Assembly (NCBI GenBank): GCA_046581525.1
Contig: JAYGGC010000278.1
Coordinates: forward strand, 7,740-71,739
Direction: 5' to 3'
From: Roseibacillus sp.
Lineage (GTDB): Bacteria > Verrucomicrobiota > Verrucomicrobiia > Verrucomicrobiales > Akkermansiaceae
DNA length: 64,000 nt
Below the pieces are notes generated by a model. It was not told the origin of the DNA and made no database searches. It worked only from the letters and a program-made list of their open reading frames with translations. The position numbers and the translations under genes are program-made. Of the stretch, positions 1-64,000 are shown piece by piece; the stretch's first letter is position 1; each line of letters begins with the position of its first letter.

Positions 1-63
1 GGCGCTGCGGCTGGCAAGACGCAAGCCGCGGTCGTCATGTTCGAGAACTACGAGTATTCGCAT
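1..63 (-). CDS. etfA: Electron transfer flavoprotein alpha subunit, first 21 codons only (runs off the window edge)
   Basis: Reverse-strand ATG at 61-63 gives MRILVVLEHDDRGLRLASRSA, a typical EtfA N-terminus. It starts 10 nt after the etfB stop. Confidence 0.6.
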   Translation of the reverse strand, partial: MRILVVLEHDDRGLRLASRSA

Positions 64-72
64 GGTTGTTTG

Positions 73-834
73 TTAGAGTACGCCGGCTTCGTCGCGCAGC
101 TTGGCCACCAGTTCCGCCACGCTGGAAACCCGAACGCAGTTGCGCTTCGAGACCAGGGTTTCCAATTCGAGATTCCGGACTCGCGGCTCGAGCGCGACTC
201 CGAGCTCCGCACAGGGCACGCGGTCGACTGGTTTGCGCTTGGCCTTCATGATGGCCGGGAGCGACGCGTAGCGCGGCTCGTTCAGGCGCAGGTCGACCGT
301 GATGACGGCGGGAAGCTCCATGGAGACGGTCTCGATTCCCATGTCCGTCTCACGGGTCACGCGCACGCGGCCGGCGTCAAACTCGATCTTCGAAGCAAAG
401 GTCGCCTGCGGCCAATCGAGGAGGGCCGCGAGAAACTGTCCGGCCTGGTTGCTGTCGTCATCCACCGCCTGCTTGCCCATCAGGATCAATTCGCATTGCT
501 CGCGCTCCACCACGGCCTGGAGAATCCGCGCCACGTTCCACGGATCAGGCGCGGTGTCGCACTCGACCAGGAGGGCCCGGTCGGCGCCCATGGCCATGGC
601 GGTGCGCAATTCCTTCTCGTAAGCCTCCCCACCGATTCCCACCGCCACGACCTCCACCTCGTCGGCCCCGGCGCGGTTCTCGTCGCGGATGCGCAGGGCC
701 TCTTCGATCGCAATGGCGTCGAAGGGGTTGACCACGAAGGGCAGCTCATCTTCCTCGATGGCCTGCCCCGACGCCGCGATGCGAATGCGCTGGTCGGGAT
801 CCGGAACCCGCTTGGTTGGAACAAGAATCTTCAT
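73..834 (-). CDS. etfB: Electron transfer flavoprotein beta subunit
   Basis: The 253-aa ORF (MKILVPTKRVPDPDQRIRI...VAVGIGG...LILMGKQAVDDDSNQ) resembles the EtfB/FixA family over its full length. Confidence 0.9.
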   Translation of the reverse strand: MKILVPTKRVPDPDQRIRIAASGQAIEEDELPFVVNPFDAIAIEEALRIRDENRAGADEVEVVAVGIGGEAYEKELRTAMAMGADRALLVECDTAPDPWNVARILQAVVEREQCELILMGKQAVDDDSNQAGQFLAALLDWPQATFASKIEFDAGRVRVTRETDMGIETVSMELPAVITVDLRLNEPRYASLPAIMKAKRKPVDRVPCAELGVALEPRVRNLELETLVSKRNCVRVSSVAELVAKLRDEAGVL

Positions 835-843
835 TGGAAATTG

Positions 844-3318
844 TCAGGAGAGGATGCGCTCCCGCTTGGGATCGTAGAGACACCGGTCGTGCCGGGTGAC
901 CTGGATTTCGCGTCCGAAGGCCTCAATGACATAATCGGAGTGGACGGCCTCCGCGGGCGGCAGGTAGGCGAACGCAATCGTCTTGCCGATGGTATGGCCG
1001 AATCCACCGCTCGTGACAATCCCCAGTACCTTCCCCTCGCGGGAAATCGGCTCCGAACCGTACAGTTCGACTTCTTCTTCGAGAGTGAAGAAGCACATGC
1101 GCCAGGCGGGCCCCTCCTTCACAATCTTCGCCAAGGCACTGCGCCCGATGAAGTCCTTCTTCAGGTGGACGTTGAACCCCAACCCGGCGTCGTAAGGCGT
1201 GTAGTCGGTGGTGAGGTCGCCGCTCCAATAGAAGTAACCCTTCTCGAGACGACAGGACTCGAGGGAGCGGTAGCCGGCGTCGGCAATCCCGAATTCCTCC
1301 CCGGCTTCCCAGAGCTTCTCGTAAACATAGGCGGTGTACTCGACCGGAATGTGCAGTTCCCATCCGAGTTCGCCGTGATAGCTGACCCGCAGCGCGAGGG
1401 CCGGTGCCGAACCGATGTAGATTTCCCGGCCCGTGCCGAACGGGAAGCCCCCGTTGCTGACATCCTCCCTGGTGACCTTCTCCAACACCTGCCGTGCCCT
1501 GGGGCCGCAGAGATTCAGGACCCCGCGGGACGAGGTCACGTCGTAGGCAACAACCGCCTGGCCTGGTTCGATGTGGTTCACAATCCAGCTCAGGTCGTGG
1601 GCGGCAAAGGCCGTCCCGGTCACGAGATAGAACTCTTCCTCCCCGGTGCGCGAGATGGTCAGGTCACACTCGATGCCACCCTTCCCATTGCACATCTGGG
1701 TGTAGGCCAGGCTACCGGGCGGCCGGTCGATGTTCCGCGTTGCAAGTCGTTGCAGGAGGGCGAGCGCATCCGGCCCCCGCACCTCGATCTTGCCGAAGGA
1801 AGTCTGGTCGAGGAGGACGACCTTCTCGCGGATCGCCTTCACCTCCCGCCCGACGTGCTCGTGCCAGTTTGGACGGCCCCACGCCATGATTTCCTCGGGC
1901 TCGACTCCCTCCGGAGCGAACCACTGGGCCCGTTCCCAGCCGCTTTTCTCGCCAAAGGCGGCCCGCTTTTGCTCAAGCACGTGGTAGAGCGGACTGCGTC
2001 GCAGCGAGCGCTCGTTTTGGTTGTGATAGTGCGGCCACGAAATCTTGTAGTGCTTCGAGTAGTGCTCCCGGCTTCGCTCTGCCACGAAATGGGAACTCCG
2101 ATTGTGGCGACTGCCAAAGCGCCGAATATCGAGGGCATGGATATCGAGGCTTGGTTCACCGTCGAGGACCCACTCCGCGATCATCCGGCCGCTCCCGCCC
2201 GCCCCCGCAATCCCGAAACAGTTCATGCCGGTCGCGACGAAGAAATTGGGAATCTCCACCGACGGCCCGAGCAAGAAATTCCCATCCGGGGTGTAGGCAT
2301 CCGGCCCGTTGATAAGCTGCTTCACGCCCGCCGTTTCGAGGCATGGCGTGCGCTTCAATGCCGGGTTGAATAGAAACTCGAACTGGTCGAAGTCCGGTTC
2401 CAGCAGTTGCGTCACGAAGTCCCACGGGATGTCGTCCACCTTCCACAGGATCGGCTCGGTTTCGAATCCCCCCATGATCAATCCCCCGACTTCGCTCCGG
2501 TAGTAGACGAAATTATCCGGGTCGCGCGTGACCGGAAGATCGCGGGCCACCCCCTTGATTTCCTCGGTGACCATGTATTGGTGCTCGAAGGAAGCTACCG
2601 GCACGTTCACTCCGGCCATCTTCCCCACCCGTCGGGCCCACATCCCGGTGCAGTTCACCACCGTCTCGCAGGCGATGTTCCCCTTTTCGGTCTGGACTTC
2701 CGTGACGCGTCCCTTGCTCACGGTAAATCCGGTCACCCGAGTGTTGCGGATGATTCGTCCCCCGTTCGTCCGGCCTCCCTTGGCCAGCGCCTGGGTGAGC
2801 ATGGAGGGATCCGCGTAGCCGTCGGTCGGCAGGAAGACCCCGCCATGCACACCGGCAGGATCCATGATGGGAAACAAATCCGCGCACTCCTTGGTGCTCA
2901 GAGTGTGAATATCCAATCCAAAGCCCAAACCCATGGTGGCCGATTTTCGGAGCTCCTCCATGCGCGCCTCCGAGGAAGCCAGGCGCAGGCCGCCCACTCC
3001 GCTCCAACCGGTCGATTGTCCCGTCTCCGCTTCCAGCCCCTGGTAGAGTTCGACGCTGTACTGGATCATGCGGGTCAGGTTGCGCGACGGTCGCAGTTGC
3101 CCGACCAATCCCGCGGCATGCCAGGTCGCGCCGCTCGTCAGTTCGTTCTTGTCCAGCAGGACGACGTCCTTGCACCCCATTTTGGTCAGGTGGTAGAGGA
3201 CGCTGCAGCCTACCACTCCCCCACCCACGATCACCACTTGGGCCGAGGACGGAAAGCTCTCCTTACTGCCGGAGGACTCGGAACTTGATGTGCGGTTCGC
3301 TGCGTCAACCTCTGCCAT
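844..3318 (-). CDS. Dimethylglycine/sarcosine dehydrogenase-like FAD oxidoreductase fused to a GcvT-type (aminomethyltransferase, folate-binding) domain
   Basis: The ORF spans 844-3429. The likely start is the ATG at 3318 (MAEVDAANR), just before VVIVGGGVVGCS. It has the TSGATWHAAGL covalent-flavin motif. The C-terminal half is GcvT-like (YHGELGWELH, GYRSLESCRLEKGY). It lies immediately upstream of etfBA. Confidence 0.85.
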   Translation of the reverse strand: MAEVDAANRTSSSESSGSKESFPSSAQVVIVGGGVVGCSVLYHLTKMGCKDVVLLDKNELTSGATWHAAGLVGQLRPSRNLTRMIQYSVELYQGLEAETGQSTGWSGVGGLRLASSEARMEELRKSATMGLGFGLDIHTLSTKECADLFPIMDPAGVHGGVFLPTDGYADPSMLTQALAKGGRTNGGRIIRNTRVTGFTVSKGRVTEVQTEKGNIACETVVNCTGMWARRVGKMAGVNVPVASFEHQYMVTEEIKGVARDLPVTRDPDNFVYYRSEVGGLIMGGFETEPILWKVDDIPWDFVTQLLEPDFDQFEFLFNPALKRTPCLETAGVKQLINGPDAYTPDGNFLLGPSVEIPNFFVATGMNCFGIAGAGGSGRMIAEWVLDGEPSLDIHALDIRRFGSRHNRSSHFVAERSREHYSKHYKISWPHYHNQNERSLRRSPLYHVLEQKRAAFGEKSGWERAQWFAPEGVEPEEIMAWGRPNWHEHVGREVKAIREKVVLLDQTSFGKIEVRGPDALALLQRLATRNIDRPPGSLAYTQMCNGKGGIECDLTISRTGEEEFYLVTGTAFAAHDLSWIVNHIEPGQAVVAYDVTSSRGVLNLCGPRARQVLEKVTREDVSNGGFPFGTGREIYIGSAPALALRVSYHGELGWELHIPVEYTAYVYEKLWEAGEEFGIADAGYRSLESCRLEKGYFYWSGDLTTDYTPYDAGLGFNVHLKKDFIGRSALAKIVKEGPAWRMCFFTLEEEVELYGSEPISREGKVLGIVTSGGFGHTIGKTIAFAYLPPAEAVHSDYVIEAFGREIQVTRHDRCLYDPKRERILS

Positions 3319-3377
3319 GCATGTGATCCTCTCGGGTTCGCCGCAGTCTTGCAGGTTGCCAATCACCCCGCCAAGGT

Positions 3378-3407
3378 ATTTATGCAATATTACCTTGCGA
3401 AATAAAT
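3378..3407. promoter_or_regulatory. Imperfect palindrome in the divergent promoter region between the flavoenzyme gene and phnA
   Basis: ATTTATGCAA (3378-3387) faces TTGCgaaATAAAT (3395-3407) in the AT-rich core of a 140-bp divergent gap. Confidence 0.2.
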
Positions 3408-3458
3408 CCCTGTCACGACTCTCCCCCACGCCGCCAGAGCGCAGCGATTCGAGCCGAC

Positions 3459-4706
3459 ATGACTTCTTCAGAATTCGCCTGCAACGGTCGCACTTATGCG
3501 CCTCCCGACCGACCCCTCGCGGTGATCTGCATCGACGGATGCGCCGACGAATACCTCTCGGTCTCGCTCGCCCGGGGCGTCATGCCGCGCACCGCGAGCC
3601 TGATCGAGAACGGTTACCGCGGGATGGTGCGCGGAGCTCTCCCCTCCTTCACCAACGTCAATAATACCGCCATCGTCACCGGCCTCCCGCCCAGCGAGAC
3701 CGGCATTTGCGGAAACTTCTTCCTCAATCCCGAGACCGGCGAGGAGGTCATGATGAACTCGCCGGAGTTCAGGCGCTGCGGCACCCTCCTCACCGCCGCC
3801 GCCGACGCCGGGCGCAAGGTCGCCTTCATCACGGCCAAGGAGAAGCTGCGCACCGTCCTCGGCGATGGGATCGTGGAGCGTGGCGGAATCGTCTTCTCCT
3901 CCGAGAAAGTCGATGAGGCCCGCCTCGACACCCACGGCGTCGACAACGCCCAGGACCTCATCGGCAAGCCCCGCCCTGAGATCTATTCCGGCGACGCCTC
4001 GGTCTACGTCCTCGAAGCCGGAGCCGCACTTGTCGAACAAGACCGCGCCGACTTCCTCTACCTCTCCCTGAGCGACTTCATGCAGCACAAGTTCGCACCG
4101 GAAGACGCGGAAAGCCTGGAGTTCTATCGCAACCTCGACACGCAGATCGGCCGTCTCCTCGATGCCGGCTGTCTCGTGGCCGCCACCGCGGACCACGGGA
4201 TGAACGCGAAGAACAAAGCCGATGGCAGCCCCAACATCATCTTCGTGGAGAGTATTCTCACCGAACAGTTCGGCGGCGGCATCCGGGTCATCTGTCCCAT
4301 CACCGATCCCTACGTCGTCCATCATGGCGCTCTCGGATCGCTCGTGATGGTGCATCTCGACGATCCCACCCGCGCCGACGAAATCGCCGAGTTCCTCATG
4401 GCCCAGGACGGCATCACGGAAGTCCACTCCCGCGAGAGGGCTGCCCGGAAGCTTGAACTCGCTCCCGATCGCATCGGCGATCTGTGTGTCCTCTCCGCGC
4501 GCGATGTGGTGGTCGGCAAGACGCCCGCCGATCACGATCTCTCGGTCCTCCACGGGGGTCTGCGCTCCCATGGCGGGCGCTACGAAGAGATGGTTCCCCT
4601 CTTCGTTTCCGAGCCCCTGACCGATGCTTACCTCGACCTCGTCCGCCGCGATCCGCGAAACTTCGACATCTTTGATATCGCCTGCAACGGTAGTGCCCGG
4701 GTCTAA
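3459..4706 (+). CDS. phnA: Phosphonoacetate hydrolase (alkaline phosphatase superfamily)
   Basis: The 415-aa ORF matches remembered PhnA motifs: VICIDGC..EY, PSFTNVNN..IVTG, GICGNFF, TADHGMNAK, ITDPYVVHHGALGS, DRIGDL, LRSHGG. Confidence 0.85.
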   Translation: MTSSEFACNGRTYAPPDRPLAVICIDGCADEYLSVSLARGVMPRTASLIENGYRGMVRGALPSFTNVNNTAIVTGLPPSETGICGNFFLNPETGEEVMMNSPEFRRCGTLLTAAADAGRKVAFITAKEKLRTVLGDGIVERGGIVFSSEKVDEARLDTHGVDNAQDLIGKPRPEIYSGDASVYVLEAGAALVEQDRADFLYLSLSDFMQHKFAPEDAESLEFYRNLDTQIGRLLDAGCLVAATADHGMNAKNKADGSPNIIFVESILTEQFGGGIRVICPITDPYVVHHGALGSLVMVHLDDPTRADEIAEFLMAQDGITEVHSRERAARKLELAPDRIGDLCVLSARDVVVGKTPADHDLSVLHGGLRSHGGRYEEMVPLFVSEPLTDAYLDLVRRDPRNFDIFDIACNGSARV

Positions 4707-4752
4707 GACCGCCACCGGCATCTCAACCCTGAATACTGAATACTGGTTCTCC

Positions 4753-6169
4753 ATGGACCTTCCCGCCTACATCAACGGAACCGCGGTCGAGACCGGCGAA
4801 AAGCTCGAGGTTCGCTATCCTTGGGACAACAGCTTGACCGGAACGGCCGCCCTGATCGGCCCCGAACACCTCGAGCAGGCGATCACGAGCGCCCTCGCGG
4901 GACACGTGGAACCCCTCACCCGTCATGAGCGGTTCACCATCCTGCGTCGCGCCGCCGAACTTGTCGCCGAGCACCGCGAAGAGCTGGCCGCCCTCATCTG
5001 CCGGGAAACGGGACTTTGCATTCGCGACGCCCGCTACGAAACGGGGCGCACCTTCCGACGTGCTCGAGTTCGCGGCCATCGAAGCCATCCGCGACGATGG
5101 CCAGGTCTTCTCCTGCGACATCTCCCCCCACGGAAAGTCGCGCAAGATCTTCACCACGCGCCAGCCGGTGAGACTGGTGGCGGCCATCACCCCCTTCAAC
5201 CATCCTCTCAACCAGGTCGTGCACAAGATCACGCCCGCGATCGCAGCTGGCGCACCCATGATCCTGAAGCCCAGCGACAAGACGCCCCTCACCGCGCTCA
5301 AAGTCGCCGAGCTTCTCTATGAAGCCGGTCTCCCGGGCTGGATGCTGAGCGTCTTCGTGGGGCCGATCGACACCGTGGTCACTCCCCTGATCACCGATGA
5401 GCGCGTCGAACTGGTGTCCTTTACCGGCTCGGTCGAAGTCGGGAAACAGATCGCCAATGCTGCGGGATACAAAAAGCTCTGCCTCGAACTGGGCGGCAAC
5501 TCTCCTCTCATCATTCTGGACGATGCCGACCTCGACCTCGCGGTCCATCTCGCTGCCGAAGGGGCCTTCCGCAATAGTGGGCAACGTTGCACCGCCGTGA
5601 AACGGCTTCTCGTGCAGGAGGGCATCCTCGATGCTTTCACCACGAAGTTTGTTGCGAAGGCGGCCACCTACCTCGCTGGCGACCCGGAAGACGAGTCCAC
5701 CATCGTCGGGACCGTCATCGATGAAGAATCTGCCGCCACCCTTGAAGCGCGCGTGCAGGCCGCGGAGGAGGACGGTGCCAAAGTCCTCATCGGCGGCGCG
5801 CGCCGCGGCGCCCTGATGGCGCCCACCGTGCTGGCCAACGTCTCGCGCCAGAGTGAAATCGTGGTCAAGGAAAGCTTCGGCACCCTCGCCCCCATCATCC
5901 CGATCCGGGATCTCGCTGCCGCCATCGCTTACAATAATTCCGGACCCTTCGCCCTGAGCACCGGCATCGTCACTACCAACCTCGACCTTGCCATGCGGGC
6001 CTGCAAGGAGCTGCAGGCGGGCACCACCAATGTCAACGAAGTCCCCGGCTACCGCCTCGAGATGACCCCATTCGGCGGCCTCAAGGACTCCGGCCTCGGC
6101 ATCAAGGAAGGGGTGTCCGAGGCCGTCAAGTTCATGACCAACACGAAGACGTTTTCCTTGCCGTGGTGA
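4753..6169 (+). pseudogene. phnY: Aldehyde dehydrogenase family, phosphonoacetaldehyde dehydrogenase-like, interrupted by a +1 frame change near 5047-5056
   Basis: The N-terminal part (MDLPAYINGTAVETGEKLEVRYPWDN...ICRETGLCIRDARYETGR) is in frame 1 from the ATG at 4753. The rest (SDVLEFAAIEAIRDDG...ELGGNSP...FRNSGQRCTAVKR...EVPGYRLEMTPFGGLKDSGLG) is in frame 2 and ends at 6169. Confidence 0.7.
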
Positions 6170-6185
6170 GTTGATCTTCCGGGGA

Positions 6186-6836
6186 TCAGGGGGCACTGAA
6201 AACAGCTCTCATAAACTGCCTGTCATCGAACGACGCTGGCGTGGCACTGCGCCAGGTGGCGGTGGCGGTTCCGTCGCCAGGAAAGATGGTGCGCGGTGAA
6301 GCCCGGCCCGCTGTCCCAGAGTTCCAACCCTCGCGAGAATTCGACAGTGGTGGTCACCTGCGCCGCCAGGCTGTAGGCAAAAGGAGATCACATTCTCCTG
6401 GCCCGGCGTGCCCCCGGCCACTCCACTCGCTGCCCAACTGGACGAATCGTTGTGTTCGGGACTGACGCCGGGAGCGGTCAACACCAGGGACACTCCGCTT
6501 CCCGCGGCCTCCACCGGCCACGGCGCGAGATTGTCGTAGGTGAACTCGATGAGCGCCGTGCCGAGGATGTTGGAAACCCGAACCTGTTCCCCGCCATCAT
6601 CCAGCTTGCCGGTATACTGACCCGCAACAGGGAGCCCCATTCCATAGCGAAACTCGAAGGCCGCGAGGTCTTCGACCGCAAGGCGAGAACTGGAAACATG
6701 GGGAGAGGGAGGATTTAGTCGCAGGCTTGGGGGACTCGGCCTGCGGGGAGGCATCGATGTTGTGCCCTCGGAAGAGATTTTCCACATTGCTCCGCTAAAT
6801 CCAAGGTCGAACTGGGCAGCCAGCCGACTCGCTGGG
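6186..6836 (-). pseudogene. Decayed C-terminal remnant of a lamin-tail-domain-like secreted protein
   Basis: Only the second half of the LTD-like pattern is present (FEFRYGMGLPVAGQYTGKLDDGGEQVRVSN...IEFTYDNLAPWPVEAAGSGVSLVL...WAASGVAGGTPGQEN). A protein-like tail (IFPGDGTATATWRSATPASFDDRQFMRAVFSAP*) continues in another reverse frame. There is no plausible N-terminus. Confidence 0.4.
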
Positions 6837-8948
6837 CTACTCCCCACCATCGACGCGAAAGAGGCTCACCGTTCCATTACGATTTCCCGTCGCCAACATT
6901 GTTCCGTTCCCACTGAAGGTGAGAGTTTTCGGCGAGTGTCCATCGGACAGCTGCTGGAGGACGTGCAACTTGCGATTCCGCACTTCCCCAATGACCACCT
7001 TGGCATTCGATTCCCGACCCACGATCGCAGCCCAGTAGCGTCCCAGGGGATCGCCCGCGAACGCCGTGACGTCTTCCTTGAACTCGTGGAGTGTTTCCAA
7101 CTCCCCTTCCAACTGGGCGGTTCGGATCTTGGACTTGATCCGCTTGAGACGGAAGGCCACCTCGGGATCATCGGGCTTGATCTGCTCGAGCAGGGGCAGA
7201 ATTTTCGTTCCGCGAGCAATGAGGGTCTTGGTGGCTGCGTCTCGCTCGGAATACTTCTCCGCCACCAACTCGGCGATCAGTATTTCGATCTCTTCCCGGG
7301 ACAAGTTCCCTTCCGCCACAACCACCGGGGCCAACCAGCCCCAGAGCTCCGGCTCGTTTGCCGTGATGAGGAACGAGCGCCCGTCACCAAGCACCACCGC
7401 CCCATAAAGATTATCATCCACCGCGGAAAAAGAGCGTAGTTGTTTTCCGGTCTCAAGCTCCCACATGCGCGCAGTCTTGTCGTCGGAGGCAGTTACCAGG
7501 ATCATCGAGTCCCTCGATACCGCCACCGAGTTGATGTCGTTGGTGTGGCCTTCGAACGATCGCAGCTTTTTCCCCGTCGCAGTTTCCCACAAGTGGACCT
7601 TTTCATCGGCGCCACCGGCGATCACCCAGGCCCCGCTCTTGGCAAAGATCACCTGCTCGATGCTGCCCTCCGCCGGGAGCTCCCGCACGACCGCGCCGGT
7701 TTTGGTTGATCGCAACCGAACCGCCCCGCCCTGACCACCCGTCGCAAGGAGCTCACCGTTCGGCGAGGCCACCATCGTCTCGATGGTGGTCTGCACTTCA
7801 AAACTCTTCACAACCTTCCCGCCGGCGGTGTCCCAAACCTGGATGACCTTGTCGCTGCCCACCGCGTAGACCAGATCGCCGCTTCGAGAGAGCGCAACCG
7901 TCTCAACCCCGAACCGTACCTTCGGGTCTCCAGCGGGGGGCACGATGCGCTTTCCGCTCGCCGCCTTGTGCCGGTAAAGCATGTTGTCGCCCCCTGAAAT
8001 GAGTTCCTTGCCGTCGCTGGTAAACGAGATGGGCGTATGATAGCCGTGCGGGACTGCGATCTTCTTCAATTCCTTCCCGCTCTCCGCATTGAAGACGTAG
8101 AGGAACTTGTCTTCGCAGGCGGTTGCGAGACGCGTTCCATCCGGCGACCAGCAGACCACATTGAGGTCGTCTTCAAATTCGGACTTCCACAGCAGCTTGA
8201 GTGTCTCCGATTCGAAGAGACGCAACTTGTCGTCGCCGGAACACATCGCGAACTGCGATCCGTCAGGCGAGGGCCGAATGGTAAAGACATCGCCCAGATC
8301 CTTCTCGTAGGTGCGCTCGCATTTCCCCGATTCCACATCCCAGACCTTCAGTTTGCCATCGCTGGCTCCGGTGAGCAGGCGCTTGCCATCCGAGATGAAC
8401 ATCGCGGTGTAGACGGAGTCGGTGTGTCCGCGAAAGGTTCGGACCTTCTTGCCGGTTTCCAGGTTCCAGAGCACCGCGAGGTTCTTGTTGTCCGTCGCCA
8501 CGAACTCCTTGCCATCCGGGCGGAGGGCGATCCGAAAGACGCTACCGGTGTGCTTGTAACTCATCACCTCCCTGCCCGTGGCGAGCTCCCAGCGCGTGAC
8601 GAAACCCCCTCCCCCGGCGGTGAGGATCTCCTTCTCGCCGGGCAGCACGACGGTGCCCCACACATCGTTGGCGTCGTCCCGGATGAAGCGACGAAGCTCT
8701 TCACCCGACTTCAGGTCCCAGAGACGAGCCGTTCCATCCCGCGCGCTGCTGAGGAAGCGCTCGCCGTCCGAGAGCATCACAATTTCAGAGAGTGAGCCCG
8801 CATGGTGGAAGCCCGATTCGCCGACCACACGGACCGCAGTGAGCACCTCTCCCGCGGGGGCGAGACCCACGCTCAGTGCCACCGCAGCGAAGATCAACGT
8901 CACCCGACCGGCTTCCTTCCCCGCCGACAGGGGTGGATCGAGGTACAT
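6837..8948 (-). CDS. Secreted WD40-repeat (double beta-propeller) protein
   Basis: The 703-aa ORF has an N-terminal hydrophobic signal and many WD-like repeats (GHTDSVYTAMFISDGKRLLTGASDGKLKVWD, GHTNDINSVAVSRDSMILVTASDDKTARMWE). Confidence 0.85.
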   Translation of the reverse strand: MYLDPPLSAGKEAGRVTLIFAAVALSVGLAPAGEVLTAVRVVGESGFHHAGSLSEIVMLSDGERFLSSARDGTARLWDLKSGEELRRFIRDDANDVWGTVVLPGEKEILTAGGGGFVTRWELATGREVMSYKHTGSVFRIALRPDGKEFVATDNKNLAVLWNLETGKKVRTFRGHTDSVYTAMFISDGKRLLTGASDGKLKVWDVESGKCERTYEKDLGDVFTIRPSPDGSQFAMCSGDDKLRLFESETLKLLWKSEFEDDLNVVCWSPDGTRLATACEDKFLYVFNAESGKELKKIAVPHGYHTPISFTSDGKELISGGDNMLYRHKAASGKRIVPPAGDPKVRFGVETVALSRSGDLVYAVGSDKVIQVWDTAGGKVVKSFEVQTTIETMVASPNGELLATGGQGGAVRLRSTKTGAVVRELPAEGSIEQVIFAKSGAWVIAGGADEKVHLWETATGKKLRSFEGHTNDINSVAVSRDSMILVTASDDKTARMWELETGKQLRSFSAVDDNLYGAVVLGDGRSFLITANEPELWGWLAPVVVAEGNLSREEIEILIAELVAEKYSERDAATKTLIARGTKILPLLEQIKPDDPEVAFRLKRIKSKIRTAQLEGELETLHEFKEDVTAFAGDPLGRYWAAIVGRESNAKVVIGEVRNRKLHVLQQLSDGHSPKTLTFSGNGTMLATGNRNGTVSLFRVDGGE

Positions 8949-9238
8949 GATTGGAACCTAGCCCAGACCTCCCATGGCTCAAGAGAATCCGCAGCGGCGG
9001 AGGCTCACCACCGCGAGACGAACCGCCTGCGGTATCCCGGACGAACTCACCCGTTCACAACGCCCTGAGAAACAAGACCCCCACAACGGTTGGCGAGGAC
9101 CTTCCGCCCCCTCGCCAAGAGCCCCGAAAGGGCTTGGGTTTAGGGTTGGCGGAGGGAGTTCCTCGCCTAGACTCCCCGCGTCCCCGCTCGGGTGCCTCTC
9201 GCGCCGGAGGCCCGGCGCAGCACCGGGCGACGGTCGAT

Positions 9239-10351
9239 ATGAAAGCAGTAGTCGTCACCCCAAGTCAGAGAGAAGTCGGCATCCTTGAACATCCCGCTCC
9301 CAGTCTGGAGGTGGATGACCAAGTGAAGATCCGTACTATTGATGTGGGCATTTGCGGCACTGACCGCGAGATCTGCACCTTTGTCTATGGCATTCCGCCC
9401 TCGGGGTCCGACTATCTCGTGCTCGGGCATGAGTCCCTTGGCGAGGTGGTGGAAGTCGGCACCAACGTCGAATCCCTCAAAGTGGGTGACCTCGTGGTCC
9501 CCTCCGTCCGTCGTCCCTGCACCGACGAAAGCTGCGTGCCCTGCCGCAACGATCGCCAGGATTTTTGCTCCACCGGAAACTATGTGGAGCGCGGCATCAA
9601 GGAGTACCATGGCTTCCTGACGGAGTCGTTTGTCGAGCGCGAGCGCTTCCTCACTTACGTGCCGCCGGAGCTGAAGGACGTCGCAGTCCTCATGGAGCCC
9701 CTCACCATCGCGGAGAAGGGACTCTCGCAGGCCTGGGCGGTGCAAACCCGCCTCCCCTGGGTGCTCCACCAGGAAGAGGGCAAGCCAACCGGCAAAGGCC
9801 TCAACGCCCTCATCCTCGGGGCTGGTCCGATTGGAATCCTCGGCGCCATGAAACTGAAGGCGACCGGGTTCAACACCTTCGTCTACTCACGCTCGAAAGC
9901 TCCCAATCCCAAGGCCGATATCTTGGAGTCGATTGGCGTGAATTACATTTCGTCACTCGAAGTGCCGGTGCAGGAACTTCCCAACATCGTGGGCTCGATC
10001 GACCTCGTCTACGAGGGCATCGGGGTTTCCGGTGTTGCCTTCAATGTGCTGAGCGTGCTCGGTTTGAATGGGGTCTACATCTACACGGGCATCCCCGCTC
10101 CCGGAGATCCGATCCCGATCGATGCCGACAACCTGATGCGAAACATCGTGCTGCAGAACCAGGCCATCGTGGGCACCGTCAATGCGGATGAGGCCTCCTT
10201 CGATGCGGCCATCGAGGACTTGGCCTACTTCAAAAAGCACTGGCCCGACGCCATCAAGGCGGTCATCACCAAGCGCTACCCCATGGACTCCAGCCGCGAG
10301 CTTCTCCTCGACAAGGCCACGGGGATCAAGAACGTGATTTCGTTCGATTAG
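9239..10351 (+). CDS. Zinc-dependent medium-chain dehydrogenase, glucose 1-dehydrogenase-like
   Basis: An in-frame ATG at 9239 gives MKAVVVTPSQ...DVGICGTDREI...LGHESLGEVVEVG...ILGAGPIGILG. The upstream part of the ORF is low-complexity P/R-rich and unlikely to be coding. Confidence 0.8.
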   Translation: MKAVVVTPSQREVGILEHPAPSLEVDDQVKIRTIDVGICGTDREICTFVYGIPPSGSDYLVLGHESLGEVVEVGTNVESLKVGDLVVPSVRRPCTDESCVPCRNDRQDFCSTGNYVERGIKEYHGFLTESFVERERFLTYVPPELKDVAVLMEPLTIAEKGLSQAWAVQTRLPWVLHQEEGKPTGKGLNALILGAGPIGILGAMKLKATGFNTFVYSRSKAPNPKADILESIGVNYISSLEVPVQELPNIVGSIDLVYEGIGVSGVAFNVLSVLGLNGVYIYTGIPAPGDPIPIDADNLMRNIVLQNQAIVGTVNADEASFDAAIEDLAYFKKHWPDAIKAVITKRYPMDSSRELLLDKATGIKNVISFD

Positions 10352-10396
10352 CGGCGAACGGGCAAGGCTTCCAGGGATCCGGTTTCACGGTGGCTC

Positions 10397-10453
10397 CCGA
10401 CCTCCAATTCCCGACCTCCAATTCTCGACCTTCGTCTCTCGACCTTCGACCTC
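10397..10453. repeat. Four tandem ~14-nt units between convergent genes
   Basis: The units read ccgacctccaattc / ccgacctccaattc / tcgaccttcgtctc / tcgaccttcgacctc. The last unit overlaps the TGA of the reverse gene. Confidence 0.7.
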
Positions 10454-12890
10454 AGTCCTTCAGCGACCGCATGGGCTCTCCCATCGGAGCCTTCTCGATA
10501 TCAGCGATAAGTTTGCCCAGTTCTTCGATGTGCTTCGCGAGCCTCTTCGCTTCGCGATGGGCGCGCAGTTGTTTCTCGACTTCGCGGAGTTGAGGAAGAA
10601 TCGGTTTTGCGGCCCCGCCGTACATTCCCAGGATCTTGATACAACGCGTGATGCGTTCAGCCTTTCCCCACGAGTTGATGTCGATCACTTCGAGGCTAAG
10701 CGACATGCCCTCACGAATCCGATGCTTGGCCAGGAGCTCCAGTCCCTGCATGCGAATGCTGCTCGCAAACATGACTCCGCTTGGTGCAGGTTCGACGATG
10801 GCCTTGTGCACGGCGGGCAGGAGGGGCTTCACTTCTTCATAGCTCAAATGCTGGTAGAGTGATCCCACCGCACCTCGCGCCCGGCTATCGGGATTCCTGA
10901 GAATTCGTTCCACCGCGGGCCGCAGATCGCCCAGCTCCACACCCTTGACAGACTCCGCCAGCAGCCCCTTCATCTTGAGAGAGCCGCCGCGATAAAAGAG
11001 ACAGAAGGCCAAGTAGCGCTGCGTCATTTCACGCGGATCCTCATCGTTGCTGCTGGTCGCCAGCTTGAGCAGATCCGGCACGGCCTCCATGGCCGGCTCG
11101 CCGATGGCGGAGAGGACATGGGAAGCCTGAATGCGGAGCCAGAGGTCGTCGCTCCAGAGCAGCGCCCGGAGAGGATTGACCGCGGAAAATCCTCTCTCTC
11201 CGAGTGAGGCGATGGCCTGGCAAGCGCCGTAGCGCGTATTGAGATCGCCGTCATCGAGGCGATCGATCAAGGTATTCAGAGGCACGTCTTTGCGCTCGGC
11301 GAGGACCTTGGCGGCACGCGAGCGCACGGCTGGCGACCAGGATTTGAGCGCTTGCAGCAATTGGGTGGGCGAAAAATCGCGATAAGGCCGCAGACCCTTT
11401 TCCCAGGAATCGAATGCCCGTCCTGCCGCAATCGTGTTGCCGAGTTCCTGGTCACGCAGAGCCTGCGAGGTTTTCGTGCCCTTCCCGGTCATGAAGAGGC
11501 GGCCTTCCGGCAGGAGGTAGGACAGCAGGAAGGCCCCGGTGCAATCCCAATTCCCGTACTTGTGTTCCGCACCCTCACTGGCGGCGCCACCCTGATAGCG
11601 AAATCGTCCGTCGTGACTTCGGTTCAGGTCGAAGAACCAGCGCTGCTCCTTGAGATAGCGGGCCGCCGCCTCCGCACCTGCGCGCATCGCTCCGGGTCCA
11701 CCCCAGAGATAGCTGAAGTAGTTTCCGGTGTGACCTCGCTCACGCTCACCGTAGGAGGCCACCGTCATTCGCGAGAAAAACCGCGCCCCGGCGGAGTGAT
11801 CCTGCGCGTCAAAGAGCACGGCCGCGATCGAGTTCTTCCCGTTGTCGTCATGCGAATCCCAATCCGGGCGGTGATCGCCATACGGAATCGCGCCCTTGCC
11901 GATGTAGAAACCAAAGAAGGCGTTCCCCCGTTTCACCGATTCGTGCACCACCGGATCATCGACTCCGCACTTCACACCGAGGACCAGCGAGAGCTGACAA
12001 ACGAGGCCGATCTGGTTGAGCGCGCCGTAGCCGCCCAGCCGACCGTGCATTCTGTCGTCGTTCCACTGTGGCCACGCCATGGCATGCCCCCAGGTCCCCA
12101 CACCACTCTGCCCTTGTGCGATCTTCACGGTGAACTCCCGGATGGCGGGCAACACTTCCTGGTCCCCGGTGGCGAGAAAGTATTCGGTGAGCAATAGGTT
12201 GGTGTAGCCCCAGTGCCAGGATGCCATGCTGCTCGTCGGAGCGAGATTCAAATCCAAATCCTTGGGTGCGAGCTCGCGCACGTAGTCGCGAACGAGCTGC
12301 GCGTAGTTGTCGTCACCGGTCGCCAGCAAGGCGAGGGCGTTGATCTTGCCATCGATCCCGCCCTTCAGGTTGGCAGCGATGTGCGCACAGCCGGCGTCCA
12401 CAATTCTGGCCGACTTTTCGCAGTTCCACGGCGAGCCATCGTGATAGCTGCCGAGCGCCGGCAACTTGACGCTCACCGACTCGGTCTTGCCTGATCGCCA
12501 TCGCAACAACACCAGCCTACCGTCGGCGGCGGTGGTCTCGGCCTCGGTGATGGCCTCTCCAAAACTCCTGCGCGCATCGCGGGAGAATGGTTTCCCACCC
12601 ACTCCGAGGATCACATCGTCTCTCTGGAGCACACCGTGCGCCGGTGACCCAGGAGCCACCGAGGTAATCAGGATCTGCCGACTATCCGTAGTCTCCAACT
12701 TCCAGCCCCAGATCCATCCTCGCGCCCCGGTCGGTCCGAGGTTCCAATCGTGCTTCCCATCGGTCTTGGCCCCCTTTGTCAGATTGGGGACAAGGGGCTT
12801 GGACGCTACGGCCAGAGACGCCCCGGCCATAAAGAGGAGGACCGCCAGGCCGCACTGCACCCATGGAGTTTTCAGAGGATCATGCGCCAT
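10452..12890 (-). CDS. Large secreted protein with a PDZ-like segment, an alpha/alpha-toroid-like centre and C-terminal HEAT repeats (DUF6288-like; family name from memory)
   Basis: The ORF extends to 13166, but the ATG at 12890 (MAHDPLKTPWVQCGLAVLLFMAGASLAVA) gives a signal peptide. The PDZ-like segment is ILITSVAPGSPAHGVLQRDDVILGVGGKPF. The HEAT-like tail is DDGDLNTRYGACQAIASLGERG...LRIQASHVLSAIGEPA. Confidence 0.7.
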   Translation of the reverse strand: MAHDPLKTPWVQCGLAVLLFMAGASLAVASKPLVPNLTKGAKTDGKHDWNLGPTGARGWIWGWKLETTDSRQILITSVAPGSPAHGVLQRDDVILGVGGKPFSRDARRSFGEAITEAETTAADGRLVLLRWRSGKTESVSVKLPALGSYHDGSPWNCEKSARIVDAGCAHIAANLKGGIDGKINALALLATGDDNYAQLVRDYVRELAPKDLDLNLAPTSSMASWHWGYTNLLLTEYFLATGDQEVLPAIREFTVKIAQGQSGVGTWGHAMAWPQWNDDRMHGRLGGYGALNQIGLVCQLSLVLGVKCGVDDPVVHESVKRGNAFFGFYIGKGAIPYGDHRPDWDSHDDNGKNSIAAVLFDAQDHSAGARFFSRMTVASYGERERGHTGNYFSYLWGGPGAMRAGAEAAARYLKEQRWFFDLNRSHDGRFRYQGGAASEGAEHKYGNWDCTGAFLLSYLLPEGRLFMTGKGTKTSQALRDQELGNTIAAGRAFDSWEKGLRPYRDFSPTQLLQALKSWSPAVRSRAAKVLAERKDVPLNTLIDRLDDGDLNTRYGACQAIASLGERGFSAVNPLRALLWSDDLWLRIQASHVLSAIGEPAMEAVPDLLKLATSSNDEDPREMTQRYLAFCLFYRGGSLKMKGLLAESVKGVELGDLRPAVERILRNPDSRARGAVGSLYQHLSYEEVKPLLPAVHKAIVEPAPSGVMFASSIRMQGLELLAKHRIREGMSLSLEVIDINSWGKAERITRCIKILGMYGGAAKPILPQLREVEKQLRAHREAKRLAKHIEELGKLIADIEKAPMGEPMRSLKD

Positions 12891-12901
12891 TCGCCCTTCA
12901 T

Positions 12902-12923
12902 ACGTTCGGATTACTACGAACGT
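12902..12923. promoter_or_regulatory. Perfect 7-8-7 inverted repeat 12 nt upstream of the 12890 start codon
   Basis: ACGTTCG (12902-12908) pairs with CGAACGT (12917-12923). It lies in the gap shared with the divergent sensor kinase/LuxR operon. Confidence 0.25.
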
Positions 12924-13209
12924 CGCAAGGAATTGCTGCAAAATCAGCTCCCATCGAAGGGCTGGAAACAAATTGGCTGCGGGCCCCAGGGCACAATCAC
13001 CTCCGTTGTTGGCATTGAGGCCCGCAGGGACCGGTCTCAGAGCTCCGCTGGCGCCCGCCGGGGTTTTACCAGGGGTCCCCACCACCCTTCGCTGGACGAC
13101 TCCATGAAATCTCTGCACGGTAGACGTCACACGAACGGAGGAGCGAGGGCCAGCGCGGAGTCTCATGATGACTGATTCCCATTACGCCCTCTCGTAAACT
13201 GCACAGAAG

Positions 13210-15225
13210 ATGGAGAAACCCGTCCGGATCACCCTGATCATGCTCGTCGCTACAGGCATGGGATCCCTGTGGGCGGAGGACGGGAAGCAATCCTCGTTCG
13301 CGGATCGCATCGCCCGGCTGGTCGACGCCGGCGTGCGCAAGGCCGACCGGCGCCTCGCAGAGATCGAAAAGAGACTGGAATCCCTGCCCGAATTGTATCA
13401 TGGGGCGCGCGGTTCGCGATTCGGTTTCCACAGCGAGACCATTGAGGATCAATCCGAGCCCCACTGGGTCCAGATCGACCTCCGCGAATCGTGGCCCATT
13501 GATTCCATCGTTCTCGTACCCGTCCACATGCCGAGCTTCGCAAATTTAGAAGAAGGGAATGGCTTTCCGCTCCGATTCAAAATCGAAGTCTCCGAAACAA
13601 AGAACAAACCGGACTACCAGGTGGTCGTCGATCACACCGCCAGCGACTTCGAAAATCCCGGGCGTTACCCGGTTCTGTTCCCCACTCCGGGCGTCCAGGG
13701 CCGCTATGTGCGCATCACCTCCACCAAGCATGTTGCTTCCGGCGATGGCTTCATTTGGGCAATGGAAGAAATGATGATTCTCTCCGGCAACTACAACATC
13801 GCGGCAGCCAGGCCCCGGGAGGCCAGCAGTCATGAGGAACTCTTTCCAAACTGGTCCATTCTCCGCGTCAATGATGGCATCAGCCGGCTCGGCTATCCGT
13901 GGGATCCCGCGCCCAGTCCAACCAATGGATACCTGAGTGCCCCTTCCAAATCATCGACTGAAGGGAAGTGGCTGATCATCGACTTCGAGGAGGAGATTCC
14001 CATCGACGAGGTTCGCGTCATTCCGAGTACTTCAGAGGACTCGGAAGTTGTGGGCGGACGGGGTTATCCCACGAAGATTTCGCTGGAACTATCCAACGAT
14101 CCCGAATTCGGAACGACGGTCTGGCGTGCTGCGAGCTCGAAAAAGCCGCTTGGATTCCCATGGAAGTCGGCCTTTGTCCGGCCCTGCGAGGGAACCTCCG
14201 CTCGCTACCTTCGAGTGCATGCGTCCGAGCTCTTCGCACGCGGAAACCAACACAGCTTTGCGCTCGCCGAGGTACAGGCCTACTCCAGGGGGAAGAACGT
14301 CGCCCTCGGAAAGCCCGTTCGGGTCAGTGACCAAACCAAACGCCCCTCCGCCAAGCGCTGGGCTCCGGAGTTTGCAGTCGATGGCTACTCCAGCACCAAT
14401 CGACTCGTGGAGTTGCCCACCTTCCTCGAGCGCATCGTGGAGCGCGGGATCCTCGAAAATGAACGGCAATCCTTGCTGCTGATGCGCGAAGACAAGATCG
14501 AGTTTGCCTCCGCCGCGATGACGTCCGGGGTGGGCACCCTGGGTGGGGTGGCGGTGTTTGGCTGGCTCTGGATGATCGTGCGCCAGCGCGGGGTGCGGCG
14601 TCGCGATTCAGAGCGCCTGCGCGAACAAATCGCCCGCGATCTTCACGACGACATTGGAAGCAATCTCGCGGGAATCGTTCTCATCAGCGAAGTCGGCACC
14701 AAGAGCTCCGAGGCAAGCCCGGAGATCCGGAAGGATTTTCACGAGATCAAGGAGACGGCGGAGCAGACTTCGGAAGCAATGAGGGACATTGTGTGGCTCA
14801 TCCACGTCGACAAGGCCGGCGCGCGGGACATGTTGATCAAGATGAGGGGGTCCGTGGAACTAATCGTGGGGGACCTCAACACCACCATTGAATCCAAACC
14901 GGCCGACTTCAAGAATCGTCCCCTCGGACTGCCCCTGCGAAGGAACTTTTTTTTCGCCTTCAAGGAATCCCTGCACAATGTGCGAAAACATGCTCAGGCG
15001 ACCACCGTTGCGATCCGCTTTACCGTGACCCACAGTGAGTTGAGCTTCGAGGTTGCCGACAACGGGGTGGGCTTTGATGTCAACAGCGGCAAGGAATCCG
15101 GCTACGGACTGGAAAATCTTCGGCGCCGCGCAGAACAAGTGAATGGTCGCTGCAAAATCGACAGTATTCCAGAACAGGGGACCACCATTTCCTTCTCCGC
15201 ACCGCTCAACCGCAAGAACTCATGA
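13210..15225 (+). CDS. Sensor histidine kinase (HisKA_3 type) with extracytoplasmic F5/8 type C (discoidin)-like modules
   Basis: It has a signal/TM segment. Discoidin-like blocks include HWVQIDLRESWPIDSIVLVP...GRYVRITS and GKWLIIDFEEEIPIDEVRVIP...ARYLRVHA. A TM segment (GGVAVFGWLWMIV) follows. The kinase core shows RIARDLHDDIGSNLAGI and VADNGVGFD...GYGLENLRRRAE. Confidence 0.85.
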   Translation: MEKPVRITLIMLVATGMGSLWAEDGKQSSFADRIARLVDAGVRKADRRLAEIEKRLESLPELYHGARGSRFGFHSETIEDQSEPHWVQIDLRESWPIDSIVLVPVHMPSFANLEEGNGFPLRFKIEVSETKNKPDYQVVVDHTASDFENPGRYPVLFPTPGVQGRYVRITSTKHVASGDGFIWAMEEMMILSGNYNIAAARPREASSHEELFPNWSILRVNDGISRLGYPWDPAPSPTNGYLSAPSKSSTEGKWLIIDFEEEIPIDEVRVIPSTSEDSEVVGGRGYPTKISLELSNDPEFGTTVWRAASSKKPLGFPWKSAFVRPCEGTSARYLRVHASELFARGNQHSFALAEVQAYSRGKNVALGKPVRVSDQTKRPSAKRWAPEFAVDGYSSTNRLVELPTFLERIVERGILENERQSLLLMREDKIEFASAAMTSGVGTLGGVAVFGWLWMIVRQRGVRRRDSERLREQIARDLHDDIGSNLAGIVLISEVGTKSSEASPEIRKDFHEIKETAEQTSEAMRDIVWLIHVDKAGARDMLIKMRGSVELIVGDLNTTIESKPADFKNRPLGLPLRRNFFFAFKESLHNVRKHAQATTVAIRFTVTHSELSFEVADNGVGFDVNSGKESGYGLENLRRRAEQVNGRCKIDSIPEQGTTISFSAPLNRKNS

Positions 15226-15884
15226 CCCAATCCAATACAGAACAGATCCGAGTTTGGCTGGTGGAGGACAACGAAGTGTTTCGTCGCAGCGTCCAACGGG
15301 TCATCACCAACTTGGATGGCATGTCCTGCGACGGCAGTTTTGAATCCGCCGAGGCCGCCTTCAGGGCCCTGCAAAACCAGGCCGCTCCCGATGTCATCCT
15401 TCTCGATGTGCAATTGCCCGGCGTGGACGGCCTCTCAGCCCAGAGCAAGTTCAAGGAGTGCATTCCCGACACCCGCGTCATCATTCTCACCGTCTTCGAC
15501 GACGCTGATAAGATTTTCCGTGCGGTCTGTGCCGGAGCTTCGGGCTACGTGCTGAAAGCATCCGGAATGGACAATATCGGCGAGTCCATCCGGCAAGTGA
15601 TGGGCGGCGGCGCCCCGATGACCCCCGAGGTCGCCAAGAAAGTCCTCGATGCCTTCGCAAACTCAGAGCTGCTGACAGGCACCAAGGGCGACTACGGTCT
15701 AACCGCCCGCGAACAGGAGATCCTGCGACTCCTTGCAGACGGCCTACTCAAGAAGGAGATCGCAGATACCCTCAGCATCAGTGTGAACACGGTCTCCACT
15801 CACCTGCGCCGCGTTTACGACAAGCTCCACGTGAACACCAACACTGGTGCGGTGGCCAAGGCGCTGCGTGAAGGGATTATCTAG
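15222..15884 (+). CDS. NarL/FixJ-family response regulator (REC + LuxR HTH)
   Basis: An ATGA overlap joins it to the kinase. The REC domain shows VWLVEDNEVFR...DVILLDVQLPGVDG, and the HTH shows LTAREQEILRLLADGLLKKEIADTLSISVNTVSTHLRRVYDKL. Confidence 0.9.
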   Translation: MTQSNTEQIRVWLVEDNEVFRRSVQRVITNLDGMSCDGSFESAEAAFRALQNQAAPDVILLDVQLPGVDGLSAQSKFKECIPDTRVIILTVFDDADKIFRAVCAGASGYVLKASGMDNIGESIRQVMGGGAPMTPEVAKKVLDAFANSELLTGTKGDYGLTAREQEILRLLADGLLKKEIADTLSISVNTVSTHLRRVYDKLHVNTNTGAVAKALREGII

Positions 15885-16317
15885 ACCGCTTGCCGGCAAT
15901 CGGTCTAACCGGGATCGGCAAGGCGCTTGGACCGGGGAGGTTGAAGCACCGCGCAATTCATGAGGAAACCCATAACCCCAAAAAAGAATCGCGCAGTACT
16001 CCCCCCAATGAGCAGGTGGCTCTCACGGGAGAACCAGCAGCTACGGGAGGAAACGACAGGAATTCATTTTCGCAATTAACTTTCCCATCGATGCGGTCAC
16101 ACGAAGCGAGCACCCTCTTGGGGTGATCCCATCAAACGATCAAGATCAGCTACTTGGATCCGGATCCAGCACTCTCCTTCTCGCGGTCACGCCTCAACTC
16201 CTGTGCATAATCCATCAGTTGCCTTGCGGAATTTGCAGTGTGTTGGGAGAGTTTGAACTCTTGGAGTTCGGGAAGACATTTGAGAGCCGCCTTACAGGCG
16301 CCTGCGTCCACATTCCG

Positions 16318-16740
16318 TCAGTCGCCCGAGTAATAAAGCTGAAGGGTGCGCAGGGTCTGCACCTTGCCAATATCGCGGAGAAACCCGGGCTTGCGACGGG
16401 TCGAGTCGTCAAAGATGCGCAGGACCTCGAGACGCTTGAATCCCTGGAGCGCTCCCAGCGAGTTTTCCGGCCACTTGGTCGCGCCGTAAATCTTGAGTTC
16501 GCGCAGGTTCGGCTTGGCTGCGAGGGCCTTGAGAATCTCGCCGGCCATCTCCGGGTGGTGGCTACCGTCCACAATCGCGACCTTGGCATCCGCGGGAAGG
16601 GCGGCCGCCTCTTTGGCATTCTGGATCGAGCCCTCCGCTGGCACCCCCATCGGGTGCGGTTCGTGGGGATGGGCCCCCGCGAAGGGGACTGGTCCCAGGG
16701 TCAGCCCCAGGATCGCCAGCGAAAGAGAGCGGGCTTTCAT
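16318..16740 (-). CDS. Small secreted leucine-rich-repeat-like protein; the reading frame continues past an in-frame TGA to 16153
   Basis: It has a signal peptide (MKARSLSLAILGLTLGPVPFAGA) and an LRR-like periodicity (NLRELKIYG...FKRLEVLRIFD...VQTLRTLQLYY). After the TGA at 16318-16320 the same frame reads RNVDAGACKAALKCLPELQEFKLSQ... for 55 codons, up to a TAG at 16150-16152. Confidence 0.6.
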   Translation of the reverse strand: MKARSLSLAILGLTLGPVPFAGAHPHEPHPMGVPAEGSIQNAKEAAALPADAKVAIVDGSHHPEMAGEILKALAAKPNLRELKIYGATKWPENSLGALQGFKRLEVLRIFDDSTRRKPGFLRDIGKVQTLRTLQLYYSGD

Positions 16741-16857
16741 CTGGGTGGGAGACCCGCGGGTCGGACCTATTCCCGGTAATCAAGAATTCCCTTCCCCGAA
16801 GTCCCTCCGCCGCCAAGGATCTGGAACTCAACCGAGGCTCCGTTCTCACCTCAACTC

Positions 16858-18249
16858 ATGAAAACACCTGCTCCGCTCTTCCTTCTCAGCCTGCTCGCCA
16901 GCGCCGCGTTCGCCGCCCCGCCGAACTTCATCGTCATCTTCTGTGACGACCTCGGCTACGGCGACCTCGCCTGTTACGGATCGAACAAGAATCGCACTCC
17001 TCACATCGATAGCCTTGCCCGGGACGGTCGCAAGTTCAGCGACTTTTACTCCTCCAGCCCGGTCTGCACTCCTTCCCGTTCCAGCCTGATGACCGGCTGC
17101 TACCCGCGCCGCGTGGGCATGCACGAGGACTACACCGGACACTGGGTGCTCATCCCGCGCAGCCGCCGTGGCCTGAATCCAAGGGAAGTCACCATCGCGG
17201 AGGCACTCAAGGCCCGGGGTTACGCCACCGGTTGCATCGGCAAGTGGCACCTCGGCGATCAGCCCCCGCACCTCCCCACCCAGCACGGCTTCGACTCCTA
17301 CTACGGCATCCCCTACTCCAATGACATGCAGAGCAAGGGCCGCGGAGACCCGCCGCTTCCCCTCGTGGTCAACGACAAGGTGATCGAGGCGCCCGCCGAC
17401 CAGTCCACCCTCACCAGGCGCTACACCGAGCAGGCCGTGAAGTTCATCGAAGCAAACAAGGAGAAGCCTTTCTTCCTCTATCTCCCCCACACCTTCCCAC
17501 ACCTCCCTCTCTTCGCCTCGCCCGATTTTCACGGGAAGAGCGCCAATGGCCGCTACGGCGACAGCGTCGAGGAAATCGATTGGTCCACCGGCGAGATCCT
17601 GAAGTGCCTCGACCGACTCAAGCTCGCCGCGAGCACCCTCGTGATCTTCACCTCCGACAACGGATCAAACGGACGCAACGGGGGATCCAACAAACCGCTT
17701 TCCGGAGCGAAAGGCAGCACCATGGAAGGCGGCATGCGCGTTCCTCTCCTTGCCCGCTGGCCTGGCAAGATTCCCGCGGGCTCCACCTGTTCCGCGCTGA
17801 GCACGACCATGGATTTGCTCCCCACCTTCTGCGCCCTCTCCGATGCCCCGCTCCCGAAGAACAAGATCGACGGCCACGACATCCGCGATCTCTTCTTCTC
17901 CAGGGAGGCAACAAAGTCCCCCTACGAGGTCTTCTATTATTATCGCCGCCGCCAACTTCAGGCTGTGCGCTGGGGCGACTGGAAACTCCATCTCGACCTG
18001 AAGGAGACGCATCCAAACTGGACTTCGGCGAAACAGAAAGGCAGAGGCCGCCCCGGCAAGCTGGTGAACCTGAAGAGCGACCTCGCGGAGAAGAAGGATC
18101 TCTCGGAAGGGAATCCGGATGTGATGGCAAAGATGGTAACGCTGGTCGCCCAGGCAGTCGCGACCCTGGGCAATGACGCGCAACCGGGAAGTGAGCAACG
18201 CGAGGCACACACCCTTGGATCCTCCGGGCCGCTGGTCATGGAAAAGTAA
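16858..18249 (+). CDS. Arylsulfatase (formylglycine-dependent sulfatase family)
   Basis: Evidence is a signal peptide, NFIVIFCDDLGYGD, and the CTPSRSSLMTG (CxPxR) motif. Confidence 0.9.
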   Translation: MKTPAPLFLLSLLASAAFAAPPNFIVIFCDDLGYGDLACYGSNKNRTPHIDSLARDGRKFSDFYSSSPVCTPSRSSLMTGCYPRRVGMHEDYTGHWVLIPRSRRGLNPREVTIAEALKARGYATGCIGKWHLGDQPPHLPTQHGFDSYYGIPYSNDMQSKGRGDPPLPLVVNDKVIEAPADQSTLTRRYTEQAVKFIEANKEKPFFLYLPHTFPHLPLFASPDFHGKSANGRYGDSVEEIDWSTGEILKCLDRLKLAASTLVIFTSDNGSNGRNGGSNKPLSGAKGSTMEGGMRVPLLARWPGKIPAGSTCSALSTTMDLLPTFCALSDAPLPKNKIDGHDIRDLFFSREATKSPYEVFYYYRRRQLQAVRWGDWKLHLDLKETHPNWTSAKQKGRGRPGKLVNLKSDLAEKKDLSEGNPDVMAKMVTLVAQAVATLGNDAQPGSEQREAHTLGSSGPLVMEK

Positions 18250-18311
18250 CGCCACCGGAAGGCTTGAGGAAACTCCTTGCACGCTCAAGCGCCCCTCCTA
18301 GGCTGGCGCGC

Positions 18312-18848
18312 ATGATTCAACGGACCGCCCTCGCCCTCGCCGCCTCCCTCACTCTCACCCTGGCGCCCGCTTTTTCCCAGGACGATACCAAGACCTTCTC
18401 CAAGGCGGTGGTCGACATTGGAATGGTGGTGAAGGACATCGAGGTGTCCGCCAGGTTCTACACCGAGGTCCTCGGCCTGAAGGAAGTGAAGGGCTTCAGT
18501 GTGTCCGCCGAGAAGACCACCGCTTTTGGCCTCGCTGACAACCAGCCTGCCACCATTCGCGTCTTCGTCCTCGACGACACCAAGGGAGAACCCCGCACCT
18601 CCCTCAAGATCATGTCCTTTCCCGATGCTCCGGGTGCGCAGCAGGATCAGAAATACATTCACTCCACCCTCGGGGTCTCCTACCTCACCCTCTTCGTCAC
18701 CGACATGGACGCCGCCGTGGCACGACTCAAGAAGGCCAACGTCAGGCTCCTGGGCAAGACCCCGGCCGCCCTCGGGGGCAAGACCAAGATCACCGTGGTG
18801 CACGACCCGGACGGCAATTTCATCGAATTGATCGGCCCCTCCAAGTAA
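18312..18848 (+). CDS. Secreted VOC/glyoxalase-family protein
   Basis: The ATG at 18312 gives a signal peptide (MIQRTALALAASLTLTLAPAFSQ). The VOC-like pattern includes DIGMVVKDIEVSARFYTEVLGL and VVHDPDGNFIELI. Confidence 0.75.
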   Translation: MIQRTALALAASLTLTLAPAFSQDDTKTFSKAVVDIGMVVKDIEVSARFYTEVLGLKEVKGFSVSAEKTTAFGLADNQPATIRVFVLDDTKGEPRTSLKIMSFPDAPGAQQDQKYIHSTLGVSYLTLFVTDMDAAVARLKKANVRLLGKTPAALGGKTKITVVHDPDGNFIELIGPSK

Positions 18849-18852
18849 GCGC

Positions 18853-19863
18853 ATGCACAGGCAGCTGGCTGCTCTTCTCCTCGGCGCGTCGCTTTCGGCA
18901 ATCGCCGAGGAGCCCATTACCCGGGTCGCTTGTGGCTCTTGCTACAGGCCCGGCAAGGACCTCGGTCTCTGGGAGAAGATCAGCGCCACCAAGCCACAAC
19001 TCTTCCTCTTCATGGGGGACAACGTCTACGCCGACACCGAGGACATGGCGTTGATGCGGACCCGCTACGAGGAGTTGATCACCCACCCGGGGTTCGCCGC
19101 CTTTCGGAAATCCACCACCCTTCTTCCGACTTGGGACGATCACGACTACGGAGCCAACGACGCCGGAGCGGATTATCCAAAGCGCGACTCTTCCCGGGAG
19201 ATCTTCCTCGACGTCTTTGAGTTTCCCGGCGATCACCCGGCCCGCGCAAGCTCCGGTGTCTACCACTCGTGGATCGGTGGGCCTCCCGGCAAACGCCTTC
19301 AGGTCATCCTCCTCGATACTCGCTATTTCCGAAGTCCCCTCGAGAAAGTCAAGATCGAGCGCCGCAGCACTCTTGTCCCGAACACCAAAACCGGCGCAAC
19401 CATGCTGGGCGAGGCACAGTGGAAGTGGCTCGAAGTGGAACTGCACAAGCAAGCCGACCTTCGGCTCATCGTCTCGAGCATCCAGGTCATCACCACCGAA
19501 CACCGATTCGAAAAGTGGTCGAACATCCCCCGCGAGCGAACGCGCCTGATCGCACTCCTCAAGAAGACCGGCACGAAGCGCGTCGTCCTCTTGAGCGGTG
19601 ATCGCCACCTGGCGGAGATCGCGGTGATGACCAGGAAAGAATCCGGCCTTCCCTACGACCTCGTGGACTTCACCTCCAGCGGCATGACTCACGCCGGCGC
19701 GACGGTGGGACCCAACCGGCACCGAGTCGGTCCCTGCTGGACCAAGATCAACTTCGGCACCATCGAGATCAACTGGTCCGGGAAAATTCCCGTCCCCTCC
19801 CTCATCATCCGCAACCAGGACGGCAAACCCATCTACCGGCATCCGGTGACCTTCCCGCGTTGA
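18853..19863 (+). CDS. PhoD-like alkaline phosphatase / metallophosphatase
   Basis: Evidence is a signal peptide, FLFMGDNVYAD, WDDHDYGANDAG and LLSGDRHLAE. Confidence 0.8.
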   Translation: MHRQLAALLLGASLSAIAEEPITRVACGSCYRPGKDLGLWEKISATKPQLFLFMGDNVYADTEDMALMRTRYEELITHPGFAAFRKSTTLLPTWDDHDYGANDAGADYPKRDSSREIFLDVFEFPGDHPARASSGVYHSWIGGPPGKRLQVILLDTRYFRSPLEKVKIERRSTLVPNTKTGATMLGEAQWKWLEVELHKQADLRLIVSSIQVITTEHRFEKWSNIPRERTRLIALLKKTGTKRVVLLSGDRHLAEIAVMTRKESGLPYDLVDFTSSGMTHAGATVGPNRHRVGPCWTKINFGTIEINWSGKIPVPSLIIRNQDGKPIYRHPVTFPR

Positions 19864-19885
19864 CCACTCCGCGGCCACGCTTCCC

Positions 19886-21076
19886 GTGAATCGTCGCTCC
19901 GCCATTCTCACTAGTTCCGCCATCGCGGCAGCCTTCATCGGTCCCGGGACGGTGACCACCTGCGCGAAGGCCGGGGCCCAGCAAGGCATGGCCCTTCTCT
20001 GGGCGCTCGTCTTTTCGATCGTCGCCTGTCTCGTCCTCCAGGAAGCGGCCGCCCGCGTGCAAGTGGTGTCCGGCAAGACCCTCGGGGAAGCCCTGCGCTC
20101 CGGACGATCGGCCGGACCTCGCCCCCTGGCGTGGTTCTCCGCCATCGCAGTGATCGCCGGCTGTGCTGCTTACGAATCGGGAAACATCCTGGGCGGCGTG
20201 GAGGGCTTGAAAATGACCTGGGATCTTCCCCGCCCCGCGCTGGCAGCAACCCTCGCACTCGCGGCCGGTCTTCTCCTCTTCTTTGGTTCCACCCGCGTGG
20301 TGGTTACCGCGCTCTCGATCCTTGTCGGATTCATGGCGCTCATCTTCCTCGGCGCCGCAATCCTGATTGGACCCTCCCTCCGAGAACTCGCCTCGGGATT
20401 CGTTCCGACCATCCCCTCCGGAGCAGCCCTCCTGGCCCTCGCCCTCGTGGGGACCACCGTCGTTCCCTACAATCTCTTCCTCGGTTCCGCCCTCGCCGCT
20501 GGTCACAACCTTCGCGATCTGCGAGTGGGCCTCGCTATCGCCATTATCGGTGGCGGACTCGCCTCCGCCGCCATCATGGTGACCGGAAACGACCTCGGCG
20601 GCGGGGAGTTTTCGTTGCAAGCGGTGTCCACCACCCTCGGCGATCGCATCGCTCCCTGGGCGAGGCAGGCCTTTGCGCTTGGCCTCCTTGGCGCGGGACT
20701 GACATCCGCCATCACCGCTCCGCTCGCTGCGGCCCTCACTGCCAGGTCGGTTTTCGGATCCCCCGATGACAGCGCCCGCTGGTCGGCCCGCTCGTGGCGT
20801 TTCCGCTCCGTTTGGATCGGTACTCTTCTCTTCGGAACTTCCTTCGGGGTCGCCCAGATCAAGCCGGTTCCCGCCATCGTCTTCGCGCAGGCCGCGAACG
20901 GCGTGCTCCTTCCCCTCATCGCGATCGCGCTCTGGCGCCTCGCCAACGATCGAACCCTTCTCGGCACCCAAGTCAACGGTCGCAGAACGAACCTCCTCAC
21001 CGCGGTGATCGTCGGTGTAACATGCCTGCTCGGCGGCGCAGGGATCTGGAAGGCGATTGTCGCCATCTCGTCTTGA
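19886..21076 (+). CDS. Nramp-family divalent metal transporter (MntH-related)
   Basis: It starts at a GTG and is polytopic and hydrophobic. The N-terminus (FIGPGTVTTCAKAGAQQGMALLWALVFS) resembles the Nramp signature region. Confidence 0.75.
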   Translation: MNRRSAILTSSAIAAAFIGPGTVTTCAKAGAQQGMALLWALVFSIVACLVLQEAAARVQVVSGKTLGEALRSGRSAGPRPLAWFSAIAVIAGCAAYESGNILGGVEGLKMTWDLPRPALAATLALAAGLLLFFGSTRVVVTALSILVGFMALIFLGAAILIGPSLRELASGFVPTIPSGAALLALALVGTTVVPYNLFLGSALAAGHNLRDLRVGLAIAIIGGGLASAAIMVTGNDLGGGEFSLQAVSTTLGDRIAPWARQAFALGLLGAGLTSAITAPLAAALTARSVFGSPDDSARWSARSWRFRSVWIGTLLFGTSFGVAQIKPVPAIVFAQAANGVLLPLIAIALWRLANDRTLLGTQVNGRRTNLLTAVIVGVTCLLGGAGIWKAIVAISS

Positions 21077-21495
21077 GCACTTCAGTCACGTGCAGCTTCC
21101 CAGCTCTTGCCGAAGATGGTGATGACCGGTATCTGCGTATCGATGGGTCACTATTCCTCCGCGCTCCCTCGCCCTGTGAACTGGCGCACGATGCCTCTTG
21201 GGTCTCACAATCTCAGTAGCAATGGCGAGGAGCATTGTCCTTACCGCGCTTGCTCGAGAATCCGGTAATAACCGCTCTCCTCCGTCGCGGAGGCGCGGTC
21301 CTCCCTTATCGATCCAGGTCGCCAATGCGTCAACTTCGGAAATTGCTCTCCGCGCTTTCCAAGTTCCGGTCAATTCAGAACCCGTATGCACGATGTCGGT
21401 CCCACCTTCCTCGGCTTGCCACTGGAGCCGCCGCAATCCTTCCGCCATCGCTCCCGGACCCACTGAAGTAGCTCGAAGAGACCGCGTTCAAAAAT

Positions 21496-22914
21496 CTACG
21501 CGAAGATGTCCTTGGCCACTTCCCCGTGCACGTCGGTGAGGCGGAAGTCGCGACCGGCGTAGAGGAAGGTGAGCTTTTCGTGGTCCAATCCGAGCAGGTG
21601 CAGGATGGTGGCATGCCAGTCGTGAATGTGCATCTTGTCCTCCACCGCTTCGTAACCGTGCGCATCGGTGGCGCCATACTTGAAGCCGCCCTTCACGCCA
21701 CCCCCGGCCATCCAGGTCGTGTAACCCTTGTTGTTGTGATCGCGACCGTCGCCGTTTTGTCCGTGCGGCGTGCGTCCAAACTCGCCGGCCCAGATCACCA
21801 GGGTATCCTTGAGCATGTCTCGCTGTTTCAAATCGGCGAGAAGACCGGCGATCGGCCTGTCGATCTCATTGCAGCGCGCGGGCAAGTCGTTGGTGATGTT
21901 GCGGTGGTGATCCCAGTTGCTGTGGGAGAGTTCCACGAAACGCACTCCCGCCTCCACGAAGCGTCTCGCAAGGAGACACTGCCGGCCAAAGCGATCGGTC
22001 TCGCTTCCATCGATGCCGTAGAGTTCGAGGGTCTTCCTGGACTCGCTGTCGATGTCCATCAACTCCGGAACTTCAGCCTGCATGCGGAAGGCCAGCTCGA
22101 AGGACTCGATCACGCCTTCCACCTCGGGGTGGTGAACGTCGCGCTCCAGTTTGGCGCGGTTCAAGGACTGCACGAAGTCCAGTTGCATGCGCTGGAGTTC
22201 GTTATCGAGCTTGGGATTCTTGATGTTTGGAATCCTGGGCTTTTGGGGGCCGCGGGGGCGTCGTCCACCGCCGCCACGACTGCCCGAGCCGAAACGCGCG
22301 GCCTGATAGATGGCGGGGAGAAAGGCGCTCCCGAAGTGCTGGGCTGCTCCGTTGGGCGGATTGAGCGCCACGAACCCGGGCAGGTTGGCATTCTCGGTGC
22401 CGAGTCCGTAAAGACTCCACGCTCCCAGCGACGGTCGCACAAACTGGGAATTCCCGGTGTGCATCATTACCTGCGCGGGCGGGTGATTCGGCACGTTGGT
22501 GTGCATCCCGCTCAGGATGCAAAGGTCGTCAGCGTGCGTCGCGATCTCCGGCATCAGTTCCGAAATCCACAGTCCGCTCTCGCCGTGCTGTGAGAACTCC
22601 CAGGGCGAACCCATCAACCTGCTGCTCCGTCCCCGGCCATATTTGCCGGACTTGCCATCGTCCTTCTGAAGCTGCGGCTTGTAGTCGAAGGTATCGACGT
22701 GGGAAGGCGCCCCTCGCATCGAGAGGAAAATGACGCGCTTCGCCCGCGGCGTGAAGTGAGGTTCCTTCGGCGCAAGTGGATTGGTTTTCACACCCACCGC
22801 CCCGGCGGCACGGGCCTGTTGGTCTGCCAACGCGGCAAAGGCGAGGTAGCCAAAACCGCTCGAGATCGACTTGAGAGCCCTGCGGCGAGAGATGAGATGT
22901 TCAACGTTGGTCAT
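21496..22914 (-). CDS. DUF1501 domain protein (sulfatase-like fold, Tat signal)
   Basis: The Tat motif is SRRRALKSISSGFGYLAFAAL. Characteristic blocks are RAKRVIFLSMRGAPSHVDTFDYKP and RDHNNKGYTTWMAGGGVKGG. Confidence 0.9.
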   Translation of the reverse strand: MTNVEHLISRRRALKSISSGFGYLAFAALADQQARAAGAVGVKTNPLAPKEPHFTPRAKRVIFLSMRGAPSHVDTFDYKPQLQKDDGKSGKYGRGRSSRLMGSPWEFSQHGESGLWISELMPEIATHADDLCILSGMHTNVPNHPPAQVMMHTGNSQFVRPSLGAWSLYGLGTENANLPGFVALNPPNGAAQHFGSAFLPAIYQAARFGSGSRGGGGRRPRGPQKPRIPNIKNPKLDNELQRMQLDFVQSLNRAKLERDVHHPEVEGVIESFELAFRMQAEVPELMDIDSESRKTLELYGIDGSETDRFGRQCLLARRFVEAGVRFVELSHSNWDHHRNITNDLPARCNEIDRPIAGLLADLKQRDMLKDTLVIWAGEFGRTPHGQNGDGRDHNNKGYTTWMAGGGVKGGFKYGATDAHGYEAVEDKMHIHDWHATILHLLGLDHEKLTFLYAGRDFRLTDVHGEVAKDIFA

Positions 22915-22934
22915 CGAAAATCGGGAGTAATGGA

Positions 22935-25403
22935 CTAGTTCAAGAAGCGAAACTCGGCGGAGGCCAGCAGGCCCTGGCAGAACGAACTGAGGGCGAGGTA
23001 GCCCGCGCGCTCACGGCTTTCTCCCTTCTTCTGGGCCGCCGCCATGAAGCTCCACAGAAAGCTCGTCGAGTTTTCCAGTTCATCCTTCGTGGCGAGCCGG
23101 CCGTAACAAATCTTGAAGGCCAGCGAGAGACGCTCCCTGGGAGTCTCGGCCTCGCCGAACAGGCGCCGCGCCATGGCGTCGCTCTGCTGCAGTACAAACA
23201 GGTTGTTCATGAGATAGAGGGCCTGGCCCGGCACGTTGCTCGACTCGCGCGCTCCGGTCACCATGTTCGGATCGGACGGATCGAAGAGCGCCAGTGATTC
23301 CGGAAGTGAGTCCCGCACGAATGGAAGATACACGGAGCGATAGGTGGTGGGCCGATTGAAGGTCTCCGGGCTCATGCGGCGACCGATGCCGGAATCTCCA
23401 CTCTGCGCCACGATCGATCCGTGGGGTCGCACAAGATCCATCTTGCCACTCGCCACCAGCATCGCGTCGCGCAACGCCTCCGCATCAAGTCGCCGCGGGG
23501 TGGCCCGCCAGAGCAGCGCGTTGTCGGGATCCTTGGTGTAGGCCACCTTGTTGAATTCCGAGCTCATGTGGTAAGTCCGCGTCATCACAAGCTCACGGAT
23601 CATGGTCTTCACCGACCAACCCTCTTCCATGAAACGCAACGCCAGGTAGTCCAGGAGCTCCGCGTGACTCGGGGCCTGACCGGTCGTCCCGAAGTTGTTC
23701 AAGGACGTCACAATCCCCTGTCCAAAGATCTTTTGCCAGATCCGGTTCACCATCACGCGGGCGGTGAGCGGATTCTCTTCGGAAGTGAGCCACTGAGCGA
23801 GCTCAAGCCGGCCGCTCCCGTCGTCCGGAAGGGAACTCGGCGTGCCGGGGTGATGAAGCACTTGCAAAAAGCCACGCTCCACTTTCTGAGCCGGCTTATC
23901 CAATTCGCCGCGGACCAGCACGGTTGGCTGAACCGGTCGCGAATAGTCCTGCACACCCATGGTGAGGGATTTCGAAGATCCATCGGAGTTGATTCCATTC
24001 AGGCGGGCCCGAAGTTGGGCGAGGGTGGTGCGAAGCCGCAGGATTTGTTGCTGGTTGCTTGGCGCTCCCTGCGCTCCCTGGGTGCGACTGCGGCGACTCT
24101 GCGCCTGGAGCTCCGCCATCCGGTCTTGCGAGTCGGCCAGGCGATTTCGCATCGACTCCATCTCCCGCGTGGAAACAGTCTTCAATGGGGTCTCGTCCGC
24201 GATCGGCAACTCCAGCAGCTTCGTCCCGCGACGATTCACGATCACGTTGACTGTCCCGAAGTAGGTCCTCGTGCTCTGGAAGATTCCCGAGAGCGCATAG
24301 TAGTCCGCGGTCGGGATGGGATCAAACTTGTGGTCGTGGCACCGCGCACAGGAAACGGTGAGACCGAGAATTGCCTGGGTGGTCGCATCGATCTGCTCGT
24401 CCGCCAGATCGATGGCGAACTGCCGCGGGTTGCGCTCATTCAGCCCCTTGGGACCGATCGCCAGGAAGCCGGTCGCGATGAGGTTTTCCTGCCACTCCTC
24501 GTCGCTCTCGATCTTCAGCAGGTCCCCCGCGATCTGCTCCCGCACAAAACGATTGTAGGGCTTGTCCTTGTTGAAGGAATCGATCACGTAGTCGCGATAG
24601 CGCCAGGCGTGCGGAAGGGACATATTGACCTCCTTGCCGGTCGATTCCGCGTAGCGCGCGACGTCCAGCCAGTGCCGGCCCCAGCGCTCGCCAAATTGTG
24701 GACGGGCGAGGAGCTCGTTGACCTTGGCGCGATAGGCCGCCTCCGCGTCCTTGCGCCAGGCAACTCCATAGGCCTCGATTTCCTCCACGGTGGGCGGCAG
24801 GCCGATCAGATCGAAGTAGAGGCGCCGCAGAAGAACATCCGGGCCGGCATCCCGCGCGGGCGACAACTCGTTTTCATCCAACCGGGCGAGGATAAACCGG
24901 TCGACGTCCGACTTGCTCCACTCAGGATCCATCACCTCGGGCGGGGCGACTTGCACCGGCTTCTGGAAGGACCAGAACTTGCGGCCTTCCTCGATGTCGA
25001 TCTCCGTCTTGACCACCAGTTTCTCCGCCACGCGCGGATCCGGTGCGCCCATCTCGATCCACTTCTTGAAGTCTGCGATCACACTCGCCGGCAGCTTCCG
25101 CTTCGGCGGCATTTCGTAATCTTCGTCCGCCCAATTGATGGCGGTCCACAAGAGGCTCTCATCCGGTTTGCCCGGGACGATCACTTCTCCCGAGTCTCCC
25201 CCATGGCGCAGCCCGGCACGAGTGTCGAGTTGCAGCCCTCCCTTGATCTTCTCGTCCGCAGAGTGGCACTTGTAGCAATGTTCCGCAAAGGCAGGACGGA
25301 TCTTCGCTTCGAAGAAGTTGATCTGCTCGCTGCTCAGCTCGTCTTCGCCAATTGCGAGCGGGGCTGCGAGCAGCAGGAGGGCACTGGTGGATCTCAGGTT
25401 CAT
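22935..25403 (-). CDS. PSCyt (planctomycete cytochrome c) / DUF1549 / DUF1553 protein
   Basis: It has a signal peptide and a CYKCHSADEKIKGGLQLD haem-binding-like motif. CARCHDHKFDPI is the DUF1549/1553 hallmark. It lies directly upstream of the DUF1501 partner. Confidence 0.9.
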   Translation of the reverse strand: MNLRSTSALLLLAAPLAIGEDELSSEQINFFEAKIRPAFAEHCYKCHSADEKIKGGLQLDTRAGLRHGGDSGEVIVPGKPDESLLWTAINWADEDYEMPPKRKLPASVIADFKKWIEMGAPDPRVAEKLVVKTEIDIEEGRKFWSFQKPVQVAPPEVMDPEWSKSDVDRFILARLDENELSPARDAGPDVLLRRLYFDLIGLPPTVEEIEAYGVAWRKDAEAAYRAKVNELLARPQFGERWGRHWLDVARYAESTGKEVNMSLPHAWRYRDYVIDSFNKDKPYNRFVREQIAGDLLKIESDEEWQENLIATGFLAIGPKGLNERNPRQFAIDLADEQIDATTQAILGLTVSCARCHDHKFDPIPTADYYALSGIFQSTRTYFGTVNVIVNRRGTKLLELPIADETPLKTVSTREMESMRNRLADSQDRMAELQAQSRRSRTQGAQGAPSNQQQILRLRTTLAQLRARLNGINSDGSSKSLTMGVQDYSRPVQPTVLVRGELDKPAQKVERGFLQVLHHPGTPSSLPDDGSGRLELAQWLTSEENPLTARVMVNRIWQKIFGQGIVTSLNNFGTTGQAPSHAELLDYLALRFMEEGWSVKTMIRELVMTRTYHMSSEFNKVAYTKDPDNALLWRATPRRLDAEALRDAMLVASGKMDLVRPHGSIVAQSGDSGIGRRMSPETFNRPTTYRSVYLPFVRDSLPESLALFDPSDPNMVTGARESSNVPGQALYLMNNLFVLQQSDAMARRLFGEAETPRERLSLAFKICYGRLATKDELENSTSFLWSFMAAAQKKGESRERAGYLALSSFCQGLLASAEFRFLN

Positions 25404-25436
25404 TGATGTTTTCTCTAACCGAAATCCTTTCGAACT

Positions 25437-26018
25437 CTATTCGTCCTTCGGAGCCGGACGCTTCGGCTTGTCGGTTTCTCCCGTACCCCCGCTGCGGTCG
25501 GGGCGATCGGAACGACCACCGGGCCGACCAGGTTGATCGGGACGACGCTGACCGCCTTGCTGGAATCGCTCGCGAATCATCTTGATGAAGGCGTCCTGCT
25601 CGGCCTTGTCGAAGAAGCCGTCCCCGTTCTTGTCCATTTGGTCAAAACGCTCCTTCATACGGTCGGGTGCTTCCTCCTTGCTGATCTTCCCGTCCCCGTC
25701 CTTGTCCAACTCCGAGAAATTCGGCATTCCGCGACGCTGACCACCACCTTGCCCTGGAGCTCCACCCGGACGACCGGTGCCGGATGGCCCGCCGAGTTCC
25801 TCGCGGGTGATCTCCCCGTCCTTGTTGCGGTCGAGTTTGCGGAGTGACGCGACCGCCAAATCAATTTCTCCAGGCTCCAGTTTGCCATTCCCGTTGAGGT
25901 CGAGGGCCCCTAGCAATCCCGACCCACCTCGTCGGTCACTCTGGGCCATGACCGGCGTGGCCAGCCCCGTCAGAACGCTCGCCAAGGCAAGCCAGCTCAA
26001 GTATTTCGTCGCTTTCAT
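25437..26018 (-). CDS. Secreted protein with four EF-hand calcium-binding loops
   Basis: The ATG at 26018 gives a signal peptide ([25 protein letters not shown]). The loops are [36 protein letters not shown] and [12 protein letters not shown]. It is 33 nt upstream of the PSCyt gene on the same strand. Confidence 0.8.
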
Positions 26019-26210
26019 CGCATTATCTATTGTCAGTTTCGACCACCGAGGGTCCTTCTGGACAATAGAACCCCACCTGCCCGCAATAGTCGCGATCATT
26101 CTTGCAAGGGGACCTGGAAATCCCGGCCCTCACCACCTCTCGTCGGAACGGCGCCCGCTTGAGGCTCGTCCTCGTCCTTCGTCCCTCCTCCTCGCACCAC
26201 CTTGCAGCAT

Positions 26211-26300
26211 CCGACCTCCCGTCTGCGCTGCGCTGCTCCGTGGCAAGCCGACCTCCCGTCTGCGCGGTGCGGCGCCGCGGCAAGCCGACTTGCGACCTCC
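26211..26300. repeat. Repeat array with 37-nt period and CCGACCTCC core, just downstream of the hybrid kinase stop
   Basis: ccgacctcccgtctgcgc occurs at 26211-26228 and 26248-26265, with a partial third unit from 26285. The segment 26211-26255 matches 59014-59058 at about 40 of 45 positions by hand alignment. Confidence 0.65.
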
Positions 26301-26301
26301 T

Positions 26302-28704
26302 CTAGACGGCCATTCCCGCCAGCGCCGCCGCGATCTCCTCGCACAGGCGTTCCGGCTCGATCGGCTTCGGCATGTAATGGTCCATTCCACTCTCAAGGCA
26401 CTTCTCTTCCGCGCACTTTCCCGTGTGCCCGGTAAGCCCGATAATGTAGGGAGACTTCCCGCCAACGGTGAGCTCCCTGATCGCCTGGGTCGCGGCATAT
26501 CCGTCGACCACCGGCATGCTGCAATCCATCAAGACCACATCATAATCGCCTCGCTGCATCGCTTCGATGGCTTGCTGCCCATTCTCCACCAGATCATGCC
26601 GAAAGCCGGCCTTGCGCAAGAGGAGGGACATGTATTTGCGGTTCATCGGGTCATCTTCGGCCACCAGCAGGCGCGCCTTTGCCTCCGCCGGTGTTCGCTG
26701 CTGCCTCCGCATTGCGGACTTGGCCCCGGCTACTCTCTTATCCCCGCGCATCCCGGACCCGGCGAGGATCCCCGTGGCAACATCAAAGAGCGCCTGCTTG
26801 ATGATCGGCTTGGTGGCCACCGCAGCAAACAAGCCCTCCGGCGCGTCTTCCATGCCCAGCCCCGGCGCCACCGAGGTGAGCAACACGATCGGGATGTCCC
26901 GCACTTTGGGGAGCTTCTTCAGGCACCTCGCCAATTTGTGGCCATCCATCCCCGGCATCTGGTAATCGGACAGGATAAGGTCGAAGCTGCTGTCCCGCTG
27001 CAGGATCTCAATTGCTTCCTTCCCAAGTGTCACCGCCACGGCAGAGCAACCCCACGACTCAAACTGACGCGTGAGAATCTCCCGGTTGATCGCGTGGTCA
27101 TCGACAATGAGCACCCGCTTCGATTCCAAGGCCGGACTCCCCGTGCAATCTTCCCCCGGTTGGATTTCTGCGATCGGAAACCAGGCTTCCACGATGAAAC
27201 GACTGCCCTTTCCCAACGTACTTTCCACCTCGATCGAGCCGCCCATCAAATTCACCAACTTCTTCGTGATCGACAGCCCCAATCCGGTCCCGGTGTGCAC
27301 CCTGGTGGCGGAGCCATCGGCCTGACGGAAGGCTTCAAAAATCAATTCCTGCTTCTCCTTCGCGATTCCGATTCCCGTGTCACACACGGAAAACTCCAGG
27401 TGAGCTCCCCGCTCTCCGGTCTCCAGATTGCGAACCCGCACCGAGACTTCTCCTTCCCCCGTGAACTTGCCCGCATTGCTGAGCAGATTGGTGAGCACTT
27501 GCTTCAAGCGGACGGGATCCCCGCAGATGCGCGCCGGCACGCCACTCTCCATCACAAATCCCAAGGCCACTTCACTGGCATCCACTTTTGGCGCCACCAC
27601 CAGGATCGACTCTTCCAGCACGCCTTCGAGTTCGAACTCAATGACCTTCAACTTGACGTGGTCCGCTTCGATCTTTGAGAAATCGAGCAAGTCGTTGATC
27701 ACCGCGAGCAGGGTCTTCGCGGAACTTCGCATGATCGTCGCCATCGTGGTCTGGTCACGATCCAGCTTCGTATCGACCAGCAATTCGCTCATCCCAATCA
27801 CCCCGTTGAGCGGAGTCCGCATCTCGTGGCTCACGTTGGCAAGGAACTCCGACTTGAGCCTCGAGGCATCCAGCGCTTCATCGCGGGCCTGCTCCAACTC
27901 GATGTTAACGGTCTCAAAATACTCGTAGCCCGCCTTGAGACTACCAGCCATCTTGTTGAGCGCCCCTTGCAGTTGCACGATATCCGTGGAAGACGACGGG
28001 GCCGCACGCTGCACAAATTTCCCGCCCGCGATCTTGTCAGCTTGCTTGACGATCGAAAGCAGGGGCCGGTTCACCCAGCGGTTGATCGAGAGCACCAGCA
28101 CGAGGAAGGCCAATACCGTGGCGCCTGCAATTGAGAGGGTGGTGATCGCGATATTGCGCACTTTCAACATCTCCATCCTGGCTTGCATCGACTGACGATC
28201 GGCGGAGAGCATCTGCACGATGTGATCGAACGTCAGCATCGCCGCGGTCGCATCCTTGTTGACCAATTCCATCGCCCGCTCTTCGGCACCCGGTGCTCCG
28301 GTCCGAAGATCGGCGAGCGCTTCCCGGTAGTCCTCTCCCATCTGATCGTGCACCTTCAGAAAATGAGCGGCGAGCTTTGAAGCCTTGGAGTCGGCCGGTA
28401 GCCCCCCGATCACGAGGGCAAGACGGCGGCGGGTCTCGGTCTCCGCCCGTGCAAAACTCGCCCATCTCCAATGCCATTCCCCCTCATCGTGCCCCACCGC
28501 GACCAAGCTCTGCCACTCCTTCATCTGGTAGGTGAGACTCACCTGCACCGACACCGCATGCACTTCGGACTCCGAAACCTGGAGATGCTGCGCGAGGAGC
28601 CGGGCGTGGAGACGCTCCAGCGACGTGAACGCCAGCCACCCGATGCCAAGCATCATGGTGAGGAATAAACAGGAGAGTAAAAGAAAGCGGAACCGCAGAC
28701 TCAT
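26302..28704 (-). CDS. Hybrid sensor histidine kinase (TM, HAMP-like, HisKA, HATPase, two receiver domains)
   Basis: Motifs include [27 protein letters not shown]...GTGLGLSI, and two REC blocks ([14 protein letters not shown]...[14 protein letters not shown] and [14 protein letters not shown]...[14 protein letters not shown]). Confidence 0.9.
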
Positions 28705-29194
28705 GGGAGAAGGGGGGCCCCCGAAATATCGGGCAGAGTGTTGTAAAGCCCTAGATATGTTAACCGATCAAAAAAATAACAAAACCCTAATAATGAACCT
28801 GGTCTTTTTTATCCCATCGTCAACCAAACGAAGCCGATAGAGATTCGGCGCCTGAATTCCAGAATTCGTGCGAATACCTAGTCGATTTTGCCAAATTCTC
28901 CGTCCCTCGTCTCTTGAAACGGGTGGGCCCAGAGCCCCATTCGATCGCTTCCTTCCCTCACCTTGATCACGATCTTCGCTGATTTCTCCCTCGGTGGCCC
29001 CCTCCTGGTTGAAAGTGCTGCCGATACGCTCGGGCATGACTATGCCAATCCCCAAGGGCCTCCCTCGCCTTCCAGGTATCGGCCCGATGACAAGGATGGA
29101 CCCCACGCGACGGTGATCATCCAGCCCTCAGGGCACCGGGAGATTCTCCCTCCCGGGCTTGTTCCCCTTTCCGGCAAACCCATGGTGGTGCCCG

Positions 29195-30457
29195 CTAGCC
29201 TCCGATCTTCCAGAGGTGCTCTTCGGAGCGAATGAAGATCGCACCATCGATCACTGCAGGAGAAGCGAAGATCCGCTCCTCCATGTCGATCTCGGCGAGC
29301 ACCTTGCACGCCTTGGGTGACACCTCCAAGACGTAGGCAACTCCATCTTCCGTCGCGCTGTAGAGCGTGTTGCCGACGATCACGGGTGATGACGAAAAAT
29401 TGCCGGGAAGTTTTTCCTTCCAGCGCAGCTCCCCGGTCTTGCCATCCCGGCAGCTGAGGGTCCCGTTGTCGTCCACGATGTAGATGCTGCCGTGCGCTGC
29501 CACAAAACTCGGAGTCTTGCCGATGTTCTTGTTCTCATCCCACACCACTTTTGATTTCGTGACGTCGCCCTTGGATCCTTTCGGATCGATCGCCATGAGA
29601 CGCGGCACGCCGAAACCAGTCGCGACGTAGACCAACCCGTTCGCGAACACCGGACGGGGCACTACCGAGTAACCTTCTCCGTAGGTCACCTTCCACACCA
29701 GCTTGCCGTCCGCCGGGCGATAGGCGCCGACCATCCCACTGGCCGGGCTCAGGATCAGAGACTCGCCGCCCACCTTCAGTTCGAGCGGAGTGGAAAATGA
29801 GAACTTGCGCTTTACCTCCTGGTTGCGCGGCGTCTTCCACTTCAGGTCCCCGGTCTTGGCATCAAGAGCAACGAGCACCGGGTTCTCAGTCCCGTCGGCG
29901 TGGAATACCAGCAAGTCGCCAATGATCACCGGCGAGCTTCCCGTCCCGTGCAAGGGCTTGTATTCGAATTTCTGCCGCCAGATCACCTCGCCCGACTCCA
30001 GCTTCAACGCGGCCGTGCCCATGTGTCCAAAGTGCGCGTAGATCACCCCGTTCTTGAGGTAAGGCGTGGCGCTTGAGAGACCGTTCTTGGCGTGACGCTT
30101 CCTGGCTTCCTGGTCCGCCGGGTTGAAGAGATCGCGATCCCACAGGATATCACCGCTCTCCTGGTCCACCGCCACCACCCCCAGGGTGATCTTCCCGTCG
30201 TTCTCCTTGGAAGCGGTCATCACCACCTTGCCCTCGCTGATCACCGGCGATGACCAGCCCTTGCCGGGAAGCTTCCGCTTCCATGCCACTCCTTTCTCCT
30301 TCCCCCACGATCGCGGCACATTCTTCGCGTTCGACACCCCCTGCCCGCCCGGTCCGCGGAATTGAGGCCAGTCCGGCGCCCCGACTGCGGCTTTGTCGGC
30401 CGCCGGTGCGGCTTGAGCAATTATCATCAGGCCAAGGCAGGCGAGGAGAGCTTTCAT
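29195..30457 (-). CDS. PQQ-like beta-propeller repeat protein (BamB-like fold)
   Basis: The ATG at 30457 gives a signal peptide (MKALLACLGLMIIAQAAPA). DWPQFRGPGGQGVS is followed by repeated propeller blades (GDLKWK, GKLVWK, GELRWK). Confidence 0.8.
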   Translation of the reverse strand: MKALLACLGLMIIAQAAPAADKAAVGAPDWPQFRGPGGQGVSNAKNVPRSWGKEKGVAWKRKLPGKGWSSPVISEGKVVMTASKENDGKITLGVVAVDQESGDILWDRDLFNPADQEARKRHAKNGLSSATPYLKNGVIYAHFGHMGTAALKLESGEVIWRQKFEYKPLHGTGSSPVIIGDLLVFHADGTENPVLVALDAKTGDLKWKTPRNQEVKRKFSFSTPLELKVGGESLILSPASGMVGAYRPADGKLVWKVTYGEGYSVVPRPVFANGLVYVATGFGVPRLMAIDPKGSKGDVTKSKVVWDENKNIGKTPSFVAAHGSIYIVDDNGTLSCRDGKTGELRWKEKLPGNFSSSPVIVGNTLYSATEDGVAYVLEVSPKACKVLAEIDMEERIFASPAVIDGAIFIRSEEHLWKIGG

Positions 30458-30618
30458 GTCGTCGGGTCCCGGGGACATACCGCGTTCAGCAGCGAATTGT
30501 TGCAGCCGCTTGGTTAGGCCCTCGCCTCCCGCTTGGCAAGACACGAGACGGACCACCGCAGCCCGGGATCCCCTGCGCCCCGCCTGAAAGTTTGCCCGAT
30601 TCTCGCTGTATTCAGCCC

Positions 30619-31989
30619 ATGCCTCAATCCAGCGACCATGCAACGCCCCAGCCCTCCCGCCGGGCCTTTATCGGGACCACCGCGGCGGCGGCGACCGCAG
30701 CTTCCACCGGCCTCCTCTCCGCCGCCAACGGCAACAAGCCCCTCCGCTTTGCCCAGATCGGGTGCGGCGGCAAGGGAAGCAGTGACCTCAACAACACCAT
30801 CAATTCCGGTGGCAAGCTCATCGCCATGTGCGACGTCGATTCCGGCCGCGCCAAGGGCCACTTCTCCAAGCACAAGGTTCCCACCTACACCGACTTCCGC
30901 GAGATGCTCAAGAAGCACGCCGACGAGATCGATGCCGTGGTGGTCTCCACTCCGGATCACTGTCACGCCGTGGCAGCTCTCGCCGCCATGAAACTCGGCA
31001 AGCACGTCTACGTGCAGAAGCCTCTCGCCCGCACCTATGGCGAGTGCAAAGCCCTCCTCGCCGCGACCCGCAAGTACAAGGTCGTGACCCAGATGGGCAA
31101 CCAGGGCCACGCTGGTTCCGGCCTCCTGCTCTGGAAAAAGATGATGGACGACGGCGCTTTCGGCGACGTTCTCGAACTCCACTCATGGTCGAACCGTCCC
31201 ATCTGGCCGCAAGGCATGACCTCCTATCCCAAGGAAGCGGCCGTCCCCGATAGTCTCGACTGGGATTCATGGATCGGACCGATGGAAATGCGCCCTTACG
31301 GAAAAGGCTACCTGCCTTTCAGCTGGCGCGGCTGGTGGGATTTCGGCGCGGGCGCGATGGGCGACATGGCCTGCCACAACATGGATCCCGCTTTCTGGAC
31401 CTGCAAACTCGGCATCCCGACCACCATTGTGGCCGAGGCCTCCGCACCCGCCGGGATCGCCTATCCCAAGTGGTCCATCATCACCTTCAAGTTCCCCGCC
31501 ACCGAGATTTGCCCGAGCGGAATCACGATGACGTGGTACGACGGCAAGAAGCTTCCCAAAGTTCCCGCCTGCGCCAATCCGAGTCTAAAAGTCGGCGGCA
31601 ACGGCTGCATGATCGTCGGCTCCAAGATGTCGGCCATGGGTGGATCGCACGCCGGGACGCCCAAGCCCATCGGGGTTGGCAAGGAGTTCGACAATGACGC
31701 CATCAAGAAAGCTGACGAGCACTGGAAGGGCGAACACCGCAAGCTCAAGGGCACTGATCACCACCGCCAGTGGGTGGAGGCCGCCAAGAAGGGCGACATG
31801 AAGGGACCCGGCAGCAACTTCGAGTACTCCGCCCCCATGTCGGCATCCCTCGCTCTCGGTGCGATTGCGCTTCGCTTCCCCGGCACCGAACTCAAGTTCG
31901 ACGCCAAGGCCGGCAAGTTCACCAACTACTCCGAAGCCAACAAGTGGCTCACCATCGACCCGCGCAAGGGGTACGATCTAAACGTCTAG
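30619..31989 (+). CDS. Gfo/Idh/MocA-family oxidoreductase with a Tat signal
   Basis: The ATG at 30619 gives MPQSSDHATPQPSRRAFIGTTAAAATAAS. Further motifs are RFAQIGCGGKGSSD, STPDHCHA and VYVQKPL. Confidence 0.85.
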   Translation: MPQSSDHATPQPSRRAFIGTTAAAATAASTGLLSAANGNKPLRFAQIGCGGKGSSDLNNTINSGGKLIAMCDVDSGRAKGHFSKHKVPTYTDFREMLKKHADEIDAVVVSTPDHCHAVAALAAMKLGKHVYVQKPLARTYGECKALLAATRKYKVVTQMGNQGHAGSGLLLWKKMMDDGAFGDVLELHSWSNRPIWPQGMTSYPKEAAVPDSLDWDSWIGPMEMRPYGKGYLPFSWRGWWDFGAGAMGDMACHNMDPAFWTCKLGIPTTIVAEASAPAGIAYPKWSIITFKFPATEICPSGITMTWYDGKKLPKVPACANPSLKVGGNGCMIVGSKMSAMGGSHAGTPKPIGVGKEFDNDAIKKADEHWKGEHRKLKGTDHHRQWVEAAKKGDMKGPGSNFEYSAPMSASLALGAIALRFPGTELKFDAKAGKFTNYSEANKWLTIDPRKGYDLNV

Positions 31990-32008
31990 GACAACTCTGA
32001 AGCTTCTG

Positions 32009-32076
32009 AAGACGCTTCGGTGTCTTTTATATAGCGGGCCCGCCCTCGTCCGCTACGGAGGCGGGCCTTACTTTTG
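32009..32076 (+). terminator. Two consecutive stem-loops with T-rich tails after the oxidoreductase gene
   Basis: The first is AAGAC-gcttcggt-GTCTT followed by TTTAT (32009-32030). The second is GGCCCGCC...GGCGGGCC (32037-32067) followed by TTACTTTTG. Both lie between convergent genes. Confidence 0.45.
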
Positions 32077-32847
32077 CTGGGGCCCCGCCACAGGCTTCGG
32101 GGTTGGCTCCGGCTTCGCTTCAGGGCGCGGCCGGAGGAACAATCGCTTCGACTTGTAGTCAATCATCCCGCCCAGTTGCTGCAACAACTCGAAGCCGAGG
32201 ATCCCGTCCAGCCTCCCGCCTGTCGCGCTGAAGGGGAGGTTGATCGCCAGCAACTTCTTCCGCCCTCCTGTGATCGGAACGTCACCGATCTTGAAGCTCT
32301 GATAGGTTGCCTCCATCGCACGGCCGGCGATTCCCCCGATCCCCGCCACCATCGTGCGCGAGGGTTTCGCGGGCAACTTGAGTCTCTTGACCGTGCTCAG
32401 GTCGAGGAAGGTCCCCATCGCGCCGGTGTCGACCAGGAAGGTCAGCTCCTGACCGTTCAGGGTGACCGGCACATAAAACGCGAGACTCTTTTGCTGGAGA
32501 TCCACCACGTCGTAGCCGGACTGCTCGAGGACCTTCTCGATCGGAAAGTCGCGCAGATCGATCGCGAAGGTAGGATTCCACTTTCGCAGGTAATCCTGGT
32601 CAGCCAAGCTGAACAACTTTGCGTCCATCCTGAAGGCCTTGGTGTTGTCACGGATGACCGCCTTGAAGGTGTGATCGTCGATCTTGCTGACGATCTTGAT
32701 CTCGGCCGTGATCGGCTCCTCGAGAGGCTTGCCGGTCTGCGCGTTGAGGACCCGCGTGAAGAAGCGGTACTTCCATTCCTCTTCGGCCAGGGTGGGCAGG
32801 CCGCTCAACCAAAGGGCCATGCCAATCATGAAAAGTGATCTCATCAA
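32068..32847 (-). CDS. Secreted retropepsin-like aspartic protease
   Basis: It has a signal peptide and an FLVDTGAMGTFLD (DTG) active-site motif, followed by GILGFELLQQ. Confidence 0.75.
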   Translation of the reverse strand: MMRSLFMIGMALWLSGLPTLAEEEWKYRFFTRVLNAQTGKPLEEPITAEIKIVSKIDDHTFKAVIRDNTKAFRMDAKLFSLADQDYLRKWNPTFAIDLRDFPIEKVLEQSGYDVVDLQQKSLAFYVPVTLNGQELTFLVDTGAMGTFLDLSTVKRLKLPAKPSRTMVAGIGGIAGRAMEATYQSFKIGDVPITGGRKKLLAINLPFSATGGRLDGILGFELLQQLGGMIDYKSKRLFLRPRPEAKPEPTPKPVAGPQQK

Positions 32848-33005
32848 TAATTATGGTTCTCCGAGTTTCGTAGCGATACCCCACCGGTGATCGAGTCCTT
32901 TTTTCCACGAAGGCACTCAATTTCTCATTAGCGCCTTACCTTCTGCCGCTTCCGACCCCTCTACTGTGGACTTGAATCTGTTCCTCGCTGGGCTTTCATC
33001 CGCCT

Positions 33006-34550
33006 ATGCGCATTCACCACGCCGTCCTCACCCTGGCCTGCCTCGCCCTCTCATCCTCCCTCTCATCCGCCGCAGGCGAAGCCGGCAGCCGACCAAACCT
33101 CGTCTTCATCCTTGCCGACGACATGGGTTGGAACCAGCCCGGCTTCAACGGCGGCAAGAAAGAGCTCACCCCCAACCTCGACAAGCTCGCGACGGAAAGC
33201 CTGAAGCTCACCCAGTTCTATACTCATTCCGTGTGCGCTCCCACCCGCGGGGCCTTCCTCACCGGCCGTTACGCCTTCCGCAACTGGATGGACTGGCGCT
33301 CCGAGGACTTCGGCAAGCCCAGCTATCTCAAGGCCCTCGGCCTCACCCTCGCACACAACGATCGCGGTGAGCCGACGAGGCGCATCCACGCTCTCGATAC
33401 CAGCGAGCGCACCATCGCGGAGGCCCTCAAGGAGGCCGGCTACTTCACCGCCCTGGTCGGCAAGTGGCATTGCGGCGAGTGGCTCGAGGAACACCTTCCC
33501 ATGGGCCAGGGCTTCATGCATCAATACGGCCACTACGCCTGGGGCATCGACTACTTCACCAAGACCATCGTGCACAACGCCCCGGCCCGCTTCGCGGTCT
33601 ACGACTGGCACCGCAATCAGAAACCGATCCGGGAGGAGGGCTATGCCACCGATCTCTTCGCGGCCGAGGCGGAGCGCGTCATCGCGACCCGCGCCAGGGA
33701 GAAGGACAAGCCCTTCTTCCTCTACGTGCCTTTCAATGCCGTGCACGGTCCGCTCAATCCACCCCCCGGATTCGCCGGGGACAAGAAGGACCCGCTTGCC
33801 ATCCGCGACGCCATGCTCAAGTCGCTCGACGACGGAGTGGGTCGCATTTTGGACGCCATCGAGAAGAACGGCATCAAGGACAACACCCTCGTGGTCTTCA
33901 CCAATGACAACGGCCCGGTCCTTGAATCGATGAGCACTCCCTGGCGCGGCACCAAGAACACAACCTTTGAAGGAGGCGTGCGTGTTCCCTGCCTCCTCCG
34001 CTGGCCGGGCCACACCAAGCCGGGCACCTCCAACGACGGGATGATCTTCATCTCCGACTTCTACTCGACCTTCATCACCCTCGGCGGCGCCAAACACGAG
34101 CAGGAGAGGAAAGTCGACGGACTGGACATGACCGAAACCCTGTTCGGCGACAAGGCGAGCCCGCGCAAGGAGATCGTCTTTGAAGTCGAAGGCAGCGTGC
34201 GACTTCCCACCATCCGCCGCGGCAACTGGAAACTGATGGGCGACATGCTCTTCAACATCAAAAAGGATCCCTACGAGAAGAAGGACATCGCCAAGGAGAA
34301 CCCCGGGATCGTGAAGAGACTGGCGAACCGCCTCGCGAAGGTGAACAGCGAACGTCCCCCGCTCGGTGACAAGCCCCTCCTCATGGATCCGCCCCTGCCC
34401 TACATCTACGGCCTCAAGGAGAACGAAAAGCCACCGGAGTGGTTGGTGAAACACGTCGATGCGATTCGTGCCACCCAACCGAAGGAGTGGAAGCCCGGAG
34501 AGACGCCCTGGCCGCAGGCTCCGATCGGAGCAAACGCCAACAAGCAGTAG
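33006..34550 (+). CDS. Arylsulfatase (formylglycine-dependent)
   Basis: Evidence is a signal peptide, NLVFILADDMGW, and CAPTRGAFLTGR. Confidence 0.9.
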   Translation: MRIHHAVLTLACLALSSSLSSAAGEAGSRPNLVFILADDMGWNQPGFNGGKKELTPNLDKLATESLKLTQFYTHSVCAPTRGAFLTGRYAFRNWMDWRSEDFGKPSYLKALGLTLAHNDRGEPTRRIHALDTSERTIAEALKEAGYFTALVGKWHCGEWLEEHLPMGQGFMHQYGHYAWGIDYFTKTIVHNAPARFAVYDWHRNQKPIREEGYATDLFAAEAERVIATRAREKDKPFFLYVPFNAVHGPLNPPPGFAGDKKDPLAIRDAMLKSLDDGVGRILDAIEKNGIKDNTLVVFTNDNGPVLESMSTPWRGTKNTTFEGGVRVPCLLRWPGHTKPGTSNDGMIFISDFYSTFITLGGAKHEQERKVDGLDMTETLFGDKASPRKEIVFEVEGSVRLPTIRRGNWKLMGDMLFNIKKDPYEKKDIAKENPGIVKRLANRLAKVNSERPPLGDKPLLMDPPLPYIYGLKENEKPPEWLVKHVDAIRATQPKEWKPGETPWPQAPIGANANKQ

Positions 34551-34761
34551 CTTGGAGAATTACTTCGCCACCGCGCCCGTGCGCGTGAGAAGAGGTTCCT
34601 CTCGAGCCCGGCCACAGAAGGGATTCGCACGGGGATTTTCAGGAGGGGAATTTGCTCTATCCAAGTGAATTAGCGAGGAAAGGCAATCCACAGGCAGACT
34701 CCCGGATCTCATTCCTCCGCCGTCCTTCTCAGCCTGCTCCGGGAACGAGATTTCCTCCGTC

Positions 34762-35907
34762 ATGTGGACAAGCTGTTGGTACTATGGGAATCGCTTTCCA
34801 TCTTTTCGCGTGGCGATCACCGAAGACTCTCCTACGGTCCGCACCGTGCCGGTAAGCATCCGTTTTACAAAGGCCGAAGCGACGGGAGTCGTCTTGGCAA
34901 AAGTTGGAAACCCGCAACGCGACGAACCGCTGGAGACCTCGCGGGAGGTTTGCCGCATCGCGGAGGCCGATCGCGACCTCCTCACCAAGTTGCTCCTGAA
35001 ACCATTCAAGAGCCTGACCGGCTACTGCTTCCATCACCACTCCTCGCTCGGGAAGAACGAGACCTACACCTGCGCAAAGGCCGTCTTCGCCAAGGAGAAT
35101 GCCCTGCTGGAGAAGGGGTGCGAGATTGCTCAGCGACTCTACGCAAAATCCAATCATCCCAACATCAAGTCGGGCGACCTCTGCATCGCTCATCTGAAGA
35201 ATCTCACGGTCGATGGCAAGCCCACCGACGCGCTCTGCATCTTGAAGTCAGAGACCGTCGAACCCTTCCTCACCATCTCCTCCCACAACGGCGATCTCAA
35301 GATCACGACCGAACAAGGGATCAATCCCGAGAAGATCGACAAGGGTTGCCTCATCCTGAACACCTTTGAGAAGACCGGTTACTACGTCCTGACCTTCGAC
35401 CGCGCGGGAGCCCACTCACGCTTCTGGATCCGCGAGTTTCTCGGCGTGCGCCTCATCGCCGACGACACCTTCCTCACCAACCACTACGCCGATCTGGCGG
35501 TGACCTTCCTGCAGGGCGAGGGCCAGAGAGACGCGGGGCAGGGAGACGTGGCCGCCAAGACCGTGGCCGCCAAGCGCGCGATGAACTACTTCGACACCAA
35601 GGATCAGTTCAACATGCAGGAGTTCGAGGAGGAAGTCCTGCGCAAGGATCCGGAAATGATGGCGAAGTTCAAGGAACACAAGGCCCGCTTCGAGGAGGAG
35701 TCCGGGCAACCGTTGAAGGAATCCTTTGGCATTACCACGACCGCCATCTCAAAGGCAAAGAAGAAGGTCGGGGGCGTCATGAGATTCGACACCGGCGTGG
35801 AAGTGCGCCTCCTTCCCGAGTTCCAGGAGTCCGCCCTCGAACGCGGCTTCGATGAGAAGAGGGGAATGGGGTTCGTGAAGATCTTTTTTCACGAGCGCCC
35901 CAAGTGA
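34762..35907 (+). CDS. Nucleoid-associated protein, NdpA/YejK-like (start uncertain; GTG at 34846 is possible)
   Basis: The pattern VVLAKVGNP...GDLCIAHLKNLTVDGKPTDALCILKSE...FWIREFLGVRLIADD resembles the PF04245-type family as I remember it. Confidence 0.5.
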   Translation: MWTSCWYYGNRFPSFRVAITEDSPTVRTVPVSIRFTKAEATGVVLAKVGNPQRDEPLETSREVCRIAEADRDLLTKLLLKPFKSLTGYCFHHHSSLGKNETYTCAKAVFAKENALLEKGCEIAQRLYAKSNHPNIKSGDLCIAHLKNLTVDGKPTDALCILKSETVEPFLTISSHNGDLKITTEQGINPEKIDKGCLILNTFEKTGYYVLTFDRAGAHSRFWIREFLGVRLIADDTFLTNHYADLAVTFLQGEGQRDAGQGDVAAKTVAAKRAMNYFDTKDQFNMQEFEEEVLRKDPEMMAKFKEHKARFEEESGQPLKESFGITTTAISKAKKKVGGVMRFDTGVEVRLLPEFQESALERGFDEKRGMGFVKIFFHERPK

Positions 35908-36002
35908 CCCGGACCAAGGTTGGCACCTGACAGCCGAGCGAAATCTCCACTTCCCAATTTCCAAATAGGCTTCAACACCAAGTCTCAATCTCCCATTTGG
36001 AG

Positions 36003-36019
36003 CCATCGCCCGGCGATGG
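36003..36019 (+). terminator. Short stem-loop between convergent genes
   Basis: CCATCGC-ccg-GCGATGG is followed by a weakly T-rich tail. Confidence 0.25.
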
Positions 36020-36120
36020 GATCCTGAGTTCTTGCTCTGAGATTTAGTGGAAAATTGGCCGGTCGATTTTCGCCGGAAACGATGAGACTCCCGCGTGCAT
36101 CGTGGACCGTGTATCGTGCA

Positions 36121-37122
36121 TCAGGACCGCGGGGTGGAGCCCTGCATCTTTCGCCTGTGCCGCTCAAAGGCGGCCCGCACCAGGAGCCGGGTGAATCCTT
36201 CGTGACCCGCGGGATCCTTCAGGAGACACAGGTCCGCACTGCCCGGATCGGACGGCGGATAGTAGACCCCGCAATTCGGATTGATCTCGAGCATGAAGGG
36301 AGTGCCCTCTCGATCCACCCGCATATCGCAGCGCCCGAAACTCGCTCCCTTCAAAGCGACAAAGAAGCGCGCGGCCTCCTCACGCAGGCGCGCCCCCAGC
36401 ATCGCATCATCCACCGGAAAGCAAGCCAGCTCATCGTAGTCCACCCACTTTATTCCCGCGTGTTTGAAGCTCTCTCCCGGTGGAAATCGATACTGCATCG
36501 GCACATAGGTGATGGGACGCAACGGGTCCTCCGGATTCTCCGCCACCAGCACCGTGCACTCGATCCCCTCGATGTACTCCTCGATCAGCGCCGCCCCAAA
36601 TCGCGACATGATCTTGCGAGCCTGCCGGCGCAATCCGGCCGGGGACTGCACCCGCGACGCCCGGCTCAGGGCCACACTCGCGTAGCTGCTGTGGTGTTTC
36701 ACGAAGAGAGGGAAGTTCAGTGACTTAGCGGCGAGTTCCACGTCGGCCTCCTCGCGCGCCAGGACATACGCCGGGGTGGCGATGCCTTCCGCACGACAGG
36801 CCGCTTTCATCTCTTCCCGCGACGGCTCGTAGCATTCCGAGGTCGCCCCGGTGAAGGGCACGCCCAGTCGCTCGAGGGCTTGCACCACCTCGATGCCCGG
36901 GGTGTCCTCATCCGCCGCCCCGTCACAGAGATTGAAAAAGAGATCAAATTCCCCGCCCTGCACCAACCGGGTGACCGCCTCCACCGAGGTTCTCTTGCTG
37001 AGGGTCTCCACCGCCCATTGCGCCTCCGGCAGGAAGGGCCGGGGATCACAGGGCCAGTCGTCGGACGGGAAGGGGTCCGCATCGAGATCCTGGGTGGTGA
37101 GCAGGCAGACACGCACAATCAA
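36121..37122 (-). CDS. ATP-grasp enzyme, D-alanine--D-alanine ligase-like
   Basis: The 333-aa ORF shows DLFFNLCDG, LERLGVPFTG, PLFVKHHSSYASV, LIEEYIEGIECTV and GRCDMRVDREGTPFMLEINPNCG. Confidence 0.8.
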   Translation of the reverse strand: MIVRVCLLTTQDLDADPFPSDDWPCDPRPFLPEAQWAVETLSKRTSVEAVTRLVQGGEFDLFFNLCDGAADEDTPGIEVVQALERLGVPFTGATSECYEPSREEMKAACRAEGIATPAYVLAREEADVELAAKSLNFPLFVKHHSSYASVALSRASRVQSPAGLRRQARKIMSRFGAALIEEYIEGIECTVLVAENPEDPLRPITYVPMQYRFPPGESFKHAGIKWVDYDELACFPVDDAMLGARLREEAARFFVALKGASFGRCDMRVDREGTPFMLEINPNCGVYYPPSDPGSADLCLLKDPAGHEGFTRLLVRAAFERHRRKMQGSTPRS

Positions 37123-37351
37123 AAAGCCGTGGCTGGGAAAGCTTTAGCCATCAACCGTCCTCCCCACAAGCACGCCCTTCTCTTCACCTTACGCCGGGCA
37201 TCGCGGCGGGAGGGACCAGCCGGGACCGATCCGTTCCCGTGCCCTAGGCGCAGGATCATTCCCATCACCCCGGCCCCATCACCCCAGCCAATGACCGAAT
37301 CACCCTTTTCAATGAGCGCAACCCGGCGGGGGCAGGTAATCTGCTCCCATC

Positions 37352-37765
37352 ATGAAAATGCTGATTTCGAGCCGAACAGCCCTCCTGTTCTTGGTGACCG
37401 GGCTGGCCCTCACTCCGTGGATCCTCGGTGGGTGCCAAGGATGGACCCTGGACTACGGTAGTCCCGTGGCCCAGTTTGAGGCCTGTAACGCAGCAGCGCT
37501 GGCCCCGGGCTACCTGGGGCGGAAGGTCAGTGTGCGTGGCGAGGTCACCGCGGTAGACACTTCCGACCCGGCCCAATGCACAGTCAGGCTGGGCCACGGC
37601 CTCGTCGCCAATTTCGGGACCTTCAAGGCAGCGGCCGAGGCGTGCGCGGTGGGCGAGGTCGTTCATCTCGACGGTATCGTCAGGGCCGTGGACCCTTCCG
37701 GCGTCACGCTCGATCCCGCCTTCGGCAGGGCCCCGGAGGCCCCCTTCGAACCCATTCATCCGTGA
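37352..37765 (+). CDS. Hypothetical lipoprotein
   Basis: It has a signal peptide with a lipobox-like LGGC (MKMLISSRTALLFLVTGLALTPWILGGC). I recognise no family. Confidence 0.5.
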   Translation: MKMLISSRTALLFLVTGLALTPWILGGCQGWTLDYGSPVAQFEACNAAALAPGYLGRKVSVRGEVTAVDTSDPAQCTVRLGHGLVANFGTFKAAAEACAVGEVVHLDGIVRAVDPSGVTLDPAFGRAPEAPFEPIHP

Positions 37766-37860
37766 CAGTGCCACGGGGTTGATCCCGGCCCACGCCTTCC
37801 TCCCCGGGACTCAAGCCCTGCCCATCCGACCTCTCCGTTGCGGCCTGACCTTGCCAGGGC

Positions 37861-38523
37861 CTACTTTTTCTTCTCCTCTTTCGGAACCTTGGGCTCCGGC
37901 TTGAATCGCGCCGGCGCCTGGTCGAGATACTTGGTGTAGGCATTGGAGCTCACCCGTTCCGCCACAATCTTTCCCTCTGGATCGTAAAGGCGCAGGGCGT
38001 AGCCCCGGTAGGCTTCACCCACCTTCCGGTTGTTGTAGAAACCGGCTTCGTACTTCTCCACGCAATCAGAATTGAGGAAGGACTCCACAACAGACTTGAT
38101 CCCGATTGTTCCACTGGTCTTGAGCGCGGAGATCCACACCAAGAGACAGTAGTACTCCGTTTCCTTGGGCACATTGGTCAATTCCAAGATCACGGTTTTG
38201 ATGTTCTTATCGAGACCAGAATCCTTGTAGGACTCCAACCTGACCTTTACTTCGAGCGGCTTGTAGATGACGAGATTCTTGATGTACTCCCGATCCTTCT
38301 TGCTGAGCTTCTCCAGCTTGATCTGGTGGATCTTCCGCTTGATTTCAATCTTAACCCAGCCGTCGCCCTTCTCCTTCAACACCCCGGTCAGGGTCCTTCC
38401 ATCACTGCTGGTCCACACTCGTGACTTCTCCTCGGCGGGGAGGGAAATGCTGGTGAGCACCACCAGCAGAATCGACAGCAACACCCTCTCCGATATCATC
38501 CACCGGTACGACATGGAGTTCAT
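37861..38523 (-). CDS. Secreted SHD1-domain (SLA1 homology domain 1-like) protein
   Basis: RVWTSSDGRTLTGVLKEKGDGWVKIEIKRKIHQIKLEKLSKKDREYI fits the bacterial SHD1 pattern. The tail is Lys-rich. GC is visibly lower than in the neighbours. Confidence 0.6.
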   Translation of the reverse strand: MNSMSYRWMISERVLLSILLVVLTSISLPAEEKSRVWTSSDGRTLTGVLKEKGDGWVKIEIKRKIHQIKLEKLSKKDREYIKNLVIYKPLEVKVRLESYKDSGLDKNIKTVILELTNVPKETEYYCLLVWISALKTSGTIGIKSVVESFLNSDCVEKYEAGFYNNRKVGEAYRGYALRLYDPEGKIVAERVSSNAYTKYLDQAPARFKPEPKVPKEEKKK

Positions 38524-38601
38524 TCTCCGATAAAAGGAGAAGGCCCGTCAAACCGATTCCGCCCCGATCTCCCTATTGTAGGAGCGGCAGGGCTTGAATC
38601 T

Positions 38602-39672
38602 TCAATAGCGCCCGTCGCGAACCTCAAAGTGGGTCGGTTTTCCGAGCTCGCGGCCCCCCTTCTTCACCCAGTGAGCGGTCCGCGCGAGGATGCAGGGCAA
38701 GTCCGTGGGAGGTTCTCCCAACTCCGCGCAGAGGGCTCCCGCATTGCTGAGCAGTGCGGTGTCTGATTCGCTCCCGGTAAAGATCGGTTCGCGGCCAAGC
38801 AGCGATCCCAGCTCTTCCGCGACCTCCCGGATCCGGTAGGCTTGCGGCGAGGTCAGGTTCCAGGCGCGCGCCGGCGAGGCGGCCAGGGGAAAGGCCCGCA
38901 GAATCATCTCGTTGGCATCCCCCTGCCAGATGCAGTTGAAGGAGCCATTGCTCAAATCAATGGGGACCCCGGTCCAGATCTTGCGCGCCAAGTCGACCGG
39001 CACGCCGTAACGAAGGTCGGTCGCGTAGTTCAAGCGGAGCAAGGCCACCGGAGCGCCTCCGCTCTCCCGCGAGAAGTAATCAAAAATGCGCTCCCGTGCC
39101 ACCACGGCATTGGCGTACTCGCCGACCGGAGTGAGCGCGTCATCTTCCACCGACCCTCCGGCGCCCACCTCCGTCAGCGGATACACATTGCCCGTCGAGA
39201 GCGCCACCATCCGCCGGCCCCGGTAACGTTCAGCCGCATGGTGGGGAGCCACCGTGTTGATTGCCCAGGTAAGCGACGGATTCTCCTGCGTGCCGAACTT
39301 CAACCCAACCAGGTAGAGAACATCACCGGCCTCCGGGAGTTCTTCCACCCTCGCGCGATCCAGCAGGTCTGCGGAGAGCGTCCGGATCCCCCGTTGTTCC
39401 AACCACTCCCGCTGCCCGCCCGCGCGGAAGCGACTGACTGCGATGATGTCCAACTGGTGACCGGCCTCCTGCGCCGCCCGCTTTGCCAACACCGCCAGCG
39501 AGGGTCCCATCTTTCCGCCGGCGCCCAGGATCACGAGGGGGCTGCGCACCTCAGCAATCGCCTCGATCAACTCCCGCCGGGGATGGGTGAGCACTTCTTC
39601 CAAAGCCTCTTCGCTCTCGATGAATTCCGGATTCGTCCTCACCCCCATCGGTTCTAACGACGATCGCGGCAC
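38602..39672 (-). CDS. NAD-dependent epimerase/dehydratase family protein
   Basis: It has a VILGAGGKMG Rossmann motif and an SDR-extended-like layout. Confidence 0.8.
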   Translation of the reverse strand: MPRSSLEPMGVRTNPEFIESEEALEEVLTHPRRELIEAIAEVRSPLVILGAGGKMGPSLAVLAKRAAQEAGHQLDIIAVSRFRAGGQREWLEQRGIRTLSADLLDRARVEELPEAGDVLYLVGLKFGTQENPSLTWAINTVAPHHAAERYRGRRMVALSTGNVYPLTEVGAGGSVEDDALTPVGEYANAVVARERIFDYFSRESGGAPVALLRLNYATDLRYGVPVDLARKIWTGVPIDLSNGSFNCIWQGDANEMILRAFPLAASPARAWNLTSPQAYRIREVAEELGSLLGREPIFTGSESDTALLSNAGALCAELGEPPTDLPCILARTAHWVKKGGRELGKPTHFEVRDGRY

Positions 39673-39871
39673 GGACCAATTTCCAAATGGAAGTCACGAG
39701 CCAGTTTCTGAAGATCCCACAAGTCCTCGGCACCTGGCGGGGTCGAGCATCCTGGATCCGGGAGCAAGCCCCGGTCCTTGCCTGTCTCCCGTTGCGGCCT
39801 CCCCTTGCTGCCACAGTAAAAAGGCCACAAGCCGGAAACCTCCGACCTGTGGCCTGAAAGCATTGTTGGAA

Positions 39872-42800
39872 TCAAACCTCGTCGGGACCCATCCAGCGGA
39901 AGTTGGACACGCGGAAGCGGCGTCCGAAGTCGACGAAGCTCTCACCTTGCTCAAGGAGCGGGTTGAGTCCGGTCACATCGGGGTTCACTGGCTCCGGCGT
40001 GCGCTGCACGATGGCTTCGCACCAGGCGCGGGCTCTCACATTCCCCTGTCCGTCCACGGACTCACCGTAGGCCCGCACCACGAAGGTGTCCGAGCGGGGA
40101 CGGAGTGTGGAACCAATCACCTGGAGGATATCTCCCTGGGTCAGGTAGCCGGGAATTCCCCAGGCCACGGAGTCCGGCTTCAGGGTCTGGTCCAGGCGCG
40201 TGGCGTCGCTCATGTTGTCGAAGCGAACGGGAGGAAGATCATTCTCGTTATTAATCTTGAGCGGGCCGGTATCGAACTCGGCATTGACTCCGGCGGCGGA
40301 GAGGGCCGCCTCGATGGGGCCTTTCTCTCCGTGCACGTCGTCCACCAGGCGGCGGTTCACAAAGTCGGACAGGCCAAAGAAGGGAGCCCGTTCTTTCACC
40401 TCGCGCACGATCTCCTCTGCCAGCACATCGAGATCCCCGTCCGAGAGACTGCGGAAACCACCGGTGGCTTCCTTGTCCTCGGGCCCCGCATCCAACCACT
40501 CGCCCTGGGGCGGGTTGAGCAGGCGCGGGAAGGGAACCGCATATTCGCTGCCGTAACCCGTGTCGGCGGTGGTGGCGAGGACTGCCTTCCAGGCTTCCTT
40601 GCTCACCGAGTGGACATTGAAGCCACCCTCCAGCCACAGCTGGGAAGCTGCCCGGTGGAAGTCCGTGATATCGCTCTCCACCTTACTGCCGGAACCATAG
40701 AGACCGATCCGGCCATTGGGGAGCGGGTTCTCATCGGGATTCTCAAGGAAGTCCGACTTGCGACCGGAAGAGCCGGTCGAAACAAAGAAGTTGTCCCAGA
40801 GATTGAAGTTCACCTCGTAGCTCAGATCGTAGACCACAAAGTGATCGGTCGGGCGCTCAAAGAGAATCTGGCGCGTCAGCATGGCCCAGTAGTCGGGTCC
40901 CCGTCCGGAAGTCCGGCCATCGGCCCAGCCAAAGAGATACTGGTTCCAGCCATGGTTGGCCTTTTCGCGGGAAGACTGCAGGACCGGGCTGGTGGTCTTG
41001 CGACCCACTCGGGGATCCGCCAGCGAGTTGCCGATCGCATAGCTCGGATGCCAGCCAAACTCCGAGAGCTTGAGATGACGCATGTAGCCAATGGACGGAA
41101 TCCCGATTTCCTGGCGAGGCACTTCAAAGAGAACCACTTCGTCAGGACCGGCAACCGGCGCTCCGAACGGATTTCCGAGCATCCGGCCATCTTTGGGGCG
41201 GGGCATCATGGCCTGCCAGGAAACCGCCGAATCGAAGAGATCCCTGGTGTACACTCCGTAGAAGTGCGGAGGCTGGTCTGTCACGTTGTCCCAAGGGGTC
41301 CGGCAGAAGTAGGCTGCCCGCGGGTTCCAAGTCCCGACGATCGAGGTCTGCAAGTGATGCGGCGTGCGCCGGAGTTGTCCGGAGCCGCGAATGTTGGAGG
41401 CGTGCTCCTGCCACCAACGGAACCGGAAGCCATCGCGAGTCCGCGTATCCGGAATGGCCGTGCCCGGCAAGCGGTCGCGGCTGCTCCGCAGCGGATAGAC
41501 GGGGACGGGGTTGCGCGCGCTCCACTGCACCGGCAATTCGTCACTACCACCAGCCTGCACCGAGGTGTTCGCATAGACGATGGACTGCAGGTTGTTGAAA
41601 CTCGAGTCGGTGGCGCGGCCTCGCACGCTCGTGGCGTCTTTCAGGGACATCATGTAGTTATCACCACCAGACTGATTGCCCGGTCCCGGAAACTCCACAA
41701 AGCTGGCCAGCGGACTGGTGTGCTTCACCTGCATATCCTGCCAGAAGTAGATCGCAGGATCGGGCGCCACCGACGACGACAAGGTGTTGCGGAACACGTT
41801 TGAGATCTCATACTGCTGCGTGCGCTCGGGGCTGAAGACCAGGGTTTCGCCCGGCAACATCGTCGTCGGCGCGATGCTCATCAGGATCCATCCCACATAG
41901 TGCCCGGGGCTCTGGTCCGGTGCGCTCGGCTTGGCGCCCACCTTGGTCGAACCTCGGCCAAAGGGAATGGGGACATTCCGGCGAGTGCCATCGGCACCCG
42001 TGACCTGCACGTCCTTGTTCCCGTTCACAAAAATGGTCGCCACCATCGGGCCGGTCTGCAACTCAACGTTGAAGGGATTCCAAAGCGCGATGCGCGGATA
42101 GTAGCAGATCCGCAGGTTGTACTGGGTGTTGGGCGCCCCGGGGGTATCCGGATAGGAGGCCAGGTTGTAGTAAATCGAGCCCTCCACCATCACCGGGAAC
42201 ATATTGGGTTTATCGAAGGGAAGGAACGAGGCGGGGCGAAGGTTGCCACCGTCATAGACGTTGACCCCGTCGTTCATTCCCCGCAACGCACTCTGTTGGG
42301 CTGGTGCCGGCGCAATCATGTTGTGTTCGCTCTCCGAGTAGCCAAAGCGGCTCCCCATCAGCGACCAGTTACGCAGCAGGGCGAAGGTCGGGGCGATGTC
42401 GCGGTACTTGGTCTGGGCCCAACGGGTGCCTTGTTCGTCGGCTACATTCGGGTTCGCCGGTCCGATCATGTTGTCCAGGTCATTCAATCCCTGGGAGACG
42501 ATCCGGCCGTTCGCACGGAGATCCGAAATGCGGCCCCTGCTGTGCAGGAAGGCCGTCAGGTCGCGCTGCAGTCCTCCCTGCCGCACATTGGCCAGCACCG
42601 CCTTGGAATTGGTGGTGATGTGGTGGTAGGCGACTTTCATGTCATCCTTGTCGATGTTCTGCGCCAGTCCCAGAGTCTTGTGCGAAACCGTCCGGCGAGC
42701 CTCGTCATCGTCGAGCTCACCCAGTCCATCGATCTTTTCTTCCGCGGTATCCTGCGCGTTGACCAAGCGCTCCATCCCATCCGGACTGTTTCCCCGCCGG

Positions 42801-43531
42801 GGATTATCAAGGCTGTATTCGTCGACCTGGGCGACGTGCGCTTTCACGCCGAGATCACCGACCCAGAACGCATATCCGCCAGTCTCGCGTCCATTCTTCC
42901 ACGTCGCAACACGAGGCGCGAGGACTTCCTGGGAAACTCCCCCTCCCGCTCCATCTTCCACCGTGCCGGGACCAACCAACAGAATTGCACTTTCCTCGAG
43001 GCGCGCATTCTGCGCACTGATCATATCATCGCCTCTCTCCAGTCTGCCGCCTTCGTTGCCGCTCACAAGGTAGTTGAGCACTTCCTTCTCACGGTCATAT
43101 CCTTCCTCAAAGCGCCGGTCGCTCAGTCCACCCTCGAGGTCATTGCGCACCCAGGGAGACTTGTTCTCTACGCTCCCCGTGTCGCCCAGCCACTCCGTGC
43201 TCCACACCCCGGTCCAGAAGGGTTGATCCACCCCTTCGATGGAGAGCGATTCCGGACTTTCATCCAGGATTCCTGCCGCCGCCGAGACTCGCTGGTCGGG
43301 GCCCAATTGCTTCTGCAGATCACCAATGGCCAACATCAGGGCCAGGCGTGCGTTTGCTCTTGCTTCCAGTTTGGCCAGTTCCGCCGATGAGCTCCGCACC
43401 GTTACCGCCGAGAGGGAGAGGAGACCAATCGCGATCAGGGAAAGGAGTACCAGAATCGTGACGGTCGTGATCAGGGCGAAGCCTTTGCGTGCTCCTGCCC
43501 TGCGAGTTCTCAAAACAGATTTCGTCTTCAT
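39872..43531 (-). CDS. Giant (1219 aa) protein with GspK-like minor-pseudopilin N- and C-termini, tandem paralogue A
   Basis: The N-terminus is RKGFALITTVTILVLLSLIAIGLL (prepilin-like helix with no Glu at +5, as in GspK). The C-terminus shows GGFNVHSVSKEAWKAVL, ERAPFFGLSDFVNRRL and LRPRSDTFVVRAYGES...ARAWCEAIVQR. About 900 aa in between are unassigned. Confidence 0.8.
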   Translation of the reverse strand: MKTKSVLRTRRAGARKGFALITTVTILVLLSLIAIGLLSLSAVTVRSSSAELAKLEARANARLALMLAIGDLQKQLGPDQRVSAAAGILDESPESLSIEGVDQPFWTGVWSTEWLGDTGSVENKSPWVRNDLEGGLSDRRFEEGYDREKEVLNYLVSGNEGGRLERGDDMISAQNARLEESAILLVGPGTVEDGAGGGVSQEVLAPRVATWKNGRETGGYAFWVGDLGVKAHVAQVDEYSLDNPRRGNSPDGMERLVNAQDTAEEKIDGLGELDDDEARRTVSHKTLGLAQNIDKDDMKVAYHHITTNSKAVLANVRQGGLQRDLTAFLHSRGRISDLRANGRIVSQGLNDLDNMIGPANPNVADEQGTRWAQTKYRDIAPTFALLRNWSLMGSRFGYSESEHNMIAPAPAQQSALRGMNDGVNVYDGGNLRPASFLPFDKPNMFPVMVEGSIYYNLASYPDTPGAPNTQYNLRICYYPRIALWNPFNVELQTGPMVATIFVNGNKDVQVTGADGTRRNVPIPFGRGSTKVGAKPSAPDQSPGHYVGWILMSIAPTTMLPGETLVFSPERTQQYEISNVFRNTLSSSVAPDPAIYFWQDMQVKHTSPLASFVEFPGPGNQSGGDNYMMSLKDATSVRGRATDSSFNNLQSIVYANTSVQAGGSDELPVQWSARNPVPVYPLRSSRDRLPGTAIPDTRTRDGFRFRWWQEHASNIRGSGQLRRTPHHLQTSIVGTWNPRAAYFCRTPWDNVTDQPPHFYGVYTRDLFDSAVSWQAMMPRPKDGRMLGNPFGAPVAGPDEVVLFEVPRQEIGIPSIGYMRHLKLSEFGWHPSYAIGNSLADPRVGRKTTSPVLQSSREKANHGWNQYLFGWADGRTSGRGPDYWAMLTRQILFERPTDHFVVYDLSYEVNFNLWDNFFVSTGSSGRKSDFLENPDENPLPNGRIGLYGSGSKVESDITDFHRAASQLWLEGGFNVHSVSKEAWKAVLATTADTGYGSEYAVPFPRLLNPPQGEWLDAGPEDKEATGGFRSLSDGDLDVLAEEIVREVKERAPFFGLSDFVNRRLVDDVHGEKGPIEAALSAAGVNAEFDTGPLKINNENDLPPVRFDNMSDATRLDQTLKPDSVAWGIPGYLTQGDILQVIGSTLRPRSDTFVVRAYGESVDGQGNVRARAWCEAIVQRTPEPVNPDVTGLNPLLEQGESFVDFGRRFRVSNFRWMGPDEV

Positions 43532-43532
43532 T

Positions 43533-43556
43533 GGTCAGTTGGTCAGTCGGTCAGTG
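43533..43556. repeat. Triple 8-nt tandem repeat abutting the start codon of paralogue A
   Basis: The units are ggtcagtt, ggtcagtc and ggtcagtg. Paralogue B has a single copy at the equivalent site. Confidence 0.7.
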
Positions 43557-43766
43557 TATTCGCAATATACATACGAGAATCGGTTCTCGCGCCAGAAAAA
43601 TCTCTGTATTCACCAAGTATTCTCAGATTTCCGTTCAGTTCCAGAGCACCCACCCTGCGCTGACGCTCCAAAAACAGAGCTTCAAGGCCAATATCTGCCA
43701 TCAAATCACAGCGCCGCCCGGAGGTCAATTCCGTCTCATTCTCCGCAATTCTTGCTCCTCCCCGGC

Positions 43767-46700
43767 TTAAATCTCGTCCTCACTCAACCAGCGGAAGCTC
43801 ACCATCTGGAACTGGCGTCCGAAGTCGATGGCGCCCTTGACGTTCAGGATCGGATTGAGGCCGCTTTCATCGGGATTCACCGGCTCCGGAGTGCGCTGCA
43901 CAATCGCCTCGCACCAGGCCCGGGCCTGCACCTTCCCCTCGCTATCCAGTGACTCGCCGTAAGCCCGCACGAGGAAAGTGTCCGACCGCGGACGGAGGGC
44001 CGAACCGACGAGCTGCACGAGGTCTCCCTGGGTCAGGTAACCGGGAATCCCCCAGGCCACCGAGTCCGGCTTCAGGGTCTGGTCGAGCCGGGTGGCGTCA
44101 CTCATGTTGTCGAAGCGAACCGGTGGAAGATCTTCATCGTTATCGATCGCGTACGGTCCCGCATCCCACCTCGCGTTGATGCCGGAGGCGGAGATCGCCG
44201 CCTCGAGGGGCCCCTTCTCGCCGTGCGCGCTGTCCACCAGGCGCCGGTTGATGAAGTCCGAGAGACCGAAGAACGGAGCGCGCTCCTTGACCTCGCGCAC
44301 AATCTGCTCCGCAAGGGCATCAAGTTCTTCCTCGGAGAGACTGCGGAATCCGGCCATCGCTTCCTTGTCGTCAGCTTGCGCGGCGAGCCACTCCCCCTCC
44401 GGTGGGTTGAGAACCCGTGGAAATGGGATGGCCCCCTTGCTGCCGTAGCCGGTGTCCATCGTGGATGCCAGGAAGGCCTTCCAGGCATCCTTGCTGATGG
44501 AGTGCACGTTGAAACCACCCTCTAACAGAAGCTGACGGGCGGCACGGTGAAAGTCGTTGATCTCGCTCTCCACCCGGTCGCCGGATCCGTAGAGGCTGAT
44601 GCGGCTGTTGGGCAACGGGTTGTCATCCGGATCGTCCAGGAAGTCCGACTTGCGCGCCGCGTCCCCGGTCGACAGGAAGTAGTTGTCCCACAGATTGAAG
44701 TTCACCTCGTAGCTCAGGTCATAGACCACGAAGTGATCGGTGGGACGCTCGAAGAGAATCTGCCGGAAGAGCATCGCCCAGTAGTCCGGTCCCCGTCCGG
44801 AGACCCGGCCATCGGCCCAGCCAAAGAGATACTGGTTCCAGCCGTGATTGGCTCGTTCGCGGGACGACCGCAATACCGGGCTGGTCGTCTTGCGGCCCAC
44901 CCGGGGATCGGCCAGCGAGTTGCCGATCGCATAGCTCGGATGCCAGCCAAACTCCGAGAGCTTGAGATGGCGCAGGTATCCGAGGGACGGAATGCCGATC
45001 TCGGATCGCGGCACTTCGAAGAGCACCACCTGGTCCGCACCGGAAAGTGGCTGTCCAAACGGATTGCCCAGCTGCTTGCCGTCCTTCGGCCGGGGCATCA
45101 TCGACTGCCAGGACACCGCGGGATCGAAGAGGTCGCGGGTATACATCCCGAAGAAGTGCGGGGGCTGATCCGTCACGTTATCCCAAGGGGTTCGGGAGAA
45201 GTAGGCGGCCCGCGGATTCCAAGTCCCGATCAAGGAAGTCTGCAGGTGCTGCGGTGACCGCCGAAGTTGGCCCGATCCTCGCTGGTTGGACGGGTGCTCC
45301 CGCCACCAGCGCAACCGGAATCCGTCCCGCGTGCGCACATCCGGAATGGCCGTGCCCGGCAGGCGATCGCGGCCGCTGCGCAGCGCATAAACCGGGACCG
45401 GGTTGTTGGCACTCCATTGCACGGGCAACTCGTCGCTCCCACCGGCCTGCAGCGAGCAGTTGGCGTAGACGATCGACTGGAGATTGTTGAAGTTCGTGTC
45501 GGTGACCTGCCCGCCAACACTGGAAGTATCCTTGAGCGACATCATATAATTGTCGCCCCCGGACCGGTTGCCTGGTCCCGGAAATTCGATGAAGCTCTCC
45601 GGCGACCGCGAGTGCTTGGCCTGCATGTCCTGCCACCAGTAGAGGGAGGGATCGGGTGCAACTGAAGGAGAGAGCCTGTTACGGAAGACGTCTGAGATCT
45701 CGTACTGCTGAGTACGCTCCGGACTGAAGACCAGAGTCTCTCCCGGGGCCATCGTGACCGGCGCGATGTTGCAGAGAATCCATCCCACATAGTGTGCCGG
45801 ACTCACATCCGGGGCACTCTGAACCGCACCCACCTTGGTCGAACCGCGCCCGAAGGGAATGGGGGCACTCCGGCGACTTCCGTTGGAATCTGTGAGCTGC
45901 ACCTCCTTGTTTCCGTTCACAAAGATGGTCGCCACCATCGGCCCGGTCTTCAATGCGACATTGAAGGGATTCCAGAGTGCGATCCGCGGATAGTAGCAGA
46001 TCCGCAGCGTACGCTGGGAATTCGGGGTCCCGGGTCGATCCGGATAGGAGGCCAGGTTGTAGTAGAGCGAGCCTTCCACCATCACCGGGAACATGTTCGG
46101 GGTATCGAGGAGAAAGGGAGAGGCGGGGCGCAGATTGGCGCCGTCATAGACATTGATGCCGTTGTTCATCCCGCGCAGCATGGTCGGATCGCTCACCCCA
46201 GCCGGCACGATCATGTGGTGCTCCTTCTCCGACCAGCCCAGCTGTCTTCCGATCTGCGCCCACCTGCGCAGCAGGAGGAAGGTCGGGGAGATATCGCGAT
46301 ACTTGGTATCGGCCCAGTTCGTCCCCTGCTCGGAAGCCATCCTGGGGTTCGCCGGTCCGATCATGTTGTCCAGGTCAGCAAGTCCCTGGGAGACCACCTT
46401 GCCATTGACACGAAGATCCGCAATGGGACCGCGGCTGTTGAGGAAGGCCGTCAAGTCGCGCTGCAGCCCGCCCTGCCGGACGTTCACCAGGATGCTCCTG
46501 GAATAGGTCGTCATCGAGTGGAAGGCGCGCTTCAGGTCGTTCTTGTCGATGCCTTCGGCCAGGCCGGCAGTCCTGTCCGTGATCGTTCGGCGGGCCTCCT
46601 CTTCCTTCAGTTCACCCAGTCCATCGATCAATGCTGCTTCCGCGTCCAGGGCGTTCACCAGACGCTCCATGCCGTCGGGGCTGTTGCCACGCCGGGGAGC

Positions 46701-47414
46701 ATCGAGATTGTAGTCGTCCACTTGCGCCACGTGGGCCTTTACCCCGAGGTCCCCCACCCAAAAGGAATACGCGCCCGTCACCCGGCCATTCCTCGAGGTC
46801 GCCACGCGGGGTGCACTCACCCTCTGAAATTCGCCGGGGCCCGCCGACCCCGCACCAACCAGGAGAATTGCGTCGGCCCCGAGCTTGGCATGTTGCGCAC
46901 TGATGAAGTCGTCGCCCAACTCCGCCCTGCCCCCTTCATTGCCACTCACGAGGTAAATGAGCACCTCCCTCTCGCGGTCATAGCCTTCTTCAAAACGCCG
47001 GTCACGGAGTCCACCCTCGGTGTCGTTCCGCACCCACGGTGACTTGTTCTCATCGCTTCCAGTATCACCCAGCCATTCCGTGCTCCACACTCCGGTCCAA
47101 TGCGGTTGGTCCACCCCTTCGATGGAAAGCGAGTCGGGACTTTCATCCAGGATGCCGGCCTCGGCCGAGATGCGTTGGTCGGGGCCGAGTTGTGTTTGCA
47201 ACTCACCGAGCGCAAGCATCAGCGCCAGGCGGGAATTCGCTCGCGCTTCAAGTTGCGCCAGTTCTGCCGATCCACTCCGCACCGTCAGCGATGAGAGCGA
47301 AAGGAGACCAATCGCAACCAGCGACAGGATGACTAGGATCGCAATGGTGGTGATGAGAACGAACCCTCGGCGGGCCCCTCCTCCGAGCTTGCTCAAAACA
47401 GATTTCATCTTCAT
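43767..47414 (-). CDS. Giant (1215 aa) GspK-like protein, tandem paralogue B
   Basis: It is collinear with paralogue A over its full length, with roughly three quarters or more of residues identical by eye. It has the same N-terminal helix (RRGFVLITTIAILVILSLVAIGLL) and the same C-terminal motifs. Confidence 0.8.
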   Translation of the reverse strand: MKMKSVLSKLGGGARRGFVLITTIAILVILSLVAIGLLSLSSLTVRSGSAELAQLEARANSRLALMLALGELQTQLGPDQRISAEAGILDESPDSLSIEGVDQPHWTGVWSTEWLGDTGSDENKSPWVRNDTEGGLRDRRFEEGYDREREVLIYLVSGNEGGRAELGDDFISAQHAKLGADAILLVGAGSAGPGEFQRVSAPRVATSRNGRVTGAYSFWVGDLGVKAHVAQVDDYNLDAPRRGNSPDGMERLVNALDAEAALIDGLGELKEEEARRTITDRTAGLAEGIDKNDLKRAFHSMTTYSRSILVNVRQGGLQRDLTAFLNSRGPIADLRVNGKVVSQGLADLDNMIGPANPRMASEQGTNWADTKYRDISPTFLLLRRWAQIGRQLGWSEKEHHMIVPAGVSDPTMLRGMNNGINVYDGANLRPASPFLLDTPNMFPVMVEGSLYYNLASYPDRPGTPNSQRTLRICYYPRIALWNPFNVALKTGPMVATIFVNGNKEVQLTDSNGSRRSAPIPFGRGSTKVGAVQSAPDVSPAHYVGWILCNIAPVTMAPGETLVFSPERTQQYEISDVFRNRLSPSVAPDPSLYWWQDMQAKHSRSPESFIEFPGPGNRSGGDNYMMSLKDTSSVGGQVTDTNFNNLQSIVYANCSLQAGGSDELPVQWSANNPVPVYALRSGRDRLPGTAIPDVRTRDGFRLRWWREHPSNQRGSGQLRRSPQHLQTSLIGTWNPRAAYFSRTPWDNVTDQPPHFFGMYTRDLFDPAVSWQSMMPRPKDGKQLGNPFGQPLSGADQVVLFEVPRSEIGIPSLGYLRHLKLSEFGWHPSYAIGNSLADPRVGRKTTSPVLRSSRERANHGWNQYLFGWADGRVSGRGPDYWAMLFRQILFERPTDHFVVYDLSYEVNFNLWDNYFLSTGDAARKSDFLDDPDDNPLPNSRISLYGSGDRVESEINDFHRAARQLLLEGGFNVHSISKDAWKAFLASTMDTGYGSKGAIPFPRVLNPPEGEWLAAQADDKEAMAGFRSLSEEELDALAEQIVREVKERAPFFGLSDFINRRLVDSAHGEKGPLEAAISASGINARWDAGPYAIDNDEDLPPVRFDNMSDATRLDQTLKPDSVAWGIPGYLTQGDLVQLVGSALRPRSDTFLVRAYGESLDSEGKVQARAWCEAIVQRTPEPVNPDESGLNPILNVKGAIDFGRQFQMVSFRWLSEDEI

Positions 47415-47459
47415 GGGTCAGTCGGTTAACGTATTGCCATTATACATACCGTATCCACA

Positions 47460-47492
47460 TTGTAAATACGGTATATTCTTTGTAAATACGGT
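47460..47492. promoter_or_regulatory. 13-bp direct repeat (20-bp period) in the divergent gap between paralogue B and the hydroxylase gene
   Basis: TTGTAAATACGGT occurs at 47460-47472 and 47480-47492. An upstream ATACCGTAT is the reverse complement of the ATACGGTAT core. Confidence 0.3.
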
Positions 47493-47679
47493 CATTCCCG
47501 ACTGCAAATCCAAAAGGGAACCCTCAAGCTTCAAAAACAGGGGTTTTAGGGCCAATCTCAGGGTCCTCTCACAGGCTTCCCTCTGCTCAAATTCCGCATA
47601 TATTGCCCACGCTGCTACCCGATTTGGGGAATCCCGACCTCACCAGTCTGATTCTCCGGCCCGCAGCAATTTCCTGCCC

Positions 47680-48447
47680 ATGGACCCCCGCTACCTCCCT
47701 GCAGCTCTTGTCCTCGCGATCCTCTGGACCGCCGAATCACTCGCGCCCATGTTCGCGCCGCGTCGTCGGCGTCTCTCCCACAACGCCGCAAACTTCGGGC
47801 TCGCCGCGATCAATACCGCCCTCTCCTTCGGACTCGCTTTCGCGCTGCTCACGGTCACCGACTTCGCACGCTCTCACCACCTGGGCTTGCTCCCCCTCCT
47901 CCCTCTTCCCACCCCCTTGCACTGGATCCTCGGCCTTGTCCTCCTCGACTGCTGGCAGTACTGGTGGCATCGCCTCAATCATCGTCTTCCCTTCCTCTGG
48001 CGCTTCCATGCCGTCCACCACGCCGATGCCGAACTCGATGCCAGTTCCGGCGTTCGCTTTCACACCTTCGAGATCATCTTCTCCTTCCTTGCCCGTCTGC
48101 TCGTCCTCCCTCTCCTCGGTCTGACAATTCCGCATCTTCTTCTCTACGAAGCGATCTCCCTTCCCATCATCCTCTTCCACCACAGCAACCTCCGTATTCC
48201 CGCCCCATTCGATCGTGCCCTGCGCTGGCTCATCGTGACCCCGCGCATGCACTACGTGCACCATTCCCGGCACCAACCCGAGACCGACTCGAACTACGCC
48301 AGCTGTCTTTCTCTCTGGGACCGCCTCTTCCGCTCCTTCCGCCTCCGCGAACACCCCGGAGAGATCGAACTGGGTCTCGACCATTGGAGTGAACGCGAAT
48401 GGCGCAGCCTCCCTGGCATGCTCCTGACCCCCTTCCGCCGCAAATAA
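47680..48447 (+). CDS. Fatty acid hydroxylase / sterol desaturase family membrane protein
   Basis: The start is the ATG at 47680. Histidine boxes are HRLNH, HAVHH and HYVHH. The protein is multi-TM. Confidence 0.85.
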   Translation: MDPRYLPAALVLAILWTAESLAPMFAPRRRRLSHNAANFGLAAINTALSFGLAFALLTVTDFARSHHLGLLPLLPLPTPLHWILGLVLLDCWQYWWHRLNHRLPFLWRFHAVHHADAELDASSGVRFHTFEIIFSFLARLLVLPLLGLTIPHLLLYEAISLPIILFHHSNLRIPAPFDRALRWLIVTPRMHYVHHSRHQPETDSNYASCLSLWDRLFRSFRLREHPGEIELGLDHWSEREWRSLPGMLLTPFRRK

Positions 48448-48515
48448 TCAACCCTCAGGAGAAACGCCAGCCCCGGCATCTGAGCGTCTCTACCCTGGTC
48501 CCTGAACACGCTCCC

Positions 48516-49745
48516 CTACTCCTTCGGCTCTTCCGGCTTGGGCTCCGGTTCCTGCACCACCGTCGTCTTCTTTCCACCCTGGATCTTCCCAATCGCCACC
48601 GCTGTCTCCTTCACCGCCGCGGCACTGGTGAGCACTCCCACTTCCACGAGGAATTTCTTGCTCTTGCCGGGTGCGATCGTCTTCACCCGGCCGCGCTCCC
48701 GCTCCACCGATCGATTGTAGGGAAAGCCCGATCCCGGCTCGAGGCCTGTCACGTAGCCTTTCTCGCCCACGTCTGTGTTTTTCCAGAGGGTGAAGAAGGG
48801 AAGACTGTCTACGTTGTAGGAGATCGAAACTCCACGGTCCGCAGCTTTGTTCTGCAGCATCACCGTCGTCCTGCCGTCACTCCCGGCATTCAATACCATG
48901 CAGTAGACCGTCTCGCCGTAACCCTTGGTGGGACCATCGTAGACCGGGTAATCCGCGATCTCCGTGACCGCGCGCTCATCGAAAGGCCTCACGCTCTTGA
49001 TGGGTGCCACAAACCTCGAGCCCTTCTCAAGCAGCGGTTCGCCGTAGTTGCTGTGATAGATGATTTCGAACTCCTGCTCGGTCGATCCACGATTCGTGAG
49101 GGTGTCATCAAAGCGAACGGTCGTGCTTCCGATCTCGGTCGAGATGTCGGTCACCATCTCGAGGTTCGCGAACTTGAACATCTTCTCTTCCACCCGCCCG
49201 CGCACATGAATGCGATTGCCGATTACAAGAACCTCCACCTTCGAGGCGGGAAGGTTGGACGCCTTCCCGTGCAAGGTCAGCATCTTCTCCCCATCCTCGC
49301 CCGGATGCCCCGCGAACTCATAGCCGCAACGCGCCATCCACTCATTGAACCCGTCCAGCCATCCGAGGCCGCCACGGTCCGCCGGGTTGATGAAGGCCGG
49401 ATTCACAATCTCGGTCACCGGTGAGTTCCACCCCAACTTTACATCTTCGCAATGAAGCTCGTAGACATTCATCCCGCGCGTCGGGATCACCGAGAACTTC
49501 AGCTTCCCATTATCCACCTCCACCACATCGACGCCCGCCTGCTTCCCTCCCCGCAGGGTGTACTTCCGCACCGACCATTCCGCCTTCCCGGTCGTCTTCA
49601 CCACTCCACTATCGATCGCGAAGCTCTCCACCCACGTGTTGGTGGCGGTATCGGTGAGGGTCTCGTGAAATTCCTGCGCGGACAATTCACACGTGAAGGC
49701 AACAAGAGCGAGGGTGGCGGGCAGGGTGAAGGGCAATGTTCTCAT
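48516..49745 (-). CDS. Secreted DUF4432 / aldose-1-epimerase-like protein
   Basis: The ATG at 49745 gives a signal peptide (MRTLPFTLPATLALVAFTCELSA). The pattern (LTLHGKASNLPA...YHSNYGEPLL...TGLEPGSGFP) is mutarotase-like. The family name is from memory. Confidence 0.65.
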   Translation of the reverse strand: MRTLPFTLPATLALVAFTCELSAQEFHETLTDTATNTWVESFAIDSGVVKTTGKAEWSVRKYTLRGGKQAGVDVVEVDNGKLKFSVIPTRGMNVYELHCEDVKLGWNSPVTEIVNPAFINPADRGGLGWLDGFNEWMARCGYEFAGHPGEDGEKMLTLHGKASNLPASKVEVLVIGNRIHVRGRVEEKMFKFANLEMVTDISTEIGSTTVRFDDTLTNRGSTEQEFEIIYHSNYGEPLLEKGSRFVAPIKSVRPFDERAVTEIADYPVYDGPTKGYGETVYCMVLNAGSDGRTTVMLQNKAADRGVSISYNVDSLPFFTLWKNTDVGEKGYVTGLEPGSGFPYNRSVERERGRVKTIAPGKSKKFLVEVGVLTSAAAVKETAVAIGKIQGGKKTTVVQEPEPKPEEPKE

Positions 49746-49820
49746 GGTTCTCCCCCAAGAAAATCGCAGGACTCCCCTGCCTGACAAGCCAAAGAACTCG
49801 CCGCCTTCCGCACCCGCGTC

Positions 49821-52208
49821 CTATCTCTGAGACACTTTCAGTCGCAAGATCAGCGAGGACCGGCTGAACGGCAGCAAGGCACGGTAAACAACCCGCTCGC
49901 CGGTGGTCTCAATCGTTGGCTCCGTGCGCACCAGACTCAGCAGCTCCAGACTGGATTCCCAATTGGTCGCCTCAAGGATCTCAAGCTCATACCGAAGTTC
50001 GGGTGTCTCGTAGCTCCCAAACCCCGTCTCTACTCCACCCCGCCAACGGTTGTAATGAACCTCCAGCGCGTCCCCCACCCAAACCACGTCAAAGTAGGGC
50101 TTCGAGCGATCATCATTGGGATTGGTCACCCCCGCAAATTCATGGAAGTTGTTCCAACCGTCCCCATCACTGTCTTCCTCGTAGGTCCCGCTGCCAACCG
50201 GGCCTCCCAGGTGGAACACGTGCCAGGTCTCAAACGTCGGCGCACCGGGTGCAATCACCGTGACCCCTGCTCCCTCCGAAAGGATTGCTCCTACCGGATT
50301 CCAGACCTGGCAACGATACCCTGCAGAACCGCTGAGGGAGAGGGGCGCCGGGAGCCCCCCAATCAGGAGATTTGCAGTGCGGCTTCCCTCGATCCCACCA
50401 CCATCGCTCAGCGCAACGCCGTTACGCAGCCACTGGTACGAGATCGGCTCACTCGCTATCACGCTCACCGAATAGGACGCCACTCCGCCATCCCAGAGGA
50501 ACACGGGGACCGGATGCCTGGTCACGGTCGGCGCCAATTCAACCGTAAGCTGAACCGAACTCTCGACTGTTCCCGCGCTGTTCTTCACCTCGCACACGTA
50601 GTCCCCCGTGTCACTTAGCCCGACATTCTCAATCGTGAGGAGAGGCGAAGAGGCTCCCTGCAACCCGCTTCGGTTCTCCAATGCGACACCGTTGCGGTAC
50701 CACTGAAACGCCGGCGGCGGAGACCCGCTCGCCTCCACCATCCAGGATACCGAATCTCCTGGATCGCTCGTCTCGTTCGCCGGAGGTTGGCTGTGGATCT
50801 CGGGCACGCGTGGCGCCAGTTCTCCCTGAAAGTCTTCAATCTTCTGCCGCAGGGTTGCCACCACCGCTGACTCCAACGCAGCCACATTGTGACGTTCCTC
50901 CGGATCATCCACCAAATCGTACAACTCGGGTTCCGCGAGCCCCTCCTCCCACAGCAACTTCCAACGCCCGTCCCGGATCGCAAACTGAGGGGCATTTGAA
51001 AGAGGACCCACTGCGTCTGAGCGATACTCCCACACGATCGGGGTCGCGCGCGCCGAGGGCGTTCCCTTCAATACCTCCAGCCGGTCTTCCCCATCCAGGA
51101 AGGGCGGCACGAATTCTCCCAGGAGGGTCGCAATACTCGGCAGCCAATCGCTTGAGCAGATCACCGAGGTCGTGTCCACCGTCCCCGCGGGAATCACTCC
51201 CGGCCAACGAGCAATACACGGCATCCGAACTCCACCCTCGTAAATGCTTCGTTTCCGCCCCCGGAACCGGCCCGTGTTTCCGCACCCCGTCGAAGACGAG
51301 AGATTGAGACGGTAATCTTCCGGTCCGTTGTCACTGGTAAAGAGGAGCAGGGTATTCTCTGCCAGCCCTGCCTGCTCGAGATAATCCAGTAACCTCCCGA
51401 CAGCTCCATCGACACTCGTCATCACTGCATTGTATTCCAGGAATCGCTCGTGCGCGTCTGGCATGGAGACGCAATAGTCCCGCATGTAGGAATCAAAATC
51501 TTCCACCGGAAATGTCTCTCCGTCGTAGACCCGCTTCTGCGCACTGGAAGCGACCAACGGATCGTGCATCTGGAAGAACCAGAGGTTCAGGTAAAAGGGT
51601 TGATCACCGTTGGCATCAAGGAACCCGATCGCGGCATCCACAAAGTAATGAGAAGAGTAGGACCAATAGTGGTTGTTGATCGGCCAGGAAGTCCGAAATT
51701 CGTCGATGCCGTAGTCGGTTAGCCTTGGTGCATTACTCCCTCTGCTCAAGTGCCACTTTCCAAAGTGCCCCGTCCGATAACCCGCCCGCTTCGCGACATC
51801 CGTGACCAGCACGACATCGGTATCGAGATAATTCGGCATGTTCCGTCGCATGTTCACACGCAGATTGCTACTGATGAAATCGTGAATCCCAAACCGCGAC
51901 GGCTGGTGACCCGTCATGAACGAGACTCTCGTCGGCGAACACACCGGTGAGGCCACATAGAAATTCTCAAAGACGCGCCCTTCCGACACCAGCCGATCAA
52001 GGTTCGGTGTTTTCACATGCGGATGACCCAATGCCGCGATGTCCCAACCCATGTCGTCGACCAGGATCATGATCACATTCGGCGGGTCTCCCTCTCCCTG
52101 CGCGGTGCCTCCCACTCCACTTACCAGGGAAACGAGCATCAGCCACACCACAACTTGTCCGGCATTCGCGCAGAGCAATGAGGATAGCGGGAAATGGACT
52201 CTCATCAA
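49821..52208 (-). CDS. Sulfatase fused to two immunoglobulin I-set-like domains and a TSP3-like calcium motif
   Basis: The sulfatase core shows NVIMILVDDMGWD and CSPTRVSFMTGH. Ig-like blocks are PPAFQWYRNGVAL...LTIENVGLSDTGDYVCEVKNSAG and ISYQWLRNGVAL...GYRCQVWNPVG. The calcium motif is DSDGDGWNNFHEFAGVTNPND. Confidence 0.85.
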   Translation of the reverse strand: MMRVHFPLSSLLCANAGQVVVWLMLVSLVSGVGGTAQGEGDPPNVIMILVDDMGWDIAALGHPHVKTPNLDRLVSEGRVFENFYVASPVCSPTRVSFMTGHQPSRFGIHDFISSNLRVNMRRNMPNYLDTDVVLVTDVAKRAGYRTGHFGKWHLSRGSNAPRLTDYGIDEFRTSWPINNHYWSYSSHYFVDAAIGFLDANGDQPFYLNLWFFQMHDPLVASSAQKRVYDGETFPVEDFDSYMRDYCVSMPDAHERFLEYNAVMTSVDGAVGRLLDYLEQAGLAENTLLLFTSDNGPEDYRLNLSSSTGCGNTGRFRGRKRSIYEGGVRMPCIARWPGVIPAGTVDTTSVICSSDWLPSIATLLGEFVPPFLDGEDRLEVLKGTPSARATPIVWEYRSDAVGPLSNAPQFAIRDGRWKLLWEEGLAEPELYDLVDDPEERHNVAALESAVVATLRQKIEDFQGELAPRVPEIHSQPPANETSDPGDSVSWMVEASGSPPPAFQWYRNGVALENRSGLQGASSPLLTIENVGLSDTGDYVCEVKNSAGTVESSVQLTVELAPTVTRHPVPVFLWDGGVASYSVSVIASEPISYQWLRNGVALSDGGGIEGSRTANLLIGGLPAPLSLSGSAGYRCQVWNPVGAILSEGAGVTVIAPGAPTFETWHVFHLGGPVGSGTYEEDSDGDGWNNFHEFAGVTNPNDDRSKPYFDVVWVGDALEVHYNRWRGGVETGFGSYETPELRYELEILEATNWESSLELLSLVRTEPTIETTGERVVYRALLPFSRSSLILRLKVSQR

Positions 52209-52355
52209 GGGGCGAGACTCTTATGGCCCAGCCCGTCCCTCCCCGCAAGCCCGGGGCTTGCAGAGCCCGATGGGCCGGAGTCAAAAGCCACAAGTTCCAG
52301 CGTCAACGGCCAAGGATACTGATTCCTAGGCGGTTTGCTCCCTCTTCCTCCCAGC

Positions 52356-52377
52356 GCCGACCTCAGACCCTCGGCCC
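52356..52377. repeat. Copy of the CCGACCTC-core repeat overlapping the acyltransferase stop codon
   Basis: gccgacctcagaccctcggccc differs from gccgacctcgaccctcgaccc at 59050-59070 by one indel and one mismatch. Confidence 0.55.
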
Positions 52378-53460
52378 TTCCCCGTAGCTACTCCGCTTTC
52401 CGAGTTTCAGAAAGAATCGCTCCACCGTCCACGCCGACACCCACGCCACTGCCGTCGATACCACAAACGCACCCAGCATCACCCACATGGCCTCGCTGGT
52501 CATCAGCGAAGGCGGCGCCTTCAAGACCCACCCATGCAGCAACCCGGCCACGGCCTGGTGATACATGTAGAGCCCATAGGAAATACTCCCCCAAAAGCAG
52601 AGCCCCGGAGACCGGAGCACCCAGGTCAGTCCCGATCCCCGGTAGAGCAACGCTACCAGCAGGAAGGTTGCGTAGAGAATCGCAAACCAGGAGTACTTGA
52701 ACGACCCAAACCCACCAGCCATGCTGAGAGTGAAGGTAATGCACAACATCACCATGAAGCACAGCAGGATGGAGAGCTGCAGTTTCTGAGCAGCAGACCA
52801 GATCGCCTCGCTCCGCACCAGCACCGCGACCGCCACTCCGGCCATCAAGGCATCCATCCGGAACAAGGTGACCACGTAGGTGTGGAATCCCGGAAGCGCC
52901 AATCTCAGGAGGAAGGCAACCAGGATCAAGGGAACGATGCTCTTCACCCACGCCACCCTGCCGATCAGGAGGATGAGCAGGGGGGCCACGATATAGAATT
53001 GCTCTTCCACCGCCAGCGACCAGGTCACCCCCAGGAAATTCCCTCCAAACCCACCGGAAGCCATGAAGAAGTTCTGGGTGAAGGTCGCATAGGAATACCA
53101 GGGCATGAGATCGAAAAACAGCCATCCGAAGTCATCGCTGCTGAGCACCAACTTCAACCCGTAGCAGGAGATGAGCAGCACCCCGAGTACCGGCAAAATC
53201 CGGCACGACCTCCGAATCCAGAACACCTTGAGAAAGTTCTTCTTCCGGCAGCTGTCCAGGATGATCCCCCCGATCAAGAATCCCGAGAGCACAAAAAACA
53301 AATCCACCCCCGACCAGAATACCCCCGTCGGCTGCAACAACCCCTCAACCAGACTCCCCGGCGCCACCTCCTTCTCGACTCCCGTCACATAGTGCCACAC
53401 CAGCACCATGAGAATCGCGATCCCCCTCACTCCGTCAAGTTCCCTGATGCGGCCTTTCAT
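52363..53460 (-). CDS. Acyltransferase family 3 (membrane O-acyltransferase)
   Basis: The N-terminus is ELDGVRGIAILMVLVWHY, followed by about 10 hydrophobic segments. Confidence 0.85.
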   Translation of the reverse strand: MKGRIRELDGVRGIAILMVLVWHYVTGVEKEVAPGSLVEGLLQPTGVFWSGVDLFFVLSGFLIGGIILDSCRKKNFLKVFWIRRSCRILPVLGVLLISCYGLKLVLSSDDFGWLFFDLMPWYSYATFTQNFFMASGGFGGNFLGVTWSLAVEEQFYIVAPLLILLIGRVAWVKSIVPLILVAFLLRLALPGFHTYVVTLFRMDALMAGVAVAVLVRSEAIWSAAQKLQLSILLCFMVMLCITFTLSMAGGFGSFKYSWFAILYATFLLVALLYRGSGLTWVLRSPGLCFWGSISYGLYMYHQAVAGLLHGWVLKAPPSLMTSEAMWVMLGAFVVSTAVAWVSAWTVERFFLKLGKRSSYGEGPRV

Positions 53461-53708
53461 CAGCTTGTCGCCGCGTCTGAGAGCCGAACACCCTCGACCT
53501 TCTCCGCCGGCTCTACAGGTTTCCGCCCCGCCACGATCTCTTCTAACAAATCACGCGCGGCCCGTCGAGATCAAGCCCTCCTGTTCGCCTGCAAGAGACC
53601 GAATTCTCACAGACCCATCGCCTGGTTCCGCGAGGCCTCCGCTCGCCTCCAGGTTCACTCGGTAACTCTTGATTCGCCCGTGCCGGCGAGGCCACTATTG
53701 AATGGTTT

Positions 53709-56700
53709 CTACTGGCAACTCTCACATTCCTCCCCATTCATCATCGCGTTGATCGAGCAGGCGTTCTGCTCCTCAGGCGTCGGTGTCTTCTTCTCCGGCT
53801 CCCCCTCCCGCGGGAGTTCCTTCTTCGGGCGGGTCACGGTCGCCTTCTCGATGTTACTCGCCTGCATCGTACGCAGGTAGTAGGTCGTTTTCAGTCCCAC
53901 GTGCCAGGCGTGGCGATACATGTGACTGAGGGCCTTCATGTCTGGTGAGGCCAGGAAGAGGTTCACCGACTGGCTTTGGTCGATCCACTTCTGGCGGCGC
54001 GCAGCGGCGTCGAGAATGAAATTGAAGCCGATCCCGAAGACGGTGAGGTGCTTCTGTTTGAGCTCTTCCGGGATGCTCTCGATGTCGGCCAGTTCCCCGT
54101 CGTAGAACTTGAGTTCATCCAGCATGCCCTGGGTCCAGAGCCCTTCCTGCTTCAGGTCCTGCACCAGCTGGCGATTCAAGACCGTGAAGACGCCACTCAG
54201 GTTGCTCTTCACGAAGATGTTCTTGTAGTTCGGCTCGATGCACGGGGTGGTTCCCATGATGTTCGAGATCGTCGCAGTCGGCGCAATCGCGAGCACGTTG
54301 GAGTTTCGGATGCCGTGCTTGAGGATCTTGTCGCGCACCGGGCGCCAATCCATCTTGCCTCCGCGCGGAACGGCCAGTTCCTGCCCGCGCTCTTCCTGGA
54401 GAATATCCAGCGTGTCCTGCGGGAGGATGCCACGATCCCACTTCGAGCCACGATAGGTCGAGTAGGTCCCGCGCTCGGAAGCGAGATCGCTCGACGCGCT
54501 GTAGGCGTAGTAGGCGATCGCTTCCATGAACTCGTCGTTGAAGGCCACTGCTTCGGCGCTCGCGAACGCCAGGTTCTTCTTGAACAGGGAATTCTGCAAT
54601 CCCATCACCCCGAGACCGATCGGACGGTGCCGGCTGTTCGCGGTCTTGGCCGCCTCAGTCGGGTAGAAGTTGATGTCAATCACGTTGTCGAGCGCACGAA
54701 TGGCCACATTGATGGTCTCACGCAACATCTCGTGATCGAGCATGCCGTCCCTCGTGATGTGGGTGTCGAGGACCACCGAGCCGAGATTGCACACGGCCGT
54801 CTCCTCGTCGCTCGTGTTGAGCGTGATCTCGGTGCAGAGATTCGAAGAGTGGATCACGCCCACGTGGTCCTGCGGGCTGCGCAGGTTGCAGGGATCCTTG
54901 AAGGTGATCCACGGATGACCCGTCTCGAAAAGCATCTTGAGCATCTTCTTCCAGAGCTCGATGGCCGGCACCGTGCGACTCCAGATCTTGCCCTCGGCCG
55001 CGAGGACCTCGTACTCGCAGTAGCGCTGCTCGAACGCCTTGCCGTAGAGGTCATGGAGATCCGGGCACTCGTTGGAACGCAGCAGGGTCCAGTCCTGGCG
55101 CGCTTCCATGCGCTTCATGAAGAGATCCGGAATCCAGTTCGCGGTGTTCATGTCGTGCGTGCGCCGGCGCTCGTCCCCGGTGTTCACCCGCAGCTCCAGG
55201 AAGTCCTCGATGTCGTTGTGCCAGGTCTCCAGATAGGCGCAGCCCGATCCGCGACGCTTGCCGCCCTGGTTCACTGCCACCAGCTGGTCATTGTGCAGCT
55301 TCAGGAACGGGACCACGCCCTGGCTTTCGCCGTTCGTGCCCTGGATGTAGGCGCCCGTGCCCCGCACGCTCGTCCACGATCCCCCGAGGCCACCCGCCCA
55401 TTTCGAGAGAAAGGCATTCTCAGAGATTCCGCGAATCATGATCGACTCAATGGAGTCGTCCACCTTGTAAAGATAGCACGACGACAACTGCGAGTGCAGC
55501 GTGCCCGAGTTGAAGAGCGTCGGCGTGGAGGAACAGAAACGGCGCCCCTTGTAGAGCTGGTAGAGGCGGATCACCCAGTCCTCGCGGTTGTGCTCCTCGG
55601 CCTTGAAGAGCCCCATCGCCACCCGCATCCAGAAAAATTGTGGGGTCTCCATCCGCTTCGGCTTGCCTCTCCCGGTCTTGTCAACGATGAGATAGCGGTC
55701 GTAGAGCGTCTGGATGCCGAGGTAGTCGAAGTCGAGATCGGCCGAAGGATCAAAGGCGGCCGAGAGGCGATCGAGATCAAAACGCTCCAGCAGCTCCGGG
55801 CTGATCCGCTTGATGGCCACTCCGTGCTTGAGGTAGCGCTTGAACTGCTCCTGGTGCGCCGCTTTGAGCGCCGCAACGCCATCCCGCTGGATCGACCAGT
55901 CGAGAACCTCTTCGTAGATGTAACTGAGAAGAATGCGGGCCGCAAACTTGGCGAAGTCGGCGTCCTTCTCGATGAGCGATTTTGCATTCAGGATCACCGT
56001 CCGCTGCAGCTCCGTGGCCGAGATCTCCGCGCCGATCGAGCGCCGCAGTTCAAGCTCGATCTCCTCATTGCTGAGGCACAGATTGAGCCCGATCATTCCG
56101 AACTGGATCCTCCTCTTGAGCTCGCTGCCGTCCCAGAAATCGCTTTGGCCATTGTCGTGGGTGACCACCACCATGGTTTCCTGGTTGGGATCCTCGGCGT
56201 TCTCTGCGAAGTGCACCTTCCGGATTTCCCCCCGCTGGATGCGGTAGGACATGTAGGCCCGCATCACGTCGATCTGTCCCTGGCGACCGAGCTCTTCTTC
56301 CACCAGGTCCTGCACGTCTTCGATATGCATGAACGCCGAATCGCCTGAGCGCACCCGTTGCGTGACACCGTGGGCAATGCGCGCCGCCGGCTCGGGATCC
56401 TTGCGCAGGTCGAGGAAGGCCTTGCGCACCGCGGTCTCGATCTTGGTCTCGCTCCACGGCACCACATTGCCATTCCGGCGAATCAGCCGCACCGGCATGG
56501 GGTGTGGTCCATCGCTCACCACGATCTCGCCGTTCTTCTCAAAGCTCCGCGCAAAGACCAGCGACTTCGCCACGTCGTGCGCATCGTTCTCGATGAGCGC
56601 CTTTTCGATCAGGAGATAGAGATCGTTCTGACTCAGCTTGATCGAACCGCCGCGCTGCACCTGCTGCATGAGGCTCTTCACCACGCTGAAGGACACCCCC

Positions 56701-56984
56701 GAGACAAAGTTGCGGTTCTCGGCATTCCAGATGCGCTCCTCCTGTTCCTGCCGGGACAAGAGCAAGTCCGTGAGCGCTTCGCCAATTGTGTCCGCAACAT
56801 CGGCAAGCGAAAACTCCTCTTCCCCCGTCGCGCGGGTTACAATGATTCCCGGAATCGGCGTGCGGTGTTCAGTCGCGAGAGACTCGCGCCAATTGTAGCG
56901 CTGGCAACTCGCGTCCTCGCTGTGACGGTTCGCGATGACCTTCTTCAGTGCGATGTCTGCTTCAAGGGTAATGGGTCGATACAT
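53709..56984 (-). CDS. nrdA: Ribonucleoside-diphosphate reductase alpha subunit (class I R1) with three N-terminal ATP-cone-like modules
   Basis: The 1091-aa ORF has a clear catalytic core (SSCYLY, NLCTEI, CNLGS) and a C-terminal CESCQ redox tail. About 380 aa upstream contain three V-x-R-x-G...I-type ATP-cone patterns. Confidence 0.95.
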   Translation of the reverse strand: MYRPITLEADIALKKVIANRHSEDASCQRYNWRESLATEHRTPIPGIIVTRATGEEEFSLADVADTIGEALTDLLLSRQEQEERIWNAENRNFVSGVSFSVVKSLMQQVQRGGSIKLSQNDLYLLIEKALIENDAHDVAKSLVFARSFEKNGEIVVSDGPHPMPVRLIRRNGNVVPWSETKIETAVRKAFLDLRKDPEPAARIAHGVTQRVRSGDSAFMHIEDVQDLVEEELGRQGQIDVMRAYMSYRIQRGEIRKVHFAENAEDPNQETMVVVTHDNGQSDFWDGSELKRRIQFGMIGLNLCLSNEEIELELRRSIGAEISATELQRTVILNAKSLIEKDADFAKFAARILLSYIYEEVLDWSIQRDGVAALKAAHQEQFKRYLKHGVAIKRISPELLERFDLDRLSAAFDPSADLDFDYLGIQTLYDRYLIVDKTGRGKPKRMETPQFFWMRVAMGLFKAEEHNREDWVIRLYQLYKGRRFCSSTPTLFNSGTLHSQLSSCYLYKVDDSIESIMIRGISENAFLSKWAGGLGGSWTSVRGTGAYIQGTNGESQGVVPFLKLHNDQLVAVNQGGKRRGSGCAYLETWHNDIEDFLELRVNTGDERRRTHDMNTANWIPDLFMKRMEARQDWTLLRSNECPDLHDLYGKAFEQRYCEYEVLAAEGKIWSRTVPAIELWKKMLKMLFETGHPWITFKDPCNLRSPQDHVGVIHSSNLCTEITLNTSDEETAVCNLGSVVLDTHITRDGMLDHEMLRETINVAIRALDNVIDINFYPTEAAKTANSRHRPIGLGVMGLQNSLFKKNLAFASAEAVAFNDEFMEAIAYYAYSASSDLASERGTYSTYRGSKWDRGILPQDTLDILQEERGQELAVPRGGKMDWRPVRDKILKHGIRNSNVLAIAPTATISNIMGTTPCIEPNYKNIFVKSNLSGVFTVLNRQLVQDLKQEGLWTQGMLDELKFYDGELADIESIPEELKQKHLTVFGIGFNFILDAAARRQKWIDQSQSVNLFLASPDMKALSHMYRHAWHVGLKTTYYLRTMQASNIEKATVTRPKKELPREGEPEKKTPTPEEQNACSINAMMNGEECESCQ

Positions 56985-57129
56985 GATGGGTTTGCGGAGT
57001 GAATGATGGAGCGTTTGCTGGTTTGCGTTGGTTGTTCAGGGGCAGCATTCGATCTCAGGCGGGAGCGCAGGGCCACAGGAAGGCAATCAGCGGCTTCGGG
57101 CACTGAAACGAATGCCATGCACACGGGTG

Positions 57130-58227
57130 CTACAGTTCGTCATCGGTGTAGCTCACCGTCTCGAGGGCGGCTGACTTCTGATACTCCGTGACGCTGCCTT
57201 CGAAGAAGTTCTGCTCACTCTTGAAGTCCATCATCTCGGCGAGCCACGGGAAAGGATTCGCAGAGTTGGCATTGAGCGGATCGAGGCGGCAACCCATCAG
57301 GCGGCGATCACCGATGTAGTCGATGTAGCACTCGAAATCGGCGGCATTGAGCCCCACTGCATCGACAGGCAGGCAGTCGCGAATGAACCGCTTTTCAAGC
57401 TCAATCCCCTGGCGCATGGTCTCGCGCAAATCCACGCGAAAATCGGCGGTCCAAATCTCGGGGTTCTCGACCACCAGCTCATTGAGGAGCTTTCGCAGCA
57501 ACTTGATGTGATTCGACTCGTCGCGCAGGGTGTAGCGGAACATCTGCCCGATCCCCGGGAACTTGTTCTGCCGATAGAGACTCAGGATCATTCCAAACAA
57601 TCCGTAAAACTGCGTGCCTTCCATCACCTGGCCGAAAATGAACATGTTCTTGGCGAGGGCCTGCTTGTTCTCCATGATGGTGAGGTCCACGTCGCGGCGC
57701 AAGGCCCGGCTGTTGGAAACGAGGAATTCGTTCTTGGCCGCAATGGTCGGGATGTCTTCGAACATCGCCTCGCACTCGTGCGGATTGAGCCCCAGCGAGG
57801 ATATCATGTAGACCAATGAATCGGCGTGGATGTTCTCTTCGTGTGCGTGGCGGCCGAGCACCAGCTTCAGTTCGGGGGCGGTCACCAACTCGCGCACCAC
57901 GTGAAGGATGTTGTCGCCGACGATTCCTTCCGCGGCGGAGAAGTAGCCGATCCCCATCTTGATGATCCAGCGCTCGACGTCGGAGATCTCTCCCGTGCCG
58001 CGCCATTGTTCGACGTCCTTCTGCATTGGGATGTCCTCCGGCTCCCAATGGTTGTTCTTCATCGTCTTGTAGAGCTCGTAAGCCCAATGGTATTTCAGTG
58101 GCAGGATGTTGAAGAACATCGTTTCCTTGCCGTTGATAACCCGCTTTGCCGCGAAAGCTTGTTCCGCTTTCTCCCGATCGAGCACAAACGTGCGATCCCC
58201 AATTTGCACAGTGGTGGTTTCAGACAT
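57130..58227 (-). CDS. nrdB: Ribonucleotide reductase beta subunit (R2) with class Ic hallmarks (Leu at the radical-Tyr position)
   Basis: It aligns without gaps to remembered Chlamydia trachomatis R2: FSAAEGIV vs FSTAESLV, HEENIHADSLVY vs FEEAVHTHTFLY, VMEGTQFY vs IMEGIFFY, LRDESNHI vs LRDETIHL. Confidence 0.95.
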   Translation of the reverse strand: MSETTTVQIGDRTFVLDREKAEQAFAAKRVINGKETMFFNILPLKYHWAYELYKTMKNNHWEPEDIPMQKDVEQWRGTGEISDVERWIIKMGIGYFSAAEGIVGDNILHVVRELVTAPELKLVLGRHAHEENIHADSLVYMISSLGLNPHECEAMFEDIPTIAAKNEFLVSNSRALRRDVDLTIMENKQALAKNMFIFGQVMEGTQFYGLFGMILSLYRQNKFPGIGQMFRYTLRDESNHIKLLRKLLNELVVENPEIWTADFRVDLRETMRQGIELEKRFIRDCLPVDAVGLNAADFECYIDYIGDRRLMGCRLDPLNANSANPFPWLAEMMDFKSEQNFFEGSVTEYQKSAALETVSYTDDEL

Positions 58228-58347
58228 GGTGAGTTAGAGGGTGAACATGGCAGTTTCTTGGTGTTATTTTGACTTTCCGAACTATTTCTGAGGGTCCATT
58301 CAGCAATGCCGAGCCTATGCTGTGACGGCGGCTTCGGTCAACGCGAT

Positions 58348-58395
58348 TTTGCTCATATTGTGCTGACAAATTATTCACACCCCAACATGTTGTGG
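58348..58395. promoter_or_regulatory. Candidate NrdR boxes upstream of nrdB
   Basis: CCCCAACATGTTGTGG (58380-58395) matches about 11 of 16 positions of the remembered acaCwAtATaTwGtgt consensus. A half-site, GCACAATAT on the gene strand, lies at 58348-58363. The centres are 32 bp apart. Confidence 0.4.
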
Positions 58396-58733
58396 TTTTG
58401 CCAGTTTTCCAGCAGGTTCACTTTTTTCTTGCGAGTTCCCCAATCGGGGAGAATCAGGCACCAACCGCCACTTTCTAACAGCTAATTTGTTACCCGAATC
58501 GGGCGAAAAAAAATCACCCCCTCGTCACGGGGTCTCGAATTGTCACCAAATTCTAAAAACTCAGCCCGCAGACCTCCCCTTCCGCTCTCTAACAGACTCC
58601 GAGTCCCTGAATTCTTGAGTTTCAGCGTTTAAAAAAATTGATTTCTAACAAATTAAAAAAAGAATGCGCTTTCTGGCTTCCTCTGAATATCACAATCTGT
58701 CTATTGCCGTTGAAAATCCACTTGAGCAACCGA

Positions 58734-58973
58734 ATGCCCCTCACCATCCGCTCAGCCCTCTCTCTCTGCGCCATCTCCTTTGCGCTTTCGCACGGTGCTA
58801 TTGCCCAGGAACTCCCCCAGCATCAGGACGATCCGATCGTTGTGCCCGGGTCCCCCGGCAACTCGAGCACCGAGGAATCTCCTGAGACCAGCGCTGCTCC
58901 CGAGCCCACCACCACCCTGCTCGCCGGCCTCGGCGGCTTGGCGCTCCTCTTCTTCGCGATGCGCCGGAAGTGA
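58734..58973 (+). CDS. Small PEP-CTERM sorting-domain protein
   Basis: The ATG at 58734 gives a signal peptide (MPLTIRSALSLCAISFALSHGAIA). The C-terminus is PEPTTTLLAGLGGLALLFFAMRRK. Confidence 0.7.
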   Translation: MPLTIRSALSLCAISFALSHGAIAQELPQHQDDPIVVPGSPGNSSTEESPETSAAPEPTTTLLAGLGGLALLFFAMRRK

Positions 58974-59007
58974 AGCCCTCGGGACGAGGTTAGGTCTTTC
59001 CACCCGC

Positions 59008-59071
59008 GACCGTTCGACCTCCCCTCTTCGCTGCGCTACGCCGTGGCAAGCCGACCTCGACCCTCGACCCG
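59008..59071. repeat. CCGACCTC-core intergenic repeat copy just downstream of the M42 peptidase stop
   Basis: 59014-59058 matches 26211-26255 at about 40 of 45 positions. An 18-nt exact match, ccgtggcaagccgacctc, occurs at 59041-59058 and 26238-26255. Confidence 0.6.
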
Positions 59072-60130
59072 CTAGAACGACCAGTCGTGCTTGTCGAGTT
59101 CGCACACGCAGGCCGCAAGCAACTTGATCGCGTCCGCGATGTCCTTCTTGTGACACATCTCAATCACCTGGTGAATGTGACGAGTGGGCAGGGAAACTGC
59201 GCCCGCAATTGACCCTCCGGGCGTCATGCGTTGCAGACCGGCGGTGTCCGTTCCACCCGCGCGCAGGATCTCCGGTTGCCACTTGATCTTCTTTCCGGTG
59301 GCCACCGACTTCATGAACTCCACCATGCGGTAGTCACAGATGACGGAGGAATCCATGATCTTGATCGCAACCCCTTCTCCCAAACGCGTGCATTGTTCCT
59401 GCGGCTTCGCGTCCGGCGTGTCGAACGCAATGGTGGTATCGAGTCCAAATGCGAAGTCGGGTTGGATCTCAAGGGTCGAGGCATTCGCTCCCCGCAGTCC
59501 AACTTCCTCCTGCACCGTGAACACGCCGTAGAAATCATAGGCGGGTTTGCGCCGGCTCTTTTTCAGCACGCGCAATGTTTCTAACAGGAGGAACACCGAA
59601 GCGCGGTTGTCGAGTGACTTCACGTTCACGCATTCGCCCATTTCGATCAATTCACGTTCGCGCGTGATGGGATCGCCGATCGCCACCAACTTGTCCACCT
59701 TCGCTTTGGGCAGGCCGAGATCGACAAAGAAATCATCCAACTTCGGCGGCTTGTTGCGCTCATCAGGCGTCATGATGTGAATTGGTTTCGAACCCATCAC
59801 GCCGATCAATTCTTCCCGTCCGTGGACCAGCACCCGCTGCGAGGTAAGCGTCTTAGGATCAAACCCGCCAAGCGGGTTGAAGCGCAGGAACCCATCCTTG
59901 TCGACGTGCGTCACGATGAAGCCGATCTCGTCCATGTGCGCAGCTGCCATCGTCTTTTTCTCCGAGGATTTTCCCTTCTTCAGCGCCACCACGTTGCCAA
60001 TCGCATCGACGCGCACCTCGTCCGCCAGCCCCTCCAATTCCTCCAGCACCAGGTTGCGAATCCTCGTCTCAAAGCCGGGTGCTCCCGGGGCCTCGCAAAC
60101 CCGCGCCAACAACTGAACGTCGATTGCCAT
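59072..60130 (-). CDS. M42 family metallopeptidase (glutamyl aminopeptidase / FrvX-like)
   Basis: MAIDVQLLARVCEAPGAPGFE...AHMDEIGFIV...VFTVQEEVGLRGA... Confidence 0.9.
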   Translation of the reverse strand: MAIDVQLLARVCEAPGAPGFETRIRNLVLEELEGLADEVRVDAIGNVVALKKGKSSEKKTMAAAHMDEIGFIVTHVDKDGFLRFNPLGGFDPKTLTSQRVLVHGREELIGVMGSKPIHIMTPDERNKPPKLDDFFVDLGLPKAKVDKLVAIGDPITRERELIEMGECVNVKSLDNRASVFLLLETLRVLKKSRRKPAYDFYGVFTVQEEVGLRGANASTLEIQPDFAFGLDTTIAFDTPDAKPQEQCTRLGEGVAIKIMDSSVICDYRMVEFMKSVATGKKIKWQPEILRAGGTDTAGLQRMTPGGSIAGAVSLPTRHIHQVIEMCHKKDIADAIKLLAACVCELDKHDWSF

Positions 60131-60562
60131 GGCGGCACCCTAGCCGGGCGCTGCTGCTTGACAAATCCACCGGAAGAGGGATCACCCCTCGCACCATTTC
60201 CCAGCCTCCTCGCCGCCCTTGCCGCGCTTGAGGGGCACCTGCAAATCGCCCAATCCGTGAGGTTGTTCACCATGATTCCCGTCCGCGCCCCCGAATTGGA
60301 CCTGCCCAAACAGCGGCGGACCCCTTCTCGGGCGGGAGCCGCTGCGCGATCTGCGTGGTGGGGGCGCCCCTTCCATCACCTCCGAAATCCCTCTAAGAAT
60401 TCCCGCCCTCACCCGTTCCCCCTTGCGAAGTGGTTCTGCCGTGGAAACCAGGATCGCTTCACTGTTTCCGCACCTTGAGCGCAGGTGCCGGTTCCTCCGG
60501 CGCACCACCATGCCCATCGGCCACCGGTGGGTCCCAATCCAACGTCCAACTCTAACAATTTC

Positions 60563-62047
60563 ATGAGCCATCATGCCCAACTAAGCCCACAGGCGCACGA
60601 CCGCTACCAAGCGCAGCGGCGCTCTTCGACCGTTCTCAGCATCGTGATCTCGATCCTCAGCGTGGCCCTCGTCGGCCTCCTCCTGGCCTTCCTCATCCTC
60701 GAATTGCCGGCCGCCATCATCGACCCCATCATCGTCTACCGGAGAGACCTCATCGATGAGCCTCCGCCAAGGCCCAAACAGCTCAATACGCACCGCAAGC
60801 CGAACCCTGCCCCCGGCGGTGCGAGCGTCGCAATCATTGTCGTCAACTCAACTTCCGAAGTCGCAGTGCCTCGTCCCGATGTGACCCCTGCCGAATCAGT
60901 TCCCTTCGGGAATGGAGAGGGGATCGGAATCGGAATCGGAGATTTCGACGGATTCCCAAACGGAGTCCGCTGCCCAATCCCGGATTCCTTCTCGAAGCGC
61001 TGTGGCAAAGAGGACCGCTTGAACCGCCTGCGGGAATCCGGCGGGGTGGTCGGGATTGAAGATGCCGTGGTGAAGGCCCTCCGCTGGCTGAAGGCCAATC
61101 AAGGCAAGGATGGCAGCTGGGGCGCCTCCAACAAAGTCGGGATGACCGGCCTTGCCCTCCTCGCCTACCTTGGACACTGCGAGACCCCCGTCTCCGAAGA
61201 GTTCGGCGAGTCCTGCATGAATGCGATCGCCTACCTCCTCGACGTCGCCGCCAAGAACCAGGGCAAGATGGCGACCAATTTCCAGGACCGGCATTGGCCC
61301 TACGAGCATGCGCTCGCCACCTACGCTCTCGCCGAAGCCTTCACCTTCGGACAGGTCTTCCGCTACAATATTCCCGGGCACCACGACGCCGTGCGCGACT
61401 CCGGACAGTGGATCATCGACAATCAGCACAAGTCCGGTGGCTGGGACTACTCTTATGAGGAGGCCGGCGCCCGCGGCGGAGATCTCTCCATCACTGGTTG
61501 GCACATCCAGGCCTTGAGGGCCTGCAAGGCCACCAGGATTGAATTCCGCAACCTGCGCGCATGCGCAAACAACGCTCTCGCTTACGTGGAAGCGCGCCAG
61601 GCCCCCAGCGGCGGGTTCGGCTACTCCGGAACCACGCCGGCGGGCGGGGGGGTCTACTCCCTCACCGGGGTGGGAGCACTCAGCTTCCAGATCTGGGGCA
61701 AGGCCAGTCACAGTGCCGCCCGCAAGGGCGTCAAGTATCTGCAAAAGAACGCCATCCTCGACTACAACGGCGCGCAGAGCGATCTCTACGCGCACTACTA
61801 CCACTCGCAGGCCATGATGCAGCACGGAGGAGTTGCCTGGACGAAGTACAATGAGAACTTCGCACCGCAACTTCTCAAGGCGCAGCACGCCGACGGATCC
61901 TTCGCCCAACCGGGGGGCGGCAACAAGGTCGAGGCCGTGGGAGGACTCTTCGCACAGAACAACCCGGAGGGGATCGTCTATCGCAATTGCCTCTGCGCAC
62001 TCATGCTCGAGGTCTACTACCGCTACCTTCCGGGAACGAGCAAGTAA
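60563..62047 (+). CDS. Membrane-anchored prenyltransferase/squalene-oxidase-repeat (alpha/alpha toroid) protein
   Basis: The ATG at 60563 is followed by a TM segment (VLSIVISILSVALVGLLLAFLIL). Repeats include LRWLKANQGKDGSWG, NQHKSGGWDY and RQAPSGGFGY. Confidence 0.75.
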   Translation: MSHHAQLSPQAHDRYQAQRRSSTVLSIVISILSVALVGLLLAFLILELPAAIIDPIIVYRRDLIDEPPPRPKQLNTHRKPNPAPGGASVAIIVVNSTSEVAVPRPDVTPAESVPFGNGEGIGIGIGDFDGFPNGVRCPIPDSFSKRCGKEDRLNRLRESGGVVGIEDAVVKALRWLKANQGKDGSWGASNKVGMTGLALLAYLGHCETPVSEEFGESCMNAIAYLLDVAAKNQGKMATNFQDRHWPYEHALATYALAEAFTFGQVFRYNIPGHHDAVRDSGQWIIDNQHKSGGWDYSYEEAGARGGDLSITGWHIQALRACKATRIEFRNLRACANNALAYVEARQAPSGGFGYSGTTPAGGGVYSLTGVGALSFQIWGKASHSAARKGVKYLQKNAILDYNGAQSDLYAHYYHSQAMMQHGGVAWTKYNENFAPQLLKAQHADGSFAQPGGGNKVEAVGGLFAQNNPEGIVYRNCLCALMLEVYYRYLPGTSK

Positions 62048-62051
62048 GAAT

Positions 62052-62118
62052 CGTCCGCGGCTCGCGGACGGCCTCCGCAAACCAAACCCGGCTCGGAGCA
62101 CCCGGCTGCGAGCCGCGG
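62052..62118. terminator. Nested inverted repeats between convergent genes (no clear U-tract)
   Basis: CGTCCGCG-gct-CGCGGACG (62052-62070) is a perfect 8-bp stem. CCGCGGCTCGC (62055-62065) is also the reverse complement of GCGAGCCGCGG (62108-62118). Confidence 0.3.
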
Positions 62119-62138
62119 CACTTACGGACTGCAGATGA

Positions 62139-63560
62139 TCACGCTCCAGGCTTCGTCAGCCGCAGACTGTCACCAAAGTCGCCTTTCACCGCCTCCAGGC
62201 GATCCCAAAGATCCGATGCCCTCGCCTGCGCCGCCGCACCGCCGGTCTTCATGAGATCCTTCAACTCATGAGGGTCCTCCGCCACATGGTAGAGGCGGAC
62301 CGTGTTGTTGGCCTTGGGGTAAACGATCAGCTTGTAACCATCCTCCGTGATTGATCGCTGGACACTCAGATAGGCGCCGTAAATGTAGTCCCGCTTCGCC
62401 CCTTTGCCCGCCAGGTGGGGCTGGATGCTCTTGAATTGCACGTAGTCCGGGGTCTTTGCTCCCGCCCAGTCGAGGGTGGTGGGAATGACATCCTGGAGGT
62501 AGATCGGCGCATCGTTGGTCGTCCCCTTGGCGACGTCGGGACCAACCACGATGAATGGAACGCGCACGCTGTGATCGTACATGTTCTGTTTCCCGAAAAG
62601 CCCGTGCTTGCCCACTGCCAGGCCGTGATCGGCGGTGAAGACGATGTAGGTGTCCTTCTCCTTGCCCGTCTTCTTGAGCTCATCGAGCACCCGCCCGATT
62701 TGCGCATCCATGTGCGTGATGATGGCGTAATACTCGCGCCGGTGAACCTGCACCGAGTGCTTGCTACGCGGCATGGGGGCGAGGTTTTCGTCGCGTAGCT
62801 TGTGGGGATTTCCGATCTGGTCGCGATACGGATAACTCGGCAGGAAGCTCTCCGGAATCTTGATCTGCGAAACGGGATACTTGTCGAGATACTCCTGCGG
62901 CGCCTGCCGCGGATCGTGCGGGGCGTTGAAGGCAAGGTAGATGAAGAATGGTTTCTCACCCTTGGCAGCATCCTTCAGGTAACCGACCGCATCGTCGGCC
63001 TGCACTTCGCTCCAGTGCTTCCCTCCTTCCCAGAACCCGCCCACCGATTTGTCAGCCGCATTCCAGGGATCGGGCTTACCTTCCAATGGACGATTGTAGG
63101 CGCTCTTGACCGACTTCGGCATTCCGGGCCGCACGTGGGTGGCCACGTTGAAGACCTTGGCGGCATCCGCCTTCACGTGCCACTTGCCGGACATGTAAGT
63201 CTTGTAGCCTTCCTTCTCGAGGAGTTGCGGCCAGAATTTTCCGTTCGCGAGATACTCTGCCATCGCCTTCTTGTCGTTGGCCACTTTCTGCGCGTTCCAA
63301 AGCTGCCGGCCGGTCATCAACATGTGTCGGCTCGCCACGCACACTGCACCGCTCCAGGAGCCGGAGTTGTAGGCATGGGTGAAGGTGGTCCCGTTCTTCA
63401 CCAGGCGATCGAGGTTGGGCGTTTCGATTTCCTCGTTACCGACCGCACGAATCGCGTCGTAGGTCATATCGTCGGCAAAGATAAAGAGAATGTTGGGCTT
63501 GGCAGCAGTGCCGGGCAGAGCGGCGACGACGAGGAGCAGAATGCTGAGGATGCGTTTCAT
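62139..63560 (-). CDS. Sulfatase (formylglycine-dependent; CxAxR variant)
   Basis: Evidence is a signal peptide, NILFIFADDMTYD, and CVASRHMLMTG. Confidence 0.9.
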   Translation of the reverse strand: MKRILSILLLVVAALPGTAAKPNILFIFADDMTYDAIRAVGNEEIETPNLDRLVKNGTTFTHAYNSGSWSGAVCVASRHMLMTGRQLWNAQKVANDKKAMAEYLANGKFWPQLLEKEGYKTYMSGKWHVKADAAKVFNVATHVRPGMPKSVKSAYNRPLEGKPDPWNAADKSVGGFWEGGKHWSEVQADDAVGYLKDAAKGEKPFFIYLAFNAPHDPRQAPQEYLDKYPVSQIKIPESFLPSYPYRDQIGNPHKLRDENLAPMPRSKHSVQVHRREYYAIITHMDAQIGRVLDELKKTGKEKDTYIVFTADHGLAVGKHGLFGKQNMYDHSVRVPFIVVGPDVAKGTTNDAPIYLQDVIPTTLDWAGAKTPDYVQFKSIQPHLAGKGAKRDYIYGAYLSVQRSITEDGYKLIVYPKANNTVRLYHVAEDPHELKDLMKTGGAAAQARASDLWDRLEAVKGDFGDSLRLTKPGA

Positions 63561-63755
63561 AGGGCGATTTCCTTACGGCGGGCGGAAGTCTCACCTTCCA
63601 GCGAGGCCTGACAAGGAAGATCCCTCCGGAGCGGTATCTGGCGGGAAAGAAGAGATCTGGACCCAAGGATAGAAATATTCCAGCTTGGGGGACGTTTCAG
63701 AAGGACCTCCCGCCATGTTTTCGGGGATGTCCTTCCAGCACAAACCGCCACCAGC

Positions 63756-64000
63756 CATGAAAATCAAATTGACCATAGTTGCCCTCGCCACCGCCTTCGC
63801 TCTGCCCGGATGGAGCCAGGAGCGCGATGCCCCCCGCAAGACCACCGACAAGACCGAACGCCGCGAAGAGAATCGCGAGCGCAGCAACCGCCCGGAAAAT
63901 CGCAAAAAGGACGCCGAGAATAGCAACCGCCCGGAGAATCGCGGCGGTGACAACCAGCGCGGCGGCCGACCGGAGAATCGCGGCGGCGACAACCAGCGCG
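63756..64000 (+). CDS. Secreted charged repeat protein, 5' part only (runs off the window)
   Basis: The ATG at 63756 gives MKIKLTIVALATAFALPGWSQ followed by RPENR-type repeats. A 39-nt unit at 63928-63966 repeats from 63967 (RPENRGGDNQRGG). Confidence 0.6.

Follow-up and report, generated by a model that had tools for sequence, protein, structure and literature searches.

A tandem pair of genes on the minus strand of a 64-kb stretch of Roseibacillus sp. DNA (the window) encodes two proteins of about 1,200 residues with a predicted GspK-type N-terminus and a large body of unmatched fold. Subunits of the GspK/PilX positional class cap type 4 filaments, which may be T2SS pseudopili or type IV-like pili. 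With modest confidence, we favor the reading that both products are modular minor (pseudo)pilins of this class, which display a novel module at the filament tip and depend on machinery encoded elsewhere. An earlier note on this DNA had described filament-tip proteins with a big insert. The GspK-type N-terminus and two pseudopilin-linked operons of homologues speak for that description, whereas the GspK-like C-terminal end that it also contained stayed below significance.

Organization of the Tandem Genes

Gene 1, the downstream paralogue of 1219 residues, occupies positions 39872..43531 (minus strand), and gene 2, the upstream paralogue of 1215 residues and a candidate giant GspK-like modular pseudopilin, occupies positions 43767..47414 (minus strand). 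Both collinear open reading frames and their translations were confirmed with the lengths reported earlier. The identity of the paralogues, previously judged by eye as roughly three quarters or more, amounted to 937 of 1220 positions (77%) over the full length with 6 gap positions in BLASTP, and the duplication unit, put at about 3.9 kb before, measured 3,883 bp. Aligned codons were 77% identical at the nucleotide level. Values of 0.15 for dN, 0.96 for dS, and 0.155 for dN/dS were determined, indicating that both copies are functional and that the duplication is old. Both genes are evolving under purifying selection. The codon-position GC content of gene 2 was typical of coding sequence in this DNA.

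Since an assembly error can yield tandem repeats of a long unit, the pair was also considered as an assembly or annotation artefact, or a recent decaying duplication, without distinct biology. This is extremely improbable. The copies differ at 23% of nucleotides, with the dS and dN/dS values given above, and both frames are intact. The identical arrangement was present on an independent JGI metagenome contig, which encodes a protein (P0001) with 99% identity to the gene 1 product. A third protein, P0003, formed a three-way branch with the two window copies in the tree, with the branching order unresolved. On these grounds, the artefact or decay explanation was rejected.

The leader of gene 1, which is also the intergenic region (43532..43766, minus strand), contains a −10-like TATATT within TCGTATGTATATTGCGAATAC; comparison of this leader with Rfam gave no match. 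The leader of gene 2 (47415..47649, minus strand) contains two copies of the direct repeat ACCGTATTTACAA and two sigma70-like promoters, TTTACA-16-TATAAT at 47466-47439 (11/12 match) and TTTACA-16-TACAAT at 47486-47459. The two regions of about 235 nucleotides, noted before as homologous leaders of about 230 bp, are indeed homologous but degraded, with identity at 140 of 209 aligned positions (67%). Their global alignment score was −13, compared with −48 ± 6.9 for shuffled sequences (shuffle maximum, −26), which is about 5 standard deviations above the shuffles. A terminator-like hairpin with a 15-bp stem, including 9 GC pairs, and a subsequent T-run lies just past the stop codon of gene 1 (39822..39855, minus strand).

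The N-terminus Resembles That of GspK

The predicted class III signal and alpha1 helix of gene 1 are encoded at 43304..43531 (minus strand). The leader, residues 1-17 (MKTKSVLRTRRAGARKG), would be cleaved between G17 and F18, and the helix is predicted to extend to about residue 76. In gene 2 the prepilin-type signal and alpha1 (47187..47414, minus strand) comprise the leader MKMKSVLSKLGGGARRG followed by F-V-L-I-T-T, as seen in the translation, the NCBIfam matches, and a six-frame motif scan. Both proteins thus have the N-terminal pattern described earlier: their basic leaders are 17 residues long with Gly as the last residue, and F-(A/V)-L-I-T-T then leads into a hydrophobic segment. In NCBIfam searches, gene 1 matched T2SS_GspK (E = 8.9e-4) and Verru_Chthon_A (E = 1.4e-4), both confined to residues 16-80. 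These N-terminal matches were also obtained for gene 2 and for 14 of 16 other family members, the remaining 2 having no N-terminal match. Alignment of the family with a 38-sequence GspK alignment by hhalign covered 65 columns with a probability of 90.8% and an E-value of 1.2e-6.

The motif G(−1)-F(+1)-[AST]-L-[VI]-x-T was present in 156 of 180 family sequences, 97 of these 156 with R or K at position −2; the comparable GspK pattern is G-V-A-L-L-x-V. Glu never occurred at position +5. In the AlphaFold2 model of gene 1, the N-terminus forms a continuous 57-residue helix (model residues 2-57). The profile matches, the family-wide G-F motif, and the predicted helix bear out the earlier proposal of a GspK-like N-terminus and support a GspK-type class III signal with an alpha1 helix in both proteins, as judged from sequence and model.

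The Body Has No Recognized Fold

The central region of gene 1 (about residues 330-900; 40835..42544, minus strand) is predicted to be mostly beta, with no fold recognized by Foldseek. Across 121 cluster representatives, phmmer coverage was 35-67% over the center compared with >90% at both ends, so that conserved ends flank a variable center, the least alignable part across the superfamily. The conserved C-terminal module of gene 1 (about residues 900-1219; 39875..40834, minus strand) contains GGFNVHS, RAPFFGLSDFVNRRL, RSDTFVVRAYGE, AWCEAIVQR, and FGRRF..FRW in family alignment A5. The corresponding module of gene 2 (about residues 896-1215; 43770..44729, minus strand) was located by the pairwise alignment and the same family alignment. 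All C-terminal motifs quoted in the earlier note were found in both translations.

AlphaFold2 modeled residues 20-1219 of gene 1 with a pLDDT of 89.6 and a pTM of 0.90, and the C-terminal model had a pLDDT of 82. Foldseek searches of the full model against the PDB and BFVD (viral) databases, and of the C-terminal model against the PDB, gave nothing at E ≤ 0.001. The best structural neighbors, none of them significant, were non-catalytic beta-sandwiches of the ApaG and CBM types. For the full and C-terminal models, no GspK was among the top 50 PDB matches, and XcpX, ComZ, PilY1, and beta-propellers were all absent from the matches; local alignment could miss a pilin domain that is split.

The pseudopilin profile check proposed earlier gave a divided result, positive for the N-terminus by hhalign and negative for Pfam T2SSK over the middle and C-terminus. 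Neither window protein matched T2SSK (PF03934) or T2SSK_1st (PF21687) at E ≤ 1. Among 44 family C-termini, HHH_6 was matched in 9 (best E = 0.042) and T2SSK in 2 (best E = 0.064), all below threshold. Alignment of C-terminal blocks with GspK by hhalign was weak (P = 0.001-0.005; probability, 7-19%), and hhalign probabilities over the C-terminus ranged from 1 to 19%. Three conserved C-terminal motifs of the family align, in matching order but below significance, with the best-conserved motifs of GspK, namely FNLN, the HhH helix, and S-x-x-F. Past about residue 80, neither sequence nor structure showed significant similarity to GspK or any pilin. The GspK-like middle and C-terminal end proposed earlier were thus not confirmed, and "GspK-like" as a label for the C-terminal end is an interpretation, not an observation, and did not reach significance. 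Because of this, and because Foldseek gave no GspK match, an insert of about 900 residues within a GspK fold is plausible only. An adhesin or enzyme role for the body is pure conjecture.

Genomic Context and the Protein Family

As proposed earlier, pilin and secretion machinery is absent from the window. A six-frame scan revealed no other prepilin-type N-termini, and tblastn with the Escherichia coli GspC-O proteins gave a best E-value of 0.29. About 33 larger open reading frames were scanned with Pfam and NCBIfam and comprised sulfatases, PSCyt/DUF1501 proteins, kinases, NrdAB, and similar proteins, with no secretion or pilus components among them.

The family survey suggested in the earlier note revealed a very large verrucomicrobial family with a conserved partner gene and mostly orphan loci. 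At 50% identity the family splits into at least 4,374 clusters, and its members were from Verrucomicrobiota in every sample examined. Neither Pfam nor NCBIfam has a model for it. Since members are currently annotated as "hypothetical protein" or mislabeled as PulG, the family merits its own profile model. Of about 160 homologue loci, only 2 (L047 and L137) have adjacent pseudopilin genes. Family members as a rule have no machinery nearby, and no GspD, GspE, GspF, or GspO homologue was found near any homologue. At most orphan loci the large gene is followed by a conserved gene for a secreted partner of 250 residues, the commonest conserved neighbor, which has a Sec signal, is Ig-like, and is not a pilin. 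This gene is missing from the window. Neighborhoods vary between lineages.

In each of the two exceptional loci, the gene of a distant homologue forms a co-directional operon with a trio of GspH/I/J-like (Verru_Chthon D/B/C-like) prepilin genes. The order in L047 is GspH/D-like, B-like, C/GspI-J-like, large family member, and partner gene, which places the large gene in the GspK position. In L137 the large gene comes first, then the partner, then the prepilin trio; these genes share one strand and overlap or abut. The best matches of the prepilin genes were cassette proteins D, B, and C, below threshold (E = 2.4e-5 to 2.8e-8).

Proposed Function and Alternative Explanations

In the filament-tip reading, a prepilin peptidase, encoded elsewhere, would cleave off the basic 17-residue leader after Gly17, and the Phe-initiated hydrophobic alpha1 would dock with GspH/I/J-like (Verru_Chthon D/B/C-like) minor pseudopilins, also encoded elsewhere. 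An alpha1 without Glu5 is as expected of the top-most subunit. The globular body of about 1,100 residues would sit on the filament tip with conserved N- and C-terminal modules and a lineage-variable, beta-rich center, and would most likely serve in binding or recognition. The paralogues, which have separate promoter-like leaders, may represent alternative tips.

Alternatively, the pilin-like N-terminus could be left over from pilin ancestry and act simply as a signal anchor, whether or not it is cleaved. The products would then be cell-envelope or membrane-anchored proteins that work with the 250-residue partner independently of filaments, e.g. as receptors or structural proteins of the envelope or surface. 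PVC bacteria possess many orphan proteins with prepilin-like N-termini, which counts for this explanation. So do the more than 98% of homologue loci that do not adjoin pilin or machinery genes, the commonest conserved neighbor being the Sec-signal Ig-like partner rather than a pilin, and the lack of a pilin fold detected by Foldseek. However, the near-invariant G-F at the predicted cleavage site and the GspK-like similarity, which runs through the amphipathic alpha1C region (65 columns), are unexpected for a generic anchor, and two independent operons tie the family to H/I/J-like pseudopilin triplets. We consider such anchored proteins unlikely, though a serious contender.

The body may also be viewed as a displayed or secreted enzyme, acting for instance on sulfated polysaccharides or phosphoesters, with the conserved polar residues as its active site. 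Many polar residues are invariant within conserved blocks such as L-K-L-S-E-F-x-W-H-P-S-Y-A-I-G-N-S-L-A-D-P-R, and residues 801-900 are the stretch most conserved between the paralogues (93% identity). The window is rich in sulfatases, and GDPD, PhoD, Metallophos, or phosphodiesterase genes adjoin several homologues. Yet gene neighborhoods differ by lineage, the nearest structural neighbors are non-catalytic, and no enzyme family was matched in Pfam, NCBIfam, PDB sequences, or Foldseek, which makes an enzyme improbable.

A further-reaching form of the filament-tip reading is tentative and, in our view, rather doubtful. The superfamily might constitute a previously unrecognized class of type 4 filament tip subunit whose fold is new, whose genes have become separated from the pilus operons, and which works with an Ig-like partner dedicated to it. 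The scaffold would consist of the conserved N- and C-terminal modules, the variable center would be an exchangeable recognition module, and the paralogues would provide one machine with a repertoire of alternative tips, e.g. for different polysaccharides or surfaces.

Implications

If true, the filament-tip reading would reveal how type 4 filaments are decorated in an abundant group of polysaccharide degraders. It would define a very large, unannotated family of cap subunits of about 1,200 residues with a confidently predicted but unmatched fold, encoded away from the machinery and often in several copies per genome. The concept of the modular pilin, so far represented by few Gram-positive pilins with recognizable modules, would become phylum-wide with a far larger module, and a first functional handle on the long-uncharacterized Verru_Chthon-type cassettes would be gained. 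Should the N-terminus be an anchor only, what remains is a large family of envelope proteins with an unmatched fold.

Comparison with Known Systems

GspK is the largest minor pseudopilin, has an inserted domain, and caps the tip (PMC7248040); its structure is known within the GspI-J-K complex (Korotkov and Hol, 2008, as cited in PMC7248040). T2SS GspK (NF037980; PF21687, PF03934) and the window proteins share a prepilin-type leader ending in Gly, the sequence (F/V)-A-L-(I/L/V) without Glu5, and a predicted long alpha1 helix, with similarity at the profile level (hhalign, 90.8%). Like the family, GspK is the largest of its set with extra mass in the globular part, and like the large gene of L047 it is encoded after H/I/J-like genes. 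The motifs FNxN, HhH, and S-x-x-F occur in the same order in GspK and the family C-terminus, as weak matches. In contrast to GspK (about 330 residues), the window proteins are four times larger, scored only 18.9 and 13.9 bits against the NF037980 cutoff of 130 bits at profile positions 2-66, and have neither T2SSK Pfam domains nor a Foldseek match. Whereas GspK is encoded after gspH-I-J in a T2SS/T4P cluster, the family is almost never in a gsp or pil operon and usually has the 250-residue secreted partner gene instead.

Among curated families, Verru_Chthon cassette protein A (TIGR02600) is the nearest relative; it is functionally uncharacterized, and a literature search found no mention of it. 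Its members are from the same phylum and of similar length (profile of 1,296 positions), with similarity to the window proteins in the N-terminal 60 residues, and family member P0116 carries this label in UniRef. Membership of the window proteins was rejected at 19.9 and 9.4 bits compared with a cutoff of 332.3 bits. Only profile positions 1-59 of 1,296 were matched, and the remainder is undetectably related by HMMER. The scores of 16 other members were at most 38 bits, far below the cutoff, and no match went past about profile position 63. Proteins B, C, and D of the cassette (TIGR02598, TIGR02599, and TIGR02596) are not encoded next to the window pair, nor next to about 98% of homologues.

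Streptococcus sanguinis PilB, with a vWA module, and PilC, with Ig and lectin modules, are modular pilins with grafted binding modules (PMC9934059). As predicted for the family, a class III signal and pilin-type helix are joined to a large non-pilin module. The presumed display of this module at the filament tip provides a functional analogy for a possible binding role here. No sequence or fold relationship exists; the PilB and PilC modules are recognizable domains encoded in the pil locus, whereas the family module is much larger and its fold has no known neighbor.

Large proteins also occur at the tip of type IVa pili, where the PilY1/PilC adhesins (PilY1, about 1,000 residues) associate with the priming complex of minor pilins. 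The Sec signal and C-terminal beta-propeller of PilY1 contrast with the prepilin-like N-terminus of the window proteins, in which no PilY1 Pfam match was found. Thermus ComZ, a pilin with a large inserted beta-solenoid, illustrates that the pilin fold can host a very large insertion.

Gene pair and upstream regions

The two paralogous genes, gene 1 at 39872-43531 (1219 aa) and gene 2 at 43767-47414 (1215 aa), lie in tandem on the minus strand, and translation confirmed both ORFs at exactly the place given in the earlier note. Over their full length the proteins share 937 identities in 1220 aligned positions (77%) with 6 gap positions. Codon-position GC was normal for genuine genes in both, the window having a GC content of 60%. 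Nei-Gojobori analysis gave a dN of 0.15, a dS of 0.96 and a dN/dS of 0.155, with every 100-codon window at or below 0.38, indicating that both copies have been kept by selection and that the duplication is old. An independent metagenome contig from JGI carries the same tandem pair. Neighbour-joining placed the two proteins and the homologous protein P0003 in an unresolved three-way branch within a Roseibacillus-like clade. An artefact or a decaying duplicate is excluded as an explanation of the pair.

The upstream regions of ~235 nt are homologous and degraded, with 140 of 209 aligned positions identical and a global leader-versus-leader score of -13, against -48 ± 6.9 for shuffles. A promoter-like site (TTTACA-16-TATAAT, 11 of 12 matches, minus strand) is present in the gene 2 leader, and a terminator-like hairpin with a 15-bp stem follows gene 1. 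Rfam gave no match in the 8.4-kb region including both leaders. In the gene 2 leader (window 47440-47500, minus strand) the direct repeat ACCGTATTTACAA occurs twice, overlapping two sigma70-like promoters, and is followed by ATACGGTATGTATAATGG; the gene 1 leader retains TCGTATGTATATTGCGAATAC plus three copies of GAATAC. These repeats and motifs may form a putative operator for a common regulator.

N-terminal and C-terminal regions

Pfam gave no match on either protein, and NCBIfam gave nothing past the N-terminal 60-65 residues. The T2SS_GspK profile matched the N-terminal ~65 residues only (E 8.9e-4, 18.9 bits versus a cutoff of 130), and TIGR02600 (Verru_Chthon cassette protein A) matched over profile positions 1-59 of 1,296 (E 1.4e-4, 19.9 bits versus a cutoff of 332). 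Membership in TIGR02600 was rejected: the window proteins and 16 other members of the family, including very distant ones, were nowhere near the cutoff, 14 of the 16 matching the first ~60 positions only and 2 not at all. Profile-profile comparison of A2, a family alignment of 55 sequences, with a GspK alignment of 38 sequences (seed E. coli K-12 GspK) covered 65 N-terminal columns with a probability of 90.8% and E 1.2e-6. The motif G-F-[AST]-L-[VI]-x-T, which mirrors the G-V-A-L-L-x-V pattern of GspK, was present in 156 of 180 family sequences; among these carriers, Arg or Lys stood at -2 in 97 and Glu at +5 in none. A generic anchor would not be expected to show either the near-invariant Gly-Phe or a similarity that continues into the amphipathic part of the helix; both features favour a genuine class III signal, the type recognised by prepilin peptidase. 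The GspK-like prepilin N-terminus claimed earlier thus held in the NCBIfam, profile-profile and motif analyses.

The claim of a GspK-like C-terminal end was not established. By hhalign, the C-terminal 300 residues aligned with GspK at E 0.03-0.2 and a probability of ~1%, which is not significant, and residues 58-240 gave no significant match. When both alignments were divided at the blocks that the GspK hypothesis predicts, these pre-cut blocks aligned weakly in the expected register and order (P 0.001-0.005, probability 7-19%), pairing family dGaFNVNS with GspK cFNLNAL, A..IV.EVK.RGPF.sLaDF with A..Li..R...g..v..f, and l.aRSDTF.IRaYGE with l.v.S.YF.l. in turn. Matches to HHH_6 in 9 and to Pfam T2SSK in 2 of 44 family C-termini were all sub-threshold. 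Against PDB sequences, the C-terminal profile yielded noise only (peroxiredoxin, E 0.29; HhH region of DNA polymerase III alpha, E 1.4) and the whole-family alignment profile no match at E ≤ 10. These C-terminal hints would fit an HhH-like element such as that of the GspK alpha-domain, short of a demonstration.

Predicted structure

AlphaFold2 with the family alignment predicted residues 20-1219 of the gene 1 protein as a confident single body (pLDDT 89.6, pTM 0.90), in which an N-terminal helix of 57 residues leads into a predominantly beta architecture. In Foldseek searches, the full model had no match at E ≤ 0.001 in the PDB or the viral BFVD, nor did a separate model of residues 930-1219 (pLDDT 82) in the PDB. 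The best PDB matches were ApaG-like and CBM-like beta-sandwiches (E 0.04-1). GspK, XcpX, ComZ and PilY1 were absent from the PDB matches, although an insert-split pilin sheet could evade local alignment. Because nothing matched, the modelled large body appears to have an unrecognised fold, as far as these libraries show. The structural comparison of the core proposed in the earlier note therefore returned no GspK-type fold with either the full or the C-terminal model.

Gene content of the window

A six-frame scan of the 64 kb revealed no further prepilin-type N-terminus, and tblastn with E. coli GspC-O against the window gave a best E of 0.29. Pfam and NCBIfam searches of ~33 larger window ORFs identified five sulfatases, PSCyt1/PSCyt2/PSD1 and DUF1501 proteins, histidine kinases, DUF4432, an acyltransferase, NrdA/NrdB, a fatty-acid hydroxylase, an epimerase-like protein and an ATP-grasp ligase, and no secretion or pilus component. 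The description of the pair as orphan is therefore correct. The fatty-acid hydroxylase gene is divergent from gene 2, and the epimerase-like and ATP-grasp ligase genes lie downstream of gene 1. Apparent identities of ~25% to large neighbouring ORFs in MAFFT alignments were rejected as alignment artefacts.

The gene content is typical of a PVC-type, polysaccharide-degrading genome. A PSCyt1/PSCyt2/PSD1 (DUF1549/DUF1553) protein is paired with DUF1501 at 21496-25403 (minus strand), and at least five sulfatase genes are scattered through the window, a content usual for PVC polysaccharide degraders that points to an origin in Roseibacillus-like Verrucomicrobiales. A 795-aa protein at 49821-52208 (minus strand) combines a sulfatase domain with an Ig I-set domain. 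A weak match to NF042425, "Amuc_1099 family pilus-like system protein", covers aa 677-704, in the C-terminal tail (E 5.4e-4, 19.6 bits versus a cutoff of 50).

Family distribution and architecture

A word-indexed search retrieved at least 844 full-length relatives. Those with names were all from Verrucomicrobiota (Akkermansiaceae, Luteolibacter, Haloferula, Roseibacillus) and were labelled "hypothetical protein" or occasionally "PulG". When representatives at 50% identity were searched exhaustively, 4,374 proteins matched at E ≤ 1e-3; the number was 3,479 at 1e-10 and 1,818 at 1e-30. In species-representative genomes at least 599 stretches matched, with more than one copy in several genomes; the best 80 stretches were all from Verrucomicrobiota except one probably misbinned MAG.

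The phmmer matches of 121 full-length representatives were projected onto gene 1. Residues 1-330 and ~900-1219 were alignable in >90% of the representatives and residues 330-900 in 35-67%, with the minimum at 560-720. This coverage profile gives an architecture of conserved N-terminal and C-terminal modules around a variable centre.

Genomic context of the homologues

Approximately 165 homologue loci with ~2.3 Mb of flanking sequence were surveyed. At E < 1e-4 these sequences yielded no homologue of GspD, GspE, GspF or GspO and a single GspG-like gene; prepilin-type genes lay within 6-10 kb at six loci only. L047 and L137 are the decisive pair among these six. At L047, genes for a protein like GspH and Verru_Chthon cassette protein D, a cassette-B-like protein and a protein like cassette C and GspI/J precede those for a 1,193-aa family member and a 247-aa secreted partner, all abutting or overlapping on a single strand. 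At L137, the family member and the partner are followed by three prepilin genes (generic prepilin domain; B-like, E 6.9e-6; C-like, E 2.8e-8). A metagenome scan with the L047 protein as sole query gave no match. For the L047 C-like pseudopilin, the only homologue found was a distant match in L168. L168 carries at 6633-8873 a stand-alone prepilin triplet (244, 211 and 291 aa) with no adjoining large gene, the 291-aa third protein being 30% identical to the L047 pseudopilin. This locus shows that a pseudopilin set need not be encoded alongside the large gene.

A partner of ~250 aa with a Sec signal is encoded directly downstream at 47 of ~80 genome loci and 54 of 80 metagenome loci, by far the commonest neighbour (L001, 13531-14292; L047, 13532-14275; L137, 9492-10247; ~100 further loci); its gene is triplicated in L031. 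The partner belongs to no Pfam or NCBIfam family, and among PDB sequences the sole matches of its profile were Ig-like proteins designed de novo (8bl3, E 4.9e-6). Neither the window (no HMM match at E ≤ 10) nor the subclade closest to it has the partner. A 220-aa ORF at 37861-38523 of the window (minus strand) was rejected as the partner (partner HMM, E > 10). It encodes a lysine-rich protein with a signal peptide and no family match, and its GC is unusually low at the first and second codon positions (0.48, 0.34).

Phosphate-scavenging genes (GDPD, PhoD, Metallophos, phosphodiesterase/Metalloenzyme, Exo_endo_phos) adjoin the homologue in L001, L003, L021, L024, L033, L035 and L045, from Luteolibacter, Haloferula and Roseibacillus lineages, a possible sign of a Pho-regulon link. 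In L005/L007 and L003 the neighbour is a Bat-like operon (MoxR AAA_3, DUF58, BatA/VWA, DUF4159, GATase1_like, TPR). The phosphate-gene and Bat/MoxR associations are both limited to a few lineages.

Discussion

We lean slightly towards regarding the pair as modular minor (pseudo)pilins that hold the GspK/PilX position. The analysis shows homology at the N-terminus, conservation of the cleavage motif, the layout of conserved ends and variable centre, the purifying selection and the two pseudopilin-linked operons; cleavage, filament incorporation, tip location and a binding function are inferred. The cleavage site of the class III signal would lie after Gly17, and a Glu5-less alpha1 would suit the top-most subunit. 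The large protein could then dock onto H/I/J-like minor pseudopilins encoded elsewhere, leaving its body exposed at the filament tip with the variable centre as the part that may determine specificity. The tandem paralogues, which have separate leaders, would in that case serve as alternative tips. The filament-tip interpretation of the earlier note is partly supported, by the N-terminus and the context, while C-terminal homology to GspK and function are unproven.

The main rival reading, rather unlikely in our estimate, is an envelope protein that has kept a pilin-derived anchor and works with its Ig-like partner, forming no filament; the L047 and L137 operons speak against it. That the pair encodes a displayed or secreted enzyme seems improbable; only invariant polar blocks and sulfatase or phosphoesterase neighbours speak for it.

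Minor pseudopilins resembling GspK and modular pilins, the kind to which the pair would belong, are already known. GspK, the largest of the minor pseudopilins, bears an insert and caps the pseudopilus (PMC7248040), and PilB and PilC of S. sanguinis are established pilins with grafted binding modules (PMC9934059). A literature search found no mention of the Verru_Chthon cassette and nothing relevant on GspK in Verrucomicrobia or on GspK-like minor pilins. The closest curated relative is the Verru_Chthon cassette protein A family, flagged by TIGRFAMs and never characterised. The window proteins differ from both GspK and cassette protein A in falling outside either family by its membership test. 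Apparently undescribed are how large this separate superfamily is, that its fold has no match, that its genes usually lie away from those of pseudopilins, and that a partner is conserved with it.
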